A DNA stretch of 64,000 nucleotides from an uncultured Verrucomicrobiales bacterium (lineage in GTDB: Bacteria; Verrucomicrobiota; Verrucomicrobiia; Verrucomicrobiales; DEV007), in contig CALKOM010000023.1 of assembly GCA_938091905.1 (NCBI GenBank), positions 64,001 through 128,000 on the forward strand. The letters are read 5' to 3'. The notes beneath the pieces are model-generated. The model had not been told where the DNA came from and ran no database searches. It was given only the letters and a program-made list of their open reading frames with translations. Positions within the stretch are counted from its first letter, which is position 1. Every line of letters starts with the position of its first letter. The translations under genes were made by a program, and so were the position numbers. Below, in pieces: positions 1 to 64,000 of this stretch.

Positions 1-1805
1 TCGAAGCCGCTGCTCCCAGTGACGTGGTCGCAAACTACCGTCAGGGTTGGTCGGCATTGAGCGAACTCATCGGTCAGGGACGATCCTTTAGTGGTTATGA
101 GAGGAACTGCACCTTCCTTAATATCAAAGGCAAACGCTTTGCCACTGCCTCCGCTGCTACTGGTCTAGACCTGATCGATGATAGCCGCGCAATCGCCACC
201 TGTGATTGGGATGACGATGGCCACTTGGACCTGTGGGTGATGAACCGCACGGCACCCCGCGTACGCTTTCTTCGCAATCAGGGCGGACAATGGTTTTCGC
301 TCGGCACTTCTCTTCAGTTAGAATTGCGTGGCACGACGTCGAACCGAGATGCTATCGGGGCGCGAGTTGTCGTGAAGCTGAAGGGCGATCCCAAACCCAT
401 GGTCCGTACGGTGAGGGCGGGGGATGGTTTCCTTTCCCAGTCTAGCAAACGTCTCCATTTCGGATTCGATTCTACATCCGAACTTGAGCGCCTCACGGTT
501 CATTGGCCCAGCGGCAAGGCCGAGGACTTCGATGTCTCTAAGATCGAGATTGGCGCAAAGTCGTACTTACCCCGCAGAGGAAGGGCGTCGCGAGCCGAAC
601 GTGACGGAACCTTTCTCCTAACACAAGGTGGAGCGATCGACTGGCCCAATTGGACGGAACGTTTGCCTGAGAAAGCTCCGGCAGCCGCTGTCTCTAATCG
701 AGAGGCAGCGACTCGCACCTGGATCATCGGACGCGTGCCAATGCCTGGAACTGAGAAAAATCTTGGGAAACCGACGCTACTTAACCTTTGGTCTAGCACG
801 TGCAGCGACTGTGTTTCGGAGCTAACAGAATGGACAAAGGCAGAGAAACGCATCCGTACAGCGGGTTTGGATATCGTCGCTCTGTCTGTCGATCATCTCA
901 GCGGAGATCCGGTCACCAGAGGCGAAGCCTTTCTCAAGAAGATCAATTTCCCCTTCAAGCATGACAAAGCCACACAGGCGCAGGTCAATGCAATGGAAGT
1001 CGTTCATCGCACCTTCGTGGAACGGCAACAGCCTCTCCCAGTGCCAACAAGTTTCCTCCTAGATGCACAGGGACGCGTGGCTGCTATTTACAAAGGACGT
1101 GTCACTGTGGAGACCTTGCTATCGGATGTCGCCTTGCTCAACGCTAGGCTTATCGTCCAGCGAGATTCCGCCGTCCCCTATCCCGGTCGGTGGTCTTCGA
1201 GACCCTTTTCGGCTAATCCAAACCGTGTCGCGGCGACCTTTGAGAAGGCGGGGCAAATCAACGAGGCTGCCGCCTACTTGGAGCAATTTCTTAGCGGTGC
1301 ACGGGATTACCTACAGGGTGAATTTGGCAGCACAGAGCAGCAACTGATCACCGTGATCACTGCTCACACCTTGTTAGGCGACTTCTTGCTCAAGCTACAG
1401 CGTTCTCCCAAGGCATCGCTCGTTTACGCCAACTTACTCAAGCTTGCGCCCAAGGATGGAGATCTTCACCAGTCGATTGGCGAACACCTCCTCCGCCAGA
1501 ATCTCGCCAAACCTGCCCTAGCCCACCTCAAGCTGGCCAACAGCTTGCTGCCTCAGAACGCGAACCTTGCGTTCAATACAGGCTTGGCCTCGCTGGGATC
1601 GGGGCAGGCGAAACAAGCGCTGTCATTCTTTCAGAACGCTCTTAAGTTGCAGCCGAACGATCCCGTCACGCTCTATCAGATGGCAGCTGCGTTAGAATTA
1701 CTTAACCGACGGGAGGAGGCGATTACGCACTGCCGTGCTGCGCTGAAAGCGCGACCTAACTGGGACCTCGCTGAGCAGAAACTCGCAACATTGTTACGGC
1801 CCTAG
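1..1805 (+). CDS. ASPIC/UnbV (CRTAC1-like, FG-GAP) domain + TlpA-like redoxin + TPR protein, 5'-truncated by window edge
   Basis: Frame is open back to base 3. Contains FG-GAP-like DWDDDGHLDL, ASPIC/UnbV motif NRDAIGARV...GDGFLSQSSKRLHFG...VHWPSG, thioredoxin-like LNLWSSTCSDC and PVPTSFLLD, and C-terminal TPR-like helices. Confidence 0.8.
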   Translation, partial: EAAAPSDVVANYRQGWSALSELIGQGRSFSGYERNCTFLNIKGKRFATASAATGLDLIDDSRAIATCDWDDDGHLDLWVMNRTAPRVRFLRNQGGQWFSLGTSLQLELRGTTSNRDAIGARVVVKLKGDPKPMVRTVRAGDGFLSQSSKRLHFGFDSTSELERLTVHWPSGKAEDFDVSKIEIGAKSYLPRRGRASRAERDGTFLLTQGGAIDWPNWTERLPEKAPAAAVSNREAATRTWIIGRVPMPGTEKNLGKPTLLNLWSSTCSDCVSELTEWTKAEKRIRTAGLDIVALSVDHLSGDPVTRGEAFLKKINFPFKHDKATQAQVNAMEVVHRTFVERQQPLPVPTSFLLDAQGRVAAIYKGRVTVETLLSDVALLNARLIVQRDSAVPYPGRWSSRPFSANPNRVAATFEKAGQINEAAAYLEQFLSGARDYLQGEFGSTEQQLITVITAHTLLGDFLLKLQRSPKASLVYANLLKLAPKDGDLHQSIGEHLLRQNLAKPALAHLKLANSLLPQNANLAFNTGLASLGSGQAKQALSFFQNALKLQPNDPVTLYQMAAALELLNRREEAITHCRAALKARPNWDLAEQKLATLLRP

Positions 1806-1837
1806 GCTTCTACCTCGACGCCACCCCGCTGATTTAA

Positions 1838-3088
1838 GTAATCAATGCCCACCAACACGGTAATCTGCAAGAAATACTACGTTTTATCGAACTCCCACTC
1901 TATCTTCTCGGCCAGCGACGAGCTATTCAGCGTGTTTGTGAGAGTTCTTGGTCACTCGTGATCGGCGCGTTGCTCATTGCGACTGCGGTCATCGCACGGA
2001 ACTAAGACAACGCCGCGATCCTTCTCCGCCCCGGGCGCATCATCGCACCCTACGCTTTCTCGCTCGTCTCATCACTGTGGATCTACGGGTACGATACAGG
2101 GCCTATCGTTTGCATCAGGTTGAAGTGAAGGCTACCTACTGGCAGTAGTACCGTGCCTTCCTCGGTGCGTTCTGGATGACCGCACCGATTGCTTGGCTCT
2201 ACGCGCTTCCCTTGGAGCAATGGATGGATCCTGTCGCTGCCGCCCGGGGAAATGTCTGGCTGCTAGTAATCGTTTCTCTTCGGGGAGTGCTCCTGATCAG
2301 CCGCGTGGCTAGCGTCCTATCTGGAGCTTCTTTCTTTGCGACCGGTGTTTTTGTCACCGCCGCTGCCAGTTTCGAATTCATCGTGGCAGGCGTCGTCCAG
2401 CAGTTCACTAACTTTGAACGAGGCATCGCTTCCAGCATGGCTGGCACTCGGATCGAGCAGTCGCCAGCCGAGCGCGCTGCTGAAACTCTTATCGGCCAAC
2501 TAGCTATTCTTCCCTTTGGAATCGTGATTGTGTCATCGATCACCACTCTAGCACTCACCAAGTACCGGAAACGACCATTTCCCAAGGTCTCGTTTGGCCC
2601 GGTGCCGATCACCTAGCTCCTGTTTGGCATCGCCATCCCGATCATCGCGGGACGGCTCGCCAAACCCATGCAGCAAGCCGAAATCCATTGGAGCCGCTTG
2701 GAGTCACAACTCATGAAGAGCCAGTATGTCGCCGCGTTGGACTACTTCGAATCGGTCGGACCAGACGCCTTCCCCAAGGGCATGGCCATTCCCATCGGCC
2801 CTGATCAATATCAAGCTATCTGGCTTCTTCCCAAGCTTCTCCCTCACCTAAACGAGACACGCCCGGAATGGATGCGGACTCTCTACCCGAATCACACCAA
2901 AAACTTGGTCGGTATGCTCCATACCCTACGGTGGCGGAGGACCAGCGCTGCTCAAGAAACTCACCCAGGGGGTCTTGAAGCTCCCTGACAGGGAGGCCTT
3001 CATCAAAGAGTACCTAGAGACTTGGCTCAGTGCTCCCGGTGAACCGCTTATTCTGGGTGAATTGGGTATTCACCCAATTCTCGACTAA
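1838..3088 (+). pseudogene. Disrupted polytopic membrane protein (PVC-type hypothetical)
   Basis: Continuous hydrophobic protein (…SWSLVIGALLIATAVIARN*DN…YWQ*YRAFLGAFWMTAPIAWLYALP…PIT*LLFGIAIP…) broken by TAA 2003, TAG 2146, TAG 2614 and at least two frameshifts. The start is approximate. Confidence 0.6.
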
Positions 3089-3101
3089 CAATCTCCACAA
3101 T

Positions 3102-6100
3102 TCAACGGACGCGCACGCGATAATACCCGTTGCCAACCTGGGCCCGAGTCGTATCGTCATCCGTTAGAGTCGATTCAGCGCTTGTCGCCGTCACGGTGCC
3201 GATGGATTGCCAATCAGCATTCAAGGCAGACGCGTATTCCACTTCATAGGTCTTACCCACGACACTCGACCAATAAAGCTCGATCGGAGTCGCAGAACGC
3301 TGCACAGATGTTAGACGGAAGTAATCCGCAGGGTTGTTAGGATCGGTCCCAGCAAACGCTTCGCTCTCATCAGAAACGCCATCGCCATCCGAATCCATGG
3401 TCGGTGCCGTCGGCCCCTCTGACACACTCCCCGGAGAACCCTCGAACTCGCCCACCAACCACGCGTCCGCCATCGAAAGATCGCCGTGTCCAATCACATC
3501 GCGTAAACGCAACGATCGCCCATCGCCATCCGCTTCCGTCGGCCAGCCATCGCTGTCATCATAGCTAAACTCGGCAATCGGCGAACCTGCCCCAAAGGAA
3601 AGCTTCACCCGCTCCCCACCATTAGCAAATCTGCCAGAATAAACACCCGCCACCAAAGGATCAGCACCATAACGCGCCGTAAAGGCCTCCGCATTACCCA
3701 CCACCAACACCGTCGCCTCAGGTGCCAGTGTCACTACATCCCCCGACACAAAGTCAAAGTCCACCCCCTTGGTGAAACGGACAGGCTCAAGATCCAGCGG
3801 CACACTCCCCGCATTATAGAGCTCCACGAACTCAAAGTCTTCCCGACGGAATCCCGCAGCCAGCTCCGCCTCGCTTGGCGCTCCCGGATGATACATCAAC
3901 TCCGTGATCACCAGAGAATCATACACACTCAGATCCGGTGTCCCGGCCACAAACTCCACCGCCTCCGACCAGCGACTCCAACCACCCCGCTGATTCAAAT
4001 GGCGCACCCGGGCACGATATGTATAGCCCGGACGCACCATATTGGTAGGAATCGTCATTTCTTCCGTGATCTTGTCCACAAGATCACTCTCCCAAACACC
4101 CTCGATCTCGTAGCGCCAAGGAGTCCCTACTTCATAATTCGGCGTTGAGGGATTGTAGATCTCCCCAAGTCGCCACTGCATACTCACAAACTCCTGACTC
4201 TGAAAAATCGTCCCACCAGAAAACTCGCCTGAGATGAATGTCAGACCATCCACCGGAAACCCATCCGCCCCCGTGTAGCTGATCGTCGGCCGATCAGGCG
4301 CATTGCCATCATCCCCCTCTTTTCTAACATGATTATAGCCATAGCCACGCTGATCTCCATCTCCCACGCTGAAATCATCGGGATCGGTATTTGTCGTGAA
4401 CGCCTTAAGATACTCAGCAAATCCTGACACATCCGCTGTCAGTAAGGTTCGCGTCAAGTCACCTCCCCGAAAGCTCTGAGTCGTCGGGTTCGCGTAGAAG
4501 TTGCCCGTGTGACCGCCTGTCGTCCGTGGATGATTGTTCCACATCGCCAGATCGATCTCCGCCCACACAGAACCACCACCTGCAGACGTGCCCACCTGCA
4601 CGCCATCAACCGAACTCGGCGCTGAAGAGAATATCGATACCTTGATCGTAAACATCGTCGGATCCACCACCGTGATCTCATGATCGCCATTGTAGCCACT
4701 AGCGGCCACACCCATAATCGACACCAGATCCCCCGTCGCATAATCATGCGCACTTGCAGTGACAACCGTTGCCTTACTTCCAGCCTTCGTGATCGCCGCC
4801 ACATCGATCCAATCCTTTCGGCTTCCCACCCACTGCAAATTCTCCTCAACCACCGATCCCACTTGGCCACCACCCGCCGTGCCATCTTCTAACAGAAGAT
4901 CCAGCAGCTCCCGACAGAAGTTCGCATACTCGATCGCGATCTCATCCTGATTCAGACAAGCCTTCGCATCGATCGTCCCACTCCAATGCGTCTCCGGCAT
5001 GAACGTCATGTCCAAATCCCAAGGCACCGGCGACCACACTCCGTTGGGATTCTGATAGAAGAAATGATTCCACCCCTCACGAATATCAATATTTCCCACC
5101 GCACGATTGATTGCACGGAAACCATAGTAATGTGATAGATTCATGTTCTCCCGCCACCACTCGACAGGCTGGCTGCGCCGCGCTTGGGAAATGAACGCAC
5201 TGTAGCTACTATCGATCGGCCCCTGGTGTTTCTGATCACCATTCCCGCCCTCGATCTTGTAAGTATTTCCCTCAGGCAACCCCAAGCGATTCAGCATCCG
5301 CCCATCGGGCGTCTCCTGACTCAAATACAATCCCCACAAATCGCCCCCATACTGATCACTGCTAGGAGTCTCCTCAGCCTCATCGATCACCCGGAAATGC
5401 AAATGATGCATCTTAGGCGAAGGCACACCCGCCAGCGCCTGCAAGCGAAACGCCGTCGTCTCGTCCAGACCAGACATCCCACGATTCGCCGGCACCCAAG
5501 GAGACGCACACGCCGTGAAATTCATCACCCGAAAACCACCCGGATACGCAATCCCATAGTTGTCACGCGCCCGAAAGTTGTTCCCGCGATTGAAGAAGAA
5601 TTTCCACTTATTCTTACCACTTTGATAGGTCGAGAACTCGCCCCGCACCCGAAACTCCACATGATCATACACCCACCCCTCATAGACCATGGTCCCCAGA
5701 AAGCGGACCTCTTCACTTCCTCGATTGTACTGGGAACGCTCCACATCCGCATTGTCCGCAATCAAATGGTAGACTGGTAGAACGGACATCTCCTCCGAAG
5801 TAAACGTACGCTTCGGTGCCTTGCCAGGCTCGGGTGAACCGCTCCAAGCGGGCACGCCATCATAGACAAAGAAGGCGCGATTGGCCGAAGGATCATCCTC
5901 ATAAGGCAACCTCACCACGTTCCCCACCGCATCTTCGGCAACCACGCGATAACGCACCAAACTTCGATGCGCCACGATGGCGACAGGTACGGTGGCTGAA
6001 TAGATGTCATCCATAGCCACGGCATCGCCACCCGTGCCGTCATCATTCATAGGAACGGATTCCCATGAAGACGCATACGCATCATCCGACAGACGCAGGT

Positions 6101-6800
6101 ATTCACCCGGCTTTAACTCTTGCAATTCTAACATCACTCGAGCCACACCATCAACATCAGTCGCCTTCGCACTGATGACCACCGTCTCACCCGACTTAGG
6201 TTGATCTGGAAGATGCTCCACTTGGCGCACTGCAGGCGGAGGATTCTCGGTAAGCACGCTATTCACTTTGCCAGGCGTCGGTTCCACACTCGTTCGCCAA
6301 TGGCCAGAAAGGCCATTGGCCAAACCTGGATGCATCAACTCCATGCTCAGATCATTGTCATCGTCTGACCCGCCGTCGGCTCCCACCGGCCAAGGAAAGT
6401 TATCCTGATAGTTCACCTTATCGACCACCACATTCTCGGCATTGCGGAGGGTCAGGGTCTCTCCGCTATTCGAAAGCGTTCCGCTCTCCCACGCTCCCTT
6501 CGCCTTCACCCCACCGGTAAAGATCGATCCAAATTTGCGATTGTAAGCACCCTCGTCCTGCGCAAGGACCCAATAACCATCCGCGTCGATCGCAGAGCCT
6601 TCAGGAAAGACGTGCTCAATCCCTTCCGTAAACGACCAACCCGACAGATCAATCGCTCCATCGGTTGGATTGTGTAGCTCCACGAACTCAACGAATTCGG
6701 TAGGATCAGCCGGATGATAGTGAATCTCATTGATCACCACCGTTTGAGACCAGGCGCAGGGGGCGAACGCCAAGACTAGAAAGGTGAATAGCTTCTTCAT
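3102..6800 (-). CDS. Secreted lamin-tail-domain / CotH-kinase family protein with C-terminal YRVRV domain
   Basis: Signal peptide (…APCAWS). Two LTD-like domains (VVINEIHYHP..EFVELHN; LVITELMYHP..EFVELYN). CotH motifs RVRGEFS, KWKFFF, GLYLSQE, PWDLDMTF. Ends DSDGDG..GTDP..YYRVRVR. Confidence 0.85.
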   Translation of the reverse strand: MKKLFTFLVLAFAPCAWSQTVVINEIHYHPADPTEFVEFVELHNPTDGAIDLSGWSFTEGIEHVFPEGSAIDADGYWVLAQDEGAYNRKFGSIFTGGVKAKGAWESGTLSNSGETLTLRNAENVVVDKVNYQDNFPWPVGADGGSDDDNDLSMELMHPGLANGLSGHWRTSVEPTPGKVNSVLTENPPPAVRQVEHLPDQPKSGETVVISAKATDVDGVARVMLELQELKPGEYLRLSDDAYASSWESVPMNDDGTGGDAVAMDDIYSATVPVAIVAHRSLVRYRVVAEDAVGNVVRLPYEDDPSANRAFFVYDGVPAWSGSPEPGKAPKRTFTSEEMSVLPVYHLIADNADVERSQYNRGSEEVRFLGTMVYEGWVYDHVEFRVRGEFSTYQSGKNKWKFFFNRGNNFRARDNYGIAYPGGFRVMNFTACASPWVPANRGMSGLDETTAFRLQALAGVPSPKMHHLHFRVIDEAEETPSSDQYGGDLWGLYLSQETPDGRMLNRLGLPEGNTYKIEGGNGDQKHQGPIDSSYSAFISQARRSQPVEWWRENMNLSHYYGFRAINRAVGNIDIREGWNHFFYQNPNGVWSPVPWDLDMTFMPETHWSGTIDAKACLNQDEIAIEYANFCRELLDLLLEDGTAGGGQVGSVVEENLQWVGSRKDWIDVAAITKAGSKATVVTASAHDYATGDLVSIMGVAASGYNGDHEITVVDPTMFTIKVSIFSSAPSSVDGVQVGTSAGGGSVWAEIDLAMWNNHPRTTGGHTGNFYANPTTQSFRGGDLTRTLLTADVSGFAEYLKAFTTNTDPDDFSVGDGDQRGYGYNHVRKEGDDGNAPDRPTISYTGADGFPVDGLTFISGEFSGGTIFQSQEFVSMQWRLGEIYNPSTPNYEVGTPWRYEIEGVWESDLVDKITEEMTIPTNMVRPGYTYRARVRHLNQRGGWSRWSEAVEFVAGTPDLSVYDSLVITELMYHPGAPSEAELAAGFRREDFEFVELYNAGSVPLDLEPVRFTKGVDFDFVSGDVVTLAPEATVLVVGNAEAFTARYGADPLVAGVYSGRFANGGERVKLSFGAGSPIAEFSYDDSDGWPTEADGDGRSLRLRDVIGHGDLSMADAWLVGEFEGSPGSVSEGPTAPTMDSDGDGVSDESEAFAGTDPNNPADYFRLTSVQRSATPIELYWSSVVGKTYEVEYASALNADWQSIGTVTATSAESTLTDDDTTRAQVGNGYYRVRVR

Positions 6801-6996
6801 AGGGATGACCTCTTATCCCAGCGAGATCCTTCCCGGATGTCGAGCGAATCCTCCGGCACCTCCCCTGAAGCCAGTTCTCAAGGTACCGCATCGTTGCGAG
6901 ACTCCACGATAGGGTCCAACAGCCACTCCTTTGGCGAAGACTGTATACGGAATACTCGCTCCGTAGTCAAATAGATCACACTTGCACATCGAGCGA

Positions 6997-8351
6997 CTAA
7001 GCCAACGTGACTGGTCGCGACGATGTGGTCGAGGATGGCCTTGTGCCCAGTTCTAGCAGTACCGCAACAGCCGTCAACGCGGCAGAGAAGATGAGCCCGC
7101 TCACGGGAAAATGCATAAAGGGCTCAAACGGCACCCAAGGTAACACCAGGAACGCAAACAAGGGTAGCAAAACTTCATTCTCCAGTGACGATCCATGACC
7201 AAGCCCCTTAAAGCCCATCACCAAGCTGACAGGCAGGAGCGCGTAGTGAATAAAGGTCCATGAGGTCATCACCAGGTAAGGTCTCCGAGGCAGAGAAGTT
7301 AAGAACCTTCTCAACGTAGGAAACCCTCGCCCAGAAATCGCCAAGACGAATGCACCCGCGACCACGGACAAAGAGAACACGTAGACAGCAGGAGCCAAAG
7401 GCGCTCCCTGGTTGAACCCCGTTTCTGCTAGTTCGATGTTGACCATAATCAGGCTGTTCAGAAAGGACGTCATTCTCACAAGAACAGAACCTATCAGAAA
7501 ACCGCAGATTGCGGTGGGCAGCACATCATATCTCCCAGAGATCTGCGGCTTCCGGTAAGCCTGGAAGGCAAACCAAGCGATCAAACAATAGGCCAATGGC
7601 TGAATCCAAATCGTCACGGGTGAAATCGCCGCCTCTCCGTTCATCCTCATCTCCATGCCGAACTTAGAGCTGCCGTTACCGTTTGAAAGAAACTGGACCA
7701 AACAAAAGTACCAAGCACGACCAACGACCACCTGGGAAAACAGAGTTCCCAACACGATTAGCGAGAACGCTCGGGTGCTGAACGGCAGCGCGCAAGAAGT
7801 TTGCTGAGCCAGCCCACACGCCCATGTAAACAGCGATAGATCAAATACACCATCACCCCAAGGGCCACAGCACGAACACCTGCCGTGAGTAGCGTTGCCA
7901 AACTCACCTCATCCCATCTAATGATATCGGCAGAAGCTTCCGTGCTCGTGGCACGAAAAGCACTGTTTTCCACATACACAGACCACGGCAACGAACAAAC
8001 CACCTTGCCCAAACCGAAGTGCCAAAGCACGCGTTCAAACAGAGAGGTAATCATACCAGCCGCACTCAACAAGACGCCCACTGACATGTAACCAACGAGC
8101 ATCGCAAGCATTCGGCGCTTCCACGACACGTCCGGATGCACTTTGGCATACTCCGCATTCAGCGTCGACTCTTGCCCTAACTGAGCGCACGCTTCTTCAT
8201 ACGCCTCTTGAGAAGAGAGCCCCTGGGCCATGAGGGCATCAATCTCGTCACGCAGGTGGTTCTCGAGTTCTGTCAGGCTATCGAGATCAATCGAATCGTT
8301 CCGTGCTTACGTCTCGCGCCAAGAAGCGAGGGCTTTGTCTAAGTCGAACAT
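6997..8351 (-). pseudogene. Disrupted permease-prefix-domain membrane protein
   Basis: MFDLDKALASWRET*ARNDSIDLDSLTELENHLRDEIDALMAQGLSSQEAYEEACAQLG: an in-frame TAA at 8307-8309 interrupts the permease-prefix motif. A frameshift near 7760 joins it to the hydrophobic ORF 6997-7755. Overlaps the padR stop. Confidence 0.7.
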
Positions 8352-8686
8352 GCCACACCTCCTTCCCAGAGGCCTTCCAACGCCCCGTTCACCGCACGCC
8401 ACTCCCTCTTGCGCTTCTCCGTGGCCTTTCGTCCCGCTCGCTCGATGCGGTAGTACTTTCGGTCTCGGCCCGTCTCCGCTTTCTTCCAGAACGACCGGAT
8501 CAGTCCTTCCTGTTCCAACCGGTGAAGCACGGGATACAACATCCCATCGGTCCATTCTAGCTGCCCGGCCGAACGCTTCTTCACCTCCTGAATGATCGCG
8601 TAGCCGTAACTATCGCCCTGCGCAAGAACGGCCAGCACCAGCGGCTTCGAAGACGCCGCCACAAGTTCCCTAGGTGGCTTATCCAT
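8339..8686 (-). CDS. PadR family transcriptional regulator
   Basis: LVLAVLAQGDSYGYAII…WTDGMLYPVLHRLEQEGLI…GRDRKYYRI winged-helix signature. Confidence 0.92.
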   Translation of the reverse strand: MDKPPRELVAASSKPLVLAVLAQGDSYGYAIIQEVKKRSAGQLEWTDGMLYPVLHRLEQEGLIRSFWKKAETGRDRKYYRIERAGRKATEKRKREWRAVNGALEGLWEGGVACST

Positions 8687-8856
8687 GAGCCAATGATGCA
8701 TTGCTCAATAATGTATTCAGGAATTATCTACGAATCGCTAGAAAAAACGGAATTCCGGCCGCCCCAGTTCGACAATCTCGACCCACCCGCGCCAAAACGT
8801 TCCGCATTGCCACGTCGGCATGGAAGCCTTCAAGATACACCCAAAGCGTACTCACC

Positions 8857-9420
8857 ATGGGACAACGTCGCCAACATCGCCAGGAATACTCATTGGACTC
8901 GGGAGACCTCGAGCAACTCTCGCAGAAAGACATCGCTGCGGTTATTCGCGCCGTGGATGACCTCGTAGGCCGTGGCGGACGAACTATGGTCGGGAAGATT
9001 CTCAAGGGCTCGGCTTCAAAGGATGTGCTAGGACTCTGGTACGATAAGAATCCCGCCTACGGCCACTTCCGCGATCTCACGCTCGCCAAGATCGGTCAGC
9101 GGGTTGATTGAATGATCGAGCAGGGCTATTTGGAGATTCACCATTTAGGACGCTTACCCTGTCTATCCTTCTCTGAGAAGGGCTTGGCAAGGGCCTGCCG
9201 GATTCGCAGCGAGGAGTGGCCCCAACAGTGCTCGGCGAGGGTGCAGAGCGGTGGCCCCTACCTGATGACTTTCCTCAAAGACTGCAATCGCCGAACGATC
9301 TTTCAGTTGCTTGACGGCATCTCTCAAGAGCAAGACCCGAATTATCTCTTCGTTAGAGTCGTGGACCGAGATTGACTACTAGAAGGTCGCAGCTCGCATT
9401 CGGAGAGTCATCCGTGAGTG
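8857..9420 (+). pseudogene. Disrupted stand-alone RQC (winged-helix) domain protein
   Basis: GGRTMVGKILKGS…YGHFRDLT…RVD*MIEQGYL with TGA 9109-9111 where Trp is expected. A later frameshift leads into LESWTEIDY*KVAARIRRVI (TAG 9380). The end is approximate. Confidence 0.7.
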
Positions 9421-9802
9421 CCGAGGCGGATTCTCTGGGAGATCCGTTAGGTTGGTGCACTAGCCGAGAATCGGTAATGGATTGTGCCCGTGGTCACCCG
9501 CTTATCTGGAAGGAAGCGCCCAACTGCGTCTCGGCAACCTGATTTCGGAAAAATCTCGCGACAATGACAGACGCTCGTTAAGAACTCACCTGCAGGGTGA
9601 GCCTATTCATCGCCCTCTTTGCGTTTCCACTCCCTCTCCGACAAAGGCTCATCTCCCTCTTCCTGAATTCTCATTTCCGTTACTCGGCTTAGTAGACAGG
9701 GATATCAACACACCACCCATTGCCGCTAGCCCAAAGGTGTGACTCCGATTAAGTTTCAGATAGAAAAGCACCGGAAGGAGTAGTATCGCGGAGAACAGTT
9801 CC

Positions 9803-10810
9803 TCAAGACTGAGGAACTGTATTCTCGATAAAACGATAGAACAGCCGTTCGCGTGGCGAAGGTGCTGATTGGTCTTGGTAGGCGGTGGCACCGGTCCGCC
9901 CTGGATAGAAGGTCTCGATGGTCGTCCAGTTGCCATCGCCTAACAGCGTGGAACGCTCAATGTCATAGCTGACACCAAGTTCCGTTGCCCAGATAACCGT
10001 GATTTGCGTGGGGCTGTCACGAATGGCCATCGGCTCGAGGGGATCAGGAGCATCGACCGTGAGCACCAGTTCGGCTCCGCCTGGATTGTAAGTGCCTTGG
10101 GCGAACCGAAAGACGACATAGTGACCGTTCAGATACTTGTTTAAGGGATAGTAGCGAAGAATCGGGGATGTATCCGTTGTGATGAAATCTGTCTTTGCGT
10201 CCGGCGTCTCTGACAGGATAGCCATACTGAGGGAAGCCGATCCTGGATCAGTGTCCGTGACCCAAATTTCGATGGATGGCACCTTGTCTGCTGTGGCGAT
10301 GCCACCCAAACGTTGGGCATAGCCGAGGCCGTCAAAGACGATGCGTTCGTTGAACTGATAGACGACGACATGAGGCCCCGCGCCTAATCCGCCCCATTGC
10401 GCTCCGTAGTTGAAGCTGTTGTCGAGATCCGCTGGAGTGGGATTGGCATCGTAGAGGAACTCGGGAAGAAAGGTAGCACCTGTCGCGTTGGAACTACTAG
10501 TGGAGGCAATTGGGTCCTCAAGAATAAAGAGGTTCTCCTTGGGGCCGTAAGTGTTTGAAGCAGACGTTAGGGTTGCTTGCTCAGCGCCAACCTGAGATGG
10601 GTCATCGGTAAGGTGCTCTGTCCCGGCCCCTGTGGTCGCTGTGCCTTGGTTGGAAATGGCTGAATCTCCGAGTGGCAATGTGGATTCGACGGTGGTGCGA
10701 TAGATAACTTTCACCGTCTTGTCCGGAGGGAGGTCTCCTAGTGAGACAGAAACGTCTTGTGCCTGGGCGAGGCTGGCGCATGCCAACGCGAGGATGATGA
10801 GGCATTTCAT
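9803..10810 (-). CDS. Secreted protein: C-terminal half of a DUF11-like Ig domain + discoidin/F5-8-like domain + C-terminal FYR domain
   Basis: Signal peptide MKCLIILALACASLAQA. LGDLPPDKTVKVIYRTTV..ISNQGT..LTDDP (second half of DUF11-like fold). GLGYAQR..IEIWV..GHYVVFRF (discoidin-like). Tail W..YDIERST..W..FYRF. Confidence 0.6.
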   Translation of the reverse strand: MKCLIILALACASLAQAQDVSVSLGDLPPDKTVKVIYRTTVESTLPLGDSAISNQGTATTGAGTEHLTDDPSQVGAEQATLTSASNTYGPKENLFILEDPIASTSSSNATGATFLPEFLYDANPTPADLDNSFNYGAQWGGLGAGPHVVVYQFNERIVFDGLGYAQRLGGIATADKVPSIEIWVTDTDPGSASLSMAILSETPDAKTDFITTDTSPILRYYPLNKYLNGHYVVFRFAQGTYNPGGAELVLTVDAPDPLEPMAIRDSPTQITVIWATELGVSYDIERSTLLGDGNWTTIETFYPGRTGATAYQDQSAPSPRERLFYRFIENTVPQS

Positions 10811-10827
10811 AGGAATGAACGGTAATG

Positions 10828-11130
10828 TTAGGCGAAGACGGCTTCGAGTTCGAGTTTGCCCTCACGCAGATTGATGGGCACGAGAAAGATGGAAAGGGTG
10901 CCGAGTGTAGGGTGCGCTAACTCGTAAGTCCCTTGTTGGAATTCGGTGGTTTCCACCTGGATGATCAGAGAGAATGGCTTTCTTCCAGAAGTCATCGCGG
11001 TGGGAATATCGGAGACGGAAAGCAGCTTTCCCGGAATGCTCGCTTCGCTTGTCTTTAAAGTGAGCGAAGAATCAACATGAGGCTGAAAGAAGCCACTATC
11101 GACAGAAGCTAGATCAATGGAGGTGCTCAT
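10828..11130 (-). CDS. DUF6916-like small beta protein (tail-collar operon associated)
   Basis: RKPFSLI..QQGTYELAHPTLGTLSIFLVPI..LEAVF motif. Confidence 0.75.
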   Translation of the reverse strand: MSTSIDLASVDSGFFQPHVDSSLTLKTSEASIPGKLLSVSDIPTAMTSGRKPFSLIIQVETTEFQQGTYELAHPTLGTLSIFLVPINLREGKLELEAVFA

Positions 11131-11139
11131 GGGTGTGCG

Positions 11140-11634
11140 TTAGTTCAAGATAGCCTCCAGATAACACTTTCCTTCGCCGATATCGATCGGTACCAGGAAG
11201 AGCGAATGTGATTGGAGTGAGGCACTGGCCACCGTGTAGGATCCTTGCTCGAGAGGGGCTGATGCCGAATGGCTTGCCTCAAAGATGAGCTGGAAGGGAG
11301 GGCGCCGAAGCGCGTGTTTGCCGTCAGGTCGCGGGTAAACTGGCAAGTCACGCACTTCATGTAACGTGATCGGCGTCGTCCGACCATTGTCGGTGACTAG
11401 TTCGAAGGACGTGCCTTTCAGGGGCTTGTAGGTCGCGCTACTCACGGTGTTTAGGTCAAAGGCTTCGGGCTCTTGATAGTCGTGGCGTGGCACGGGTTCC
11501 ACCTTGGGGCCGCCCAGAGGCACGTCGCGGCCTTCGATGACGAGTTCTTCATTGGAAGAGTACTCTGCGGGTTTGTCACAACTCGCGAGGGCAACTGCAG
11601 GTGCAGCGATTCGAATGAAATGTCGGCGTTGCAT
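11140..11634 (-). CDS. DUF6916-like protein with Tat/lipoprotein signal
   Basis: N-terminus MQRRHFI…ALASC (twin-arginine + lipobox). C-terminus PFQLIF..LEQGSY..LFLVPI..YLEAILN is paralogous to 10828-11130. Confidence 0.7.
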   Translation of the reverse strand: MQRRHFIRIAAPAVALASCDKPAEYSSNEELVIEGRDVPLGGPKVEPVPRHDYQEPEAFDLNTVSSATYKPLKGTSFELVTDNGRTTPITLHEVRDLPVYPRPDGKHALRRPPFQLIFEASHSASAPLEQGSYTVASASLQSHSLFLVPIDIGEGKCYLEAILN

Positions 11635-11638
11635 GAGA

Positions 11639-12148
11639 TTAAGAGGTTGCTGGGATTGGCTGAGGCGATCGCTCTAACAGTTCGTAAACGCCTTGATCTT
11701 CTACAGGGAAGAAGCCCAGTCGACGGTAGAGTCGCATGGCAGGGTTGTTCTTCTCAACGTGAATGCGGACCGGTTTGTGAGACTTCAGTGCTTGCGCTAG
11801 GATGTCCTCGAGAATGCGGCCCCCGATACCGTTGCCGCGATTGGCAGGAAGCAAGGCGATGTCGATGATGCGGATTTCATCCTGACGTTCATCCAAGTAG
11901 AGGCGGCCAATAGGTTGGCCACGGGTATTGAGAATGAGGTCAAACTTGGCCTTGGCGAAGTGTTTCATGTAATGGACATGCTGCGCTTCGAACTGTTGCT
12001 GTAAGAAAGAATCGATCTGGGCCTGTGGCCATCCTGTCTGGGCGAGTTCTTCCTGTCGGGTACTCGCATAGAGGCGACACAGAAAGGCAAGGTCTGCGCT
12101 GCCTGCGTTCAGATCGGCCGAGCGAAAGCTGGTGGAGGGAACGGACAT
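11639..12148 (-). CDS. GNAT family N-acetyltransferase
   Basis: LYASTRQEEL..FLQQQFEAQHVHY; IIDIALLPANRGNGIGGRIL; NNPAMRLYRRLGF. The start could also be ATG 12160. Confidence 0.92.
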   Translation of the reverse strand: MSVPSTSFRSADLNAGSADLAFLCRLYASTRQEELAQTGWPQAQIDSFLQQQFEAQHVHYMKHFAKAKFDLILNTRGQPIGRLYLDERQDEIRIIDIALLPANRGNGIGGRILEDILAQALKSHKPVRIHVEKNNPAMRLYRRLGFFPVEDQGVYELLERSPQPIPATS

Positions 12149-12149
12149 G

Positions 12150-12773
12150 TCAGACGGCATACGATTCTTGAGTCCAGGTTCCTTGCCAGTCACTGCAACG
12201 GGCAAACTTGCTCTCTAACACTGCGACCTCATGGCGATAGGCGGCGTCGGGTTTCGGCCAAATGTCATGCCAGGTGACGCTGTAGTGGGCGGCGGCCGGT
12301 GGCGCCCATTCGAAGACGCTTGTGTGAAGGATCTCTAAGCGTTCACCATAACGCGCTTGCAGATGCGGCGCCACGAGCGTGATCACATCGGCGGATTGTT
12401 CGAGCACCGTGATGCGTTCGACGGGCGATGTTTCCGGCCGCAACAGGCATTCGATGATCATTCCCAGCCCAAGACCACTGATCAAGATGTGGCCGCCCCG
12501 TTGGAGTCCTTCGGTGATCGCTTCGCGTTGGGACCACCATTCTTCGTAGAGGTCGGTCATCATATCGATACCGCCCACTTTCAATCTGGTGTATCTGCCA
12601 GGGCGATGGAGCATCCAATGGGGCACCTCAGGGGAGGCCTCCGAGATCTGACCAGCGGGAACGACGGGCAGAGTGAAGCGTTTCACCTCCCATTCACCAG
12701 AAACGCCTTCGGGTACGTCTGACTTGTAGTAGTCAGTCGGCTCGTAAAGCTGTGATGAAAGGGAAACGGCCAT
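12150..12773 (-). CDS. Class I SAM-dependent methyltransferase (spermidine-synthase-like)
   Basis: Motif I ILISGLGLG, acidic residue at end of strand 2 (ITVLEQS), WHDIW motif. Confidence 0.7.
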   Translation of the reverse strand: MAVSLSSQLYEPTDYYKSDVPEGVSGEWEVKRFTLPVVPAGQISEASPEVPHWMLHRPGRYTRLKVGGIDMMTDLYEEWWSQREAITEGLQRGGHILISGLGLGMIIECLLRPETSPVERITVLEQSADVITLVAPHLQARYGERLEILHTSVFEWAPPAAAHYSVTWHDIWPKPDAAYRHEVAVLESKFARCSDWQGTWTQESYAV

Positions 12774-12788
12774 GGGGTGTGGTGAGAC

Positions 12789-13316
12789 CTAGCTGCGGGA
12801 AGGGTAGAGACCTTGAAGGGCGATGATGAAGTTCATGACCAAGTAAGGCTGCATGTTGTTGTGCGCCTGGCCGCCACCTGTGTTGTCGAGCTGATTGATT
12901 GCCATGGTGGCATTGCGAGTGCCGCCATAGAGATTGGTGCCACCTCCTCGACCGGCAATCTGGGCAGGGAGACCGCCTTCTGGATTGGCGTTGTTCGGAT
13001 CCTCCGCTGCACCCATGAGCCCATGGGTGTGAGAGGGCATCTGCGCTTCCGTGAGGGTCGTCGTCTCGCTTCCACCAGATTCTCCGAGTCGTCGTGTGGT
13101 CAGTCCAGGACCGCGGCCAGGGTGCATGGGGGCGCGCCCTTGGAGATTGGGCAAGGCTGTGGTGGTTCTACCGTCGCCTCCATAGGTGGTGCCAATGAGG
13201 GAGAAGAGAGCGGTATTCTGGGCGATCGGGAGCAACTGCCCATAACAGAACGCCCAGCTTCTAGGAGCAAATTTGCCAGCGAAGATGCGGATCTCAGCGA
13301 TGAAAGGTTCTGACAT
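12789..13316 (-). CDS. Phage tail collar domain protein (microcystin-dependent protein MdpB-like), copy 3
   Basis: MSEPFIAEIRIFAGKFAPRSWAFCYGQLL..ALFSLIGTTYGGDG..LPNLQGR…HNNMQPYLVMNFIIALQGLYPSR. Confidence 0.93.
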   Translation of the reverse strand: MSEPFIAEIRIFAGKFAPRSWAFCYGQLLPIAQNTALFSLIGTTYGGDGRTTTALPNLQGRAPMHPGRGPGLTTRRLGESGGSETTTLTEAQMPSHTHGLMGAAEDPNNANPEGGLPAQIAGRGGGTNLYGGTRNATMAINQLDNTGGGQAHNNMQPYLVMNFIIALQGLYPSRS

Positions 13317-13899
13317 GAAGATAGAAGCTTGAGTTAGTTTCGGGATGGGAAGAGGCCGAAGAGCGCCACGATGAAATTCACGCAGACGAAAGGTTGGACA
13401 TTGTCATGCGCTTGGCTGCCTCCCGTGTGTCCGATCGCATCTGCGTTCATGGCAGCGCGTTGTGTGGCACCGGCCTTGTAGGTGAGAATGGTGCCTCCGG
13501 GATTGGCAAAGATGGCACCATCGGGAGAGTTGGCCGTGCCTGTACCCGTGGTCCCTCGCGAGGTATGCGTGTGGGAGCCGATCTGTGAGGCTGAGAGAAT
13601 CTCACCCTCCTGCCCCGACTTGCTTCCGAGGGGGCGGTTGGACAGTCCTGGGCCCCAGCCTTGGTGAATGGGAATGCGCCCACGCATGTCTGGTAGGCCA
13701 AAGGTGGTGCGGCCGTCGCCACCGTAGGTTGTGCGTAACAAACTGAAGAGCACGTCATTCTGAGCGACGCCTATCAATTGCCCGTCACAGAACGCCCAGC
13801 CTCTGGGAGCGAATCTCCCAGCAAACATTCTGATTTCGCCTACAAACGGTTCTGACATGAAAATAGAAGCTTGAGTTAGTTTCGGGATGGGAAGAGGCC
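13306..13899. repeat. 52-bp direct repeat (13306-13357 and 13848-13899, 51/52 identical) spanning both collar-gene junctions
   Basis: ggttctgacatgaa[g/a]atagaagcttgagttagtttcgggatgggaagaggcc occurs twice. Confidence 0.9.
13334..13858 (-). CDS. Phage tail collar domain protein (MdpB-like), copy 2
   Basis: MSEPFVGEIRMFAGRFAPRGWAFCDGQ..TTYGGDGRTTFGLPDMRGR…HDNVQPFVCVNFIVALFGLFPSRN. Confidence 0.93.
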   Translation of the reverse strand: MSEPFVGEIRMFAGRFAPRGWAFCDGQLIGVAQNDVLFSLLRTTYGGDGRTTFGLPDMRGRIPIHQGWGPGLSNRPLGSKSGQEGEILSASQIGSHTHTSRGTTGTGTANSPDGAIFANPGGTILTYKAGATQRAAMNADAIGHTGGSQAHDNVQPFVCVNFIVALFGLFPSRN

Positions 13900-14382
13900 T
13901 CGCATGGCGATGCAGAAGGCGAGGGTCGTGTAAGGCTGCATGTTGTTGTGCGCCTGCCCACCGGCATTGGCGAGCATGCCAGGGTCCATGCTGGCGTTAG
14001 GTGTACCGCCAATGTTGAACAAATTTAGGCTTGCAGTGTTGGAAGCGAAGTAGTTTCCCCCAACTGTGGAGGCGGCTGCCGTCGTATTGGAAACCCGCAC
14101 GGTGTGCCGATGCGGTGGAATCTCTGAGGCGTCGAGCAAGTGCGTTTCATAGCCGCCCTTATGGCCCAGGGAGTGACCATTGCCCTCTTGGATGGGCGTG
14201 CGCCCCCGCAAATCAGGAAGCCCAAAGGACGTGCGACCGTCGCCACCGTAGGTTGTGCCTAACAAACTGAAGAGGGACTGGTTCTGATTGATTGGCAAGA
14301 TCTGCCCATCGCAGAAGGCCCAACCCCGAGGGGCAAAGTTGAATCCCACGATACGAATTTCTGCAAGAAAGGGTTCTGACAT
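13876..14382 (-). CDS. Phage tail collar domain protein (MdpB-like), copy 1
   Basis: MSEPFLAEIRIVGFNFAPRGWAFCDGQ..LFSLLGTTYGGDG..LPDLRGR…HNNMQPYTTLAFCIAMRGLFPSRN. Confidence 0.93.
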   Translation of the reverse strand: MSEPFLAEIRIVGFNFAPRGWAFCDGQILPINQNQSLFSLLGTTYGGDGRTSFGLPDLRGRTPIQEGNGHSLGHKGGYETHLLDASEIPPHRHTVRVSNTTAAASTVGGNYFASNTASLNLFNIGGTPNASMDPGMLANAGGQAHNNMQPYTTLAFCIAMRGLFPSRN

Positions 14383-14406
14383 AGGTGTGAAGTCTGAAAT
14401 CTCAAA

Positions 14407-17304
14407 TTAAGGGACGACGACGGATGGGTCTGTTGGATCCGTGCTCGACAGGTTGACTGTGCCATTCACGATCGATGCCTGGCCGTTCAAGTTGGTGCCT
14501 TGGTCGGCAATGACGCCATCGACTGTCCCCGCGCTTGAGCCATCGATGAACAAGTGGACATTGGCAGAAGTGGCGACGTCGAATTCAAAGGCGTTGTGGG
14601 CAAAGCCAGCATCGAAATCGACAAAGATCTGGTCGCTCGAAGAAGCCGTTTGGAACTCAACGCTCTTGTCGCTGCGGAAGTTAAACATCGTGTCGTGATC
14701 CGGAATGATTTGGTTCTGTTTCTCGATGTGCACTTCGCCGCCGTTGCGCGTGTTGTGGACGATCGACTCGTAGGGAAACTCTTGGGTTGCTGACACGCCG
14801 AGGTCCGTGTTGTCGGCATTGCCACTGGTGACGTCGTGGATGATCTCATTACTCACGAAATGATGGTAGTGCTCGGCATTGTCCGTATCCGTGCGGGCAA
14901 TGTGTCCCCAGACTTCACGGTGCGTGTTGTTCTGAACGATGCTTTCCCCGGTGGTTCCATCTTTCGCGGTGATGTTTAGGCTCGCGCCAAATTGGGCTGC
15001 ATTGTCGCCTTGCAGGCCTTCGAGCGTGTTGTTCGTGAAGATCGCTTCAAAGGTGCTTCCAGTTCCGCCGATGATCATTTCGACTTCACCCTGGGGGAAG
15101 CCTTTGAAGGCGAAGCTACTTCCGGCATCGGTAAGATGATCGGTGACTTGGAAGGTGTTGCGCGAGACGTGCACATCGAGATCTCCAGAGAAGGCAGGCG
15201 CATTCGGCGCCGTTCGGATATTCATGGAACCGTAGTCACCTTTGCCACAATTTAGAAACGTATTGCCTAACAAATCCTCTAAGTCGGCAAGATCACCGAT
15301 GATGATGTCTGCTGTGACTGAACCGGCCACATAAACTTCCAAGCCAGCAGCGCCGACACTCACATCAGCACTGGTGAACTCTTTCAAGGATCGCTCAAAG
15401 TGATTGCGCGTCAGGTCGAATCGAACACTACCACTATCCGCAGTGATGAACTGAGCTAAACCAGATCCATGCTGGAAGGTGTTGTTATCCAAGGTCACCT
15501 GACCGCTGATGCCGTGAACTCGGATCATGGATTCACGGAAGACCGAGCGGGTGTCGTCACCGATATTTCCAGGCAGATGGAAACGATTTGTATCCGTGAT
15601 AGATGAGTTGGTGATCTCAAGGCCGACCAAGGTTGTCCGTTCGGTGTAGGTGACGGGCACATCGAATGGCGTGGCATTGATGGCGCAATCACTGACGTTA
15701 TCGATCCGCACGCGGTCGAGACTCAAACCACCTGCGAGTGCCGCCGCATGAATGGCATCGGCACCGCTTTGATAAGTGGTCGTGAGCATGGCGTCATCCG
15801 TGCCGTTGATGTCATTGATATCGAGATTTCTCAGGGTCATCAAGCCGGCGTTGGCAGCCAGGCGAACAGCATCAACGTCAGTCTTGTTCGTGATAAAGCC
15901 TGCGCTCCCCAAGGTCGTGCCTGTGCCTGTGAGCGTGAATGGCCCAACAGTGCCGAGAACTTGAAGGCCAGGCTCAGTGCCGCCAGTCGATTCGATGCGT
16001 TCCAAACTCACACCAGCCCCCGCCACCCCAAGTGTCGTGCTTTGCAGATTGACAGCTCCGCCACTCTCACAAATGACCTTGGATCCCGAAGCGAAATTCA
16101 CTGTTGTCTGGTTGGCGCCGAGACCCGCAAAGAGGATCCCTTGGCCACCGCCCGTGCACTGCAGATCCACCATTCCAAAGTTCGCGTTGCCCGATACATT
16201 TAGAGCCCGAATCCCGTTCTGACTTCCTCCATTCTTCACGATGGAATCGAAGCTGACGTTCAAGTTGCCTCCATTGAGAGCGAGGCTTCCCCCTGATCCA
16301 GAGATGGCCATTTCGCGAATCACTAGACTGCCAAACGTGGTCCCAGCGATCGCAGCGAGATCCGTGTCGGCGATGTTTAGACCGCGCAGCACGTTCGCCG
16401 CGGCCAAGTTGATAGCATTTCCGCTAGAAGTATTCAAAACCGGGCGGGCACCTTGACTCGGCAAAGCAAGCGAATGGGGAGGAAGCGTGAGCCCGCAGAA
16501 GTCGTGGAGGCTTTGGCTAGATCCCTGGCCCATGACGCGTTGATTGTTCGCTAGATTGAGACTGTCATTGTAACTACCCGAGTAGATAAACAAACAATCG
16601 CCATCGGCATCCATGGCGTTGCTGTTGTGCTGCGCGAGGGTCTGGAATGGACTGCCCAGACGTCCATCGCCCGCCGAGGGATTTGAATCGTCAAAGAACC
16701 AGATCATCCCAGTGACGTTGATGCTCACCTCGACGACGCCATTGCCTGTGCTGGCATCATTGAGAGCATCTTCATCTGTGATCACGTAGGTGAACGTATC
16801 CGCGCCCTGAAACCCGACAGCAGGCATGTAAGTGAATGCGCCATTCAGGCTCATGCTGACCTGCCCGCCACCTGATGTGGCGATGCTTGGGGGACCGGCT
16901 TGAAGATCGCTGATACCGTTCCCGTTTGTTCCGTCCGGATCACGGTCATTAGCCAACACCCCTGCTGCTGCTGCCACCTGTATGCCGACATTCCCCATGC
17001 AGTCATAGCTGTCGTCCAAGGCAATGGGCGTCACCATGACGGAATCGCCTATTAACGTAGTGTTCGCATCGACCGCGGTTTCATAAACGAGATCCGTACC
17101 GCTGAAGCCGCTGGTATTGGTGATCTCGGCTTCCAGAGTGATGCTCTCACCAGGATTGGCTTTGCCGTCCGTCTTCACTTCCTCCCCCAGAGTATCGTCC
17201 AGGGTGATGTCCAGGTTCGGGGTGGGAACGCCAGCGATCGCCAGCCACGTGCCAATGCCAATCACGGGTAGGCAGACGATTCCGAGTAGAGTTTGATGTT
17301 TCAT
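14407..17304 (-). CDS. Large secreted adhesin-like protein: N-terminal half of DUF11-like domain + Big_9/cadherin-like Ig + right-handed beta-helix
   Basis: Signal peptide. DGKANPGESITLEAEITN..DANTTLIGDSV (first half of DUF11-like fold). PIALDDSY..GVLANDRDPDG..GAFTYMPAVGFQGADTFTYVITD (Big_9). GDGRLGSPFQTL and Asn/Gly-rich 'xxNxF' repeats (beta-helix). Confidence 0.75.
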   Translation of the reverse strand: MKHQTLLGIVCLPVIGIGTWLAIAGVPTPNLDITLDDTLGEEVKTDGKANPGESITLEAEITNTSGFSGTDLVYETAVDANTTLIGDSVMVTPIALDDSYDCMGNVGIQVAAAAGVLANDRDPDGTNGNGISDLQAGPPSIATSGGGQVSMSLNGAFTYMPAVGFQGADTFTYVITDEDALNDASTGNGVVEVSINVTGMIWFFDDSNPSAGDGRLGSPFQTLAQHNSNAMDADGDCLFIYSGSYNDSLNLANNQRVMGQGSSQSLHDFCGLTLPPHSLALPSQGARPVLNTSSGNAINLAAANVLRGLNIADTDLAAIAGTTFGSLVIREMAISGSGGSLALNGGNLNVSFDSIVKNGGSQNGIRALNVSGNANFGMVDLQCTGGGQGILFAGLGANQTTVNFASGSKVICESGGAVNLQSTTLGVAGAGVSLERIESTGGTEPGLQVLGTVGPFTLTGTGTTLGSAGFITNKTDVDAVRLAANAGLMTLRNLDINDINGTDDAMLTTTYQSGADAIHAAALAGGLSLDRVRIDNVSDCAINATPFDVPVTYTERTTLVGLEITNSSITDTNRFHLPGNIGDDTRSVFRESMIRVHGISGQVTLDNNTFQHGSGLAQFITADSGSVRFDLTRNHFERSLKEFTSADVSVGAAGLEVYVAGSVTADIIIGDLADLEDLLGNTFLNCGKGDYGSMNIRTAPNAPAFSGDLDVHVSRNTFQVTDHLTDAGSSFAFKGFPQGEVEMIIGGTGSTFEAIFTNNTLEGLQGDNAAQFGASLNITAKDGTTGESIVQNNTHREVWGHIARTDTDNAEHYHHFVSNEIIHDVTSGNADNTDLGVSATQEFPYESIVHNTRNGGEVHIEKQNQIIPDHDTMFNFRSDKSVEFQTASSSDQIFVDFDAGFAHNAFEFDVATSANVHLFIDGSSAGTVDGVIADQGTNLNGQASIVNGTVNLSSTDPTDPSVVVP

Positions 17305-17611
17305 ATGAAGCAAACAAGCGGTTTCGGAGGGTAACGGCCCCCGTAGAGTATCCCTACGGGAAAAGCGACCAGGTGTTTCAGCTGGCCAGAAAAGAAGAGC
17401 GACATTCTAAGCACGGGGGGACGAACTACCAGGTCGGCCCGACGTTTGGCAAGCCTCTTACCAGGCAAATGGACGAATCTCCCGTTTCAGATAGCGCGCA
17501 GACTCGTCACAGCGCTTCCCCCCAGACCTGGACCATGATACTCCCGCGAAACGTGCAAGCACCACGAGCAAGTGGCTTCAGGATGCACGGCTACACAAAA
17601 CCCATCTGAGT

Positions 17612-20600
17612 TCAGTCGGGCGCGTTCGGGGGTAGTCTTGCTTCATCCCCCTGCTCCGTTTCGGCATCGATCGCTACGGGCATCTCGGATGGGCTAGATT
17701 CTTGCACCGGTTGGACATTGATATCCACATCCACGGGCACGGCACGGAGCTTGTTAATGATGTCTTCTAACTTCGCTATTGTCGCATCTGCTAGAGTCGC
17801 GGGCTGCTGCTGATGAGCCAAGGAAGCTGCAAGAACCTCCTGGATGCGATCCGTACTGGCATTGAAGGCGGCCAGTTGGCCAACCACGCGTGAAACAGGA
17901 TCGTTGTCGCGCGCACCTCCCGTGAGGAGGTTGCGCGCGAAGGTCTTCTTGATCTCTTCCCAGCGCACGGAGTCTTCTTCTGTTAGGAATCCTTCAAGGT
18001 CTTGGAACTTCAACAGGTTGGCTTCGGCACCGGTCGTCAGCGTTTGAGATTCATTCTCGTAGTGATCCTTGATAACGTTGATCACTTCTTCCTCCGTCAT
18101 GATGGGCAGGATCTTTTCCGCCATGCGATTCATGTTTCTGTAAGAACCCTGAAGCTTAAATGGCGGCTCGGTGCGGTACTCGTCCGACTGCGCAGCGGAG
18201 CGAATGTATTCCAAGTTTACCCGCAGGACGGTGTCACGCACGCGCATGAGCTTGGTCATGACATCGACCATCTCACTGACCTCCTCCGGCGTGTAGTTGC
18301 CTTCGAAATCGACGCCATCAGCCGTGCCATTGCGAGCGATTTGAATGATCGCATGCACGTCTTTCTGGCTGCGCGATCCCAGGGGTGCGAGAATGGCGTT
18401 ACTCGTCAGACAGTTCTCCAAATAGGAATCCTCAAACGCCTGCTGATGGGTACCGACGATATCACCGAGGTTGTAGGTATCGGCCCGGTTGGCCAGCATG
18501 TCAGGAATCTGAAACTTGCCTCCGCTTTCCGTGTAAGGATTGCCCGCCATCACGACAGCGACCTTGCGGCCACGCAAATCGTAGGTCCGGGCCACGCCAT
18601 CGTAGACGCCCTCAATGCGTCGCTGGCCGTCGCAAAGTGAGATGAACTTCTGCAAGAACTCGGGATCACAGTGCTGAATGTCATCGAGGTAGATCATGAC
18701 ATTGTCTCCCATCTCAAGAGAGAGATTGAGCTTCTTGACCTCTTCTCGGGCACTTGCGTTAGGCGCTTCTACCGGATCGAGCGAGCGCACTTGGTGACCA
18801 AGAGCCGGCCCATTGACCTTCACAAAGGTCAATCCTAACCGATCCGCCATGTATTCCATCAAGGTCGTTTTACCGTAACCCGGCGGCGAGATAAGTAAAA
18901 GCAAGCCCATCCGGTCGGTGCGCGTGTCGGCCCCTGCCACACCAATCTGCTTGGCCAAGTTATCGCCAATCATCGGCAAGTAAACTTCGTCCAGCAACCG
19001 GTTCCGTACAAAGGAACTCATGATCCGTGGCTTGAACTCGTCCAATCGCAATAACTCACGTTTGTCCACCGTCAGCGTGTGTTTGATCTCTGTGTAGCGC
19101 TGAAAGAGAGGCAGCGTCTGGCGCTCAAATCTGGCGAGCTTGCTTAGAAACTTGGTGTAGTGGAGGTGATAGTTTCCCTGCGCGATCACAGCATGATTGC
19201 CTAACATGCCATCGATATCAGATTCCAACGGCACCTCAACAACCTCGGCACTTTGCACACCGCCTCGCAAGAGATGGGCAGCCGCCTCATCAAGATACGC
19301 ATGACTGGAATCGAAAGCCCGTAGCCAATCGCGGATGACCTCAAACTCATCTTGAGGGAACTTGGCCAACTTCTTGCGCGCTGCTTCGAAGGCCGATTGC
19401 TGGCGTTTCGTTGCGAGCCCTTTCTGAAAAGCACTCACCAGGGACGCGGCTTCGGCGCTCACGGTGAAACTCGCGCCATCCACCATCTCGTGAAAGAGAT
19501 AGGCTGCGGTCTCCTCAGCGCCGTCGCCTAACCATTGCTGCAATCTCTCGATGTAGGTCGTTTGCAAGGCAGGCGCCTCGTCGAAAGCGCTGCGAACGGC
19601 ACCGAAAGATTCTAGCTGATGAAAGAGACGCTGTTTCTCATGATCTTCTTTCCAAGCTCTCCACGCCACAATACCTTGAGCACGCACTGCTGGATCATAG
19701 CGTAAGAGTCCCGCTTTGGCCTGCAACGGAAGGAGCCGTTTTAAAATACAGAAAGCGTCATGGTCATGGACCCCCTTGGTGTAGCCTTCGGCATAACGAG
19801 GTGCCATGAACTTTCGTAAGACTTCCAGCTCGACTTCCAGGTCACCCACATGCTCTTGGAAATAGCGATAGGCTAGGTACTCACCCCGGTAAACCTCTGA
19901 GCTTTCCGATAGGACTTCTTGGCTCCACGCAGGCTGCGTTTCCAAAAACACCGGATCCTTAATCGGCTCAAAGAAATTCGTGCCCGTGAGGTGGAAGCAC
20001 ATCGCCTCGTCGCGAGGCACGACGGTGAGCTCCAGCGTCTGTTGATTCACGGAGAATCGATGCTTTCCTAGTTGAATAATCGCCTTGCCATCGACGAACA
20101 GTTCCTTGCGATCCTTGAGCTGACGAACAGCATCCTCACGTTGACTCTTCAGCTTTGCCTGAATGGCATCCGCTTTGACCGAGTCACCGAGATCTTGCAA
20201 CTGCGTGACGATGTCACGCACCTTCTCAATCATCAGATCAGATGCCAAGTAGGCGTTGATCTCGTGGAGTTCTTGAAAGCCGTCGAGCCGATTGTGAATA
20301 CTCTGGAAGATGCGTTCGGCAGACTTTTCCAGGTTGGCAGCGCGCTTGTTGCGCGATTCTAACAAGCTGACTTTGCGAGCCTCAAACGCATCGTATATTT
20401 CGGTGCGTTTCTCGCCAAGCTCAGCCACATAATCATCGAACTCGGCATACTTGCCTTCGAGTTCCTCCAGCTGGACCATCGTCTTGCTCAAGTAAGACTC
20501 ACACTTCTCTGGCGAATCACACAGTTCGAGGTAGTTGACCACGGCCTGATTGAGCAACTTAAGCTGCGCCTGAAACTGAGCAGCGCCTTCCTCACGCCCA

Positions 20601-22621
20601 AGCTCACGCAAGGTATTCTTCAAGGTCACACGGACTTGATTCAGCGTGCCGTAGATATCGGAAATGCCATCGATAATCTGAGTGGTCTGCGTCGCGTCCT
20701 CGATCTTGAGGTTGCTCACGATGTCGATGAGCATCTCCAGCTCTTCTCCCGTCTTTCCTAGCTCTTCGTCAATGACCTTGCCTTCGGCAGCCTTGGAAAT
20801 CTTCTCGATCGCGACCTGCTGTTGTTCAACCTGATCTCGGTAAGGTCTTAGCGAATCGTCCTTGAGCAGAAACTCCACACAATGTCCCGAGACCCGTTCC
20901 GCCACCTCCTGGACTTCTGATTCCAAGGCCTCAAGCTGCTCGATATTGACATACCGGACATCGCGCAAGGAGATGACTTCACCACGCACGCCTCGCAAGT
21001 CTGCTAGATGATGCACATAGCCCATGATATCATCCGGGCGACTGTGTTCCGCTTTAGAAATAAGCTTTCGCGCACGCTCAGTGAGCGCCGTGGTCTGGGC
21101 CGTAGCGGATTTGCGCAGGCGGGTGACCTTCTCAAATTCCGCAATGGCAGATTCCGCAGCCGTCTGTATCGCCCCTAACGGTTCACTTAGAACATAGGCT
21201 TCCTTCTGACCTACCCAGAAATACGAGTTGCTGACATCCGAGGCTTTCTTGGCCAAGTCATGATAGAGATTTGCATACGCATCGTCCTTGCCCAGGAGAT
21301 TGAGCACTTCGTGGCACTCTGCCATGCAACGCACAATGTCCGCATTGCCCAATTTGTAGAGATAGTGATCCCTCTGCGCCGAAGGAGCTTGGGCATCAGC
21401 ATCGATGTAGGGCGTTTGCCATACCTGGAGAGCGTGATGCTTCTGTGGCTGATCTTCGGTTCGGAAATAGATCAGTTCACCATCCTCGAACACGCTGTAG
21501 CCTGAACAACTGATCGGCGTGTCAACTTGCTGATCAATGATGTTGTAAGACATTAGCACGTAGTCGCCAGAAGCGCGATTGTAGAAGACGTAAAGGTGGT
21601 CCTCGCCATTCGGCGCTGCGAGACGACGCTCAAAGATCATGTCCTTGGGCCCACTTTCAAACAGCTTCGTTTCGCCACTTTGCAGGTGAAAGCCATTCGA
21701 GAAGATGATGCCATGCTCGTCGGGCAAGAGCACACAAGCATTCTCAATCGCATCAAAGCGCTGCACCGTCTTGAGCTTCTCATTGAAGACGAGGTAACGA
21801 AAATCGTTTTCTTGATAGGGTCGTATCTTCAGAACAATAAGACTGCCGATGATCGTGTAGAAGATCTCAGCATCATCGAGCGTCTGATCTGCCTCCGTCA
21901 CCGGCTCAGCATAGATGCCTTCGCCACTGCTGGTGTTGTCTTCAACCTTAACAGTGAGATCTCCACCGACGGTTTCAACAAAGACTCGGTCTTCGATCGA
22001 GACATGAGGATGCTCGCCGCCACGCTGCATGTCACGGTGCGCACGGGTCCATTCAAAGTCTTGCTGCCTCGGGAAACTATACTCGTGATCCGATCGATTC
22101 CCCTGGTAGACTAACGTTCCGTCATCTCGCAGAAGCCATTTGAACGTCTTGACGTCCGTGACATCCCGCCCGGCGCGAAAGGCCATGTAGAGGTGGGGCC
22201 CAATGACGAGGAACTTCGCAAAGACCGTGTCGCGGTAGTACTTGTAGAGATGGCCGAAGTCATGGAGGAAACTGTCGTCGCCCAAGATATCATCTAGCGG
22301 GACTGCGGTGAACGCATGCGTGGCGTTTTCATAGTGGTAAGCCGCAAAGACATCCGAAGGCGCGGTGGTCGACTTTAGACCAATGTGTACATTGAACCCA
22401 AAGAGAAAACGCCCCTGACCGATCGCTACCATATCGCGCGGCACACAGTTGTGCTGCGTGGTGACACGTTCTGTGGCAATGAGGCTGGGCTCGATCGCGC
22501 CAAAGACATCTTGGCGTTCTCGATTCAGCGACTCAAGCCGTCCGCGCAAGTCATCGCCTTGTGCTTGCAAGCGCTGGCGGATGACCTCGTAGGCACCTGA
22601 TTCTAACGTTTCTTCCGGCAT
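17612..22621 (-). CDS. Giant AAA+ ATPase ('DNA repair ATPase', DUF3686-type) with long coiled coil
   Basis: About 1670 aa. N-terminus GAYEVIRQRL, central coiled coil, Walker A SPPGYGKTT, Walker B MIYLDD, sensor MAGNPY. Start placed at ATG 22621 because the upstream 21 nt overlap a palindromic repeat. Confidence 0.8.
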   Translation of the reverse strand: MPEETLESGAYEVIRQRLQAQGDDLRGRLESLNRERQDVFGAIEPSLIATERVTTQHNCVPRDMVAIGQGRFLFGFNVHIGLKSTTAPSDVFAAYHYENATHAFTAVPLDDILGDDSFLHDFGHLYKYYRDTVFAKFLVIGPHLYMAFRAGRDVTDVKTFKWLLRDDGTLVYQGNRSDHEYSFPRQQDFEWTRAHRDMQRGGEHPHVSIEDRVFVETVGGDLTVKVEDNTSSGEGIYAEPVTEADQTLDDAEIFYTIIGSLIVLKIRPYQENDFRYLVFNEKLKTVQRFDAIENACVLLPDEHGIIFSNGFHLQSGETKLFESGPKDMIFERRLAAPNGEDHLYVFYNRASGDYVLMSYNIIDQQVDTPISCSGYSVFEDGELIYFRTEDQPQKHHALQVWQTPYIDADAQAPSAQRDHYLYKLGNADIVRCMAECHEVLNLLGKDDAYANLYHDLAKKASDVSNSYFWVGQKEAYVLSEPLGAIQTAAESAIAEFEKVTRLRKSATAQTTALTERARKLISKAEHSRPDDIMGYVHHLADLRGVRGEVISLRDVRYVNIEQLEALESEVQEVAERVSGHCVEFLLKDDSLRPYRDQVEQQQVAIEKISKAAEGKVIDEELGKTGEELEMLIDIVSNLKIEDATQTTQIIDGISDIYGTLNQVRVTLKNTLRELGREEGAAQFQAQLKLLNQAVVNYLELCDSPEKCESYLSKTMVQLEELEGKYAEFDDYVAELGEKRTEIYDAFEARKVSLLESRNKRAANLEKSAERIFQSIHNRLDGFQELHEINAYLASDLMIEKVRDIVTQLQDLGDSVKADAIQAKLKSQREDAVRQLKDRKELFVDGKAIIQLGKHRFSVNQQTLELTVVPRDEAMCFHLTGTNFFEPIKDPVFLETQPAWSQEVLSESSEVYRGEYLAYRYFQEHVGDLEVELEVLRKFMAPRYAEGYTKGVHDHDAFCILKRLLPLQAKAGLLRYDPAVRAQGIVAWRAWKEDHEKQRLFHQLESFGAVRSAFDEAPALQTTYIERLQQWLGDGAEETAAYLFHEMVDGASFTVSAEAASLVSAFQKGLATKRQQSAFEAARKKLAKFPQDEFEVIRDWLRAFDSSHAYLDEAAAHLLRGGVQSAEVVEVPLESDIDGMLGNHAVIAQGNYHLHYTKFLSKLARFERQTLPLFQRYTEIKHTLTVDKRELLRLDEFKPRIMSSFVRNRLLDEVYLPMIGDNLAKQIGVAGADTRTDRMGLLLLISPPGYGKTTLMEYMADRLGLTFVKVNGPALGHQVRSLDPVEAPNASAREEVKKLNLSLEMGDNVMIYLDDIQHCDPEFLQKFISLCDGQRRIEGVYDGVARTYDLRGRKVAVVMAGNPYTESGGKFQIPDMLANRADTYNLGDIVGTHQQAFEDSYLENCLTSNAILAPLGSRSQKDVHAIIQIARNGTADGVDFEGNYTPEEVSEMVDVMTKLMRVRDTVLRVNLEYIRSAAQSDEYRTEPPFKLQGSYRNMNRMAEKILPIMTEEEVINVIKDHYENESQTLTTGAEANLLKFQDLEGFLTEEDSVRWEEIKKTFARNLLTGGARDNDPVSRVVGQLAAFNASTDRIQEVLAASLAHQQQPATLADATIAKLEDIINKLRAVPVDVDINVQPVQESSPSEMPVAIDAETEQGDEARLPPNAPD

Positions 22622-22628
22622 GATAAAG

Positions 22629-22678
22629 GTAGCGGGGGGCATCCAGCCCCCGTGTCACGGGCTGGATGCCCGTGCTAC
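22629..22678. repeat. REP/REPIN-like GTAG-type inverted repeat
   Basis: The minus strand reads GTAGCACGGGCATCCAGCCCGTGACACGGGGGCTGGATGCCCCCCGCTAC. It has perfect 13-bp arms (22637-22649 / 22659-22671), GTAG/CTAC ends, and an internal palindrome CACGGGC-ATCCA-GCCCGTG. Confidence 0.7.
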
Positions 22679-22685
22679 ATTACGA

Positions 22686-24788
22686 TTACTTGGTGATCTG
22701 CTTGATAGCACTACCTGCATTGAGGTTCGCCATGCCATAACGCTTGGCCGCTTCCAAGAGACCTTCCATCTTGCTACGCGAGCCAGAGTCATCCGCAGCG
22801 GTGATCATCTGACCGAGAGCCGCGCTCACCGTCAGATTCTTCAAGTCCTCGGTGGAGAATCCGTAGTCGTCTAACCAACGCCTTAGCTGGCCTTGGAAAT
22901 ACTCCGGATCGCCGTTGAAGAAAGTTTCCTTCACATCGGTGAGGGCCTGACTATTGCTCAGGGCACGATCGACCGCCTTACCCGTCGTGACGGCTCCGGC
23001 AATCTTGTCGAAGAACACCGTGTCTCCGCCAATGATATCCACATTCGCATTCTCCAACGCCGTGCCGACAACTTCTGAGTGGCGGGAGGCGATGTCCTTC
23101 TGCGCATCTAGGTCAGCCAATTCGATGACTTTGGCTTTCTCCAAGCCCAAGCGGAACTCCTCGTGTTCGCGACCTTCGCCATCAAACTTCTTCATCGCAT
23201 CTGCTTTCTCCGTGATTCCCTTGGCCTCGGCCAGGGCTTTCAACTCGATGACTTTGGCTTCTGCAGTGCCTTGCTTCTGCAAAGCGGTAGCTTTCGCCTC
23301 GATAACCTGCGCTTCACCCAACCCGGTAGCTGCCGATTCGGCAGCAGTGGCTTCTGCTAGTGTCTTCTTGGCAACGGCCGTCTTATCAGCAGCTGCTTGA
23401 TCCGCCTCGGCTGCGATGATGATCTCATCGGCGTGTAATTCCGCCGCCTGCTTCTGGGCTTCGGCTGCTTTCACTGTGCTGTAAAGTTCCTCGTCAGCCT
23501 TGAGCTGGGCGGACTCTTTCGCGGCTTCCGCATCTTTGATCTGTTTGACCAATGCTTCCTCGGCTTCCATCTCGGCGAGCGTAATCTTGACCTGTTTCTC
23601 GCGATCCGCGCCTGCAAAGGCCTCAGTGTCTTTTATCTTCTCTTGCTCTTCCACCACGGTCTTCTCAACAGCGACGCGTTCCTTAATCACATCTTGAATA
23701 TTCTTCTTCTCAATCTCGACAGCCTTATCGCGCTCGATGCCCTTCAGCGCCGTCATGCGATCACGTTCGATCTCTTCTAACATACGGTCGCGTTCCACAC
23801 GTTCGGCTTCGACTACATCCGTTCGCTCCTTGTTCCGTTCGGCCACGATCACTTGGCGATCTTTGTTCTGAGTAGCAATCTCCAGCTCTTCTTCTGTGGC
23901 GATGCGGGCCCGCTCCGACTTCAAACGCTCTTCCTCCCCCACCTTCAGCGCTTCCGCCTCTTCGCGTGCTTGCACCGAAGCGATTTCACGCTCTTGCTTC
24001 GCCCTGGATTCGGCCAGCTGACGATTTAGCTCAAGAATCGCCTCTTCGGCTTCGACGTCTTGCTGCCGAATAACACGTTCCTTGTCACGATCAATCTGAT
24101 TCGCCAACTTGGCCTGTTCAGCCGTGAGATCGGTGATCTTCTTAATGCCCTCAGAATCCAGAATATTGTCAGGATTCAACATATCAAGCGACGTCTGCTC
24201 CAGGTGATCGATGGCACAGTCATCCAAGACAAAGCCATTGAGGTCGGTGCCGATAATCTTGAGGATCTCTTCACGGAAGGTATCGCGCTCTTGATAGAGT
24301 TCAGCGAAGTCAAAGCGTTTGCCCACGGTCTTCAGGGCCTCTGAGAATTTGGCATCGAAGAGATCCTGGATCTCCCGCTGACTCGAGGCGCGCTCACAGC
24401 CAATGGCTGAGGCGACACGCTTCACGTCCTGCTCTTCGTTGTTTACCCTCACAAAGTAGACCACTTTGATATCAGCCCGGATGTTGTCCTTACAAATGAG
24501 GCCATCCTTCCCCTGGCGATTGATTTCGATGCGCTTCACGGAGATGTCCATGATCTCAGATTTGTGAATCACGGGCACGACTGGCGTTCCGGTAAAGCAC
24601 ACTTTCGTACCACCCATGCCATTGCGAACGAGCGCCTCCCCTTGGTTCACCTTGCGGTAGCACTTGATGATGAGCACCACGAGGCCCACGACGAAGAGGA
24701 TGCCTGCGGCCATGACGACCTTGCCAAGAGCTGGCAACGGACCTTCGGCGGCGAGTAGGATTGTATCTATTTCTGGTAACATAATCAA
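22686..24788 (-). CDS. Flotillin-like SPFH/band 7 membrane protein (YqiK-like)
   Basis: N-terminal TM, SPFH motif GLICKDNIRADIKVVYFVRVN, long AEA-rich coiled coil. Confidence 0.88.
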   Translation of the reverse strand: MIMLPEIDTILLAAEGPLPALGKVVMAAGILFVVGLVVLIIKCYRKVNQGEALVRNGMGGTKVCFTGTPVVPVIHKSEIMDISVKRIEINRQGKDGLICKDNIRADIKVVYFVRVNNEEQDVKRVASAIGCERASSQREIQDLFDAKFSEALKTVGKRFDFAELYQERDTFREEILKIIGTDLNGFVLDDCAIDHLEQTSLDMLNPDNILDSEGIKKITDLTAEQAKLANQIDRDKERVIRQQDVEAEEAILELNRQLAESRAKQEREIASVQAREEAEALKVGEEERLKSERARIATEEELEIATQNKDRQVIVAERNKERTDVVEAERVERDRMLEEIERDRMTALKGIERDKAVEIEKKNIQDVIKERVAVEKTVVEEQEKIKDTEAFAGADREKQVKITLAEMEAEEALVKQIKDAEAAKESAQLKADEELYSTVKAAEAQKQAAELHADEIIIAAEADQAAADKTAVAKKTLAEATAAESAATGLGEAQVIEAKATALQKQGTAEAKVIELKALAEAKGITEKADAMKKFDGEGREHEEFRLGLEKAKVIELADLDAQKDIASRHSEVVGTALENANVDIIGGDTVFFDKIAGAVTTGKAVDRALSNSQALTDVKETFFNGDPEYFQGQLRRWLDDYGFSTEDLKNLTVSAALGQMITAADDSGSRSKMEGLLEAAKRYGMANLNAGSAIKQITK

Positions 24789-24800
24789 CTTCAGTAAGAG

Positions 24801-25439
24801 TTAGGATTCGAGTTTGCGGACAACGTAGGTTTGGGCGTCGTCGAGCGTGTCGACGACCAAGGCACGATCACCCTTGGCCAGTGATTTCTGGCCTTGGGAC
24901 ACACGCACGTGAAGGAGCAAGGGGTTACCAGAGTCATCTTCGGCCTCGGCCTGGCCGAATGTCTCCGTGACTTCACTGGTCTTAATCACACAGGCTCTAC
25001 CAATGACAGGCCGGTGCTTCTCGCCCTCCTTCAGCTTCCGCATGAGCGGCTTGAGAGGCACGGTAAGGAACTTCGTCAAGAGGAGACTGACAACCCCATT
25101 CGCAAATAACCACCCACCAGCAATCAAGAAAGACTGCCCCGGATTGAAGTAGTAATTAAGGGCAACAGCGCCCGCCCAAACGAGCGTGATAAGGACGGAG
25201 AGCAGAATCATCAACGGCACTTCTCCAAGATTGAAGAAGCGCAACAAGCCAAGGCCGATCGAACCGCCATGAACCTGTGTATCGACATCGACGTCAGCAT
25301 CGAGATCAAGGTTAGGCTCTAAAGCATCAGAATCGACAATCCCAAAGACAGTGATCGTCCAGAAGAGCACCACGAGCACAAAACACACCGTGATCGGAAA
25401 ATTGTAGAAACGTAAGGATTCTTGTAGTAGTTCACTCAT
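24801..25439 (-). CDS. YqiJ/NfeD-like membrane protein with C-terminal OB fold
   Basis: Three TM segments, acidic DLDADVDVD loop, LGEVPLMILLS motif, C-terminal GQAE..LLHVRV..KGDRALVV. Lies immediately upstream of the flotillin gene. Confidence 0.78.
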   Translation of the reverse strand: MSELLQESLRFYNFPITVCFVLVVLFWTITVFGIVDSDALEPNLDLDADVDVDTQVHGGSIGLGLLRFFNLGEVPLMILLSVLITLVWAGAVALNYYFNPGQSFLIAGGWLFANGVVSLLLTKFLTVPLKPLMRKLKEGEKHRPVIGRACVIKTSEVTETFGQAEAEDDSGNPLLLHVRVSQGQKSLAKGDRALVVDTLDDAQTYVVRKLES

Positions 25440-25513
25440 TCAGCCAAGACACATCTTTTAGACGATGCGCTATCTTAGGCCGTGAGGTCAATCCCGCGAT
25501 TACAATGCCCGCG

Positions 25514-26605
25514 CTAGATTCCACCGCTCAGAGATTCCAAATTCTCCTCGAAGAGTGTCAGTTGCTCAAGCTCGGAAGCCTCTTCCTGGCTTCGAAACCG
25601 GACTCCAGCGCCTAAAAGCCGCACATGACGGGTGTTTGATCGTTGCCAGCCGTCTTGCAAGAGAGATTCGTAAAGCTTCCACTCAGGCGCACTCGTCTGG
25701 CGCTCGACGGTGGTATGACGAAAGTCGTTGAACTTCAGCTTCACGAAAGCGCTCTTGATGCTCCGATCTTTATGCTTCGCAAGATCATCGCACAATTCTT
25801 CCCACAACGCCTGTAGCTTGGGGACACTTTCTTCAAAGCAGGTGATATCTTCTGAATAGGTTCGCTCGTTGCTAACGGACTTCCGCTCACGAGAGGGTTG
25901 AACCGGACGGTCATCTCGGCCTCGGCTCAAGTGATAAAGTGCGGTCCCGAATCGCCCGAAGCGCCGATGTAACTCGGTAAGAGCATGATTCTGCACATCC
26001 CCACAAGTCTCGATGCCAGCCTTCAAGAGACGCTCAGCCGTCTTCGCTCCTACCCCCCAGAGCTTGCGCACTGGCAGGTCTGCCATGAAGCCTTCTACAC
26101 TATCAGACTTGACCTCGAATTGGCCATCCGGCTTGTTCCAATCACTAGCGATCTTCGCTAAGAGTTTGTTAGGAGCTATTCCAGCAGAAGCCGTAAGTCC
26201 TGTCGTCTCGCGAATTTCCGCACGGATCTCCTCGGCCACCGACTCTCCCGAAGAACGCCAGTGGGAGACATCCAAGTAGGCTTCATCCAATGATAGGGGC
26301 TCGATCAGCCCCGTATACTTAGCAAAGATGGCGCGAATCTGCTGGGACTCCGCACGATAGACGCCAAACCGAACTGGCATGATGATGAGACTGGGACACT
26401 GCCGTAGCGCTTTGAACGCGGGCATCGCGGACCGACAGCCAAACTTGCGGGCCTCGTAATTCGCGGTGGTAAGCACGCCTCTACCGGAAGAGCCGCCTAC
26501 AGCGACGGGCTTGCCGCGCAGTTCAGGGTGATCACGCACCTCGATCGCCGCATAGAAACAATCCATGTCGATATGGATGATCTTTCTCGGCGATTCTTCA
26601 GTCAT
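25514..26605 (-). CDS. dinB: DNA polymerase IV
   Basis: KIIHIDMDCFYAAIE, ANYEARKFG, EPLSLDEAYLD, KIASDWNKPDG. Confidence 0.97.
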   Translation of the reverse strand: MTEESPRKIIHIDMDCFYAAIEVRDHPELRGKPVAVGGSSGRGVLTTANYEARKFGCRSAMPAFKALRQCPSLIIMPVRFGVYRAESQQIRAIFAKYTGLIEPLSLDEAYLDVSHWRSSGESVAEEIRAEIRETTGLTASAGIAPNKLLAKIASDWNKPDGQFEVKSDSVEGFMADLPVRKLWGVGAKTAERLLKAGIETCGDVQNHALTELHRRFGRFGTALYHLSRGRDDRPVQPSRERKSVSNERTYSEDITCFEESVPKLQALWEELCDDLAKHKDRSIKSAFVKLKFNDFRHTTVERQTSAPEWKLYESLLQDGWQRSNTRHVRLLGAGVRFRSQEEASELEQLTLFEENLESLSGGI

Positions 26606-27044
26606 CGTTCAAGAAAACCAAGCAATCCGCTAAGATTCGCTCCTGCATCGCCGCCATGCACTCAAAATCTTCAGGTGATTTGTCGAGATACCCCGCGAGA
26701 TGCAGCAAGCCATGCACCATGTAAAGAGCCACTTCATGCTGCCAAGAACGCCCGTACTCCTGTGCCTGGCGTTCTGCGGTATCGATGCTAATAAGAATCT
26801 CCCCATGATGAAAAGTGATCACATCCGTAGGGTCTGGAAGACTCATAAAGTCATCATGCACTCGAGCAATGGTGGGATCATTGACAAAGGTGATCTCAAT
26901 CTCTTCAAGTGCCCGCAGCACCCCCCTGTTACGCTGCACAGCTACGACGCGAGCTAGAGCGCTCTGCCCGAGCTGCTCCAACCAAGCCAAGTCTAACGGA
27001 TGCTCCCGCTCCGATTGATCACTGAGCAGAACCTTAGGCTGCAT
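26598..27044 (-). CDS. ybeY: rRNA maturation endoribonuclease YbeY
   Basis: PTDVITF, GEILIS, HGLLHLAGYLD (H3xH5xH-like motif, third His apparently substituted). Confidence 0.88.
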   Translation of the reverse strand: MQPKVLLSDQSEREHPLDLAWLEQLGQSALARVVAVQRNRGVLRALEEIEITFVNDPTIARVHDDFMSLPDPTDVITFHHGEILISIDTAERQAQEYGRSWQHEVALYMVHGLLHLAGYLDKSPEDFECMAAMQERILADCLVFLNDD

Positions 27045-28680
27045 CGATGACCCGAAGCCGCTTGCTAGAATTGCCATTCGTGGGCGAAGTTTCATCGGCA
27101 TCCGACTTCTTGGCCGCCTTTGGATAGGCGATACGGGTGTGTAACATGCTGATGAGCGTCTTCGTAAAGCTCTCTTTTATCTGCGCCAGTTCGCGCATCG
27201 TCAGGTCGCAATCATCCAGCTGCCCATCCTTCATTCGCATGGACACCATGGTCTCGACAAGTTGCTCGATCTTGGAATGCGTCGGTTTGTCCAACGACCG
27301 CGACGCGCTCTCCACCGAGTCCGCCAAACTGATAATGGCGCTCTCTTTGGTCTGTGGAATAGGCCCAGGATAACGGAAATCCTCTTCATTCACTTCAGGA
27401 ATATCTTCTTCCCGCGCTTTCCCCTCTTCTACCAGCTTTCGGACAGCTTCCTGTTTATCAAGTGCACGACGGTAAAAGTAATACACGAGCGAAGTCCCAT
27501 GATGCTCCTGAATAACATCAATGATAGGCATCTTTAACTTGTGTTTGAGTGCGAGATCCACGCCCTCTTTCACGTGTGAGTGAATGACGAGCACACTCAT
27601 ACTCGGAGAGAGATCATCGTGCGGGTTGTCCTCCGGATTGATGTTCTCAATGAAGTAGCCCGGTTTTATCAGCTTGCCGATGTCATGGAAATAACTGCAA
27701 ACCTGACACTGAATGGCACTGGCTCCGACCCGTTCAGCAGCACTCTCTGCCAGTCGAGCCACCACGAGGCTATGATGATAAGTACCTGGTGCCTCGATCG
27801 TCATCCTTTTAAGCAACTTGTGGTTGAGATCAGCGAGCTCAAGCCAAGTGATATTCGTTGTGATACCGAAGAGTGTCTCCAACATGGGCAAGAAGCCACC
27901 GACAATCCCCGCCGTAATGATACCCACGAGCAGCACCGTGAGAATCTGCACCCCGACCGTGCGTGGACTCATCGCTGAAATATCTGCCGCGAAAGGAATA
28001 TGTCCTAGCATCAGCGCTAAAACCAGCGAAACAAGTCCCACGTAGCAACCTGCGCGCATGAGGCAACCACGTTTGCGTAGATCATGGGTCGCATACACCG
28101 CAACCACGCCTGCCAACAAACTCCCGATGAGAAAATCAAAGAGAAGGGACTGCTCAATGATGAGACAGCCAAAGATGGCCGAGAAGATCGTGGCAAAGAT
28201 CGCCTGACGACGTCCTAACAAAACCGACAACGCCATTGGAGCGAGCGCATACGGGATCAATAAGAAAAGGAAATGACGGCTCGTATCCGGGGTTTGGCTA
28301 AGCGCCGGCAAGAGATCCACCACAATGCCACATAGCCTAACCAAACTTACCTGGAGCAACACGGCACCGTACATAAGCAAGCTACGACCATTATGCGCAA
28401 AACTAATTGGGTGATTTGCGTAAAACTGAACAAACGACGCGATGAAAATCAGTCCACCGACCACGGAAGCCTTGAGCGCGTCCTGCCCGTAAACATGACC
28501 CACATCCGTGGAATAGATCAGGCCGACCAGCCCCGCATAGAATCCTAGGAAAATGAGAGCCTTGAGAAACGGGTTCTGCTCTAGCAATTGCCGAAACTCG
28601 CTCTCTCCCTGCTTGCGTCTCCGACGACTGGTCGCCAAGCCGCGCCGCTGCAATTGAAGGCGTTTTAAAGAACGTAACAT
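27034..28680 (-). CDS. 7TM-HDIG membrane HD phosphohydrolase (PgpH-like)
   Basis: Multiple TM segments followed by EAPGTYHHSL, YFHDIGK, QEHHGT, FRYPGP, LADSVESA. Adjacent to ybeY as in many bacteria. Confidence 0.88.
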   Translation of the reverse strand: MLRSLKRLQLQRRGLATSRRRRKQGESEFRQLLEQNPFLKALIFLGFYAGLVGLIYSTDVGHVYGQDALKASVVGGLIFIASFVQFYANHPISFAHNGRSLLMYGAVLLQVSLVRLCGIVVDLLPALSQTPDTSRHFLFLLIPYALAPMALSVLLGRRQAIFATIFSAIFGCLIIEQSLLFDFLIGSLLAGVVAVYATHDLRKRGCLMRAGCYVGLVSLVLALMLGHIPFAADISAMSPRTVGVQILTVLLVGIITAGIVGGFLPMLETLFGITTNITWLELADLNHKLLKRMTIEAPGTYHHSLVVARLAESAAERVGASAIQCQVCSYFHDIGKLIKPGYFIENINPEDNPHDDLSPSMSVLVIHSHVKEGVDLALKHKLKMPIIDVIQEHHGTSLVYYFYRRALDKQEAVRKLVEEGKAREEDIPEVNEEDFRYPGPIPQTKESAIISLADSVESASRSLDKPTHSKIEQLVETMVSMRMKDGQLDDCDLTMRELAQIKESFTKTLISMLHTRIAYPKAAKKSDADETSPTNGNSSKRLRVIDAA

Positions 28681-29203
28681 CGATGAAGAGGGAGGGACGC
28701 AAGGGCCAAACCAATCTACCGTTCAACCAGCACTCACACGTGCTAGATCAGATCGAAAGGAAAGGTTTCGGTTCATTGCGGCCCTGATCCTAAGCCTTGC
28801 AAAGTGTCTGCCAAGCGATTTCCACTCGTTCATTTAGGTCTACAAGCTATTGACAAAACCTAAATACTCGCTTTGCCCTAGAGCCATCTATAATCGGGCA
28901 CCTCTACCAGATTCAATATCGACTAATTACCTAGTGAAAGAGCCTCTCGAAGCCTGAATTTTCCAGAGATCGGTCGGCATTTCGTCGGGAATCCGGTCCT
29001 AAAGATGGAAGCCAAGGATCTGCTCTCTGCTACATTTAAAAGTGTCCGACAGACACGGATTCTCGTGTACGATGATGATTCCACTAGGTTCTCATCTTCG
29101 ATTGAACGTCCGTTAGAGCGCATTCCTATTGCCACCCTCTCAATTACCAAGAAGAGTGCTAGCAGTGAACGAGGAAGACGATAAGAATAAATTGAGGGAG
29201 AGC

Positions 29204-29929
29204 ATGCCTTCCGTTCCATTCAAGGCGAAAGACCGTATTCAGGACATGCGCGAATCAGATCGACCTCGCGAGAAGCTCGCCCGGAGCGGTGCTCGTCATC
29301 TTACAGATGCCGAACTTCTTGCCCTCTTCTTTCGTATTGGGATCCGAGGAAAGAACGCCATCACGATGAGTCGAGAACTCATTGAGAAATATGGTAGTCT
29401 CCAAGCACTATCCCGCCTCACCGTCGACCAATTATCGAAGACAAACAAAGGCATTGGCCCAGCAAAGGCAGCCGAACTGGTAGCCGTCTTTGAGATGGGA
29501 CGGCGCTTGGCAGCGGAGCAATTGGAGGACGTGCCCCTCAATCAACCAGACCGGGTTTATGCACTCCTTGCCTCCGAGATGCAGCAGTTGCAGGCGGAAT
29601 CACTCCGTGTGCTCTTGCTGAACACCCGATTGCGTTTGGTGAAAGCAGAAGAGATTTCCAGAGGGAGCATCAGCGAGACCGTCGCGCACCCTCGAGACAT
29701 TCTCCATCCCGTGCTGCTACATCGATGTCACGGGTTTGTCCTGGTCCACAATCACCCCTCAGGAGATCCCGAGCCCAGCTCTGCCGATCGGACGTTAACT
29801 CGGCGCGTGAGGGAGGCGGCTGATCTTATGCGCGTGGAAATGTTAGACCACATCATCATCGGTCATCCCTCAGTACACGGCGATGCTGGTCCGGGCTACT
29901 TCAGTTTTAAAGAGCACGGCATGCTTTGA
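29204..29929 (+). CDS. radC: RadC family JAB-domain protein
   Basis: RPREKL..LTDAELLA, GIGPAKA HhH, HNHPSGDPEPSSAD, LDHIII. Confidence 0.95.
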   Translation: MPSVPFKAKDRIQDMRESDRPREKLARSGARHLTDAELLALFFRIGIRGKNAITMSRELIEKYGSLQALSRLTVDQLSKTNKGIGPAKAAELVAVFEMGRRLAAEQLEDVPLNQPDRVYALLASEMQQLQAESLRVLLLNTRLRLVKAEEISRGSISETVAHPRDILHPVLLHRCHGFVLVHNHPSGDPEPSSADRTLTRRVREAADLMRVEMLDHIIIGHPSVHGDAGPGYFSFKEHGML

Positions 29930-31400
29930 GCTTCTTCCGGCTCATCCAATATTGCAGGGCCAAGGATCCTACAATAAGAATCACGAAAGCGAGTGCCAGT
30001 GGCCGAGCGAAGAAAGGCATTGAGCTTCCTCCAGAATCGATGAGTGCGCGACGTAGATTCCCTCCCACCATGGGGCCAAGGATGAGGCCAATGACTAGCG
30101 GAGCTGCTGGATAGCCTTGTTCTTCCAGAAAGTAGGCGACCACACCAAAGCCGAGCATGAAGCCGACATCCCAGAGACTGTTAGAAAAAGCATAGGCTCC
30201 AATCACGGAGAAAAGCGCCACCATGGGCATGAGAAAAGCTGTCGGAATTCATAAGATATGAGTGGAGACTCGACTTAAAAGAAATCCTAACACCAGCATG
30301 ACAATCGACGCCCGTAACAGAATGGCAGCCATCTGCGGAATAAAGTGAGGCATCTTCTCGACAAGATTCGGTCCAGGAATGGCGTGATTGAGCGACAAGG
30401 CGCCCAACAACATCGTCGCAGGAGGTGATCCAGGAATCCCCAATGTCAGCAACGGAATCAGGGCACCGCCGATGCCGGCGTTGTTGGCCGACTCCGCAGC
30501 GACAAGGCCTTCCATCGAACCCTGACCAAACTTCTCAGGCTCCTTGCTCACCTTCTTTGCCGTGTCCTACGACAGCCACGCCGCGATGTCTTCGCCGACA
30601 CTAGGAATCGAGCCTACCCCCACCCCCAACATGCCAGAACGGATTGCATTGAGAATATTCCCTTTTAGAATTCTCCACTGGGGCAACAACCGAGTGATCT
30701 TGGGGGGGCTTGCCCGCTGATGTCGGACGCATCATCGCTAGAATGATCTAAGGAACCGCAAAGGCATCGAGAAATACTGGGATTGCATTGAAACCATTCG
30801 TCAACTCTGTCGTGCCGAAGGTAAACCGGTGATAGCCATGAATGGCACCGATGCCAATCGTCGCTAAAAGAATGCCCAACAAACCCGCGATCCATCCTTT
30901 GATCGGTGTATCTGCCGCCGTGAGAGAGCCACAGATGAGCCTTCCGAACAGCGCGAGCAGGAAATTCTCCGTCGACTGAAACTTCAAGGCCAACGCACTC
31001 AAGACAGGCACCAGCATTGCAAGCTCCCCAAACACCGTGCCGGCAAAGGACATGATCGTAGCGGTAGCGATGGCTTTTCCACCGCGCCCTTGTTTGCAGA
31101 GCGGGTGCCCTTCCAACGCCGTCGCCGCTCCGGCTGCGGTGCCAGGAACGTTAAGAAGCACGGCCGGGTGACACCCGCCGTAGATTGCTCCGACATACAC
31201 GCCCATCAACGCAACCATCGTCGTTTCCAACGGGAGCTCCAGGGTTGAAGTCGCCGTGGTCAGCAGCGCGATACCTAACGTTGCCGTCAATCCAGGCAAG
31301 GCCCCAAACACAATCCCCATGACAACGGCACCGACGAGCACCAACGCATGGGTAAGGCTTTAGATCTGGCCCAACTGTTGGCCAAAACGTTTCAATTATA
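29907..31400 (-). pseudogene. tctA: Tripartite tricarboxylate transporter TctA, fragmented
   Basis: TctA motifs GALPGLTATLG, GAIYGG..LLNVPGT, AAESANNA..GALIPLLTLGIPG and APLVIGLILGP are spread over three or more ORFs in different frames with stops. Confidence 0.85.
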
Positions 31401-31402
31401 TG

Positions 31403-31594
31403 CTAGGGCAAAGGCACACGTAAGGGTCCACTGAAAAGCGCGGCAACACCCCAAGCAAGCAACACCGCTCCGACCAAGATGGCCACAATCACCCCACGAC
31501 TCGGAAACCGCTCACCAGGCCGATAGAAACCAAGTGCAAAGACACTGAGGAACAGCGCGCTAAATCCAACAAATGGCAGCACTTGCCATTTCAA
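31403..31594 (-). pseudogene. C-terminal remnant of TctB-like small membrane protein
   Basis: Hydrophobic fragment ending LFSGPLRVPLP (TctB-like C-terminus) directly upstream of tctA; no N-terminal half is visible. Confidence 0.55.
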
Positions 31595-31709
31595 TCTGTG
31601 TCTTGCCCAGGGAGGTCAAGACAGCGCTTAGTATCGCAGATGAACCGGCGTATCAGCCACAGCAAAACTATCCTATTCACTTTGAAGGAATCCAATGCCC
31701 CCCCGCCCG

Positions 31710-32144
31710 CTAGCGTGGAACATGGCCCTTCTCGATATCCACGCAATCCCAATATGATTCTCCATAGTCAAAGAAGATCTCGTCACCTGGAAGGATCTCT
31801 TTCATGGCAGAAATCCTTGCCTTCTTCCAGCGAGACGACGTGATGAGCTCCGCGTTTGGCTTCGTTTCGTCGTGATTGACGAAGCGGGTGTAGTTTGCCC
31901 AAGCCCCTTCACCCCAGATCCAGCAATCCTTACAGACCCAAACAAGATACAGCGAGTTGACGTAGGGCTCTGAATTCGCCTCAGCGTCCGTGAGGAGCTT
32001 GCCTGTATATGGCCCGATAGTATCGTTAGGAAGAAGGTGAACTTTTGAAAACAAACCGTCCCCAGCTTCAGGAATGGTCGACTTCTTTACTTCGAAATCG
32101 TCTTCGGTCCACACCGTAGGGGTTTGAGTTCGCTTCCTTGACAT
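31710..32144 (-). CDS. SET domain protein-lysine methyltransferase
   Basis: STIPEAGDGLF, YTRFVNH, GDEIFFDYG SET motifs. Confidence 0.9.
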   Translation of the reverse strand: MSRKRTQTPTVWTEDDFEVKKSTIPEAGDGLFSKVHLLPNDTIGPYTGKLLTDAEANSEPYVNSLYLVWVCKDCWIWGEGAWANYTRFVNHDETKPNAELITSSRWKKARISAMKEILPGDEIFFDYGESYWDCVDIEKGHVPR

Positions 32145-32307
32145 CTCGAAACGGAATTAGCCCCTCACCACACACTTGTCCAAGAAACAACTGAGAATTG
32201 TGTCAGTTTGACAACCATCAGCATTCAACATAAAAGCTAGAGGAGTTTAAAGACAAAAGTTCAATCCGGAACTCTCACAAACACGCTAACACCAAGGCGA
32301 AAGTCGA

Positions 32308-32874
32308 TTAAACCTTCATGATCTCTTTCTCTTTCGCCGAGACCTGTTCGTCGATTTGCTTCACACTGGCATCTGTGAGCCCTTGGATCTCTTTCTCCAA
32401 TCGACGCAAATCATCTTCGGTTATCTCTTTTTCCTTCTCAAGCTTCTTCACCTTGTCAATGCCGTCCTTGCGAACACCTCGCACACGCACACGTGAATCT
32501 TCAGCCATCCCCTTCACCACTTTGACTAAATCTCGGCGTCGCTCCTCTGAAAGTTCTGGAATAGGCAGGCGGATATTCTTGCCATCGACATTCGGATTGA
32601 TCCCAAGCTTGGACTCTTTTAGACCACGCTCGATATCCTGCGTTGTGCTTGGATCAAAGGGCTGCACGACAATCAGCCGCGGCTCTGGCGTGGTGATCAT
32701 GGCAAGCTGCTTCAACTTCATGGACGAGCCATAGCTCGCCACGTGAATATCAATCCCCTCGACAAGCGTCGGCGAAGCCTTGCCCGTTCGGACGCCGGCA
32801 AATTCCTGGACCATGTGGCCCACAGCGTTCTTCATGCCCTCTTCAGTTTCGAGTATTGCGGTATCAGCGTCCAT
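32308..32874 (-). CDS. frr: Ribosome recycling factor
   Basis: VRTGKASP, IRLPIPELSEERRRDLVK, KEKEIMKV; downstream of pyrH. Confidence 0.97.
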   Translation of the reverse strand: MDADTAILETEEGMKNAVGHMVQEFAGVRTGKASPTLVEGIDIHVASYGSSMKLKQLAMITTPEPRLIVVQPFDPSTTQDIERGLKESKLGINPNVDGKNIRLPIPELSEERRRDLVKVVKGMAEDSRVRVRGVRKDGIDKVKKLEKEKEITEDDLRRLEKEIQGLTDASVKQIDEQVSAKEKEIMKV

Positions 32875-32916
32875 GGGTGCAAATAGATTTAAAGGTAGTC
32901 GTGGTGGAAAGAAGTT

Positions 32917-33669
32917 TTAGGAATCGGCATACTTCGTCGGCTGGCCAACCAAGGTCCCGATGGGATCACCAGTGAGAGCTCGACTAATATTGCCAGGTTC
33001 CATCATGTCAAAGACGACAATGGGTTTATCATTGTCCATGCAAAGACTGAAGGCCGTGCTATCGAGCACACCTAAACGCTGAGTCAACGCATCGTAAAAC
33101 GAAATGGTTTCGTAGCGTTTCGCACCAGGATCTTCCGAGGGATCGGCGTCGTAAACCCCATCCACTTTGGTTGCTTTGAGAATGACATCGGCGCCGATCT
33201 CACTTGCTCGTAAAGCAGCCGTTGTGTCCGTGGAGAAGAACGGATTTCCCGTGCCTGCCCCAAAGATCACGACGCGCCCCAACTCAAGATGGCGCATGGC
33301 TTTGCGACGAATGAAAGGCTCGGCCACGTTTTTCATTTCAATGGCCGTCTGCACGCGCGTGGGCACGTCCATCTCCTCTAACATACTCTGCAAGGCCAAT
33401 GAGTTCATCACGGTGGCTAGCATGCCCATGTAATCCGCCGTCGACCGTTCCATGCCTTTGTTGGCCGCCGAAATACCACGCCAGAAATTGCCACCACCCA
33501 CGACAAGGGCGATCTCGATCCCCGACTGGTGGGCCTCCTTGATCTCCGCCGCCATCCTTTCCACGATCGGGGGAGAGATGTTGTCCTGACCACCTGTCCC
33601 GCGAAGCGCTTCCCCACTCAATTTGAGGACCACACGCTTGAAAGATCGTCGGTTGGCGTTGGCTGGCAT
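32917..33669 (-). CDS. pyrH: UMP kinase
   Basis: [50 protein letters not shown]. Confidence 0.97.
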
Positions 33670-34034
33670 AGGATTTGCGAGAGTTAAGCAGAAAGCGATC
33701 AACGACTCAACAGGGAAAAGCCGTCCCCAGGGCTCCTTAATGGCCAACACGTCGCCTCCTGACATTTCAGCTGTCGCTAGATCGGCGTCCATATCTCAAC
33801 GAAACCCGGGCGAACGCCTCCTCGCTCCATTATCGATGGTTTTATTACCAATACACGGCGGGAAGCTTAGTGCTCCCTCCATGAGATTCGAAAGTAGATT
33901 TCCTGATAGCATGTCCATCCTGTTCATTCGGTCGCTGCTACGTCACGCTGGAGCGTAATTCTGTTGCAAGCCACACTAACTCATCCTACCCATACTGAGC
34001 TTGTGAAAACTTTCACAAGCCCACCCGAACAACC

Positions 34035-35045
34035 ATGATGATCGCGAATACGGAGCGTTCCAAAGCATGTCTCGAAAGGATCAAGCCTCACCTAAAGCAA
34101 GTCGAAGCCGCCATTCTGGACCAGGCAAACGCCTTCGATCCTGCAGTAGCCGGTTATATTGAGTATTTACTCGATACCGGCGGGAAGCGCCTCCGACCCA
34201 ATCTTGCAATCGTTACAGGTGGCGCCGTCGGCGGTGAGCCAAACGGAGAACACCGCCGCCTCGGCCTTATTCTAGAACTGATTCACATCGCCACCTTGGT
34301 CCATGATGACATCATGGACGGTGCCCAAATGCGCCGTCAGATTCCCACCGCCTCGGCGAAATGGGGGCAGTCGCTTTCTGTGCTTCTTGGCGACGCCCTC
34401 TTCGCACACGCCCTCCAACTCACGTCCGAATTTGAGGATTCTGCCATTCCGAGGCTCATCACCCAAGCTTCCAAGGATGTGTGCACCGGCGAAATCATCC
34501 AGACTCAGCGCCGTTTCGACCTGAGCTTAAGCAAGCAGGACTACTTCAAAATCATAGAAATGAAGACTGGGGCACTTTTCGCTGCCGCAACCGAAGGTGC
34601 TGCACGCATATCTTCGGAGGACCAAGCCACTGCTGACAACCTGCGAGACTACGGCATGAAGCTCGGCACGGCTTACCAGATCTACGATGACAGCCTCGAT
34701 CTTCTCGGAAACGAGGCCGACGCCGGCAAAACCCTCGGCACAGATCTTGAAAAGGGTAAATTGACTCTTCCCGTAATTCACCTTATCGAGAAGGCCACCG
34801 AAACCCAGAAGACCAAGCTCAACAAGCTCATCATCAACCGCGAGCCCCTCGATACTGGTATTCTCGCCGGCATCGCTGACTACGAAGGCGCCATCGAGCG
34901 CAGCCTGCAGGAGGCCCGATTGCTACTGCATGAGGCAACGGACTGCCTGACCGGGCTAGATGACAGCCCCTACAGGGATGGCCTCCTTGGGATCGCAGAA
35001 CACGTCGAGAAACTCGTCGATGGCTGCCAGGTATCTTCCTATTGA
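34035..35045 (+). CDS. Polyprenyl diphosphate synthase (IspB/HepT-like)
   Basis: GGKRLRP, LVHDDIMD (FARM), KTGALF, YQIYDD, GTDLEKGKLTLP. Confidence 0.93.
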   Translation: MMIANTERSKACLERIKPHLKQVEAAILDQANAFDPAVAGYIEYLLDTGGKRLRPNLAIVTGGAVGGEPNGEHRRLGLILELIHIATLVHDDIMDGAQMRRQIPTASAKWGQSLSVLLGDALFAHALQLTSEFEDSAIPRLITQASKDVCTGEIIQTQRRFDLSLSKQDYFKIIEMKTGALFAAATEGAARISSEDQATADNLRDYGMKLGTAYQIYDDSLDLLGNEADAGKTLGTDLEKGKLTLPVIHLIEKATETQKTKLNKLIINREPLDTGILAGIADYEGAIERSLQEARLLLHEATDCLTGLDDSPYRDGLLGIAEHVEKLVDGCQVSSY

Positions 35046-35069
35046 CAAGGGTAGGCGCGTCGATAGGAT
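35042..35069 (+). promoter_or_regulatory. Probable sigma70 promoter of the rpmH operon
   Basis: TTGACA-16 nt-TAGGAT, about 80 nt upstream of rpmH. Confidence 0.55.
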
Positions 35070-35151
35070 GCCGACTCCCTGCGCGTCGCCTGGACTCTAT
35101 CCCGGCACCGTTTGTGGACCTCAAAACGACTTTCCTTAGCCTGCACGCATC

Positions 35152-35334
35152 ATGAAACGGACCTTTCAGCCTTCCAAGAGATCTCGTAAGAACCAGCACG
35201 GTTTCCGTGCACGCATGAGCACCAAGGCCGGTCGCGACATCATTCGCAAACGCCGTCAGAAGGGGCGAAAGCGTCTCATCCCACGCGGCGCGGAAAACGA
35301 TTACAAGCGCCACACCGTTCAGCACGGCCGTTAA
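35152..35334 (+). CDS. rpmH: 50S ribosomal protein L34
   Basis: [30 protein letters not shown]. Confidence 0.97.
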
Positions 35335-35396
35335 CGCTTTAGGCGTCCTCCTACGGCTGTGTGGTGGCGTTCGTGGAAACGCGATTCCTCGTCCCT

Positions 35397-35771
35397 ATGA
35401 AACGGTGCCATCGCATGAAGAACGGTAGCGACTTTGCTCGTCTCCGTCGCGAAGGCCGCTCTCAAGGCGGGAAATATTTCGTCCTCTCAGTCCTGAACGA
35501 TCCCAAGGCGACCAACGCTGACGGCACTCCCTATCTGGCTGGTCTTATCACGTCGAAGAAAGTCGGCATCGCCGTCGTCCGAAATCGCGTCCGGAGAAGA
35601 CTGCGCGCCATCATCGATCAACTTTCTGATCGAATCGTGCCCGGCACGATGCTTGTCGTGATCGCACGCTACACCGCGCCCAAGGCACACTATCAAGATC
35701 TCGTGGCGGATCTTGAGTTGCTCGCAAAACGGGCTGGCATTCTCACGAAACTTCCTAGCACGACACCCTAA
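35397..35771 (+). CDS. rnpA: Ribonuclease P protein component
   Basis: [18 protein letters not shown] (RNR motif); position after rpmH. Confidence 0.95.
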
Positions 35772-36037
35772 TGGCACTCGTTATCAAAGTGCTCATTCGA
35801 ATCTATCAGCGCGTACTCTCGCCCATGCTGAAATGGGTTACGACCGGAGACCCTCAAGGGTCCCTCTGTCGTTACGAGCCGACGTGCTCGCATTACTGTG
35901 AGGAAGCGGTCTGTCGTCACGGCGCTTTCAAAGGGCTATGGTACACCTTCCGCCGACTCGCACGCTGTCATCCTTGGGGCGGCCACGGCTACGATCCCGT
36001 ACCGCCCGTTCGTCAGACCTCCTCTTCTACACGCTAA
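35771..36037 (+). CDS. yidD: Membrane protein insertion efficiency factor
   Basis: [31 protein letters not shown]. Confidence 0.96.
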
Positions 36038-36058
36038 CGTACCTCCCAAATCATTTCT

Positions 36059-37915
36059 ATGGATAAAACCGCCTGGATTGTCGTCACTCTCTGCACCATC
36101 GGCCTCGTTCTTCTCTTCCAGAAGTCCGCCAAAGAAGCATCTGAAGCTCAGGAGTTTGCTGCGGAACAAGCCGAGATTGCCCGAATGGCAGAGGCGGAAG
36201 AGAATCAAGCCGCTGGCGATGCCGAGGACCCTGACGTTGAGGAAGCCGAGGTTCCAGCAGCACCCGTCATTCCTGATAACATCACCCAACTGCCAGCAAG
36301 CGAACTTGTTCTTGAAAACGATGAAGCCAAGTATCAGTTTAGCCAAGTCGGTGGCGGCGTTCAGCACGTTACGCTAAAGAGCCACCGCGCCTTTCCTGAA
36401 GGTCAGGTCGTCCTGAATCAGAACGGCAAGGCCCCCATTGGCGCGCTCACCGGACGAGACGCTCTCATGGCGACTCCGATTGTCTATGAACCCACCGCGG
36501 CTGTTGATGGCAAGATCGTCTTCACTGGGCTGAATCCGGACACAAGGATTCAGATCACCAAGACCTACTCACAAACAGACGATCCTTACACCCTGGATCT
36601 GGTCGTCAAACTCGAGAACAAGAGCGGAGTCAATCACTCCAGCAGCGATTACTACGTCCATACCGGCGCCATCGAGCATATCCATCACAAGGAATTACCC
36701 ATCTACCTTTCCTACAGCTGGTGCGAGGATGGTGAGGCAGACAAAGAGGCCATCAATTGGTTCAACGGCGGCGGCTTCATTTTTAAAGATCCGCCTCAAT
36801 CTGTACTAGAAGCAAATGGAAAGGCCCTGCAATGGGCCGGTCCTATCAATCAGTTCTATGCCAGCCTCATAGTCCCAGACGAGACGCGACCAGGGAGCAC
36901 CTGGGCGCGTCGAAGTCCGGTTACCCTAGCAGACGCCCCAGACGAACCCGAGGGCACCTATCACAGTCTTTACGGGGCCATGAGTTTCCCAGAGATCATG
37001 TTAGCAGATGGCGAGTCCAGCAGCCACAAGTTTAAAATATTCACTGGCCCACGCGAGTTGAAGCGCATGGAAGCTCTCGGTCATAACATGAAACAAGTCA
37101 TGCACTACGACGACATGCCTGTTTTCGGTGGCATGTTCGGCATCATTCCCCTTCTCGCAACCACCTTACTCAAGTTGATGATTTGGCTCGCCGGCATCTT
37201 TGGCAATTGGGGTGTCGCCATCCTGATTGTCACCGCCATCATCCGGATCTGTATCTGGCCTCTCCACGCCAAATCCACCGCTACCATGAAGCGGATGTCC
37301 AAACTCGCCCCCATGATGACCGAGCTAAAGGAGAAGCACGCGGACGACCCGCAGAAGATGCAGCAAGAGACCATGAAGCTCTATCGTGATTATGGGATCA
37401 ATCCTTTGGGCGGTTGTCTTCCTGTCTTCCTTCAGCTCCCCATTTTCCTCAGTTTCTACAAGATGCTACAATCTGCCGTCGAGCTGCGCGACCAACACTT
37501 TCTCTGGGTGAAAGACCTCGCCATGCCGGATGCGATCTATAACTTCGAAAACTTTTCCCTCTTAGGTGTCTCCAGTTTGAATCTGATGCCATTGCTCATG
37601 GCAATCACCATGATCATCCAGATGAAAGTGGGCCCCAAGGCAGGCGACAAGATGCAGCAACGAATCTTCATGTTCATGCCGCTGATCTTTCTCTTCATCT
37701 GCTACAACTTCGCCTCTGCCCTAGCGCTCTACTGGACAGGTCAGAATATCTTTAGTATTGCTCAAACATGGCTCATGAACCGCCGCCCCGAGCCCGAACT
37801 CGTCAAACGCCCGGCCAAGAAGCGCATGTCCCTTCAGGACATGCAAAAAGCTCGCGCTTCCGGTAACAAGCCTGAGAAGAAGACTAAGAAACGCAAACCA
37901 CGTACCGGCGGTTAA
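36059..37915 (+). CDS. yidC: Membrane protein insertase YidC
   Basis: GNWGVAIL, INPLGGCLPVFLQLPIF, FLWVKDLAMPD, ALYW. Confidence 0.97.
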   Translation: MDKTAWIVVTLCTIGLVLLFQKSAKEASEAQEFAAEQAEIARMAEAEENQAAGDAEDPDVEEAEVPAAPVIPDNITQLPASELVLENDEAKYQFSQVGGGVQHVTLKSHRAFPEGQVVLNQNGKAPIGALTGRDALMATPIVYEPTAAVDGKIVFTGLNPDTRIQITKTYSQTDDPYTLDLVVKLENKSGVNHSSSDYYVHTGAIEHIHHKELPIYLSYSWCEDGEADKEAINWFNGGGFIFKDPPQSVLEANGKALQWAGPINQFYASLIVPDETRPGSTWARRSPVTLADAPDEPEGTYHSLYGAMSFPEIMLADGESSSHKFKIFTGPRELKRMEALGHNMKQVMHYDDMPVFGGMFGIIPLLATTLLKLMIWLAGIFGNWGVAILIVTAIIRICIWPLHAKSTATMKRMSKLAPMMTELKEKHADDPQKMQQETMKLYRDYGINPLGGCLPVFLQLPIFLSFYKMLQSAVELRDQHFLWVKDLAMPDAIYNFENFSLLGVSSLNLMPLLMAITMIIQMKVGPKAGDKMQQRIFMFMPLIFLFICYNFASALALYWTGQNIFSIAQTWLMNRRPEPELVKRPAKKRMSLQDMQKARASGNKPEKKTKKRKPRTGG

Positions 37916-37955
37916 TCAAATCACCGAAGCCAACACCCGATCTACCTACCACGCC

Positions 37956-38429
37956 ATGAGTGAATCGACAGAAATCATCAGCAAAGCGAAGGACATTATC
38001 GATACGATGTTAGGTTATCTCGGCTTTGTCGTCCAAGTCGAAGAAGACAACACCCACCCCGGCGGAGGCCTTCACATCTTCACCAAAGAGGCCGAAGTCC
38101 TCATCGGAAAAGACGGCAAACGGCTCGAAGACATTCAGTATCTCATCAACCGGATCGTTCACCAACACTACCCCAAGGCCAAGCGTCTCCGCATCGACAT
38201 CGAGCACTACCGCTCCATGCAAGACGACGCCCTGGTGCAGCGCGTGCAAGAGCACGCTGATAAAGTGCGGCAAACAGGTCGCGCGATCAAGCTCTGGGCG
38301 ATGAACTCCTACCACCGTCGCCTCATCCACAATGCCTTCAAAGAAGATCCCATGATCGATACCTGGAGCCCAAGAGACTCCGCCAAGGTCAAACGGATTA
38401 CCCTTATTCGTAAGAAGACCGACGGCTGA
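37956..38429 (+). CDS. jag: Jag/KhpB-like KH-R3H RNA-binding protein (short form)
   Basis: LIGKDGKRLEDIQYL (KH) and MNSYHRRLIH (R3H); follows yidC. Confidence 0.85.
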   Translation: MSESTEIISKAKDIIDTMLGYLGFVVQVEEDNTHPGGGLHIFTKEAEVLIGKDGKRLEDIQYLINRIVHQHYPKAKRLRIDIEHYRSMQDDALVQRVQEHADKVRQTGRAIKLWAMNSYHRRLIHNAFKEDPMIDTWSPRDSAKVKRITLIRKKTDG

Positions 38430-38709
38430 TTCCGATAGGCAGCTCCGCTCGACCAAGCTCGTGTTCACCTTATCCCCACGATCCAGCTTCGCCGCTTGCT
38501 ACAAATACCAATAATTCGGCGCTTGTTAGTCTCTGCGGAGTATTGATAGGTAAAAGCAGCACCTTGAGGACATTGTAGTTGCGGAGAATACTATCGTGGA
38601 CACCGGAACCGATTGTCTTCAGTTCAGCGGAGAATTCGCAGCTCTCCGATTCGACTCAGAAAGGGTTTCACATTCGAAGGAAGGCCCATAAATTCCACCT
38701 GTAGCTTAC

Positions 38710-41220
38710 ATGAATTTCGAAGATAGGTTTATGAATTTCGCGGGACGCCATGCACCCCTAATCTTTATCCTATCGCTTGCGATCCTGGGATTCCATTCGG
38801 CCAATGAGGAAAGTGGAGGTTACTTGCCCAAAGAAGGGTACCAACGTCATATCCCCTCATCTCTCGGTGAAGAGACAGCTACGACTCAAGATCATTCAAG
38901 CCGTTCGGCGGACCCAAACAGCTTGAGTTGGAGTGCGGATCTCGTCGATTGGCAACTCACCAAGGACATTTCTGACATAATTGCTACGATCAATCAAGCC
39001 TCCATCGCTCTTGATATTACTCAGCAGAGCAGCAGCAGTCCTGACAGTACGACTCATCCACAATCAGCAAACACGGATACTGCGGCACCCTACGGTAGCA
39101 CACTGCCCCATGTAAGCCCACAGGGCTCTTCGACGGAACAGGTAACGTTCACTTGGCAACAGATTGGAGACACAGGAAATCCAAGCATGACGACGACCCC
39201 GAGCGGCCAAGTGAACACTAGTGTGACTGTCGGTCGTATGGACGAGGAGTATGCGATCACCAAATACGAAGTCTCAAATTCGCAATGGGCGGCTTTCCTG
39301 AATGCAAAAGCCTGCGAAAGTGATCCCCATGGGCTCTACAATCCTCAGCACTCCAGCCATCATTGGGGAGGTATTATGCGCTCTGGATCGGGTCCCTATA
39401 CTTATGCTCCAAAAGCAGGGCGGGAGAATTACCCTGTCAATTTCGTCAGCGTCATGGATGTCGCGAGATTTGTAAACTGGCTTCAAAACGGCCAGGGAAA
39501 TGCTGACACAGAAGACGGCACCTACGATATGGACCAAGCCCCCCTGATTACCCGTAAAGGCGGATCACAAATCTATATCCCAAATGAGAATGAGTGGCAC
39601 AAGGCAGCTTACTATGACCCACGCATCGAATCCGAAGGCGGTCCTCCCAGTGACACACACTATTGGCTGTATCCAACTTTGGGAAATAATACTCCAAATA
39701 AGGCAACCGTTCAAAACGGAGTGATTACCAATTCTGAACTGCCTAATCTCGCAAATTATGATCACTCGGCCAATGACCTCGACGGACAATGCAGGGTCAA
39801 CACCGGAGGTGTGAACTGTGAAAGTTACTATGGTGTCCGACACATGGGAGGGAATGTTGTGGAATGGATCGAAGATCGCCATTCAACCTCGAATCCCACT
39901 TGGTACGATCTTCGCGGTGGGGATTGGGAAAATGGCCACTGGGACCAGCGCAACCACTTTATCAACGCCGCTCAACCCTTCTACGAATCGACTGACAACG
40001 GAATACGCCTCGCAGCCAGTCTTGGCTATTTAGAACGGGAAGAACCCGCTGGCGGCGGCAGTAGCGGTGGTGGCGAAGACGGCTGTGGACTCGATGAACT
40101 AGCTGAGCCATTCATAAACCAACCTTTTACCAAGGACACAAACACCATAGCGCTCTATCATTTTACAAACAACTTAGCCGATTCTTCAGATCAATCTTTC
40201 CACCTGAATGTGGCAGGCGGCACCACAAATTTCACCAGCGAGGGACTGGACTGGATGCTGTCACCAAGTGGCTCCGCTCTGTGCTTCTCGGGCGTCGGTG
40301 ACGAGGTCACTGTCGACATCCCAGACTCATTGATCCTCCCACATTCTGGAGCTGAGTTCACTATAGAATGGTATCAGAAGGTAGACTGCTTAGCCACGGC
40401 GGGGACGTCTGCTACTTTGATAGAGCTCGAACAAAGTCACGACTCACATTTCCGTCTGCGAAAAGACACTTGGGCAGACCCTATCGTTCCGACCATTGGT
40501 GTTGCTGGCACCGATCTATTGGACGAGACGAACATGGCACTGCACTTTAAATTTGGCGTTTGGCAGAAGATGCGGATCACATTCGACTCTAGCTCAACAA
40601 CTCGAGGCTATATCGATGGCCAGCTTATCGCTACCATCACGGTGGATCCAAACAATGGGAGAAGTAATGACTGGACATTAAGCTTAGGCAACTTTGATGG
40701 ATGCATCGACGAACTGCGGCTTAGCAATACGGTTCGTCCAGATGAGACAAGTCTCGATGGCAGTTCTTCAGAATATCAGCAATGGGCAGCCATCGCCTTT
40801 GCCAGCCTGCCACAAGGCGCGTCTGACCCAGATGCCCAACTATTGGCAAACCCCGACGGAGACGAAGCCACAAACCTATTCGAATTCGCTACGGCAACCG
40901 ATCCGCTCGATCGAACCGATGCGCGAAGCGTTCAGGGAGAAATAGAGGTCATCGATGGCGACTCCTATATGGTGGTAAAATATCGCCGACTGAAGTCAGG
41001 AAACCAGCTATCCAACACCCATTACGAGAAAGGTTCGTTGGCCTACTATCTCGAGTCCAGCGATGGACTGACCGCAACCTGGAAGGAGGAACCGGCGAGT
41101 TGGGACACGCCTCAATCAGTCGTCGACCACGGAGATGGAACGGAGACCGTAGAAGTAAAGACCCATATCGATGCCATCATCCGCCGCTTCGTTAGGCTAC
41201 GAATAGCCATGACACCTTAG
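38710..41220 (+). CDS. Secreted FGE-sulfatase (SUMF1/C-type-lectin fold) + LamG-like protein with C-terminal FVRLRI domain
   Basis: KYEVSNSQW..FLN, PVNFVS..FVNWL, PNENEWHKAAY, MGGNVVEW, RGGDW (FGE). TIALYHF..FDGCIDELRLS (LamG). ANPDGD..FATATDP…FVRLRI tail. Confidence 0.8.
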   Translation: MNFEDRFMNFAGRHAPLIFILSLAILGFHSANEESGGYLPKEGYQRHIPSSLGEETATTQDHSSRSADPNSLSWSADLVDWQLTKDISDIIATINQASIALDITQQSSSSPDSTTHPQSANTDTAAPYGSTLPHVSPQGSSTEQVTFTWQQIGDTGNPSMTTTPSGQVNTSVTVGRMDEEYAITKYEVSNSQWAAFLNAKACESDPHGLYNPQHSSHHWGGIMRSGSGPYTYAPKAGRENYPVNFVSVMDVARFVNWLQNGQGNADTEDGTYDMDQAPLITRKGGSQIYIPNENEWHKAAYYDPRIESEGGPPSDTHYWLYPTLGNNTPNKATVQNGVITNSELPNLANYDHSANDLDGQCRVNTGGVNCESYYGVRHMGGNVVEWIEDRHSTSNPTWYDLRGGDWENGHWDQRNHFINAAQPFYESTDNGIRLAASLGYLEREEPAGGGSSGGGEDGCGLDELAEPFINQPFTKDTNTIALYHFTNNLADSSDQSFHLNVAGGTTNFTSEGLDWMLSPSGSALCFSGVGDEVTVDIPDSLILPHSGAEFTIEWYQKVDCLATAGTSATLIELEQSHDSHFRLRKDTWADPIVPTIGVAGTDLLDETNMALHFKFGVWQKMRITFDSSSTTRGYIDGQLIATITVDPNNGRSNDWTLSLGNFDGCIDELRLSNTVRPDETSLDGSSSEYQQWAAIAFASLPQGASDPDAQLLANPDGDEATNLFEFATATDPLDRTDARSVQGEIEVIDGDSYMVVKYRRLKSGNQLSNTHYEKGSLAYYLESSDGLTATWKEEPASWDTPQSVVDHGDGTETVEVKTHIDAIIRRFVRLRIAMTP

Positions 41221-41888
41221 ACCGCTTTGAAGCGGTAACCAACGCCACGCAAAGTCTCGATAAGAGGCGAATCGAAATCGCGATCCACCTTGTTTCGAAG
41301 GCGTCGAATGCAGACGTCGACAAGATTCGTCCCGGGATCAAAGTGCATGCCCCACACGTGGGTGTAGATCTGCGTCCGCGTGAACACCCGGCCAGGCGAG
41401 CACATGAGATACTCTAGCAAGGCAAATTCACGTTGCGTCAGGGTAATCTCCTTCCCAGCTCGTTCCACATCGCGCGTAAGAATATTTACTTTGAGATCGG
41501 CAGCTGAGAGGACATTGGTACCTTGACCAGACGAACGACGGACGAGGGATTGCAGACGCACAACAAGCTCCTCCACGTAAAAGGGCTTTGTCAGGTAATC
41601 ATCCGCGCCCACATGAAAACCTTCCACGCGTTCGTTCAGCTCACTCCGTGCCGTGAGCAGCATGACAGGGACAGCATTTCCCTTGTCACGCAAACCACGA
41701 AGCACACTGAGGCCGTCTCGACCTGGGAGCATGATATCGAGCACGATTGCGTCAAAGGGCTCTTCACACGCAAGTTCGTAAGCGGTGTTGCCATCTCGGG
41801 CCAATTCCACAACGAAGCCGTGCTCTTCTAGGCCTTTTTTAACAAAGTCAGCAATCTTGGCTTGGTCTTCGACAACGAGGATTCGCAT
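41217..41888 (-). CDS. OmpR/CusR-type two-component response regulator
   Basis: MRILVVED, LDIMLPG, GADDYLTKPF, LTQREFALL, ETLRGVGY. Confidence 0.95.
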   Translation of the reverse strand: MRILVVEDQAKIADFVKKGLEEHGFVVELARDGNTAYELACEEPFDAIVLDIMLPGRDGLSVLRGLRDKGNAVPVMLLTARSELNERVEGFHVGADDYLTKPFYVEELVVRLQSLVRRSSGQGTNVLSAADLKVNILTRDVERAGKEITLTQREFALLEYLMCSPGRVFTRTQIYTHVWGMHFDPGTNLVDVCIRRLRNKVDRDFDSPLIETLRGVGYRFKAV

Positions 41889-41896
41889 GGTATTTG

Positions 41897-43429
41897 TTAG
41901 AGACCAATGATCTTAGTGAGGCCGTTCCATATCTTGGCCCAGAAATTGCCCGCCTGTCGATGATGTTCCGCTCGCGATACCTGCTGACAGAGAAAGACTC
42001 CCTGACCTGAGAAGAGGTCATCAAACAGTGGGTTGTGGTCGCGCAGGTAGGAAATAAACGTTTCTGATCGCCGACTACGGTAACTTAGGGACGGCGTGAA
42101 TCCAATGGTGGCCAACTGATTGGTGCGGCGCTCGTTCCCCTCCTGAACATTGTCCACTGTGAGGCGCTCCGCTCGAACGCCGCGGTAAGCCCAGGCGACT
42201 AGTTTCACCGGACCACGGAACTCGAAGTAGCGGAACTGTAAAGTGATCCAAGCATGGAGAGAAAAGAAACGCCAATGGGAGCGCACCCGCGGTTCCTCAT
42301 CACCACTGTTTTGGATCAGGGCAGCGAGGAAGCTGGGCCGACATACAACTGCTCCACCCTCAGGGACTTCCACCACAGCCATCTCAACTTCAGCATCCGT
42401 CTGGCTCGAAAGCGTTAATCGTCGCTGAGCTCCCGGCACTCGATTGGTCACTCGGGTCAGAAGGAAGAGGCCAGCCGCTAGGCAAGAGAAGGGGTATTTC
42501 CAGCTAAAAACAAATTTGGTCTTTTTGATGAGATCCTCGTCCGACGCCTGATAGAACTTATGCTGAATGGTGGCACTTTCACCGGTCTCCAACACGACTT
42601 GCTGCGCCACCGCAGTCTTTGTTACTCGGATAGGAGCATGGGCCGCAGTCTTCAAAGCAACAGGACGACCAAACGATAACAAAGGGGCCCAAAAGTAGTA
42701 TAGTGCAATCTTTGCTAGTATTGGTAAAAAGATGATCGATAAACTCAACCAGATGAGCGGTTTTCCTACCTTCTCAAAAGCTGCTTCTAAAAAGTCTTGC
42801 GACTTCGCAACCCTACCTTCCCAGCGGTCTGCCTCGCTCTTTACGCGATCACGCTCCTCTTGTGCCACCGTTAATCGTTCGAGCGCACCTTCGCGTTCTT
42901 CCTGAAGCTTTAACTCATGAGAACCCGCTGAGTCTTCGATCGCCTCACGCTGGGCGATCACATCCTTCGCTTTGGCCAAGAGATCAGCTTGTTTGGCTCG
43001 GCTTTCATTGATGCGCTTACTCAGTTCGCTCTGTTGTTTCTCCGTGTCGACGCCACGCAGCTTATTCCAAAATTCAAGCGCACGTGCTTTGACTCCCTGC
43101 AACGCGGCTAACTGATCTTGCCAGGCTCTCATCTGTCCCTGACGAACTTCCAGTTCACGCTGCAATTTAATTCGGGCGGCCTCAACGCTCTTAAGCTTTT
43201 CGTCGAGATCCTGTTTCAAGGCAGCTACCTTCTCTTCCAACAGTCTCGTTTCCTCTTGGATGCGCTGCACGACACGCTCTTTGTCTGCTAGCTCCTCAGG
43301 TAGACGCTCAAGGTACTTCTGACTCGCTAAATAGAGCGCGAACCCGCCAAGCACGAGCGTCCAAATAACCAAGAGCATAGCTGCCTTGGAAAAAAGCCAC
43401 CTTAGGACATTGGTGAGGATCCCAATCAT
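41897..43429 (-). CDS. Membrane-anchored coiled-coil protein with C-terminal beta-rich (AIM24-like) domain
   Basis: TM, about 190-aa heptad coiled coil, TM, then a beta-rich domain (FRGPVKLV, DLFSGQGVFLCQ). Confidence 0.55.
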   Translation of the reverse strand: MIGILTNVLRWLFSKAAMLLVIWTLVLGGFALYLASQKYLERLPEELADKERVVQRIQEETRLLEEKVAALKQDLDEKLKSVEAARIKLQRELEVRQGQMRAWQDQLAALQGVKARALEFWNKLRGVDTEKQQSELSKRINESRAKQADLLAKAKDVIAQREAIEDSAGSHELKLQEEREGALERLTVAQEERDRVKSEADRWEGRVAKSQDFLEAAFEKVGKPLIWLSLSIIFLPILAKIALYYFWAPLLSFGRPVALKTAAHAPIRVTKTAVAQQVVLETGESATIQHKFYQASDEDLIKKTKFVFSWKYPFSCLAAGLFLLTRVTNRVPGAQRRLTLSSQTDAEVEMAVVEVPEGGAVVCRPSFLAALIQNSGDEEPRVRSHWRFFSLHAWITLQFRYFEFRGPVKLVAWAYRGVRAERLTVDNVQEGNERRTNQLATIGFTPSLSYRSRRSETFISYLRDHNPLFDDLFSGQGVFLCQQVSRAEHHRQAGNFWAKIWNGLTKIIGL

Positions 43430-43447
43430 GTTGCCTTATAATCTACC

Positions 43448-44254
43448 TCACATCCTCTCCATGTCCATGGCAGCACGCAAGGCCTGCACCCGGGCCGGAT
43501 CCACGGGTTGAGCCAAGAGCCCATCCACTTTAACGCTTGTACCTACAATAAGCCCATCGGCAAATTCCAAGAGTCGTGGTGCTGACTCAACACTCGACCC
43601 AGAGCCCACATAAATGGCCGCTTCTGGGCATGCCTGCCGAACAACACGAAGATCATCGGCATCCACAGACTCACCCGTGGCCACTCCGGACACAATCAAC
43701 GCATCTGCTAGTCCTCGATGAAGGACGTCCTTCGCTGCGTCTTCGAGAGAGCCACCTCCAAGCGGCTGCGCATGCTTCACATGAACATCCGCCCAAATGG
43801 CAACCTTAGGACAAAGAACCTGCCGCTTCCTCACAGTTTCATATGCTTGTCCCTCGATGACGCCTTGGTCGGTGACCATAGTACCCGAGTGTACGTTGAC
43901 ACGAATGAACTTACCTCCACACGTCGCAGCTAAACCCAATCCTGACATTGGGTCGTTACGAAGAACATTGAATCCAAAGGGCAACGTGATGTTCGCTACC
44001 TGACGTAAATGAGAAAACACGGTTGCCATGGCCGCGACGGTTTCGGCTGGAACCCGTTCCGAAGTGAAAGGGACATCACCAAAATTCTCAATGACGAGCG
44101 CATCTGCACCTCCCTCAGCAAATGCTTTCGCATCCTCTGCTGCATGCTCACAAACGGCACTCATGGAACCACCCCAGCGTGGTGCACCCGGAAGAGGGAG
44201 AAGGTGGACAACGCCAATAAGCTGTGGCCTCATGTTAGTCATGTTGCTGATCAA
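43448..44254 (-). CDS. BtpA/SgcQ family TIM-barrel protein
   Basis: IGVVHLLPLPG, IENFGDVPF, NVLRND, ADVHVKHA, ADALIVSG..TG. Confidence 0.92.
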   Translation of the reverse strand: MISNMTNMRPQLIGVVHLLPLPGAPRWGGSMSAVCEHAAEDAKAFAEGGADALVIENFGDVPFTSERVPAETVAAMATVFSHLRQVANITLPFGFNVLRNDPMSGLGLAATCGGKFIRVNVHSGTMVTDQGVIEGQAYETVRKRQVLCPKVAIWADVHVKHAQPLGGGSLEDAAKDVLHRGLADALIVSGVATGESVDADDLRVVRQACPEAAIYVGSGSSVESAPRLLEFADGLIVGTSVKVDGLLAQPVDPARVQALRAAMDMERM

Positions 44255-44858
44255 AGATTTCTACTAGGCCCCGTTTTAAGCAGTATTCCCCGCCCACAAT
44301 GAGCAGCTTGTCTTGCTCGACAAGACGTTCGAGAATTACCGAGTCGCGTTGGAGCTGATTCACCGACGCCCTGACATTTGCCCGAATGGCGTGAGGCATG
44401 AGTGCCTCTGAAGTCAATTCGGGCTTTGTTTCTACCAACGTTGCCACTGCAGGAGAAATCCGATCAACGATAGATTTTAAGTTAGGAGATTGATTCTTTG
44501 TCGGACGTTCCAGCTCCGCTAACGTCGCTTTAACAGCTCCACAATTTGAGTGCCCTAGCACGACAACGAGCGGCGTACCGAACTGCTCGACCGCAAACTC
44601 GACACTACCGATTTGGGACGGGGCCACGATATTCCCCGCCACCCGGATGACAAAGAGATCACCGAGGCCTTGGTCAAAGATCATCTCCAACGGTGCCCGC
44701 GAATCTGAGCACCCCAGAACGACGGCAAAGGGCCTTTGCCCAGCCAAGAGTTCGTGCCGCCGGCTCTGCGTTGGCAAGGCACTCTTGTCCTGCACCCCCA
44801 TAACAAAACGTTGATTTCCTTCGAGGAGACGAGAGAGAGCTTCTTGAGCGGTTATCAT
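44235..44858 (-). CDS. Beta-class carbonic anhydrase
   Basis: LLEGNQRF, GCSDSR, GDLFVIRVAGN, GHSNCGAV. Confidence 0.96.
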   Translation of the reverse strand: MITAQEALSRLLEGNQRFVMGVQDKSALPTQSRRHELLAGQRPFAVVLGCSDSRAPLEMIFDQGLGDLFVIRVAGNIVAPSQIGSVEFAVEQFGTPLVVVLGHSNCGAVKATLAELERPTKNQSPNLKSIVDRISPAVATLVETKPELTSEALMPHAIRANVRASVNQLQRDSVILERLVEQDKLLIVGGEYCLKRGLVEIFDQQHD

Positions 44859-44879
44859 GATTGATCTGATCGTAGTGCG

Positions 44880-45755
44880 TTAATCTAAGTTGAGCTTGTC
44901 GCCGCAGACACGACAATAACGCGCGTCTGAGGTGTGAACTTGCGCCCCACAATTGCTGCAAGCCCGATTGCTATAATCTTGTTTCCGCTTCATTTGGCGA
45001 TTGATTTCCGCTCCAACGATCCCCGTTGGAACCGCGATAATAGCATAGCCAGTGATCATGGCAAACGATGCGAGAAATTTCCCTAACGGATGCAGAGGAG
45101 CGATGTCCCCGTAGCCAACGGTTGTGATGGTGACAATCGCCCAGTAGGTAGACTCGGGTATGCTTGAGAACGCAGGGTTGGAAGGACCTTCCACGATGTA
45201 CATAATCGTTCCCATAATGATCGCCATCGTCACGACAGCAAAGAGGAAGACGACTATCTTCGGGCGACTAGCTCTGAGAGCCATCAGAATCAGGTTTGCT
45301 CCACCGATGTAACGCGCCATCTTGAAGATACGAAAAAGACGTAAAAGGCGAAGAATCCGGATCGTCGTAAGATAGTGCGCCTGCTCGGGAACGGCAAACA
45401 AGGCCAAGTAAGTGGGAATGATAGACAGAAAATCGACGATTCCGAAGAATGAGAAAGCATACTTCAACGGCTGCTTTACAGAAATAAGGCGCAACACGTA
45501 TTCAATAGTGAAGAGTATCGTGAACACCCACTCTGCGCCCATGAACCAATCTCCATAGCTGGCATTGAAGCTAACAACAGTCTCTAGCATGACCAAAGTC
45601 ACCGATAGCGCAATGGAAACGAGCAAGATGATATCGAAAAGCCGCCCACTGAACGTATCAGCCTCGAAAATGATGTCGTGAGTACGCCGACGCCACGCTG
45701 GCAATTGATTCGAGGGAGGATTATTCGACTCAGACGGCTCCATGTCGTGCAGCAT
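44880..45755 (-). CDS. Voltage-gated potassium channel (6TM)
   Basis: S4-like RILRLLRLFRIFK, selectivity filter TVGYGD, C-terminal CxxC..CxxC. Confidence 0.93.
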   Translation of the reverse strand: MLHDMEPSESNNPPSNQLPAWRRRTHDIIFEADTFSGRLFDIILLVSIALSVTLVMLETVVSFNASYGDWFMGAEWVFTILFTIEYVLRLISVKQPLKYAFSFFGIVDFLSIIPTYLALFAVPEQAHYLTTIRILRLLRLFRIFKMARYIGGANLILMALRASRPKIVVFLFAVVTMAIIMGTIMYIVEGPSNPAFSSIPESTYWAIVTITTVGYGDIAPLHPLGKFLASFAMITGYAIIAVPTGIVGAEINRQMKRKQDYSNRACSNCGAQVHTSDARYCRVCGDKLNLD

Positions 45756-46941
45756 AGTCCGCCATGGCTCGTGTCAAAGCCTGAATCTGACCACATGTAT
45801 GGTCCGCCGTAAGCGTCAGACGGAGCCGGGCCGCCCCCCGCGCAACAGTCGGGTAACGAATCGCCGGTACGTAGAATCCACTTTCCTGTAGTGCAAAAGC
45901 TTGAGCCAAAGCTGCAGCTTCATCTCCAATCTGATAGGGAAAGATGGCAGCCGGCGCCTCCGGTTGCCCAGTCTCCTCAGCCAAGCGCGCCATGAGGCCA
46001 CGTAAGATCTCCCGGCGCTCTTCACCCTCTTTACCCGTAGCAATTTCCAGCGCAGCGCGAGCAGCCACGGCAAGGATCGGCGGTGGAGCCGTCGAGTAGA
46101 TAAAACTGCGCGCCTTATTGATCAAGATGTCGACCATAGCTTGGCTACCTGCAAGGTAGCCACCGGCCACGCCAAGAGCCTTCCCAAGCGTTCCCATGTG
46201 GTAATCAATCCGATCTGTAAGATTGAGATCGGCAGCTAGGCCTCGCCCCTGAGCACCTATCACTCCTACCCCATGTGCTTCATCGAGAAGCAGTTGAGCA
46301 CCATAGCGATCCTTCAAAGAAACAATTTCGGCTAGTGGAGCTAGGTCACCGTCCATGCTGAAGACCGACTCTGTCATGATGACGACTCGATCTTTGTCAG
46401 GCTGACCATCTGCCCAACGAAGCAACGCCTCCAACTTATCAAGATCATTGTGACGAAAGACACGCACCTTGGCACCACTGAGGCGGCAGGAATCGATAAG
46501 ACAGGCATGGCTTAGCTTATCAAGAATTACAATACTCTTCCGACTCAGAAAAGCAGTGGCGAATCCAGAGGCCGTAGCATACCCATTGGCAAAGGTTAGC
46601 GCGGCTTTAACACCTTTGAATTCAGCAATCGCCTCCTCGAGCAAGAGATGCACCGGATGCGTCCCTGTGATGAGACGAGAGGCACCACTTCCTACCCCAT
46701 GGACTTCAGTTGCATCGATGGCCGCTCCCTTTACCTTAGGGTGATGAGCTAAGCCTAAGTAGTCGTTCGATGAGAACGAAATAAGTGCTCGCCCATCGAC
46801 ATCATGGACACGCACGTGCCCACTTTCACCGCAAACAGGGTGTAGCTTACGCAGCAGTCGATGGTCATCCAGCCTGCGCAGGGTTTCTTCATAGGCAGCG
46901 TCTGTGTCAGACCTCAAGAACTTGCTACCGCTTCTTCGCAC
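45730..46941 (-). CDS. bioF: 8-amino-7-oxononanoate synthase (class II PLP enzyme)
   Basis: SSNDYLGL, GSGASRL, ESVFSMDGD, DEAHG, GTLGKA, IRYPTV. Confidence 0.9.
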   Translation of the reverse strand: MRRSGSKFLRSDTDAAYEETLRRLDDHRLLRKLHPVCGESGHVRVHDVDGRALISFSSNDYLGLAHHPKVKGAAIDATEVHGVGSGASRLITGTHPVHLLLEEAIAEFKGVKAALTFANGYATASGFATAFLSRKSIVILDKLSHACLIDSCRLSGAKVRVFRHNDLDKLEALLRWADGQPDKDRVVIMTESVFSMDGDLAPLAEIVSLKDRYGAQLLLDEAHGVGVIGAQGRGLAADLNLTDRIDYHMGTLGKALGVAGGYLAGSQAMVDILINKARSFIYSTAPPPILAVAARAALEIATGKEGEERREILRGLMARLAEETGQPEAPAAIFPYQIGDEAAALAQAFALQESGFYVPAIRYPTVARGAARLRLTLTADHTCGQIQALTRAMADYAARHGAV

Positions 46942-48371
46942 TTGGACTCGCTAGGCTGATTATGTCGCATAAATCGCATTCGCCCTTTCGGCTCGAGCTC
47001 TTGGTGATCGATGTTAAGCTGATCGATTCGATAACTTAGGATGCGCGGCGTGGTGCCTAACAACTCAGCAGCCCGACTCTTAATGCCTCTGGCTTCATTG
47101 AGAGCCTCAATAATCAATGAACGCTGGAAAGCATCCGTGCGCTCTTCCAATGTGCCCAACTCAAACTGTTGCGATTCTGCGCTCTTAGGAGAGATACTAC
47201 GATTCCACTGAATCTCTTGAGGTAAGTGCACGATCTTGATCACATCGATCTTTGGATGAATAAAGAGCACCCCTTCCAAGATGTTCTCTAGCTCACGTGC
47301 GTTGCCGGGCCAGTCGTAACGGCGCAGAACCTCCATCGCACCTACATCGATGTCTTTGACCGCCAGCTGCATGCGGCTTCTGAGACGATTGATGATTGCG
47401 TAGGCCAACAACGGAATATCTTCCCTTCGTTCCCGAAGCGCAGGAATTCGTAGTATTTGTCCAGAGGCTATTGCTGACAAACGTTCATCAAACAGCTCTG
47501 GAACCGACTGATCAATCGAGCTCGAAACTGAAAACAACAAACGACTCGTCGTCTGCACTCTTAAGATCCCACCATCCCGCATGAAAGATTGTCCTTCTAT
47601 CAATGCACCCAAACGCTTCTGTGTGCTTACCGGCAACAGATCCAAATCCTCAACATACATCGTCCCGCTGCCCACGAGATCAAGCTTCCCAAGCTCTCTA
47701 AGGTTGCCAACCGAAACTGCAGCTTCGAGATCTTGACCAAAGAATTCACGCTCAAAGGCGTCCTCTCGGCCCGGGGAATGTTGAGCTTTGATAAAGGGCA
47801 GCTCTGAACGAACACTCAGGGTGTGAATCAAACGAGCAATGGTGTCTTTTCCAGTTCCTCGCTCTCCCACAAGCACCGCAGGTTCCTCATTTGCGGCGAG
47901 CCGGCGGATCTCGTGAAGGAAATTCCGATAGACGAGAGACTCGCCTGGCATCTCGTGCAGAAAGCCCGTCTCGATCGCTTCCCGGCGGGAAGCCTCTACC
48001 TGACGCCGTTCATTGACGGTCTGTATCGCCTTGTCAGCAATCACTCGCACATCGTTGACATCAAAGGGCTTCGTAATGAACTCCACCGCTCCTATACGGA
48101 TCGCTTCCGCAATCGTGCTCGTCGAACTGACAGCACGAAGCATGATCACAGGCGTCTCAGGGTAGCGTTGGCGAAGTTCACGGAGAATTTCAAGCCCGCC
48201 ACCTTTGGGAAGAATGATATCGAGGAGCAAGAGTTCGATTCGATTCTCTTCCAATACCTTAAAAACCTCGTCCACAGAATTGGCCGTGTACACATCGTAG
48301 CACTGGTGAAAGATCGCTTTGAGCGACTCAATAACACCGAGCTCGTCATCCATCACGAGGATCTTCTTCAT
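46914..48371 (-). CDS. NtrC-like response regulator with degenerate sigma54-interaction domain and Fis HTH
   Basis: Receiver (ILVMDD, LLDI, TKPF), GERGTGK, WPGNARELEN, HTH (RAAELLG). GAFTGA is absent. Confidence 0.85.
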   Translation of the reverse strand: MKKILVMDDELGVIESLKAIFHQCYDVYTANSVDEVFKVLEENRIELLLLDIILPKGGGLEILRELRQRYPETPVIMLRAVSSTSTIAEAIRIGAVEFITKPFDVNDVRVIADKAIQTVNERRQVEASRREAIETGFLHEMPGESLVYRNFLHEIRRLAANEEPAVLVGERGTGKDTIARLIHTLSVRSELPFIKAQHSPGREDAFEREFFGQDLEAAVSVGNLRELGKLDLVGSGTMYVEDLDLLPVSTQKRLGALIEGQSFMRDGGILRVQTTSRLLFSVSSSIDQSVPELFDERLSAIASGQILRIPALRERREDIPLLAYAIINRLRSRMQLAVKDIDVGAMEVLRRYDWPGNARELENILEGVLFIHPKIDVIKIVHLPQEIQWNRSISPKSAESQQFELGTLEERTDAFQRSLIIEALNEARGIKSRAAELLGTTPRILSYRIDQLNIDHQELEPKGRMRFMRHNQPSESKCEEAVASS

Positions 48372-48599
48372 GGACAGATCTATGGGAGGGTAATGCTTGG
48401 GGAACAAGAGTGATCTTACCGATCAGTCTCCAGGAAACGGTGGATGTGTTCGAGGAAATTCTGCAATCCGTCAACTGCTGCCTTGACTATTGGACCGGCT
48501 AGGGCTGCCCGTGCGTCACCTTTTCTTATAGTTAGGCAGATTCTTCCCAAATCTGCAAGATCCTTCCCGTCAAGCATGTGACCCCTCGCCAAACCTACA

Positions 48600-48778
48600 C
48601 GCCTCCATCCATCAACACTCTACACGTGTGCCAAGTGCTGGATGAGGCGACGGCGTTGGCTACTTTGGACTCCGAATCCAAGATCTCTCTGACGTCGAAC
48701 TCGTCAGAGGCATTGGTGAATTCCTGTGCACTGGAAGCGCTACCCCTTCTCCGGAAGCCAAAACACGCCTTCACCAAT
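48600..48778 (-). ncRNA. Candidate structured RNA / leader (four adjacent stems)
   Basis: Stems at 48600-48649, 48665-48681, 48687-48709 and 48712-48778. Mismatches become G-U pairs on the minus strand. No family recognised. Confidence 0.35.
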
Positions 48779-48885
48779 CGGATTCTGGCACCTTAGCGCC
48801 AAAGGCCCTCTCAAGGTTCTTCCCCGCTTCGAGTGGGCTTAGCCTCGCCGACGACGCTCTAATCTTACCGATAAGCTACTCGGCC

Positions 48886-50943
48886 CTAGAAGGCGTAGCG
48901 GCAGCGGACACCCACGACCATCGGAGCACCCACACTCCCCGCGCGCAAGTCAGGCGAGATATTCTGGTAGTAAACCTCTTCGGTCAGATTCTGCCCATAG
49001 ACGCTGATCAAGAGCCCATCGGACTCATAGCCCAACGATGCGTTCAGCAAGGTGTAGCCTCCTTCTCGGAAGTCGTCATTGTTCACGTCACTGAAGAACG
49101 TCTCCCCCTGATGCACGAGTTCAACACGACCAAAGAAACCGCTTGGGTGCCGGTAGACCGCTGCGATGGAAGCGTCCATATCAGGAACGAATGGAGCGCG
49201 ATTCCCTGAGAGATCAGCTCCACTGATCGGATCTGTGAACTGATCAAACTCCGTCCGTACAACACCAAAGGACCCTTCAATGGTAAAGTTATCCGTCACA
49301 TTTGCCCGCAGCTCAAACTCAGCTCCATAAGAATCAGCCTTCTCCGCATTGAGCACCGCGTAGTCTGTCGCGACCAACGAGCGTTCCACTTGGTAGTCAC
49401 GGATCTTATTGTAGAAAACTGCGACGTTTGTTCGCAGATTGTCATCAAACCAACTCTTCTTCCAACCGAACTCCGTCGTCCATGAGCGCTCCGCATCATA
49501 CTCGGCGATGCTAGGATCGTCCACAAAGGCACTGAAGCCACCTGGTTTGAATGTCAATCCAGTCGACAGATACACCAACGACGTGTCGTCAATTTCATAA
49601 TCGATTCCTAAGCGGGGACTAACAAAGAAGAAATCTTCGCTATCCTCAATGGAAGGGACAGGACCCATGACACCGAAGGCATCCCGCTTGAGTTCCTTCT
49701 CATAGCGCTCCAGCCGCAACCCAGCATGGAAACCCCAGCGATCGAAGCCCTCATAGGATACCTGGCCAAAGGCTGCGTAGTTCTCCTCATCCAAGGAATA
49801 ATCCGTCGTTGTCGTAAGCGGAAAGAACATGCCACCGGGCCCTGGAGCCAAGAAGTTGCGGCTCGTATTGCCCGCAATGTCCGTCAAGGAAGCATACGCT
49901 CCTACCGTCCATTGCCAATCTCTCTCCCCCACCGATGACCACCGAAACTCTTGGGAGAGGAGCTCCTGATCTTGCAGGATTACCGAATTGTTGCCAGGGA
50001 ACGGCCCTAGATCGAGATCAAACACGTAGGGATCGATCTCCCAATCACGCTGCGCCGTCACCGAGAGAAACTTGTAGTCGTCATTCTCATACGTCACCCG
50101 GAGAGACTGACTATTAGCACGCTGATTCGATTCCCCGTGAAGATTCGACGTCACCTCATAGGGATCTCCATCAATAGAGCTTAAACGCGGCGCACCATCA
50201 TCAAATTCGTCAACACTAGCAGAAAGGCGCACTTCCCAACCCGGCCCGGGACGCCAGTAGATCGTGCCAGCACCACTAGCGTGTTGCTGGTCGTCTGGAT
50301 GGGTTCGTAACGTCGGATTGTAGAGGTAACCGTTGCGCTTGGAGAAGCTACCGCCAAGCTTGATGTATAGCTTGTCCTCAACCAACGGTCCCATGACATA
50401 ACCATCTCCCATGAAGGACTCGTAGCTGCCGTAGTCAGCGGAGAAACTACCCTGCCACACATCAGTGGGTGACCTGGAGATCACATTGACCGCACCGCCA
50501 TAAGGATTCCTACCAAAGAGCCATCCCTGTGGTCCTCGAAACACTTCCACGCGCTCAACGGCGTGGAACTGGGTCGTTTGGGAGAACATGTTTCCCATCG
50601 CCACGTCGTCCACGTACTGCACAATGGAAGGGCTCCCGAAGAACGGCGTGTTCGTTAGCCCACGCATGCTGGCCACGTCTCCATAGGAACGCAATCCCGA
50701 GTCCGTTTGCGCCATGTTAGGAATCACTGTGGCAAGATCACGCTGATTTTGACGATTGCCAGCCTCCAAGCCCTCTCCACTGACAGCGCTCGCGCTCAGT
50801 GGCCACGATTGATAATCATCGACTTCCCCATAGACCGTGTAGGGATCGAGGGTGTCTAAGTCGTTATCATCGATCTCCTGACCAAAGAGCGGGCAGGCGA
50901 AAGCACAGAATGTAAGCGTTCCAAAAAGTGTGGATTTCGTCAT
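48886..50943 (-). CDS. TonB-dependent outer-membrane receptor
   Basis: Signal peptide, plug motif VERVEVFRGPQG.LFGRN..GGAVNVIS, beta-barrel strands, C-terminal Phe (YAF). Confidence 0.93.
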   Translation of the reverse strand: MTKSTLFGTLTFCAFACPLFGQEIDDNDLDTLDPYTVYGEVDDYQSWPLSASAVSGEGLEAGNRQNQRDLATVIPNMAQTDSGLRSYGDVASMRGLTNTPFFGSPSIVQYVDDVAMGNMFSQTTQFHAVERVEVFRGPQGWLFGRNPYGGAVNVISRSPTDVWQGSFSADYGSYESFMGDGYVMGPLVEDKLYIKLGGSFSKRNGYLYNPTLRTHPDDQQHASGAGTIYWRPGPGWEVRLSASVDEFDDGAPRLSSIDGDPYEVTSNLHGESNQRANSQSLRVTYENDDYKFLSVTAQRDWEIDPYVFDLDLGPFPGNNSVILQDQELLSQEFRWSSVGERDWQWTVGAYASLTDIAGNTSRNFLAPGPGGMFFPLTTTTDYSLDEENYAAFGQVSYEGFDRWGFHAGLRLERYEKELKRDAFGVMGPVPSIEDSEDFFFVSPRLGIDYEIDDTSLVYLSTGLTFKPGGFSAFVDDPSIAEYDAERSWTTEFGWKKSWFDDNLRTNVAVFYNKIRDYQVERSLVATDYAVLNAEKADSYGAEFELRANVTDNFTIEGSFGVVRTEFDQFTDPISGADLSGNRAPFVPDMDASIAAVYRHPSGFFGRVELVHQGETFFSDVNNDDFREGGYTLLNASLGYESDGLLISVYGQNLTEEVYYQNISPDLRAGSVGAPMVVGVRCRYAF

Positions 50944-51144
50944 GGTCAGCGCCGAAGACAGAGCAGGTCGACAGACTAGTCAACACTTCAGATCATTTAA
51001 AGACCGGTTTACTTACGAAAACTGATGTCGTGGGGCATGGCAAGCTGGTCATACAACTGGGCCCGGTCTTCCCGATGATGGTAGCGAATTCTCTGCGCAT
51101 AGCACGCCACGCGTTCTGCATGCACTTGAGGTACCAGCACCACC

Positions 51145-51251
51145 CCATCTCCATCTCCATCTCCATCTCCATCTCCATCTCCATCTCCATCTCCATCTCC
51201 ATCTCCATCTCCATCTCCATCTCCATCTCCATCTCCATCTCCATCTCCATC
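51145..51251. repeat. Perfect hexanucleotide microsatellite (CCATCT)17 + partial unit
   Basis: Directly visible perfect tandem repeat, 107 bp. Confidence 0.98.
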
Positions 51252-51618
51252 CGCTACAACGATACGCCTGGGATCACACAGACCCCACCAACAACGATTG
51301 GACGGTTCACAGACTCCAGCTCCACACGCCCCGCACGAATACGTCGTCCAGCTTTCTTGTAATAAACCGGCGTCTTCTGCGTCATGATCTCATCAGAGTC
51401 TCGCACACTGCCATTCGTCACCACACCGCAGCAGCCACGCGCTTTCCAGTTGAGCACGCTACACTCACTCACCGTTCCCGCGCAGCTTTGCCCGAATCAT
51501 CATCAATGACCACCAACGAACCAGGTCTCAACATGGGCGTGAAATGATCCGGTGCTCGATTCTGATGCCAGTTCGCCGCGAATTACTCGAATTCGCCTTC
51601 AGTGCGCACCTTCCGAGG

Positions 51619-51655
51619 TTCGCGGTGACGGCACGAAACGTGCCGTCACCGCGAA
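51619..51655. repeat. Perfect 17-bp inverted repeat with 3-nt loop
   Basis: ttcgcggtgacggcacg-aaa-cgtgccgtcaccgcgaa. Confidence 0.95.
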
Positions 51656-52240
51656 GCCCAAAAAACAGTGCGCGTAGTTCTCCGTGTTGAACTAGATTAA
51701 TGTAATGTCAGGATCAAACGGACCAGCATTTGGTAGGCCAACAGAATCGAGCCCGTCACTCACATCCGTCGTTCGCAAACCCCGGAACAAGTCAAGGATC
51801 CGTTAATCCTTCGTCGCAGAGTATACTCGCGTGCTCAGAAAGTGATAGCCGCTTTGCATCGACGCCACCGGAGGCACCTAGCCACCGGTCTCCGGCATGT
51901 CTTGCGCAATCATCCAACTCGCCATTCCGAGCGCAACGGTCGCGTAGCTATCAATAGATAAGATTTCGTAGTCATAGCATCCCAACAGTGAACATTCCCA
52001 CTTCGACAAAAAGCGTTGAACGGAAGCGTTTTTGTTCGGCCGAATTCATCCGAAAGTTGGAATTTAAACCTTTAAGCCTTGCCTCCAAAAATTCCCTCGT
52101 TTACCGTTAGAATGAAGATCGTGCGATGCGTTCTTTAGCAGTTGCCAAGCCTTACGAGAGCTTAAAACCTATACCATACATACATAAACCAAGCCCTCGG
52201 CATGGTTGCTGTTTCATCTAACGCAAACCGCAATCATAAC

Positions 52241-52885
52241 ATGACCATACCTAAAAAATGCGGTCGGGGGTTCACCCTGATCGAGTTGTTAGTCGTCATC
52301 GCCATCATCGCGACGCTCGCGTCGATCTCGGTGCCGGCGATTCAATCCGCCCAAATGCGAGCTCGTATGGTGCGTTCTAGTTCGGACGCGCGCAATGTGC
52401 TTCTCGCACTCACCTCCTACGCTACCGAGAATGGCGGACTCTACCCAGAGTCCTCAGACTCGGCGAACGCGGCCTTTCGTAAGCTGTTCCCGCAGCACTG
52501 CGACCAAGAGGCCATGTTCTACCTCCGAAACGACCGTTTGCATTGCAACACAAAAGCTCCAGACGAAGGCGGTCATATCCTCGCTCCCGGGGAAAACCAC
52601 TGGGCATACGTCAGTGGCCTGACCGATAGCAAGAAATCGAATACACCCATCATCATGGATGCCTTCACCGACGGCATCGGAAGTTACGATGGTGACCATG
52701 CCTGGAATCGGTTAGGTCAAGTCCCCGTCGGCACCCTCGACGGTTCCATACAAACCCGCAATCTCAACGCGGACGGCATCGTCCCAGATTACTCGGGCAA
52801 AGGGAATCTCTTCGAGATCCCGGCAATCGACGACGATGACCTCGTCGAGATCCTCAATCCCGAGCGCCGCCACAAGTCAGACTGA
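52241..52885 (+). CDS. Prepilin-type N-terminal cleavage/methylation domain protein
   Basis: GRG^FTLIELLVVIAIIATLASISVPA type IV pilin-like signal. Confidence 0.9.
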   Translation: MTIPKKCGRGFTLIELLVVIAIIATLASISVPAIQSAQMRARMVRSSSDARNVLLALTSYATENGGLYPESSDSANAAFRKLFPQHCDQEAMFYLRNDRLHCNTKAPDEGGHILAPGENHWAYVSGLTDSKKSNTPIIMDAFTDGIGSYDGDHAWNRLGQVPVGTLDGSIQTRNLNADGIVPDYSGKGNLFEIPAIDDDDLVEILNPERRHKSD

Positions 52886-52902
52886 CGACACAACCAGCAC
52901 CT

Positions 52903-52931
52903 AGGCCGGGGTCTTTCAGGGCCTCGGCCTT
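52903..52931. terminator. Possible terminator hairpin between convergent genes
   Basis: aggccggggtc-tttcag-ggcctcggcct GC-rich stem between the prepilin gene and ispF. Confidence 0.45.
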
Positions 52932-52934
52932 CTG

Positions 52935-53414
52935 CTACTCAGGCATAGCGATCGTCGCCACTGCCATAGCTGACATCCCTTCCTCGCGCCCGAGGAAGCC
53001 CATCTTCTCATTCGTGGTCGCCTTAACTCCAACCTGCCCCACCGAAATCCCCAACGCCTCGGAAATATGCTCTTTCATCGCTGCCGCATGCGGCAGAATC
53101 TTCGGCGCTTCCGCGATCAACGTACTATCCACATTGTGTAATACAGCACCTTTCTCCATCACAAGATCACGCGCCTTGCGCAAGATCTCCAAGCTACAGA
53201 TCCCAGCGCAACTCGGATCGCCAGGAGGGAAGAAATGCCCAATGTCGGGCTCCCCCATGGCACCCAACACTGCGTCTGCAATCGCATGACTCAACACATC
53301 CGCATCGGAATGCCCAGCCAATCCCCGATCATGAGGAATCGTCACCCCGCCCAAGACAAGAGGGCGCCCTTCCGCAAATTGATGCACGTCATAACCTAAA
53401 CCAGTCCGAATCAT
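52935..53414 (-). CDS. ispF: 2-C-methyl-D-erythritol 2,4-cyclodiphosphate synthase
   Basis: GLGYDVH, GHSDADVLSHAIADA, DIGHFFP, VKATTNEKMGFLGREEG. Confidence 0.97.
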   Translation of the reverse strand: MIRTGLGYDVHQFAEGRPLVLGGVTIPHDRGLAGHSDADVLSHAIADAVLGAMGEPDIGHFFPPGDPSCAGICSLEILRKARDLVMEKGAVLHNVDSTLIAEAPKILPHAAAMKEHISEALGISVGQVGVKATTNEKMGFLGREEGMSAMAVATIAMPE

Positions 53415-53504
53415 GAGTAGTGCCTAACGAGTAGAAACGCTCCTGTCAAACGAGCGCCATTTAGAAGCTTGCTCTGATCCTCTGAAATTGGCTTCACTCC
53501 AGCC

Positions 53505-54284
53505 ATGAAACGAGTTCTTCTTCCTCTTATCACCGTAACTTGCCTCTTCATGACTTCAGCAATTGCACAAGATCGCCAGTGGTTCCACGTCCTGACCTAC
53601 CACTTGAACTCTGAACAGGCAGAAGCACTCTTCGACAAGACCTTTGCAGAGGCCATCCTCCCTGGACTGAAAAAGCAGGGAGTTGGTCCTGTAGGCGTCT
53701 TCAAACCAATCAAGTTTGCCAAGAAACAAGACGAACCTAATCGGCAACGGTGTGTCGTTTATCCGCTCAGCTCTCCCGAACAGATAATGAGTCTGTCAGA
53801 GAAGCTCGGCTCAGATAGCGTCTTCCTCCAAAGTGCTGCAGATTATCTTGGCGTAGAGAAAGACGCCGCCGTCTTCTCTCGCGTGGAGTCATCACTACTC
53901 TATGCCTTTGAAGGAATGCCTCAGTTGGCTGTGCCAGGCAAAGCAGATGACAAACCTCGGGTCTTCGAACTGCGTATTTACGAGAGTTTCAGCGAAATGA
54001 AAGGGAAGCTCAAGGTTCAAATGTTCAATAAAGGTGAGATCGATATCTTCAAGGCTGTGGGGCTCGAGGCCGTCTTCTATGGCGAAGCGGTCGTAGGCAA
54101 AAACCTTCCTCAGCTAACCTACATGCTCGTCTATAATGATGAGGCGCACCACAAAGAGGTTTGGAAGAAATTCCTCACCAGCCCCGACTGGGAGAAGCTG
54201 AAGAAACTCGAACAGTACAAGGATACCGTTTCCAAGATTGAGAACACGTTTATGGCAGCACTTCCTTACTCGGGCATCCAGTAA
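53505..54284 (+). CDS. Secreted NIPSNAP family protein
   Basis: Signal peptide; RVFELRIYES..KVQMFN.GEIDIF..G..PQLTYML..W..F...PDW. Confidence 0.8.
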   Translation: MKRVLLPLITVTCLFMTSAIAQDRQWFHVLTYHLNSEQAEALFDKTFAEAILPGLKKQGVGPVGVFKPIKFAKKQDEPNRQRCVVYPLSSPEQIMSLSEKLGSDSVFLQSAADYLGVEKDAAVFSRVESSLLYAFEGMPQLAVPGKADDKPRVFELRIYESFSEMKGKLKVQMFNKGEIDIFKAVGLEAVFYGEAVVGKNLPQLTYMLVYNDEAHHKEVWKKFLTSPDWEKLKKLEQYKDTVSKIENTFMAALPYSGIQ

Positions 54285-54291
54285 GCTTACC

Positions 54292-56580
54292 CTACTCCAA
54301 CGCTTTCCTTAACACCAGATAAGGAAAGATCCGGTGGTAGTTGAGTTTTTTGGCAAGCTTCAAATATCCCTCTGCCTTGTTGGGATGCCGTTGCGCCAAA
54401 GCGAAGAGAAGCACACGGCGCTGGTGATTCAGCAGGTCGATACCTAACATTTCCTTATCGCTCGACGGAGGCGCACCCGCAAGGAACCACGGCTTGATTC
54501 CTTGTGCCAGAGAAGGTGTTTCTTCAAGCAAGCTAAGCGCCTGTGAAAGCTGCACTTCGGAGAGCGCAAGAAGACCGCCCGACTTGGTGGTGAGCCCGTA
54601 GAGTAAGAAATGAAGGAAGGGATCTGTAACCGCACGATCCACCGTAGCAGCCGCCTCCACATAGTCTCCCTTCAAAACTAACGCATTGAAGGCCCCCCGA
54701 CCATTCGTTCGCTCACCGATACTGATGTATCGATCCACGTCGCCCTTCCATTCCGCCCTCACACTCGCAAAGTAGCTCCGAGAAGCCGCCGTCTCCTCGG
54801 ACACGAGCGCGCCATCCAGCGAGACACTTTGCACATATCGATCCACCACGGTCTGCGCATGGGATGCCTGCCCATTAGCATCATACAAACCTGCTAGTGT
54901 CGTGGCCACATGATGATTAAGCGGATCAGCTTGAAGACGTATTCGAAACGTCTCAATGAGTGACGGAAACTGTCCGGTAGCCAATAGAAGTTCGTCGTGC
55001 TGCGCCAGGTAGTCCTCATTGTCTGGCTGCGCCTTCAAGGCAAGATCCATCTGTTGGAGTCCCGCATCAAATTCACCTAATGCGGTGTGCCGTCGCGCAA
55101 GCGGAAGCAGGGCCTCGATCGCCCCCTGACCGGCTGCCGTCTCCAGATCAGCAATCGCGGCTTCGGAGTCTCTGCGAGTCAAACTCAGTAGGTAGAAGAG
55201 GTCGCCCTCCATGGGCGACCTCTTGACAAGTGCAGCGTAGCGGGCTTCTACATCCGCTTGCATTCCTAATTCAACGGCTAGAGTTACGTAATGCAAGTGC
55301 CAGGGAAACCGAAAAGGTCGATCCGTCAATCGCGCCTCGAGGAATGCCAGTGAGTCTTGAGTCGGAGCTACCTCTAAGAGACAGGGAAGCAGCTCGACCG
55401 CATCAGAATCCGCTTCTAACTGCAGCCGACAGTAGGCTTCCGCCAGCTCGTTTTCCCCTTGTCCCATCAGAAGGCCACAAAGACTAGCGAGCGGTCCATC
55501 GACCAAATGGTGTAGCACAAAACGATAGGTCTCTGCCTGCTGGGAATGGACTTCTAAAGATTGCGGCGGATCCTTGAAATGATCCGTAATTCCGTAAAAC
55601 AGGTAATAGGGGGCCACCGCATGAAGCGCAAATTGATCCGCATTCGTCTGAGGCTCCTCCGTTTCCGTATTCCGATAAACCAACTCTTCCCACGAAATCA
55701 GCGCCATCTTGTCCGGATTGATCACTGCCGTCGTCGGCCGCGCTCCCTTTCGCTCTGTCAGGTTGAATTCAAAGGGCGCAAACTCGAAATTGCCCTCCGC
55801 GGGCGACACCTGGACCCAACCGGGCTTCAGCGTCATGCGCTGAAGCACTTGGGGAGGCAAGGTCAAGCGCTCGCCGTTAACTAGCACATCATAGGCCTGC
55901 GTAGTTCCATTGACCACGTAGACAGATTCGATCCGCTTCTTCAGGGAGTTCGAGAGAGAGGCCGTCACAGCGACAATCAAGATCAATGGCACTATCAGAA
56001 CACGTAGTCCTTGAAAAAACGAACTTGGCGCTGAAGGAGGAGAAGATTCCGGCAGGGCTTCGTAGGCCAGTCGCATTTGATGCCGCTCAGGACGATTATC
56101 CAGCTGAGCCACCCGACCGAACAGTCTTCGAGCTTCCTGAAATTGCGCAAAGTGTCCGTGACACCAAGCCAGCTGATGAAGCGTTTCATGCGATTGAGAG
56201 AACTGGGCTTCGATCTGGCCCGCTAGCAGAAGAAACTCCTCTAGCTCTCCTAGTGCCACCACTTGTTGGAGCGCCTGGCTACAGAGGTTAGGATCCTCAA
56301 GATTCGAGGCAAAGGCATCCAGGGCAGGAACAAGAGTTTCCTCACGCTCCTGTTCCCAGTCATCCAATCCATGCGACGTCCCCTCACCACAGGAGACACA
56401 TTCTTCATAAATGTGCAGATTACCTAACGGAAACAGTGGGATACCAAGGGCAACAACCATCTTCGTTGCCTCGTAGCTTGGGCAGAAACAAGCGGCTCCG
56501 CAGTGAGGGCATTCACCCCAGCGGAGAGACCAGTGTCGCCGTAGGAGGGGCACCTCCCATCCGAACCAAGTCTTTGGCAT
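54292..56580 (-). CDS. Membrane-anchored TPR-like protein with N-terminal zinc ribbon
   Basis: CPHCG…IPLFPLG..CVSCG, helical repeat, single TM (~aa 193-210), beta domain, TPR-like helices. Confidence 0.6.
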   Translation of the reverse strand: MPKTWFGWEVPLLRRHWSLRWGECPHCGAACFCPSYEATKMVVALGIPLFPLGNLHIYEECVSCGEGTSHGLDDWEQEREETLVPALDAFASNLEDPNLCSQALQQVVALGELEEFLLLAGQIEAQFSQSHETLHQLAWCHGHFAQFQEARRLFGRVAQLDNRPERHQMRLAYEALPESSPPSAPSSFFQGLRVLIVPLILIVAVTASLSNSLKKRIESVYVVNGTTQAYDVLVNGERLTLPPQVLQRMTLKPGWVQVSPAEGNFEFAPFEFNLTERKGARPTTAVINPDKMALISWEELVYRNTETEEPQTNADQFALHAVAPYYLFYGITDHFKDPPQSLEVHSQQAETYRFVLHHLVDGPLASLCGLLMGQGENELAEAYCRLQLEADSDAVELLPCLLEVAPTQDSLAFLEARLTDRPFRFPWHLHYVTLAVELGMQADVEARYAALVKRSPMEGDLFYLLSLTRRDSEAAIADLETAAGQGAIEALLPLARRHTALGEFDAGLQQMDLALKAQPDNEDYLAQHDELLLATGQFPSLIETFRIRLQADPLNHHVATTLAGLYDANGQASHAQTVVDRYVQSVSLDGALVSEETAASRSYFASVRAEWKGDVDRYISIGERTNGRGAFNALVLKGDYVEAAATVDRAVTDPFLHFLLYGLTTKSGGLLALSEVQLSQALSLLEETPSLAQGIKPWFLAGAPPSSDKEMLGIDLLNHQRRVLLFALAQRHPNKAEGYLKLAKKLNYHRIFPYLVLRKALE

Positions 56581-56684
56581 AACAACATCAAAGGGATGAT
56601 AAGCAGAGGGTCAACGTTCAAGATCCCTCTTTCGCAGCTTGCCTCGTCCACGGCGCAACACTAACATCCCTTCTAAGACGATCC

Positions 56685-57614
56685 ATGATCACTGCAACCG
56701 CGCCGAACAAAGCATTCGATGACGTGGCAGCAGTGCAAAACGTGAGCCTTGAGGTCGAGCGGGGGCAGACGTTAGGCCTGATCGGCCCAAATGGCGCAGG
56801 CAAGACCACTCTTCTACGCATGTTGGCCACCTTAGCTAAGCCAGACACGGGTGCCATCACCATCGCAGGCTACGACGCCGTGCATGAGCCAAGAGAAATT
56901 CGACGACGACTCGGATTCATGCCCGCTGAATTCGGAATCCCACGCGATCTCAACATGCGCGAATACATGCAATACTTCACCTGCCTCGCGGGACTATCTC
57001 GGCACACCCGTGACGCCGCCACCAACCAGGCTCTGGAGCTCACCGATCTCCGCGGGCGTGACGACGTCATGGTGAGCGGTCTTTCCACTGGTAACAAACA
57101 GCGCCTTCTCCTCGCCAAGACGCTCATTCACGATCCCGAACTGCTCATTCTAGATGAACCGTCCAGCGGCCTGGACCCACGAGCGCGTGTAGACGTGCGA
57201 GAAATCCTGCAAGAGCTTGCCGGGCTTGGGAAGACGATCGTCATCAGCTCTCATATTCTTAAAGATCTCGATAGCATCTGCAGCCACGTCCTTATCATGG
57301 AAGCAGGTCGTGTCGCGCTCGCGGGAGAAGTTGATAGCTTCAGAAGGCAAATGAGTTCAGGAGATCACCACGTAAAGGTCCGTGTCTTCCCGAACAAAGC
57401 AGCTCAAGCAGCCACCTGCCTCGAACCGCTAACACAACTCACCGACTGCGTGATTGAAACCGAAGGCTGGCTTCGCCTAACCAGTAAGAACGCCAGCAAC
57501 AACTTAATCCTCCGGACGTTACTTGACGAGAGCATTGAAGTGCTTGGTCTGGCAGAAGAATCGTCGGACTTAGAGACACTCTTCATTCAATCAACGAAAG
57601 GAGATGTCACCTAA
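56685..57614 (+). CDS. ABC transporter ATP-binding protein (ABC-2/export type)
   Basis: GPNGAGKTT, LSTGNKQR, LILDEP, SSH. Confidence 0.95.
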   Translation: MITATAPNKAFDDVAAVQNVSLEVERGQTLGLIGPNGAGKTTLLRMLATLAKPDTGAITIAGYDAVHEPREIRRRLGFMPAEFGIPRDLNMREYMQYFTCLAGLSRHTRDAATNQALELTDLRGRDDVMVSGLSTGNKQRLLLAKTLIHDPELLILDEPSSGLDPRARVDVREILQELAGLGKTIVISSHILKDLDSICSHVLIMEAGRVALAGEVDSFRRQMSSGDHHVKVRVFPNKAAQAATCLEPLTQLTDCVIETEGWLRLTSKNASNNLILRTLLDESIEVLGLAEESSDLETLFIQSTKGDVT

Positions 57615-59346
57615 CATGGCCACCGCTAAGTATCTTGCCAACGCTGGTCAACACTGGCGCTCCCTCCTAAATAGCCCCACCTGGTTACGCGACGCCACGA
57701 CGGTAACTTCGCCATGGCGCTTGGGCTTCTGGTTCATGGTTCTCAACGCGCTCATCATCGGTAGTTTGATCTACGTAGACACAGAGATCATACGTGAGCT
57801 TGATAACCAGACGGTGATTGCCGAATTGGGACTCGGCAGGTTACTGGCTGGGTCGATCTTCCTCGCACTAACAACCTTTGTGACAGTCTTTGTACCGGTT
57901 CGCACCGCAGGAGTGTTTTACGGACCACGCCTTGGACGCTACTTTGATCAGATTATACTCAGCGGGATCACACCCTGGCGTTTTCTCATGGGAAAGGTTC
58001 TTGGCCAGCAGGCCTTCTTCGCCACTGTCGTCGCAGTTAGCCTCCCCTATTTCATCCTCTGCCTCAGCTTTGGAGGCGTCTTCTTCTGGGAGCTCTTGCT
58101 CTGCACCTTCATACTCTTGGTCTATGTGCAGGTCCTCGTCATTGTCTATCTAGCATTCACCACTTTTTTATCGGAAATCATTGCGCTTCCACTAGTCATT
58201 GGCCTCTTTGGAGCGGCTGGCGTATTTGGACTACTGCACGTTAGCCCTAACCCTATCGGTGGGATCACGCCAGTCAGCACGATCATGGGCATGCTCTACG
58301 AAGACACGTCTTCTCACCTTTCCTACACCTTTCGTGGTGGCTTTGGTCAGCTTGGTTTAGTCACAAGCCATGTCTTGCTCTACGGAATACTGTCGCTCTC
58401 TATGATTGGTCTTGGGAGCTTGGCGGTGGCACTCGGCCCCATCAACGCTCTTACCACAGGCTTGAATACCTTTGGTGCCGTCGTGCTTCCAGGAGACAAG
58501 AACCGTGCGAGCTGGCTAAAGAAACGGTTCGACCTTCGACGCCAGTCTGAGTTCAGTTTCCTCTATGAGAACAACAGCGCGGCATGGCGCACGCGCGACT
58601 TCCAGCGCCGCTGGTCACTGCGGGAGTTGGTCTTTGTTCTGTTCATCGCAGCAGCGCTCATCTGGACTTTCTGGCTTTTCCCACCGTTCGGTGAGCCTTT
58701 CTATCTCCTCTTGCAGCTCATGTGTGTAGGCGCGATCTTTCTCAACGCTAAGCTCTTCGCCGACTCCTGGATGGCGGAACGCCTCTACACCAAACGCTTG
58801 GATGCGGGAACACTCAATGCCCTCCACTTCTGTGGAAACAGTGTCTTAATTTGGTTAGGGTTCGGCTGGCTCCCCTCAGTCCTGAATTTAGATGTGGAAC
58901 CGAACGTGTCTGATTCCCCGGCCGAATTCATGGAGATTCAGGAGACGAATCTCTCCCTCGTGACACAATTTGTCGTTATGGGTTTGGCTTTCTACGCCAT
59001 CCTCAGATGGATCATTCTACGACGCGTCAACGTGGAATCGAGTTCACTGCTCGCCATCTTTCTCATGATCGTCATCGCTTTCATTCCGATCTGGTTGAGC
59101 GCATTCGCCAACCTCAATACGGCTCTCGATGAACCAGATCGATTCCCCTGGCTAGCGATGGGAAACCCCATCGAGATGATCGAGAGCGCGAACTCGATGA
59201 GAAGGCCTGTCTCTAACGATGACAGGATCGATCTCTATTGGTCTGCTAGTCTCTATTGGTCTGCTAGCCTCTATAGCTTCGTAGCGTTGTTGTTCACAGC
59301 GCTGACTTGGAAAAGCCGCCAACGTCTACCCCGACGCCGCCTATGA
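57604..59346 (+). CDS. ABC-2-type permease-like polytopic membrane protein
   Basis: About 12 hydrophobic segments, FDQIILSGITPWRFLMGK motif; overlaps the ATPase stop. Confidence 0.7.
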   Translation: MSPNMATAKYLANAGQHWRSLLNSPTWLRDATTVTSPWRLGFWFMVLNALIIGSLIYVDTEIIRELDNQTVIAELGLGRLLAGSIFLALTTFVTVFVPVRTAGVFYGPRLGRYFDQIILSGITPWRFLMGKVLGQQAFFATVVAVSLPYFILCLSFGGVFFWELLLCTFILLVYVQVLVIVYLAFTTFLSEIIALPLVIGLFGAAGVFGLLHVSPNPIGGITPVSTIMGMLYEDTSSHLSYTFRGGFGQLGLVTSHVLLYGILSLSMIGLGSLAVALGPINALTTGLNTFGAVVLPGDKNRASWLKKRFDLRRQSEFSFLYENNSAAWRTRDFQRRWSLRELVFVLFIAAALIWTFWLFPPFGEPFYLLLQLMCVGAIFLNAKLFADSWMAERLYTKRLDAGTLNALHFCGNSVLIWLGFGWLPSVLNLDVEPNVSDSPAEFMEIQETNLSLVTQFVVMGLAFYAILRWIILRRVNVESSSLLAIFLMIVIAFIPIWLSAFANLNTALDEPDRFPWLAMGNPIEMIESANSMRRPVSNDDRIDLYWSASLYWSASLYSFVALLFTALTWKSRQRLPRRRL

Positions 59347-61298
59347 GAGGTTTGCTACTTGGAATCATCACCTGGAGCCTGCCCGGAATGGTACTGTTAG
59401 GCCAACAAAAGTCCGATCTGCCGCTGGAGATCAATTCACCAGAACTAACCATCGATCATCAAGTTGGCTTTGGGGAAATCGCCTTCAGCGATGCCGCGAA
59501 CAGTGCGATGTTTCGTGTTCACAACCAGTCAAGCCAAGTTCTCAAAGGTAGACTGATGGTCGAACGCATCCATTTTAACCGTGGCAAAATCGCTTATCGC
59601 AGCAATCTCGAAAGCGTTGAAATCGAGCTTGGCCAAAGCTCGCAGCAATCCTTCTCTTTCTGGTTTAGCCCCATTCGACAAGGGTCTCTGGCCGTCAATT
59701 TCCAAAGCGACAAGGGGAAGACGCTTTGGCAACGGTACGTCTTCCTCCAATTCATAGAGTCTCGTGGCGCAAGGATTCGTCTTTGGTCGGTGACATCTGA
59801 AACAAGCACTCTTATCGCTGGCCCCTTGGGGCAAGGCCCCATTGCATCAAATCCTCGGCGGTCTCGTATAACACCGCTAGACACCCGCCCTCTCCATAAA
59901 GCGAAGATCCCAGTGTGGGCTCTTCCCAGGGACCCGCGACATCTCGCCAAGGGAAACGGCATCCTGTTAGGCCAGGATGCTCCGTCACGTTTAACGATGG
60001 CCCAAGAAGTAGCGCTTGGTGAATACGTCGCTCACGGAGGCGTCCTGCTCATACCAAAAAACCGCCAAGCCTTTGAGAAATCACCGTGGCAACACTCACC
60101 GTTCAAAATAACATCCCTCGAGTCTCGCGAGGCCCGATTCGGCCCAGGCAAGGTCCTAAGATATCCACCAACGGCCCTAACTGAGGGAAATCGCGACGAG
60201 AATGCCTGGATTTACAAAGCCCTCGATGAAAACCCTCATCGTTTGTCTCCTTTGATCGCCTACTCAGCTTCTCGAAGCATGGGCAGTCGAGCGCGAAGCT
60301 CGATTGTCACCTGCGCTTGGTTCTCTGGCCTCTTCCTCTTAGTCACCGGCCCTGTGGCCTGGATGTTTCGAAGCCTAACTCGACGTCGCTTCCTCTGGCT
60401 TCTAGGCAGTGCTATCGGTATCTTCTGCGTAATCGCTGCCTTGTTAGGAGTTCATTTGCAGGCAAAGAAGGGCGAGCTATGGTGGACCACCATCACCGAG
60501 ATCGCACCGCAGGGTGGGGGGATTCAAACCGCGGTTCTGGAAATGGAGTCCGCTGGTGCCCGAACACATCAAGTGCAGAGTAGCAACCCGACGTCAGCAT
60601 TCCATACAGGAACATACGCTAGCCAAGACTCAGGGAGCACCTCGATCCCTCTACTGCCGTGGAGGAAGAGCGCCCGAATATGCGATAGCCAGGTCCCAGA
60701 CTGTCTACCTATCACATTGCTATTCGAAACCTCAGACTCAATCGAATTGAAACTGAGTTGGGAGAATCCAAACCCCTTCAAGATCGAAGCCATTCAGGTC
60801 TATCTCGCTACAACAGACGGCAGGCCTGCCGATATCTTTGAACCACGCCTGACGGCCTCCCGTCGAAACCCGGTCGACATGTGGAACACCAGTCTCTTCG
60901 GCGCGAATCTTACCCAAGGCAACCACCACACTGTGTTTTCCATGAGCACGAACGGCGAATTCGAGCTCTATGACAAAGGCTTGAAGGCACTCTGGATGGA
61001 AGATGAGACGGCCATCCCGCCGAAGCTTGGCGCCCCCGCTCACTACAACATAAAAAAGCTCAACGAGCGATCGCCCTACAGTGGCCTGGTCGTCTTTCAG
61101 GTGGACCGCTCACCAGGCTTCACACTGAACGAGTCGAAGACAAACTTTATATTTGGCCCCGGACTTCACTATGTTGTACAGCAGATTCCCGAAACGTCTC
61201 TTCCCTATTACGAGAAGCTTTTCACGAAAGCGCCCTATCCTGTTCCGACGACCACCAGATCTAACCAACGTCGTCGCGTAAGACAACGCGAACTCTAA
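59343..61298 (+). CDS. Membrane-anchored exported hypothetical protein (ABC-associated)
   Basis: Signal-like N-terminus at ATG 59343, EYVAHGGVLL (GATase-like fold motif), two central TMs; coupled to the permease gene. Confidence 0.55.
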   Translation: MRGLLLGIITWSLPGMVLLGQQKSDLPLEINSPELTIDHQVGFGEIAFSDAANSAMFRVHNQSSQVLKGRLMVERIHFNRGKIAYRSNLESVEIELGQSSQQSFSFWFSPIRQGSLAVNFQSDKGKTLWQRYVFLQFIESRGARIRLWSVTSETSTLIAGPLGQGPIASNPRRSRITPLDTRPLHKAKIPVWALPRDPRHLAKGNGILLGQDAPSRLTMAQEVALGEYVAHGGVLLIPKNRQAFEKSPWQHSPFKITSLESREARFGPGKVLRYPPTALTEGNRDENAWIYKALDENPHRLSPLIAYSASRSMGSRARSSIVTCAWFSGLFLLVTGPVAWMFRSLTRRRFLWLLGSAIGIFCVIAALLGVHLQAKKGELWWTTITEIAPQGGGIQTAVLEMESAGARTHQVQSSNPTSAFHTGTYASQDSGSTSIPLLPWRKSARICDSQVPDCLPITLLFETSDSIELKLSWENPNPFKIEAIQVYLATTDGRPADIFEPRLTASRRNPVDMWNTSLFGANLTQGNHHTVFSMSTNGEFELYDKGLKALWMEDETAIPPKLGAPAHYNIKKLNERSPYSGLVVFQVDRSPGFTLNESKTNFIFGPGLHYVVQQIPETSLPYYEKLFTKAPYPVPTTTRSNQRRRVRQREL

Positions 61299-62059
61299 CA
61301 ACAACGCTTGCGCCGTCCGAGTCCGAAAAGCAGGGATGCAACTAACGATAACTTAATTCGAGACTCAGGAATTGATGCTCCAATTTGGCGAACGCAAATC
61401 GATCATTGCCAGTCATCTCCTCCAAGTCATCGAGGCGCAAATAGACGGTGGTCGCATTCTGAATTGAAGACGCGCCACTGAGATCGGCCTCCACCGTATC
61501 GAAGAGGTTACCGTCAATGGCCCAATTCACATCGATGCCCTCATTGTGATCGAGCGCCTGGGTAAAGCCGGTTCCGATCAAGCTGTACGCTATGTAAGAG
61601 ATACACCTTCGGAACGGTTATCAAACCGCATCGTAAGGTCCTCGTTCCCCACGAACTAGTTTGGATGATCGCTTCCGCATTTGGACCTAATTAACACGCC
61701 TGCGGCATCCGTATGGGCCACACCATCCTTTCTATTGGCGTCAAGATCGCCGTCGGCTAGGGTCCTTTCCGTTGATCTCACCCGATTAGGGGGCAGTCGT
61801 GGAGGAGGCAGCATCGGCACCAAACTTCCAATTTGACTGACTGCGTGGCAGCCTCCGAGGCCAATGACGAGCTGAAACACACCACCAAGAAAATCGATCA
61901 AACCATCATCCCTTTTAATTCCTTAGTAATTGTCCCCAATCTCAAATAATCTTCACTTTTATGAACTATCTCTGGTAGAAGACCGCTTGGACGAATTCTG
62001 CCCCCCGCTGCGCATGCTTTCTCTTTCGTCCACCAGCGATCGCTGCCTATAGTCACCAC

Positions 62060-62674
62060 ATGCATAGCGAACTCACCCCCTGTGACCCCAACGATACCCT
62101 CCACGCCCTCGCGGCGAGTGTTGGGGTGCTGCTGCATGGAGTTCCACGGGATCAACGCGCAGTCTTACCAGGATTTGACTCACCAGAATCTCGAGAACAG
62201 GCCTGGCATCGATTCGTCACCGAGAACTTACGTCCGGTGCAAGCTACCATTTATGAGGCTTATCAAGGCGCCATCGCCAATCGTCTCGAGGATATTCTTT
62301 CTGTTGCTTGGAAGGATCCGTTGCCCCAATCGGCGCTTGAGCTCACCCAGACGATCCTGGTCACCTCCCATGGCGCGCGCCATGAGCGAGTTTTGAGCAA
62401 ACTCGCTCATGCTGCCCCTTCAGCTCAGAGTCATCCCTGTGTGGCCCTCGCCGTGCGAGCTGCAGCGTTTAACGAACCCGTCGTCGCGGCTCAAGTCGCC
62501 TATTTTTACCAGGAATGGCAGGCCGCTAGCTCAGGCATCGGGCCAACGCCTCTGCTGGCATTTTTGGAGAGCCAGCCAGCCACCCTCCTCACCCTTTCCC
62601 CCGCACTCCTCTCAGATCCCCAGTCCCCATTCATGGCAGCCTCCCAGCAACAGGATCAGCAACACCATGGTTAG
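62060..62674 (+). CDS. Hypothetical helical protein (UreF-like)
   Basis: 204-aa ORF in operon with clpS; HPCVALAVRAAAF..AYFYQEW resembles UreF-type helices. Confidence 0.45.
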   Translation: MHSELTPCDPNDTLHALAASVGVLLHGVPRDQRAVLPGFDSPESREQAWHRFVTENLRPVQATIYEAYQGAIANRLEDILSVAWKDPLPQSALELTQTILVTSHGARHERVLSKLAHAAPSAQSHPCVALAVRAAAFNEPVVAAQVAYFYQEWQAASSGIGPTPLLAFLESQPATLLTLSPALLSDPQSPFMAASQQQDQQHHG

Positions 62675-62693
62675 CCTCTCCCCACCGAGATCA

Positions 62694-62993
62694 ATGAGTG
62701 ATGGAGGCACGGTCACTGCCCCCGTCGAAGCCCCCAAGACCAAGACTGAGTCAACGCTCGACGTTCCCTGGAAAGTGATTGTCTACAATGATCCGGTGAA
62801 CTTGATGAGCTTCGTTGTCTTCGTCATTCGAAAAGTCTTCGGCTACAACGAAGAGCACGCCCAGAAGCTCATGTTAGAAGTACACGAGAAGGGAAAGTCT
62901 ATCGTCTGGACGGGTTCTCGAGAGAAGGCCGAACTCTACGTCCAGCAATTGCAAGGATTCCAACTCCTCGCCGCGATGAAGCGGGATTCCTAA
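62694..62993 (+). CDS. clpS: ATP-dependent Clp protease adaptor ClpS
   Basis: WKVIVYNDPVNLMSFV..FGY..LMLEVHEKGKSIV..REKAE. An alternative start is ATG 62667. Confidence 0.93.
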   Translation: MSDGGTVTAPVEAPKTKTESTLDVPWKVIVYNDPVNLMSFVVFVIRKVFGYNEEHAQKLMLEVHEKGKSIVWTGSREKAELYVQQLQGFQLLAAMKRDS

Positions 62994-63003
62994 CATCAAC
63001 TAT

Positions 63004-63546
63004 ATGGACATCCTCCCTTTGCCAGATGGCGGGCTGCGCTTTCTGGAAGTCCCAGCAGCCTTCTATGAGCAACTCTCCTTGCTCTCACAGACGTGCGATC
63101 CCAATGATGATCCAACAATTGTAGCGCGCCTCTACCCTCACCCACTTGATCCGAACGAGGAACCCAAAGACCGAGAGAAGGCCGAAGAAGACTGGTCCGA
63201 CTTTGTCCGACCAGAACTTGAGGCTGCCTTTGACACCCATATGCTCACGGTGATGAACGACTTGGCAGAGGCCAATCTCGAAGCCACCGATGACGATCCA
63301 GACAACTCTGATGACGAGGTTTACTATCGGTTAGAGATTCCGAGCGACCACACTCATGCCTGGTTTCAAGTGCTCAATCGCGCTCGCATCGTTCTCGCGA
63401 TGAAGCATCGTCTCCCTCTCTCCGAACACCCGCTTGGAGAAGACGAGGAAGTCTCACTCCAGCGTCTCCTGGCGGCGCACCTGAGCGATTCCTTTGCTGA
63501 GATATCCGAGATCCTCGTCCATCTGATGACGGACGAGCTGAGTTAA
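63004..63546 (+). CDS. DUF2017-like protein
   Basis: DP.IVARLYP..EEDW..FVRPEL..AWFQVLNRARIVLA; directly follows clpS. Confidence 0.65.
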   Translation: MDILPLPDGGLRFLEVPAAFYEQLSLLSQTCDPNDDPTIVARLYPHPLDPNEEPKDREKAEEDWSDFVRPELEAAFDTHMLTVMNDLAEANLEATDDDPDNSDDEVYYRLEIPSDHTHAWFQVLNRARIVLAMKHRLPLSEHPLGEDEEVSLQRLLAAHLSDSFAEISEILVHLMTDELS

Positions 63547-63574
63547 TTTCGGCTCAGACATTCTGAACAAAACA

Positions 63575-64000
63575 CTAGCCTGAAACCCGAACGCGGTAGA
63601 ACCCTAACGGGGCTAAGGCACGCTCCGCATTTGTATCGCTGAAGCTTGTCGTGCCTGTGCCAGATGCTGGAACAGCCGCATCGGTAATCACGGTCCATGT
63701 GGCCGTGGTCAAATCCATGCTGTATTCGACCACGTAGGCCTTACCGCCAACACTCGTCCAGGTCATTGAAGCCCCATCCACGGTTCTGCTTGCTGCCGTG
63801 AAGTGAAGGTAATCAGTGGGGTCGTTTGGATCAGTTCCAGCCAAAGCTTCCTCCCCATTCGTCGCGCCATCACCGTCCTCATCTCCGCCAGGAAGCAAGT
63901 CAACCTCACCATTGGGAAGTCCAGGGGTAGCGGCGAACTGCTGTCCAAAGAAATCTACGCCGTAGGACAAACCCGTGGGGACTTCACCAGCAATGTCCCC
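63575..64000 (-). CDS. C-terminus of a secreted protein with YRVRV domain (5'-truncated by window edge)
   Basis: DEDGDGATNGEEALAGTDPNDPTDY..WTSVGGKAYVVEYS.DL..W..FYRVRVSG, closely similar to the tail of 3102-6800. Confidence 0.75.
   Translation of the reverse strand, partial: GDIAGEVPTGLSYGVDFFGQQFAATPGLPNGEVDLLPGGDEDGDGATNGEEALAGTDPNDPTDYLHFTAASRTVDGASMTWTSVGGKAYVVEYSMDLTTATWTVITDAAVPASGTGTTSFSDTNAERALAPLGFYRVRVSG

Follow-up and report, generated by a model that had tools for sequence, protein, structure and literature searches.

A conserved, cell-encoded tail-collar cassette with an acetyltransferase and DUF6916 proteins in a Verrucomicrobiales genome

The nine genes described here represent a gene set that is very widespread in bacteria, in a local version with extra members. 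They lie at positions 9803-17313, on the minus strand, of the window, the 64,000-nucleotide stretch of contig CALKOM010000023.1 (uncultured Verrucomicrobiales bacterium, assembly GCA_938091905.1) that was analysed, and are best explained as belonging to a conserved cassette that has spread horizontally and is encoded by cells, not by phages. The core of this cassette recurs over many bacterial phyla and is chromosomal or megaplasmid-borne; no published description of it was found in a literature search. Our tentative reading, to which we give slightly less than an even chance, is that the cassette encodes an acetyltransferase-matured ABC heterotrimeric binding knob working with a giant exoprotein, with g5, g7 and g9 as additions specific to the window.

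Gene content and expression

The ORF listing gives nine co-directional genes with successive gaps, from g1 to g9, of 24, 17, 17, 15, 1, 4, 9 and 17 nt (from the ORF coordinates). The spacing of 1-24 nt and the Pfam domains agree with a preliminary description made from the sequence. Signal features were judged by eye from the sequence, without a predictor.

g1, 14407-17313, minus strand: secreted protein of 965-968 aa (ATG at 17304 or TTG at 17313) that combines a single Big_9/cadherin-like Ig domain with an extended repetitive region
ColA, 13876-14382, minus strand: type-A tail-collar protein, 168 aa, start MSEPFL, HxH motif, without a signal peptide
ColB, 13334-13858, minus strand: type-B tail-collar protein, 174 aa, start MSEPFV, HxH motif
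ColC, 12789-13316, minus strand: type-C tail-collar protein, 175 aa, start MSEPFI, HxH motif
g5, 12150-12773, minus strand: methyltransferase-fold protein, 207 aa, of a phage-rich family; rare accessory gene of the cassette
GNAT (g6), 11639-12148, minus strand: cassette-specific acetyltransferase subfamily, 169 aa if begun at its ATG (12148), the ORF itself extending to a TTG at 12205
g7, 11140-11634, minus strand: DUF6916 protein, predicted to be a Tat-exported lipoprotein from its twin-arginine signal and lipobox
g8, 10828-11130, minus strand: short DUF6916 protein without a signal, 100 aa; the usual form of the family
g9, 9803-10810, minus strand: secreted protein, 335 aa, without a family assignment; lineage-specific add-on

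Short RNA-library contigs from four metatranscriptome libraries of three studies are at least 99% identical to g1, ColA, g6, g7, g8 and g9, and some span the g1/ColA, g6/g7, g7/g8 and g8/g9 junctions; ColC is matched by one contig that differs at 5 of 120 nt. These contigs are a weak hint of cassette expression and may come from contaminating DNA.

Genomic setting and recurrence

The 18 flanking ORFs scanned were without a capsid, terminase, sheath, tube or baseplate family, in keeping with the preliminary description, and the genes flanking the cassette are housekeeping genes. Elsewhere in the genome there are no further collar genes: its three Collar and two DUF6916 matches all lie within this cluster, and searches of the 95%-complete genome gave no sheath or Baseplate_J gene. 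In tblastn searches of 50,697 phage records there was no match to ColC at E<=1e-8 or to g8 at E<=1e-2. Among 80 viral collar contigs, GNAT was present in one (a prophage-edge contig) and DUF6916 in none. As the Collar domain and the g5 proteins have relatives in phages, the genes might still be what decay has left of a prophage, tailocin or contractile injection system, but we regard this as barely credible. The flanks, the genome content, the phage records and the partnerless viral collar loci all speak against it, and such a remnant is already contradicted by the intact reading frames and by a gene order kept across hundreds of species.

ColA relatives are encoded at 588 loci in species-representative genomes, and the best 79 related loci were used for counting. 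Exactly three tandem collars are found in 75 of these 79, GNAT relatives in 73, DUF6916 in 65, a g1-family giant protein in 42, Tat-type DUF6916 in 14 and g5-like genes in 4. With DUF6916 as the starting point, Collar and GNAT adjoin in 9 of 10 other genomes. This neighbourhood survey bears out the earlier statement that three collars, GNAT and DUF6916 recur as a cassette beside large surface proteins. The interpretation of the locus as a tail-fibre-tip system encoded by the cell and not by a phage is supported.

The collar triplet

Pfam Collar (PF07484) matches ColA, ColB and ColC at 7e-29, 5.2e-27 and 3.6e-26, respectively, and Gp10_C matches ColA (5.5e-4) and ColC (9.9e-6). Conservation is at least 0.9 at residues 1-60, 0.26-0.46 at about residues 100-140 and 0.8-0.96 at the C-terminus, and signal peptides are absent from all 218 collar proteins; the paralogues thus have the conserved ends, variable middles and lack of signal peptides first noted for them. 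The window's own paralogues are 52-53% identical pairwise, whereas identity within a type across phyla is 51-75% (ColA against 60 type-A proteins of other phyla, 51-67%; ColB against 60 type-B proteins, 51-63%; ColC against 60 type-C proteins, 55-75%). The collar tree has three clades, A, B and C, with support of 0.99, 0.92 and 0.86, and each of 78 triplets consists of one A, one B and one C, including 8 with permuted gene order. The HxH motif is invariant across the three types, and the type-diagnostic residues are located in the collar core.

The composition of the triplets strongly suggests that the three collar types form one mixed trimer, as had been proposed, the experimental precedent being confined to a virophage. 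According to the available part of the report (J Virol 2025, PMC12724248), the DSLV2/Aquatic Virophage 1 lineage has, like the cassette, three consecutive co-directional genes for gp37-tip-like PF07484 proteins of ~19 kDa. In DSLV2 these co-purify as a ~55 kDa 1:1:1 complex with a variable head patch and bind Synechococcus cells, so that the heterotrimer is experimental there, whereas that of the window is predicted by comparative genomics. As far as that text describes them, the viral genes adjoin capsid genes and are without GNAT, DUF6916 or a giant exoprotein; the cassette is cell-encoded.

Three separate homotrimers with different specificities, forming a small knob repertoire, are an improbable alternative. 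Known phage fibre tips of the Collar domain are homotrimers (T4 gp12 and gp37; PDB matches), and relatives with single or double collars beside GNAT and DUF6916 occur (loci L015-L018, L103 and L105), so that a single chain type can suffice. A repertoire should, however, gain and lose copies, yet every triplet keeps one member of each ancient type; the core position of the diagnostic residues and the 1:1:1 complex of the virophage trio likewise argue for a mixed trimer.

In such a mixed trimer ColA, ColB and ColC would assemble 1:1:1 into a shaft-less knob, as comparative genomics and the virophage analogue suggest. Held together by a clamp of HxH histidines, the knob would correspond to the collar and head at the tip of T4 gp12/gp37-type fibres. 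Its hypervariable distal loops (about residues 100-140) would jointly make up a ligand-binding face, whose target is probably a glycan. The collars and the T4-type tips (gp12, gp37 and the gp10 C-terminal domain) have the Collar domain, the HxH pair and a C-terminal strand motif in common, and the collar profile matches PDB entries 8kec (2e-6) and 1ocy (1.4e-4). T4-type tips are homotrimers ending long shafts on a baseplate; in the cassette, by contrast, every chain opens directly with the collar (MSEPF), three chain types exist and a phage particle is lacking.

GNAT and DUF6916

GNAT matches Pfam Acetyltransf_1 (2.8e-10). The top PDB matches of its family profile are named N-terminal acetyltransferase, Naa50 and RimI (5e-13), with a similarity concentrated where acetyl-CoA binds (profile positions ~80-160); its RimI equivalog score, 32 bits, is far below the 86-bit cut-off. 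DUF6916 (PF21880) is matched by residues 66-162 of g7 (1.2e-15) and by g8 (1.1e-17), and the g7 N-terminus combines QRRHFI, a twin-arginine motif, with a hydrophobic stretch and a lipobox (LASC). The assignments of GNAT, a Tat-lipoprotein DUF6916 and a signal-less DUF6916 hold.

At E<=1e-3 the DUF6916 family comprises 9,954 cluster representatives, the great majority ~97-104 aa long, and it also includes a Tat-signal tandem-DUF6916 protein. The AF2 model of g8 (pLDDT 90.8) has one helix and six strands. Fold searches gave borderline matches only, to a PilZ/YcgR-N-like barrel (Z 8.4). Structure comparison gave no chaperone-like fold match, and no phage relatives were found among PHROG profiles or the 50,697 phage records. 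DUF6916 lies within 400 nt of the GNAT gene in 56 of 77 cases, with many overlaps of 7-36 nt. Five protein clusters of 260-270 aa, 51-89% identical among themselves, join GNAT and PF21880 domains, one of them being present on 7 contigs; with one natural fusion, P0151, the window's GNAT has 49% identity over the GNAT half. The fusions are rare, because among the 80 metagenome loci most similar to a fusion not one combines both domains in a single ORF, and some could be frame errors. Since the genes abut or overlap and natural fusions exist, DUF6916 looks like an acetyltransferase partner rather than a fibre chaperone. This pairing is a new observation, and together with the fold and phage searches it points away from the chaperone role put forward in the preliminary description.

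GNAT is dedicated to the cassette and may modify the collars. In the cytoplasm it would pair with the short DUF6916 and most likely acetylate the collar chains. A specific guess for the target is their nearly invariant (M)SEPF amino terminus: the MSEPF[LVI] start of 177 of the 218 collar proteins and the PDB matches speak for N-terminal acetylation. Some single-collar relatives begin MEP, not MSEP.

Accessory genes

The proposed SAM methyltransferase, g5, has no Pfam match even at E<=10. A full-length match to the PHROG family phrog_15480 'methyltransferase' (2.8e-26, residues 8-203) and a weak spermidine-synthase match (E 0.033) partly sustain the assignment, and its protein-atlas clusters are mostly viral. 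A methyltransferase-like role is a rare add-on to the cassette, judged from its 4 loci. That g9 is a second secreted protein is upheld by the Sec-type signal peptide read at its N-terminus (MKCLIILALACASLAQA). It has neither a Pfam match (even at E<=10) nor an NCBIfam match, its relatives were seen only in loci L014 (76% identical) and L013, and a weak atlas lead to F5/8 type C (0.83-0.84) is under the 0.9 level. Two lineage-specific additions would be g5, methyltransferase-like and of phage type, and the secreted g9, while the Tat-lipoprotein g7 may offer a folded complex a route or anchor outside the cytoplasm.

The giant secreted proteins

In g1, Pfam Big_9 (1.1e-10) covers residues 95-189 and an N-terminal hydrophobic segment was read from the sequence. 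Its jackhmmer family spans 43 loci, including L013, with residues ~200-720 in common; of 16 members, 13 have Big_9, two Beta_helix (PF13229) and one a T9SS sorting tail. The Ig part of the earlier 'Ig/beta-helix' label is thus confirmed, and the beta-helix part comes through the family, from those two members and a sub-threshold match in the split orthologue of L013. The repetitive region of g1 is homologous to the beta-helix part of the cassette's giant proteins. DUF11, also named in the preliminary description, has no Pfam match in the window's own proteins. A g1-family protein is directly upstream and co-directional in 31 of the 64 loci with enough upstream DNA; none was seen in 37 of the best 79 within the locus DNA examined. 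One large neighbouring protein outside the g1-family count has an autotransporter domain.

Localisation and possible function

Export or surface display of the collars is an unproven candidate, given their lack of signal peptides. Tat 'hitchhiker' export carries signal-less partners, for example in hydrogenase or DMSO-reductase subunit pairs. The small, signal-bearing g7 is similarly encoded beside signal-less proteins whose folding, and probably metal binding, would take place in the cytoplasm; DUF6916-collar binding is, however, putative, and since only 14 of the 79 loci have a Tat-type DUF6916, Tat carriage cannot be the general export route.

The collar trimer, GNAT and DUF6916 could alternatively be a purely cytoplasmic complex, for instance for intracellular ligand sensing or binding, with the giant protein a mere neighbour; we consider this unlikely, though it deserves weight. 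GNAT requires cytoplasmic acetyl-CoA, the usual DUF6916 form and all of the collars are without a signal, and almost half of the best loci show no g1-family protein. Cellular stand-alone Collar-domain proteins of unassigned function are known, namely COG4675 'microcystin-dependent protein' and RhiB, which carries PF07484 (PMC13133039, available part). RhiA, of the same Rhizobium operon, is an abundant cytoplasmic protein not found in supernatants (PMC2275737), which fits an intracellular role. The quorum-sensing-regulated, symbiosis-plasmid rhiABC operon is, by its description in the available part of PMC13133039, without an A/B/C triplet, GNAT or DUF6916. Evidence against a purely cytoplasmic complex is the giant-exoprotein family adjoining the collars in 42 of 79 loci, often directly upstream; the hypervariable distal loops look like receptor-binding tips, and PADLOC defence families gave no match. 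The recurrence of Tat-signal DUF6916 and its tandem form argue that part of the system lies outside the cytoplasm.

There is also an outside chance that the collar trimer acts on other cells without involvement of the giant protein, as a lectin-like, bacteriocin-like agent of targeting or killing that leaves the producer through lysis or in vesicles. Such a role would suit collars with a hypervariable binding face and no export signal, positive selection in tail-collar paralogues of Solibacter usitatus (PMC3174227, as far as the available text goes) and COG4675 proteins detected in soil metaproteomes (PMC5579227). Neighbourhood clustering, on the other hand, shows no recurring toxin, lysis or immunity gene, the knob is only ~19 kDa without an effector domain, and collar halves so conserved across phyla fit a conserved partner better than free action.

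Cellular use of a phage collar has a parallel in the PilV-collar shufflon fusion (NAR 2023, PMC9881135, available part), where a re-used phage collar is the specificity tip of a surface appendage; that collar is joined covalently to a pilin and varied through DNA inversion, whereas the cassette collars are separate proteins. Taken as a whole, the earlier interpretation keeps its non-phage fibre-tip system, its recurrence and a suggested heterotrimer, while the evidence points away from the DUF6916 chaperone. Given the observed association, the knob may cooperate with the giant secreted Big_9/beta-helix protein and would give it binding specificity.

Operon layout and genomic surroundings

The operon is carried on the minus strand and comprises, in order, g1 (a secreted Big_9 protein), the tail-collar (PF07484) paralogues ColA, ColB and ColC, g5, the acetyltransferase gene GNAT (g6), g7 and g8 (both DUF6916, PF21880) and g9.

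9803-17313, minus strand: operon of nine co-directional genes (ORF listing)

The intergenic gaps, taken from the ORF coordinates and given in operon order, are 24, 17, 17, 15, 1, 4, 9 and 17 nt, where the 1-nt gap between g5 and GNAT presupposes the ATG at 12148 as the GNAT start. The minus strand of the operon showed neither a sigma-70-like promoter nor a convincing terminator, and no repeats were found flanking the operon. There are no Rfam families in the window and no tRNA between positions 1 and 30000.

The 18 flanking ORFs that were scanned are cellular, none belonging to a phage family, and include genes for an LTD/CotH protein, a DUF3686 AAA ATPase, a Band 7 protein, a DinB-type polymerase, YbeY, RRF and PyrH. 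Directly upstream of the operon and co-directional with it (17612-25439) are genes for a 1676-aa protein with DUF3686, DUF7902 and AAA ATPase domains, a 700-aa SPFH/Band 7 protein and a YqiJ-like membrane protein. The ATPase weakly matches PADLOC LmuB (9e-7) and may belong to a separate system. On the other side, the approximately 1.5 kb that separate g9 from the following minus-strand gene (8230-9742) contain only small plus-strand ORFs, which may be gene remnants; one of these (8701-9111) has a fragment-like match to the RQC domain (3.7e-5). Further out, a 1232-aa protein (3102-6800) combines a CotH kinase domain with a pair of lamin-tail domains and a bacterial TSP3 repeat. A 198-aa ORF (30748-31344) matches the TctA profile at just 3-198 of its 423 positions and is possibly a transporter gene that has been truncated or split.

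The collar genes lie outside phage loci

The preliminary description had proposed that the collar genes do not belong to a phage, and this proposal is borne out by the flanks, the genome and the phage records, none of which places the collars in a prophage or an injection locus. The whole genome (6.19 Mb, 95.3% complete) contains three Collar and two DUF6916 matches, all of them in the operon. A contractile injection system or tailocin was rejected on the same genome, which has no match to the sheath (PF04984) or Baseplate_J (PF04865) families while the control genomes were positive. Searches of 50,697 phage records by tblastn gave no match for ColC at E ≤ 1e-8 and none for g8 at E ≤ 1e-2. None of the nine operon proteins matches a PADLOC defence model at E ≤ 1e-3.

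Viral collar loci are arranged differently. Of the best 80 IMG/VR loci, 67 carry one collar ORF and eight carry three, with GNAT present in one and DUF6916 in none. On the sole viral contig with a triplet and GNAT (L189) the cassette is at the contig end, directly after an integrase, and resembles host DNA that borders a prophage.

The cassette recurs across phyla

A scan of one genome per species revealed 588 loci that encode ColA relatives, and the 79 analysed here are the best (most ColA-like) of these and so a biased sample. They come from the Gamma- and Alphaproteobacteria, Acidobacteriota, Chloroflexota, Bacteroidota, Actinomycetota, Planctomycetota, Deinococcota, Calditrichia and others. 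Local profiles identified exactly three tandem collar ORFs in 75 of the 79; the remaining four, several of which are at contig ends, have two collars (three loci) or one (one locus). With an iterated profile DUF6916 was found in 65/79 and a g1-family protein in 42/79. A subset of 58 loci has 3 kb or more on either side; of these, 57 carry a collar triplet, 56 carry GNAT no further than 6 kb away, and DUF6916 is present in at least 49. The gene-neighbourhood survey confirms the recurrence of collar triplet, GNAT and DUF6916 that the preliminary description had given as background, with the reservation that kin among the loci are not independent, so that the counts are descriptive of this sample and do not amount to a statistical test. 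The ORFs in the related loci are our own calls with overlaps removed greedily, and their starts may be misplaced in GC-rich DNA.

Close to home the distribution is patchy. DUF6916 is carried by 7/41 close relatives, counting the genome of the window, and by 5/301 genomes sampled evenly from the phylum (four of them above the cut-off). Collar and GNAT genes adjoin DUF6916 in nine of the ten other carrier genomes, the exception (L014) having only DUF6916 and a g9-like gene. Relatives with one or two collars also exist, and their collars lie outside the three clades described below. A search for related loci with g8 alone as the query found nothing. Among the cultured carriers are Ruegeria sp. 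TM1040, with the megaplasmid locus TM1040_RS01845-RS01875, Sinorhizobium meliloti, where strain LMB1 has it on pB, and Paenibacillus amylolyticus; the cassette is on a megaplasmid or chromid in cultured species and occurs in 66 plasmid records. In the window the GC skew rises above zero (+0.07 to +0.18) over the operon alone (10001-16000) and is negative elsewhere, including over the flanking minus-strand genes. The composition of the operon is unusual for the genome and fits a foreign origin. Horizontal spread of the cassette is indicated by this patchiness, by its presence on megaplasmids or chromids and by the local reversal of GC skew.

Several loci contain additional genes. Synteny is closest in L013 (positions 7234-8884, in genome G008 of the same family), where Big_9 and beta-helix sequences accompany a collar triplet, GNAT, DUF6916 and a g9-like gene. 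The collar genes of L013 are interrupted by changes of frame and its g1 homologue is in two pieces, through either decay or poor assembly (the genome is 79% complete). Another member of the family (G019; L015, 5900-13900) has a pair of near-identical collars with one DUF6916 apiece, together with GNAT and a carbamoyltransferase, and on the opposite strand Transglut_core3, JmjC and HPr-kinase-like genes, a set that recalls peptide-tailoring clusters. In L044 (3238-4461) and nine other alphaproteobacterial loci a conserved protein of approximately 405-450 aa with no Pfam hit is encoded between ColC and GNAT. TM1040_RS01865 (in L106) is a member of the same set, and in other loci its place is taken by a GT4 glycosyltransferase (L067, 8394-9671).

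Three ancient collar types

The three collars, of approximately 170 aa, score 100, 94 and 91 bits against the Pfam Collar profile (cut-off 24; E 7e-29 to 4e-26), and two of the three also touch Gp10_C. They are 52-53% identical to one another and begin with MSEPF, and no signal can be read from their sequences. The conservation profile confirms the conserved ends and variable middles first noticed by eye. In alignments of 61 sequences an HxH pair is invariant (H91/H93 in ColA and H96/H98 in ColB and ColC) and, together with a later histidine, is invariant in all three types. The collar alignment to 8kec spans both HxH and the C-terminal closing motif of solved fibre tips. Like tips of the T4 gp12/gp37 type, the window collars thus have the Collar domain, the HxH pair and the closing motif. 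Unlike them they have no N-terminal shaft or attachment domain, the chains beginning at the collar, and the genes around them are not those of a phage or tailocin.

A tree of 234 collar proteins, representing 78 triplets including that of the window, resolves into three clades (types A, B and C) of 78 members each, with local supports of 0.99, 0.92 and 0.86. Every triplet has one member in each clade (78/78), and the gene order is A-B-C in 70 and permuted in eight. ColA, ColB and ColC of the window are respectively 51-67%, 51-63% and 55-75% identical to proteins of the same type in other phyla, which makes them as close to these as to each other, or closer. The types also differ at the N-terminus, where the start is MSEPFL in 59/73 type-A, MSEPFV in 60/75 type-B and MSEPFI in 41/70 type-C proteins; six of the 56 well-conserved collar columns are type-diagnostic.

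An obligate 1:1:1 assembly predicts such strict retention of one copy per type, and the fact that every triplet keeps a single protein of each type indirectly supports a putative ABC heterotrimer. Alternatively, the paralogues could be a repertoire of interchangeable homotrimers, which is hard to reconcile with the strict keeping of a single copy of each type. Head lengths of A, B and C did not co-vary (mean r 0.09, within shuffles, for the 43 loci that passed the motif filter); the mean lengths are 54.3, 54.3 and 55.0 aa and hardly vary.

The only experimental precedent for the mixed trimer found in the accessible portions of the literature is viral. In the virophage DSLV2, according to the part of the paper available, three consecutive PF07484 proteins co-purify as a complex of approximately 55 kDa that appears as fibres of approximately 16 nm and binds Synechococcus cells (PMC12724248). 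Both trios are consecutive, co-directional and encoded by PF07484 genes of approximately 170-190 codons, but the DSLV2 genes are viral and beside capsid genes whereas those of the window are in a cellular context. Unlike the 1:1:1 heterotrimer of DSLV2, that of the window is predicted, from the 78/78 triplets with one protein of each type.

GNAT and DUF6916

The GNAT protein scores 41 bits against Acetyltransf_1 (cut-off 20.7), and its relatives across phyla, which are 42-62% identical to it, form a cassette-specific subfamily. In a profile search of the PDB the top matches are proteins named by their depositors as N-terminal acetyltransferases (5e-13), followed by Naa50, RimI and archaeal NATs, with the match confined to the common acetyl-CoA core. 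GNAT shares the fold and the acetyl-CoA motif with these enzymes but does not reach the RimI equivalog level (TIGR01575, 32.4 bits against a cut-off of 86.4). We propose the conserved (M)SEPF terminus of the collars as its putative target.

DUF6916 is well supported in both g7 (57.8 bits) and g8 (64.3 bits; Pfam cut-off 27). The family has 9,954 representatives (50% identity clusters) at E ≤ 1e-3 and 6,123 at E ≤ 1e-10, nearly all of 97-104 aa. The predicted structure of g8 (pLDDT 90.8) consists of one helix and a six-stranded barrel, for which Foldseek gave no match at E ≤ 1e-3 in the PDB or among viral models. The top VIA-align matches are MrkH-N/YcgR-N/PilZ-like barrels (Z 8.4-7.3); a PilZ-like function was not drawn from these, as the score range is commonplace and the PilZ c-di-GMP motifs are absent from the conserved DUF6916 residues.

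A DUF6916 gene lies within 400 nt of 56/77 GNAT genes, with GNAT first in 15 of these pairs, DUF6916 first in 14, a convergent arrangement in 26 and a divergent one in one, and overlaps of 7-36 nt are frequent. The 26 convergent DUF6916 genes are short, and their 3' ends overlap that of GNAT or sit within approximately 260 nt of it. Convergence implies that DUF6916 has its own promoter in these loci, and such genes could be exposed to antisense effects.

The two domains also occur in one protein. A profile search identified five clusters of GNAT-PF21880 proteins (260-270 aa, 51-89% identical to one another), one of which is present on seven contigs. The fusion protein P0151 shares 49% identity with the GNAT of the window (2e-45) and, over 54 residues, 41% with g8 (9e-10). 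A word-index search, which is weak evidence, found no longer, fused DUF6916 proteins. None of the 80 metagenome loci closest to P0151 has GNAT and DUF6916 in a single ORF; there the two genes are separate but overlap or abut, with a collar triplet after them, and in one locus the two are in the same frame, one stop codon apart. The fusion is rare, and some examples may be frame errors. A further protein, of 237 aa, combines a Tat signal with two DUF6916 domains.

DUF6916 had earlier been proposed as a chaperone for the collars. The adjoining and overlapping genes, together with the fusions, favour another role and point to DUF6916 as a putative partner of the cassette acetyltransferase. Because the DUF6916 gene overlaps the collar gene in single-collar loci, the protein may also be an adaptor linking enzyme and collar.

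Secreted components and the location of the collars

In g1 Pfam identifies a Big_9/cadherin-like Ig domain, an N-terminal hydrophobic segment can be read from the sequence, and PDB sequence matches are to Ig-repeat proteins only. Its relatives, the giant proteins of the cassette, are mutually homologous, with tandem Big_9 repeats followed by a region matching g1 residues ~200-720; among 16 members Big_9 was found in 13, Beta_helix in two (1.2e-10) and a T9SS sorting tail in one. Of the 64 loci with more than 3 kb of upstream DNA, 31 have a co-directional ORF, 600 aa or longer, whose end is no more than 400 nt from the first collar gene. The giant cassette protein is secreted.

g5, a candidate class I SAM-dependent methyltransferase, matches the PHROG family phrog_15480 'methyltransferase' over its full length (2.8e-26), with a conserved GLGLG stretch, and weakly matches spermidine synthase structures (E 0.033). 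Neither g5 nor g9 has a Pfam or NCBIfam hit; a classical signal peptide can be read in g9. g7 is a predicted Tat lipoprotein: read directly, MQRRHFIRIAAPAVALASC has a twin-arginine motif, a hydrophobic region and a lipobox cysteine. Similar RR signals were found in 14 related DUF6916 proteins. The Tat type is present in 14/79 loci, ten of which also have a g1-family protein.

Against display of the collars at the surface are the lack of a signal in any collar and the absence of Tat-type DUF6916 from most loci. In the parts of the papers available, RhiB is a Collar-domain protein of the Rhizobium rhi operon (PMC13133039) and RhiA, from the same operon, is a cytoplasmic marker protein (PMC2275737). 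When the secreted giant protein and the Tat-type DUF6916 are weighed with the signal-less collars and RhiA, putative surface display is the more likely reading.

Expression

At least 0.82 of the sampled words of the stretch were present in 14 DNA runs from nine studies, labelled marine, seawater or ballast-water metagenome or unlabelled, and five of these runs are a possible source of this DNA. Metatranscriptome contigs (151-276 nt, at least 99% identical) from four libraries in three studies lie on g1, ColA, g6, g7, g8 and g9, and a further one lies on ColC (5 mismatches in 120 nt); parts of the operon with no contig are uninformative. Single contigs bridge the g1/ColA, g6/g7, g7/g8 and g8/g9 junctions. 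This is a weak hint that the operon is expressed, as contigs in RNA libraries may be DNA carry-over and a bridging contig is no proof of a single transcript.

Implications

In the accessible portions of the literature found on tail-collar, COG4675 and DUF6916 proteins there is no description of the cassette, and those on tail-collar proteins do not mention DUF6916. With 9,954 DUF6916 representatives and 588 ColA-related loci in species-representative genomes, the cassette is very common. A joint reading, which we regard as rather unlikely in its entirety, is that a metal-clamped ABC heterotrimer would form in the cytoplasm, be licensed through N-terminal acetylation by GNAT-DUF6916, be exported folded (by Tat hitchhiking where a signal-bearing DUF6916 exists) and dock on the giant beta-helix exoprotein, which would thereby gain a rapidly evolving three-chain ligand-binding tip. 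The same improbable reading would make the cassette a dedicated 'cellular receptor-binding protein' organelle in more than ten phyla.

The cultured carriers TM1040, S. meliloti and P. amylolyticus put the cassette within direct experimental reach. If the collars do form a mixed trimer that works with the giant protein, the tip that gives a phage fibre its specificity would have been taken over permanently by bacteria, to serve their own surface proteins as a module of three chains, which would account for a large class of 'tail fiber protein' genes outside prophages. DUF6916 would gain a role, and the collars would be a new, naturally diversified binding scaffold.

What the first reader, a model, noticed from the sequence alone, without database searches (positions are those of the whole stretch)
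10565..17220. Split DUF11-like Ig domain: two separately secreted proteins may lock together by fold complementation
Seen: the mature 14407-17304 protein begins with the first half of a DUF11-type Ig domain (NLDITLDD..DGKANPGESITLEAEITN..TDLVYETAVDANTTLIGDSV, ~17220-17025), then switches to Big_9 and a beta-helix and never completes the fold. The mature 9803-10810 protein begins with what looks like the missing second half (VSLGDLPPDKTVKVIYRTTVESTLP..ISNQGTAT..LTDDP..ATLT, ~10757-10565). Each gene has its own signal peptide, so this does not look like a simple broken gene. Only the second carries the C-terminal putative sorting domain. Inference: the halves reconstitute one Ig fold non-covalently (a natural tag/catcher pair), tethering the adhesin to an anchored partner.
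Basis: partly seen in the sequence, partly recalled or inferred. Interest (0 to 1): 0.85.

Follow-up and report, generated by a model that had tools for sequence, protein, structure and literature searches.

The report
One Ig domain split between two proteins
Two separately exported proteins in one operon each start with a complementary half of a single DUF11/CLIPPER Ig-like domain, and fused relatives plus modelling suggest the halves lock together to join the two proteins.

Summary
Mature protein A (14407-17304, minus strand) begins with the first half of a DUF11/CLIPPER-type Ig domain at 17029-17226. Mature protein B (9803-10810, minus strand) begins with the second half at 10559-10756. Neither protein, nor any other ORF in the window, carries the other half.

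In giant repeat proteins, hits to the two halves alternate with a ~125-145 aa period. Those repeats score as genuine DUF11.

In 7 related loci both halves sit in one polypeptide, flanking a 773-1061 aa Big_9/beta-helix insert. In at least 6 others they are split between neighbouring genes, as here. The second half occurs in 13 of 16 loci that have the first half and in 0 of 63 without it.

A complex model co-folds the two halves: score 0.75, best control 0.00.

The pairing should be non-covalent. A lacks the isopeptide Lys and Asp that all 7 fused relatives keep.

No binding has been measured. This is a new trans variant of the known in-cis "split domain" principle.

The parts
14407..17304 (-). 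Gene A, 965 aa from the ATG (968 aa from the TTG at 17313): leader, first half of a DUF11/CLIPPER domain, Big_9 domain, then about 770 aa of beta-rich, probably beta-helix region.
   Evidence: ORF. P0016 is 100% identical and starts at the ATG. Big_9 E 1.1e-10. Pfam Beta_helix is seen only in relatives: P0022 E 0.0036 and an L009 fragment E 8.4e-5. AF2 residues about 200-380 have pLDDT 76-93; the rest is low.
17230..17304 (-). Predicted leader of A (residues 1-25): a basic start, about 16 hydrophobic residues, and an Ala-Ile-Ala site just before the half-domain.
   Evidence: Read from the translation. Relatives have comparable leaders directly before their first half. No predictor was run, so an uncleaved membrane anchor is not excluded.
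17029..17226 (-). A-half: first half of the split DUF11/CLIPPER Ig domain. The isopeptide Lys position holds Leu and the catalytic Asp position holds Thr.
   Evidence: Custom HMM E 6e-15. The A-family profile (alignment A4) aligns to the first half of the solved CLIPPER structure 9IFR, chain positions 10-57 of 123, E 0.03. Triad columns. Residues 22-61 and 64-68 of the modelled fragment form the interface.
16747..17031 (-). Big_9 bacterial Ig domain, directly after the A-half.
   Evidence: Pfam PF17963, E 1.1e-10, residues 95-189 in TTG numbering.
13876..14382 (-). Phage-tail Collar domain protein 1 (168 aa), no leader.
   Evidence: Pfam Collar E 7e-29. Orthologue next to A-like genes in 13 loci.
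13334..13858 (-). Phage-tail Collar domain protein 2 (174 aa).
   Evidence: Pfam Collar E 5.2e-27.
12789..13316 (-). Phage-tail Collar domain protein 3 (175 aa).
   Evidence: Pfam Collar E 3.6e-26 and Gp10_C E 9.9e-6.
12150..12773 (-). 207-aa protein with no known family.
   Evidence: No Pfam or NCBIfam hit. One relative in the equivalent position in L010, E 1e-50.
11639..12205 (-). GNAT acetyltransferase. The listed start overlaps the previous gene by 56 nt, so the real start is probably further in.
   Evidence: Pfam Acetyltransf_1 E 2.8e-10. Conserved in the cassette.
11140..11634 (-). DUF6916 protein (164 aa) whose N-terminus looks like an Arg-Arg/lipoprotein-type leader.
   Evidence: Pfam DUF6916 E 1.2e-15. 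The leader is read from the translation and is an inference.
10828..11130 (-). DUF6916 protein (100 aa).
   Evidence: Pfam DUF6916 E 1.1e-17. Conserved in the cassette in 8 loci.
9803..10810 (-). Gene B, 335 aa: signal peptide, second half of the DUF11/CLIPPER domain, a discoidin-like middle domain, and a C-terminal seven-strand beta domain.
   Evidence: ORF. Homologues P0003 (99%) and P0004 (76%) keep the same N-terminus.
10760..10810 (-). Signal peptide of B (residues 1-17), ending Ala-Gln-Ala.
   Evidence: Read from the translation. P0004 has an equivalent leader. No predictor was run.
10559..10756 (-). B-half: second half of the split DUF11/CLIPPER Ig domain. The isopeptide Asn and the invariant Gln are retained.
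   Evidence: Custom HMM E 6e-22. phmmer with B residues 18-90 gave 142 hits at E<=1e-3, most of them inside DUF11-type repeats. Weak DUF7927 match to profile positions 70-117 of 132. Interface residues; Asn column.
10025..10528 (-). Middle domain of B (about residues 95-262), discoidin-like by homology only.
   Evidence: 45-47% identical to domains of P0005-P0009, of which P0006 was re-scanned here. In P0006 the domain scores F5_F8_type_C at 27.4 bits against a 28.2 cutoff. B itself has no Pfam hit.
9806..10024 (-). C-terminal beta domain of B (about residues 263-335). It is FN3-like in shape and is not a recognised sorting signal.
   Evidence: Seven predicted strands, pLDDT 60-71. Conserved in P0005-P0010. 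No Pfam or NCBIfam hit.

Best explanation
A and B are the two parts of a DUF11/CLIPPER (CnaA-like) Ig domain that is 'split' by a large insert. In relatives, one chain runs: leader, first half, Big_9, beta-helix, long low-complexity linker, second half, further domains. The Ig domain closes around the insert and can be locked by its Lys-Asn isopeptide.

In this genome the chain is divided just before the second half. A carries the first half plus the insert. B has its own signal peptide, the second half, and a discoidin-like plus beta-domain cargo.

Proposed mechanism:
1. Both proteins are exported by Sec.
2. Neither half folds alone.
3. On meeting, B's first long strand inserts between two strands of the A-half, and the two halves co-fold into one beta-sandwich.
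4. The result is a stable but non-covalent A-B heterodimer, because the Lys and the catalytic Asp are gone from A.

What is shown: the complementary homology, the fused and split relatives, the synteny, and the missing triad residues.
What is inferred: export, co-folding in the cell, and the purpose of the heterodimer.

The purpose probably relates to the conserved Collar x3 / GNAT / DUF6916 cassette that lies between the two genes.
For: 1. Complementary halves.
- A-half and B-half hits alternate in tandem repeats, and those repeats are DUF11 above threshold.
- The window holds exactly one of each half.

2. Fused forms.
- L001, L002, L005, L006, L007, L008 and L011 each have the first half near the N-terminus and the second half 773-1061 aa later in the same ORF (L007's second half only at E 1e-3).
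- A has 873 aa after its first half, which is within that range.
- A is 38-42% identical to L001, L008 and L006 over about 300-384 aa.

3. Split forms in neighbouring genes.
- L009 has the same operon order as the window.
- L012 has the second half in the next gene.
- L003 and L014 have it in the third gene. L010 and L015 have it in the upstream gene. L016 has it in the downstream gene.
- At E<=1e-3 the second half occurs in 13 of 16 loci with a first half and in 0 of 63 without one (Fisher 2e-12).
- Of the three misses, L004's contig ends where its relatives carry the gene, L007 is just at the threshold, and L055 is a different protein.

4. Complex model.
- ipSAE 0.75, 0.77 and 0.74; best of 3 controls 0.00.
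- This mark was reached by 116 of 157 solved complexes and by 2 of 215 mismatched pairs. These counts hold only roughly here, because my own alignments were used.
- 260-272 contacts; the runs agree in at least 95% of contacts; partner pLDDT 80-83.
- B residues 15-22 of the fragment pair with A-fragment residues 31-38 and 64-68.
- Within the same method, the B-half next to an unrelated chain has pLDDT 33, and the A fragment next to unrelated partners has pLDDT 49-54.

5. AF2 on each whole protein alone leaves both halves below pLDDT 50.

6. Triad.
- Canonical repeats keep Lys in 500, Asp in 576 and Asn in 593 of 621.
- All 7 fused relatives keep Lys (alignment A4) and Asp.
- Window A, P0017, P0018, L003, L004, L009, L012 and L014 have neither (0 of 8).
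- The solved CLIPPER domain uses Lys715, Asp748 and Asn806, per passages of PMC12617251.
Against: - No binding has been measured.
- The complex pass may reflect the model's memory of single-chain Ig/DUF11 folds. Halves of a split domain tend to pass for that reason.
- Pfam does not call DUF11 on A or B themselves, and the B-half profile does not hit 9IFR.
- The AF2 single-chain runs used shallow alignments (12 and 15 rows) and were poor overall (mean pLDDT 47 and 49). Low confidence in the halves is therefore weak evidence.
- Seven genes separate A and B.
- L003 and L014 have two lone first halves for one lone second half. Lone N-terminal second halves are common: 36 of 141 representative proteins. 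The partner may therefore not be unique.
- Only 64 kb of this genome was seen.
- The route beyond Sec export and the site of assembly are unknown.
- The tree needs only one split/fused change, with weak support (70/26), so the direction (fission or fusion) is open.
Confidence: 0.65

Rival explanations
1. Promiscuous docking. The halves do complement, but not as an exclusive A-B pair. B's N-terminal half would be a general docking module that fits first halves on several proteins, or A would accept several second-half proteins encoded elsewhere in the genome.
For: 36 of 141 representative proteins start with Met and carry a second half within their first 70 residues with no first half before it, followed by very different downstream domains. 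L003 and L014 have two lone first halves and one lone second half. The partner's cargo differs between loci: discoidin-like here, unrelated in L009, beta-helix-like in L012, giant DUF11 stalks in L010 and L015.
Against: In the window and in every informative split locus, the two halves are encoded within a few kb of each other. The window has exactly one of each. Fused forms imply a 1:1 origin.
Confidence: 0.17
2. Relics. The halves are leftovers of a gene fission or rearrangement. They no longer pair and serve only as flexible N-terminal linkers or are disordered.
For: Both halves are predicted disordered when alone. The isopeptide residues in A are lost. The isopeptide Asn is lost in 11 of 36 lone second halves against 28 of 621 canonical ones.
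Against: The halves are conserved across phyla at full length: E 4e-18 and 1e-19 in L009, 1e-21 and 6e-18 in L012. B's half is conserved in P0004 at about the level of the rest of the protein. The core hydrophobic pattern and the invariant Gln are kept. The interface is confidently predicted.
Confidence: 0.1
3. Self-sufficient units. Each half is completed in cis or by self-association, for example the A-half packing on the adjacent Big_9 domain or forming homodimers, so that no A-B contact is needed.
For: The first-half-plus-Big_9 unit recurs as a block in many proteins. P0019 has it in front of nine Big_9 repeats with no second half seen in that partial sequence.
Against: Among the related loci, a second half is found in cis or next door in all but one (13 at E<=1e-3, L007 at the threshold; L004's contig ends before the syntenic gene). 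The A fragment including Big_9 stays at pLDDT 49-54 without B and rises to 75-83 with it. AF2 of whole A leaves residues 1-51 and 65-99 below 50.
Confidence: 0.08

Closest known systems
DUF11 / CLIPPER domain (PF01345), a CnaA-like intramolecular isopeptide domain; crystal structure 9IFR (PMC12617251, passages read)
   Same: The A-half and B-half are homologous to the first and second halves of DUF11-type repeats. It is the same family of secreted or surface stalk domains.
   Different: Here the domain is divided between two polypeptides. A lacks the Lys and Asp of the Lys-Asp-Asn triad, so no isopeptide is expected. Neither protein alone reaches the Pfam threshold.
CnaA/CnaB-type domains with nested adhesive inserts in Gram-positive tip pilins (RrgA; GBS104 in PDB 3TXA, residues 137-211 plus 587-717; Spy0125), as tabulated and cited in PMC12617251
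   Same: One Ig-like domain is built from two distant segments that flank a large inserted module. The fused relatives L001, L002, L005-L008 and L011 have exactly this layout and keep the triad. L001 is even followed by a SpaA_4 domain.
   Different: Those are single chains locked by an isopeptide and polymerised by sortases. The window's version is two chains, has no Lys or Asp, and comes from what is probably a Gram-negative (PVC-like) organism.
Ig-like 'split domains' of RTX adhesins (AhLap, FrhA) that project ligand-binding domains (PMC12077191, passages read; PMC10865825, search listing only)
   Same: A beta-sandwich is interrupted by a module that buds out and then returns to finish the fold. 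This gives a functional reading of the insert as the working or ligand-binding part.
   Different: In RTX adhesins the split is always in cis and the proteins leave by type I secretion. Here the return strands are supplied by another gene product.
Donor-strand complementation in chaperone-usher and type V pili (recalled; a related Gram-positive case appears only as a search listing, 10.64898/2026.10.17.759780)
   Same: An incomplete Ig fold in one secreted protein is completed by strands from another.
   Different: Pili donate one strand, polymerise head to tail, and need a chaperone and usher or a protease. Here about half a domain (roughly 65 residues, several strands) is donated, a 1:1 pair is expected, and no such accessory genes lie in the operon.
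SpyTag/SpyCatcher and related engineered split isopeptide domains (recalled)
   Same: Two fragments of an isopeptide-type Ig domain reconstitute the fold in trans.
   Different: Those are engineered, use a 13-residue tag, and bond covalently. The window pair is natural, split near the middle, and lacks the reactive Lys and Asp.

Membership tests
DUF11 / CLIPPER (PF01345) | Sequence match to the family profile above the gathering score | tested here: not met
   No DUF11 hit on A, B or their N-terminal fragments at E<=10. Homology is transitive only: A's relatives hit positions 11-53 of 114 at E 2e-4 to 1.5e-3, and repeats that match both halves score 60-72 bits against a 24.6 cutoff.
DUF11 / CLIPPER (PF01345) | A complete seven-to-nine-strand CnaA-like beta-sandwich within one chain | tested here: not met
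   A holds only the first half and B only the second. A complete sandwich is predicted only for the pair.
DUF11 / CLIPPER (PF01345) | Lys-Asp-Asn isopeptide triad (Lys715/Asp748/Asn806 in 9IFR). The paper notes that some DUF11 domains lack it. | tested here: not met
   A has Leu at the Lys column and Thr at the Asp column; B keeps Asn. Equating the Lys column with Lys715 is an inference from the motif. The 9IFR alignment starts after an insertion that is specific to this subfamily.
Ig-like split domain with a nested insert (RTX-adhesin or tip-pilin type) | Two segments of one Ig domain flank an inserted module in a single polypeptide | tested here: not met
   Met by 7 relatives but not by the window, where the two segments lie in different genes separated by seven genes.
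Donor-strand-complemented pili (chaperone-usher or type V) | Dedicated chaperone and usher (or protease) genes, and a single-strand donor | tested here: not met
   None of the nine operon proteins matches such families in Pfam or NCBIfam. The donated piece is about 65 residues.
C-terminal sorting signals (PEP-CTERM, T9SS C-terminal domain, LPXTG and similar) on B | Match to a sorting-signal model, or a terminal hydrophobic helix followed by a basic tail | tested here: not met
   No NCBIfam or Pfam hit on B or on its last 81 residues at E<=10. B ends in a polar tail. Relatives P0012, P0013 and P0015 carry a hydrophobic-plus-basic tail (my reading: PEP-CTERM-like) in place of the C-terminal domain.
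Big_9 (PF17963) | Profile match above the gathering score | tested here: met
   A residues 95-189, 42.7 bits against a 23.6 cutoff.

The most novel reading that the evidence does not exclude
The split DUF11/CLIPPER domain is a natural two-part docking system, not a one-off fission. A roughly 65-residue second half sits directly behind the signal peptide of many different secreted proteins and would act as a portable 'plug'. A first half on Big_9/beta-helix proteins, which are linked to the Collar x3/GNAT/DUF6916 cassette, would act as the 'socket'. Modular extracellular complexes would then be assembled after export by co-folding.

In lineages where the split pair keeps the whole Lys-Asp-Asn triad across the two genes, docking would end in a self-catalysed intermolecular isopeptide bond. 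L010 (Rhodanobacteraceae) and L015 (Thermoanaerobaculia) are such cases. That would be a natural counterpart of SpyTag/SpyCatcher.
Probability: 0.25. Interest if true: 0.9.

Novelty: new variant of a known kind. Interest (0 to 1): 0.78.

Why it matters
Ig-like domains that are 'split' by an inserted working module are known, but only within one chain (tip pilins, RTX adhesins). Completion of an Ig fold by another protein is known, but only as single-strand donation in pili.

A natural pair of separately exported proteins that each carry half of one Ig domain would be a third way to assemble surface or secreted complexes. The fused and split versions sit side by side in related genomes, which gives a clean evolutionary series.

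It would also give protein engineers natural, already co-evolved split-domain pairs: non-covalent ones here, and possibly covalent ones in relatives that keep the isopeptide triad.

Finally, it gives a first handle on an uncharacterised, widely distributed gene cassette (three tail-collar-domain proteins, a GNAT and DUF6916). A full-text search for DUF6916 found no paper.

Tried and rejected
- Pfam and NCBIfam on the whole proteins and on the N-terminal fragments gave no DUF11 call at E<=10. The case therefore had to be made through relatives.
- A PDB sequence search with a giant repeat protein found nothing. The B-half profile found only chance-level hits and no 9IFR.
- AF2 of whole B (mean pLDDT 47) and whole A (mean pLDDT 49) was too poor for a fold search. 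B's middle and C-terminal domains stay named by homology and strand count only.
- A tree of the A-like N-terminal 350 residues had 17 rows. L009 was left out because its A gene is broken into 260-aa and 444-aa ORFs in that MAG. The tree could not show repeated fission: one change suffices, support 70/26. I considered and dropped the claim of multiple independent splits.
- I considered a Thr-Gln ester-bond domain for the conserved Thr and Gln. I dropped it because the His/Asp motif I recall for that family is absent; this rests on memory only.
- PADLOC found no defence family in the operon.
- The promoter and terminator scan gave fewer sites than shuffled sequence.
- Literature searches gave the following:
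  - 'naturally split' + isopeptide: 9 papers, 8 listed, all on other topics by title and abstract start.
  - 'CLIPPER domain' + adhesin: only the survey paper, which contains the word 'split' 0 times.
  - 'fold complementation' + Ig-like + secreted: one pilus preprint.
  - 'phage tail collar domain' + acetyltransferase: 3 unrelated papers.
- Not checked:
  - The metagenome and viral contig collections, which were closed.
  - The rest of this genome.
  - The supplementary tables of PMC12617251, which list DUF11 domains lacking the bond.

Full report
WHAT IS THERE

The region is a nine-gene, same-strand (minus) cluster.
- A: 14407-17304.
- Three phage-tail Collar-domain genes: 12789-14382.
- A 207-aa protein with no family: 12150-12773.
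- A GNAT acetyltransferase: 11639-12205.
- Two DUF6916 genes: 10828-11634.
- B: 9803-10810.

The flanking genes look unrelated. Upstream is a 1676-aa DUF3686/AAA protein. Downstream are a PadR regulator and an LTD/CotH protein.

CHECKING THE OBSERVATION

Pfam and NCBIfam find no DUF11 on A or B, even on the isolated N-termini at E<=10.
- B's N-terminus gives one weak match, to positions 70-117 of the 132-position DUF7927 model (E 0.044).
- DUF7927 is listed among the CnaA-like isopeptide families together with DUF11 in PMC12617251.

The case was therefore made through relatives.
- phmmer with B residues 18-90 against 1.84 billion representative proteins gave 142 hits at E<=1e-3 and 41 at E<=1e-10.
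- The top hits are giant proteins with up to 30 matched stretches.
- In those proteins, hits to A's N-terminal fragment and to B's fragment alternate A-B-A-B with a period of about 125-145 residues.
- The A fragment hits 93 of the 141 proteins examined.
- Two small examples of these repeats, P0075 and P0160, score as DUF11 at 60 and 72 bits (cutoff 24.6) over model positions 10-99 and 10-105 of 114. That span covers one first half plus one second half.

I built half-domain HMMs from these repeats and scanned all 909 ORFs of the window.
- The first-half HMM hits only A, at 17029-17226 (E 6e-15).
- The second-half HMM hits only B, at 10559-10756 (E 6e-22).
- The next best ORFs score E 0.59 and 0.14.

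The HMMs were seeded by A and B themselves, so the independent evidence is the alternation and the DUF11 scores, not the window hits.

THE DECISIVE COMPARISON: FUSED AND SPLIT RELATIVES

A scan of one genome per species with the A-family alignment returned 79 loci. Sixteen of them carry a first half at E<=1e-3. Fifteen of those are in A-like proteins; L055 is another kind of protein.

Fused forms (seven loci).
- In seven loci the same ORF carries the second half 773-1061 residues downstream of the first half.
- The loci are L001 and L008 (Chloroflexota), L002 (Acidobacteriota), L005, L007 and L011 (Bacteroidota) and L006 (a Bacillota MAG).
- L007's second half is only at E 1e-3.
- A has 873 residues after its own first half, so A ends where these proteins begin their second half.
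- In the three fused forms inspected (L001, L006, L008) the second half is preceded by a long low-complexity stretch ending in a Ser/Ile-Gly-Glu motif.
- The same Gly-Glu motif follows the signal peptide of several proteins with a lone second half.

Split forms.
- L009 (Verrucomicrobiales) has A, three Collar genes, GNAT, DUF6916 and then a 553-aa protein that begins with a signal peptide and a second half. This is the window's order, although that protein's cargo is unrelated to B's.
- In L012 (Victivallales) the next gene begins with a signal peptide, a second half and a beta-helix-like region.
- In L003 and L014 (Saprospiraceae) the second half is in the third gene.
- In L010 and L015 an upstream giant gene begins with a signal peptide and a second half.
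- In L016 a downstream giant gene does the same.
- L004's contig ends before the syntenic third gene.

Overall the second half is present in 13 of 16 first-half loci and in 0 of the 63 others (Fisher 2e-12).

A tree of the A-like N-terminal regions needs only one split/fused change, with weak support (70/26). The tree had 17 rows, and L009 was left out because its A gene is broken in that MAG. I cannot say whether fission or fusion came first, or how often either happened.

MODELLING

The A fragment (residues 25-200, 13-row alignment) was folded with the B fragment (residues 18-95, 35-row alignment).
- Score (ipSAE) 0.75, 0.77 and 0.74; best of 3 controls 0.00.
- The mark was reached by 116 of 157 solved complexes and by 2 of 215 mismatched pairs. 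These counts hold only roughly, because my own alignments were used.
- The three runs agree in at least 95% of their contacts, and the partner's pLDDT is 80-83.
- The interface is very large, at 260-272 contacts.
- It covers almost the whole A-half (fragment residues 22-61 and 64-68) and the whole B-half.
- B's first long strand lies between two A-half strands.
- With unrelated partners the B-half drops to pLDDT 33 and the A fragment to 49-54.

AF2 on each whole protein alone was poor overall (mean pLDDT 47 and 49, with shallow alignments). It left B residues 1-117 and A residues 1-51 and 65-99 below 50.

These results are what co-folding of one domain predicts. However, halves of a known single-chain fold can pass from the model's memory. 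This is support, not proof.

WHAT KIND OF DOMAIN, AND COVALENT OR NOT

DUF11 was renamed CLIPPER in 2025 and shown by crystallography (9IFR) to be a CnaA-like domain.
- It has a self-formed Lys715-Asn806 isopeptide catalysed by Asp748.
- The same paper notes that CnaA and CnaB folds tolerate large inserts, as in RrgA, GBS104 and Spy0125.
- These points come from passages of PMC12617251.
- The A-family profile (alignment A4) aligns to the first half of 9IFR, chain positions 10-57 of 123 (E 0.03).

In canonical repeats of this subfamily the three columns hold Lys in 500, Asp in 576 and Asn in 593 of 621 repeats.
- All seven fused relatives keep Lys (alignment A4) and Asp, and keep Asn.
- Window A has Leu and Thr at the Lys and Asp columns.
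- The same loss is seen in P0017, P0018, L003, L004, L009, L012 and L014, so 0 of 8 keep either residue.
- B keeps Asn. L009 and L012 have lost Asn as well.
- Among lone N-terminal second halves that start with Met, Asn is lost in 11 of 36, against 28 of 621 canonical repeats (Fisher 1.6e-6).

The window pair should therefore associate without a covalent bond.

Two split loci are different. In L010 and L015 the A-like protein keeps Lys and Asp, and the neighbouring lone second half keeps Asn.

Equating this subfamily's Lys column with Lys715 is an inference from the strand motif.

- B's C-terminal 73 residues match no sorting-signal model. They are a conserved seven-strand beta domain shared with relatives P0005-P0010.
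- Three relatives (P0012, P0013, P0015) end instead in a hydrophobic-plus-basic tail, which I read as PEP-CTERM-like.
- There is therefore no evidence that B is the anchored partner.
- 'Adhesin' for A is a guess. Only Big_9 is called on A, and beta-helix is seen only in relatives.

WIDER CONTEXT

- The Collar1-Collar2-Collar3-GNAT (often plus DUF6916) cassette lies next to the A-like gene in 13 loci from several phyla.
- It lies upstream of the fused gene in L002, L005, L007, L008 and L011.
- It lies between A and B in the window and in L009.
- The split domain therefore belongs to a larger, uncharacterised system.
- No paper in the library mentions DUF6916, and PADLOC finds no defence family.

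COMPARISON AND NOVELTY

- This is seen in RTX adhesins (PMC12077191, passages).
- It is also seen as nested CnaA-like domains in tip pilins.

The window's form has the two segments in two separately exported proteins and no isopeptide residues. I could not find it described: searches returned nothing of the kind, and the CLIPPER survey never uses the word 'split'.

It works like donor-strand complementation, but it donates half a domain rather than one strand, and no chaperone or usher genes are present.

I rate it a new variant of a known kind, with high interest. It is well supported in silico but entirely untested at the bench.

LIMITS

- Only 64 kb of this genome was seen.
- No signal-peptide predictor was available.
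- No coordinates from the models could be inspected beyond the contact summary.
- No supplementary tables were read.

Noticed in passing
window 10828-14382; loci L002, L005, L007-L013, L015-L017, L034: A conserved cassette of three paralogous tail-Collar-domain proteins in fixed order, a GNAT and usually DUF6916 lies next to the A-like gene in 13 loci from several phyla. The Collar proteins have no leaders. No paper in the library mentions DUF6916. Function unknown.
   Followed up: partly
L010:2-13303 and L015:3101-13123: These are split pairs in which the A-like protein keeps the isopeptide Lys and Asp, and the neighbouring giant protein starts with a signal peptide and a lone second half that keeps Asn. 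This is a candidate natural intermolecular isopeptide pair.
   Followed up: partly
representative proteins P0088, P0099, P0119, P0120, P0123, P0126, P0135, P0154, P0155, P0159 and others: 36 of 141 representative proteins start with Met and carry a second half directly behind the leader, followed by very different downstream domains. This looks like a widespread N-terminal module.
   Followed up: partly
L003:13687-16389 and L014:41-2506: In the Saprospiraceae loci a second gene carries another lone first half, this time near its C-terminus (residues about 750-809 of about 900). These loci therefore hold two first halves and one second half.
   Followed up: no
L001:13079-13321, L006:12548-12790, L008:13319-13561: In these three fused forms the second half is preceded by a long low-complexity linker ending in a Ser/Ile-Gly-Glu motif. 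The same Gly-Glu motif sits right after the signal peptide in several lone second-half proteins.
   Followed up: no
L001:9977-13669: In the fused Anaerolineales protein, the second half is followed by a SpaA_4 (CnaB-like isopeptide family) domain (E 2.3e-13). This layout recalls Gram-positive tip pilins.
   Followed up: no
window 16747-17031: The Big_9 part of the A-family profile matches solved phage 'collar sheath protein gp13' chains (8fwc, E 1.2e-5) and an RTX protein (E 2.7e-6). This is curious given the tail-Collar genes next door, but it may only reflect a common Ig-like repeat.
   Followed up: no
window 17612-24788: A 1676-aa DUF3686 / DUF7902 / AAA protein with a weak LmuB-like hit in PADLOC (E 9e-7) sits beside a 700-aa Band_7 protein. 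It was not linked to the operon by any evidence.
   Followed up: no
window 3102-6800: A 1232-aa protein with Lamin-tail, CotH kinase-like and TSP3 repeats. Its C-terminus gave the only other, chance-level, second-half HMM hit (E 0.14).
   Followed up: no
window 12150-12205: The GNAT ORF as listed overlaps the end of the 207-aa gene by 56 nt, so its true start is probably a later codon.
   Followed up: no
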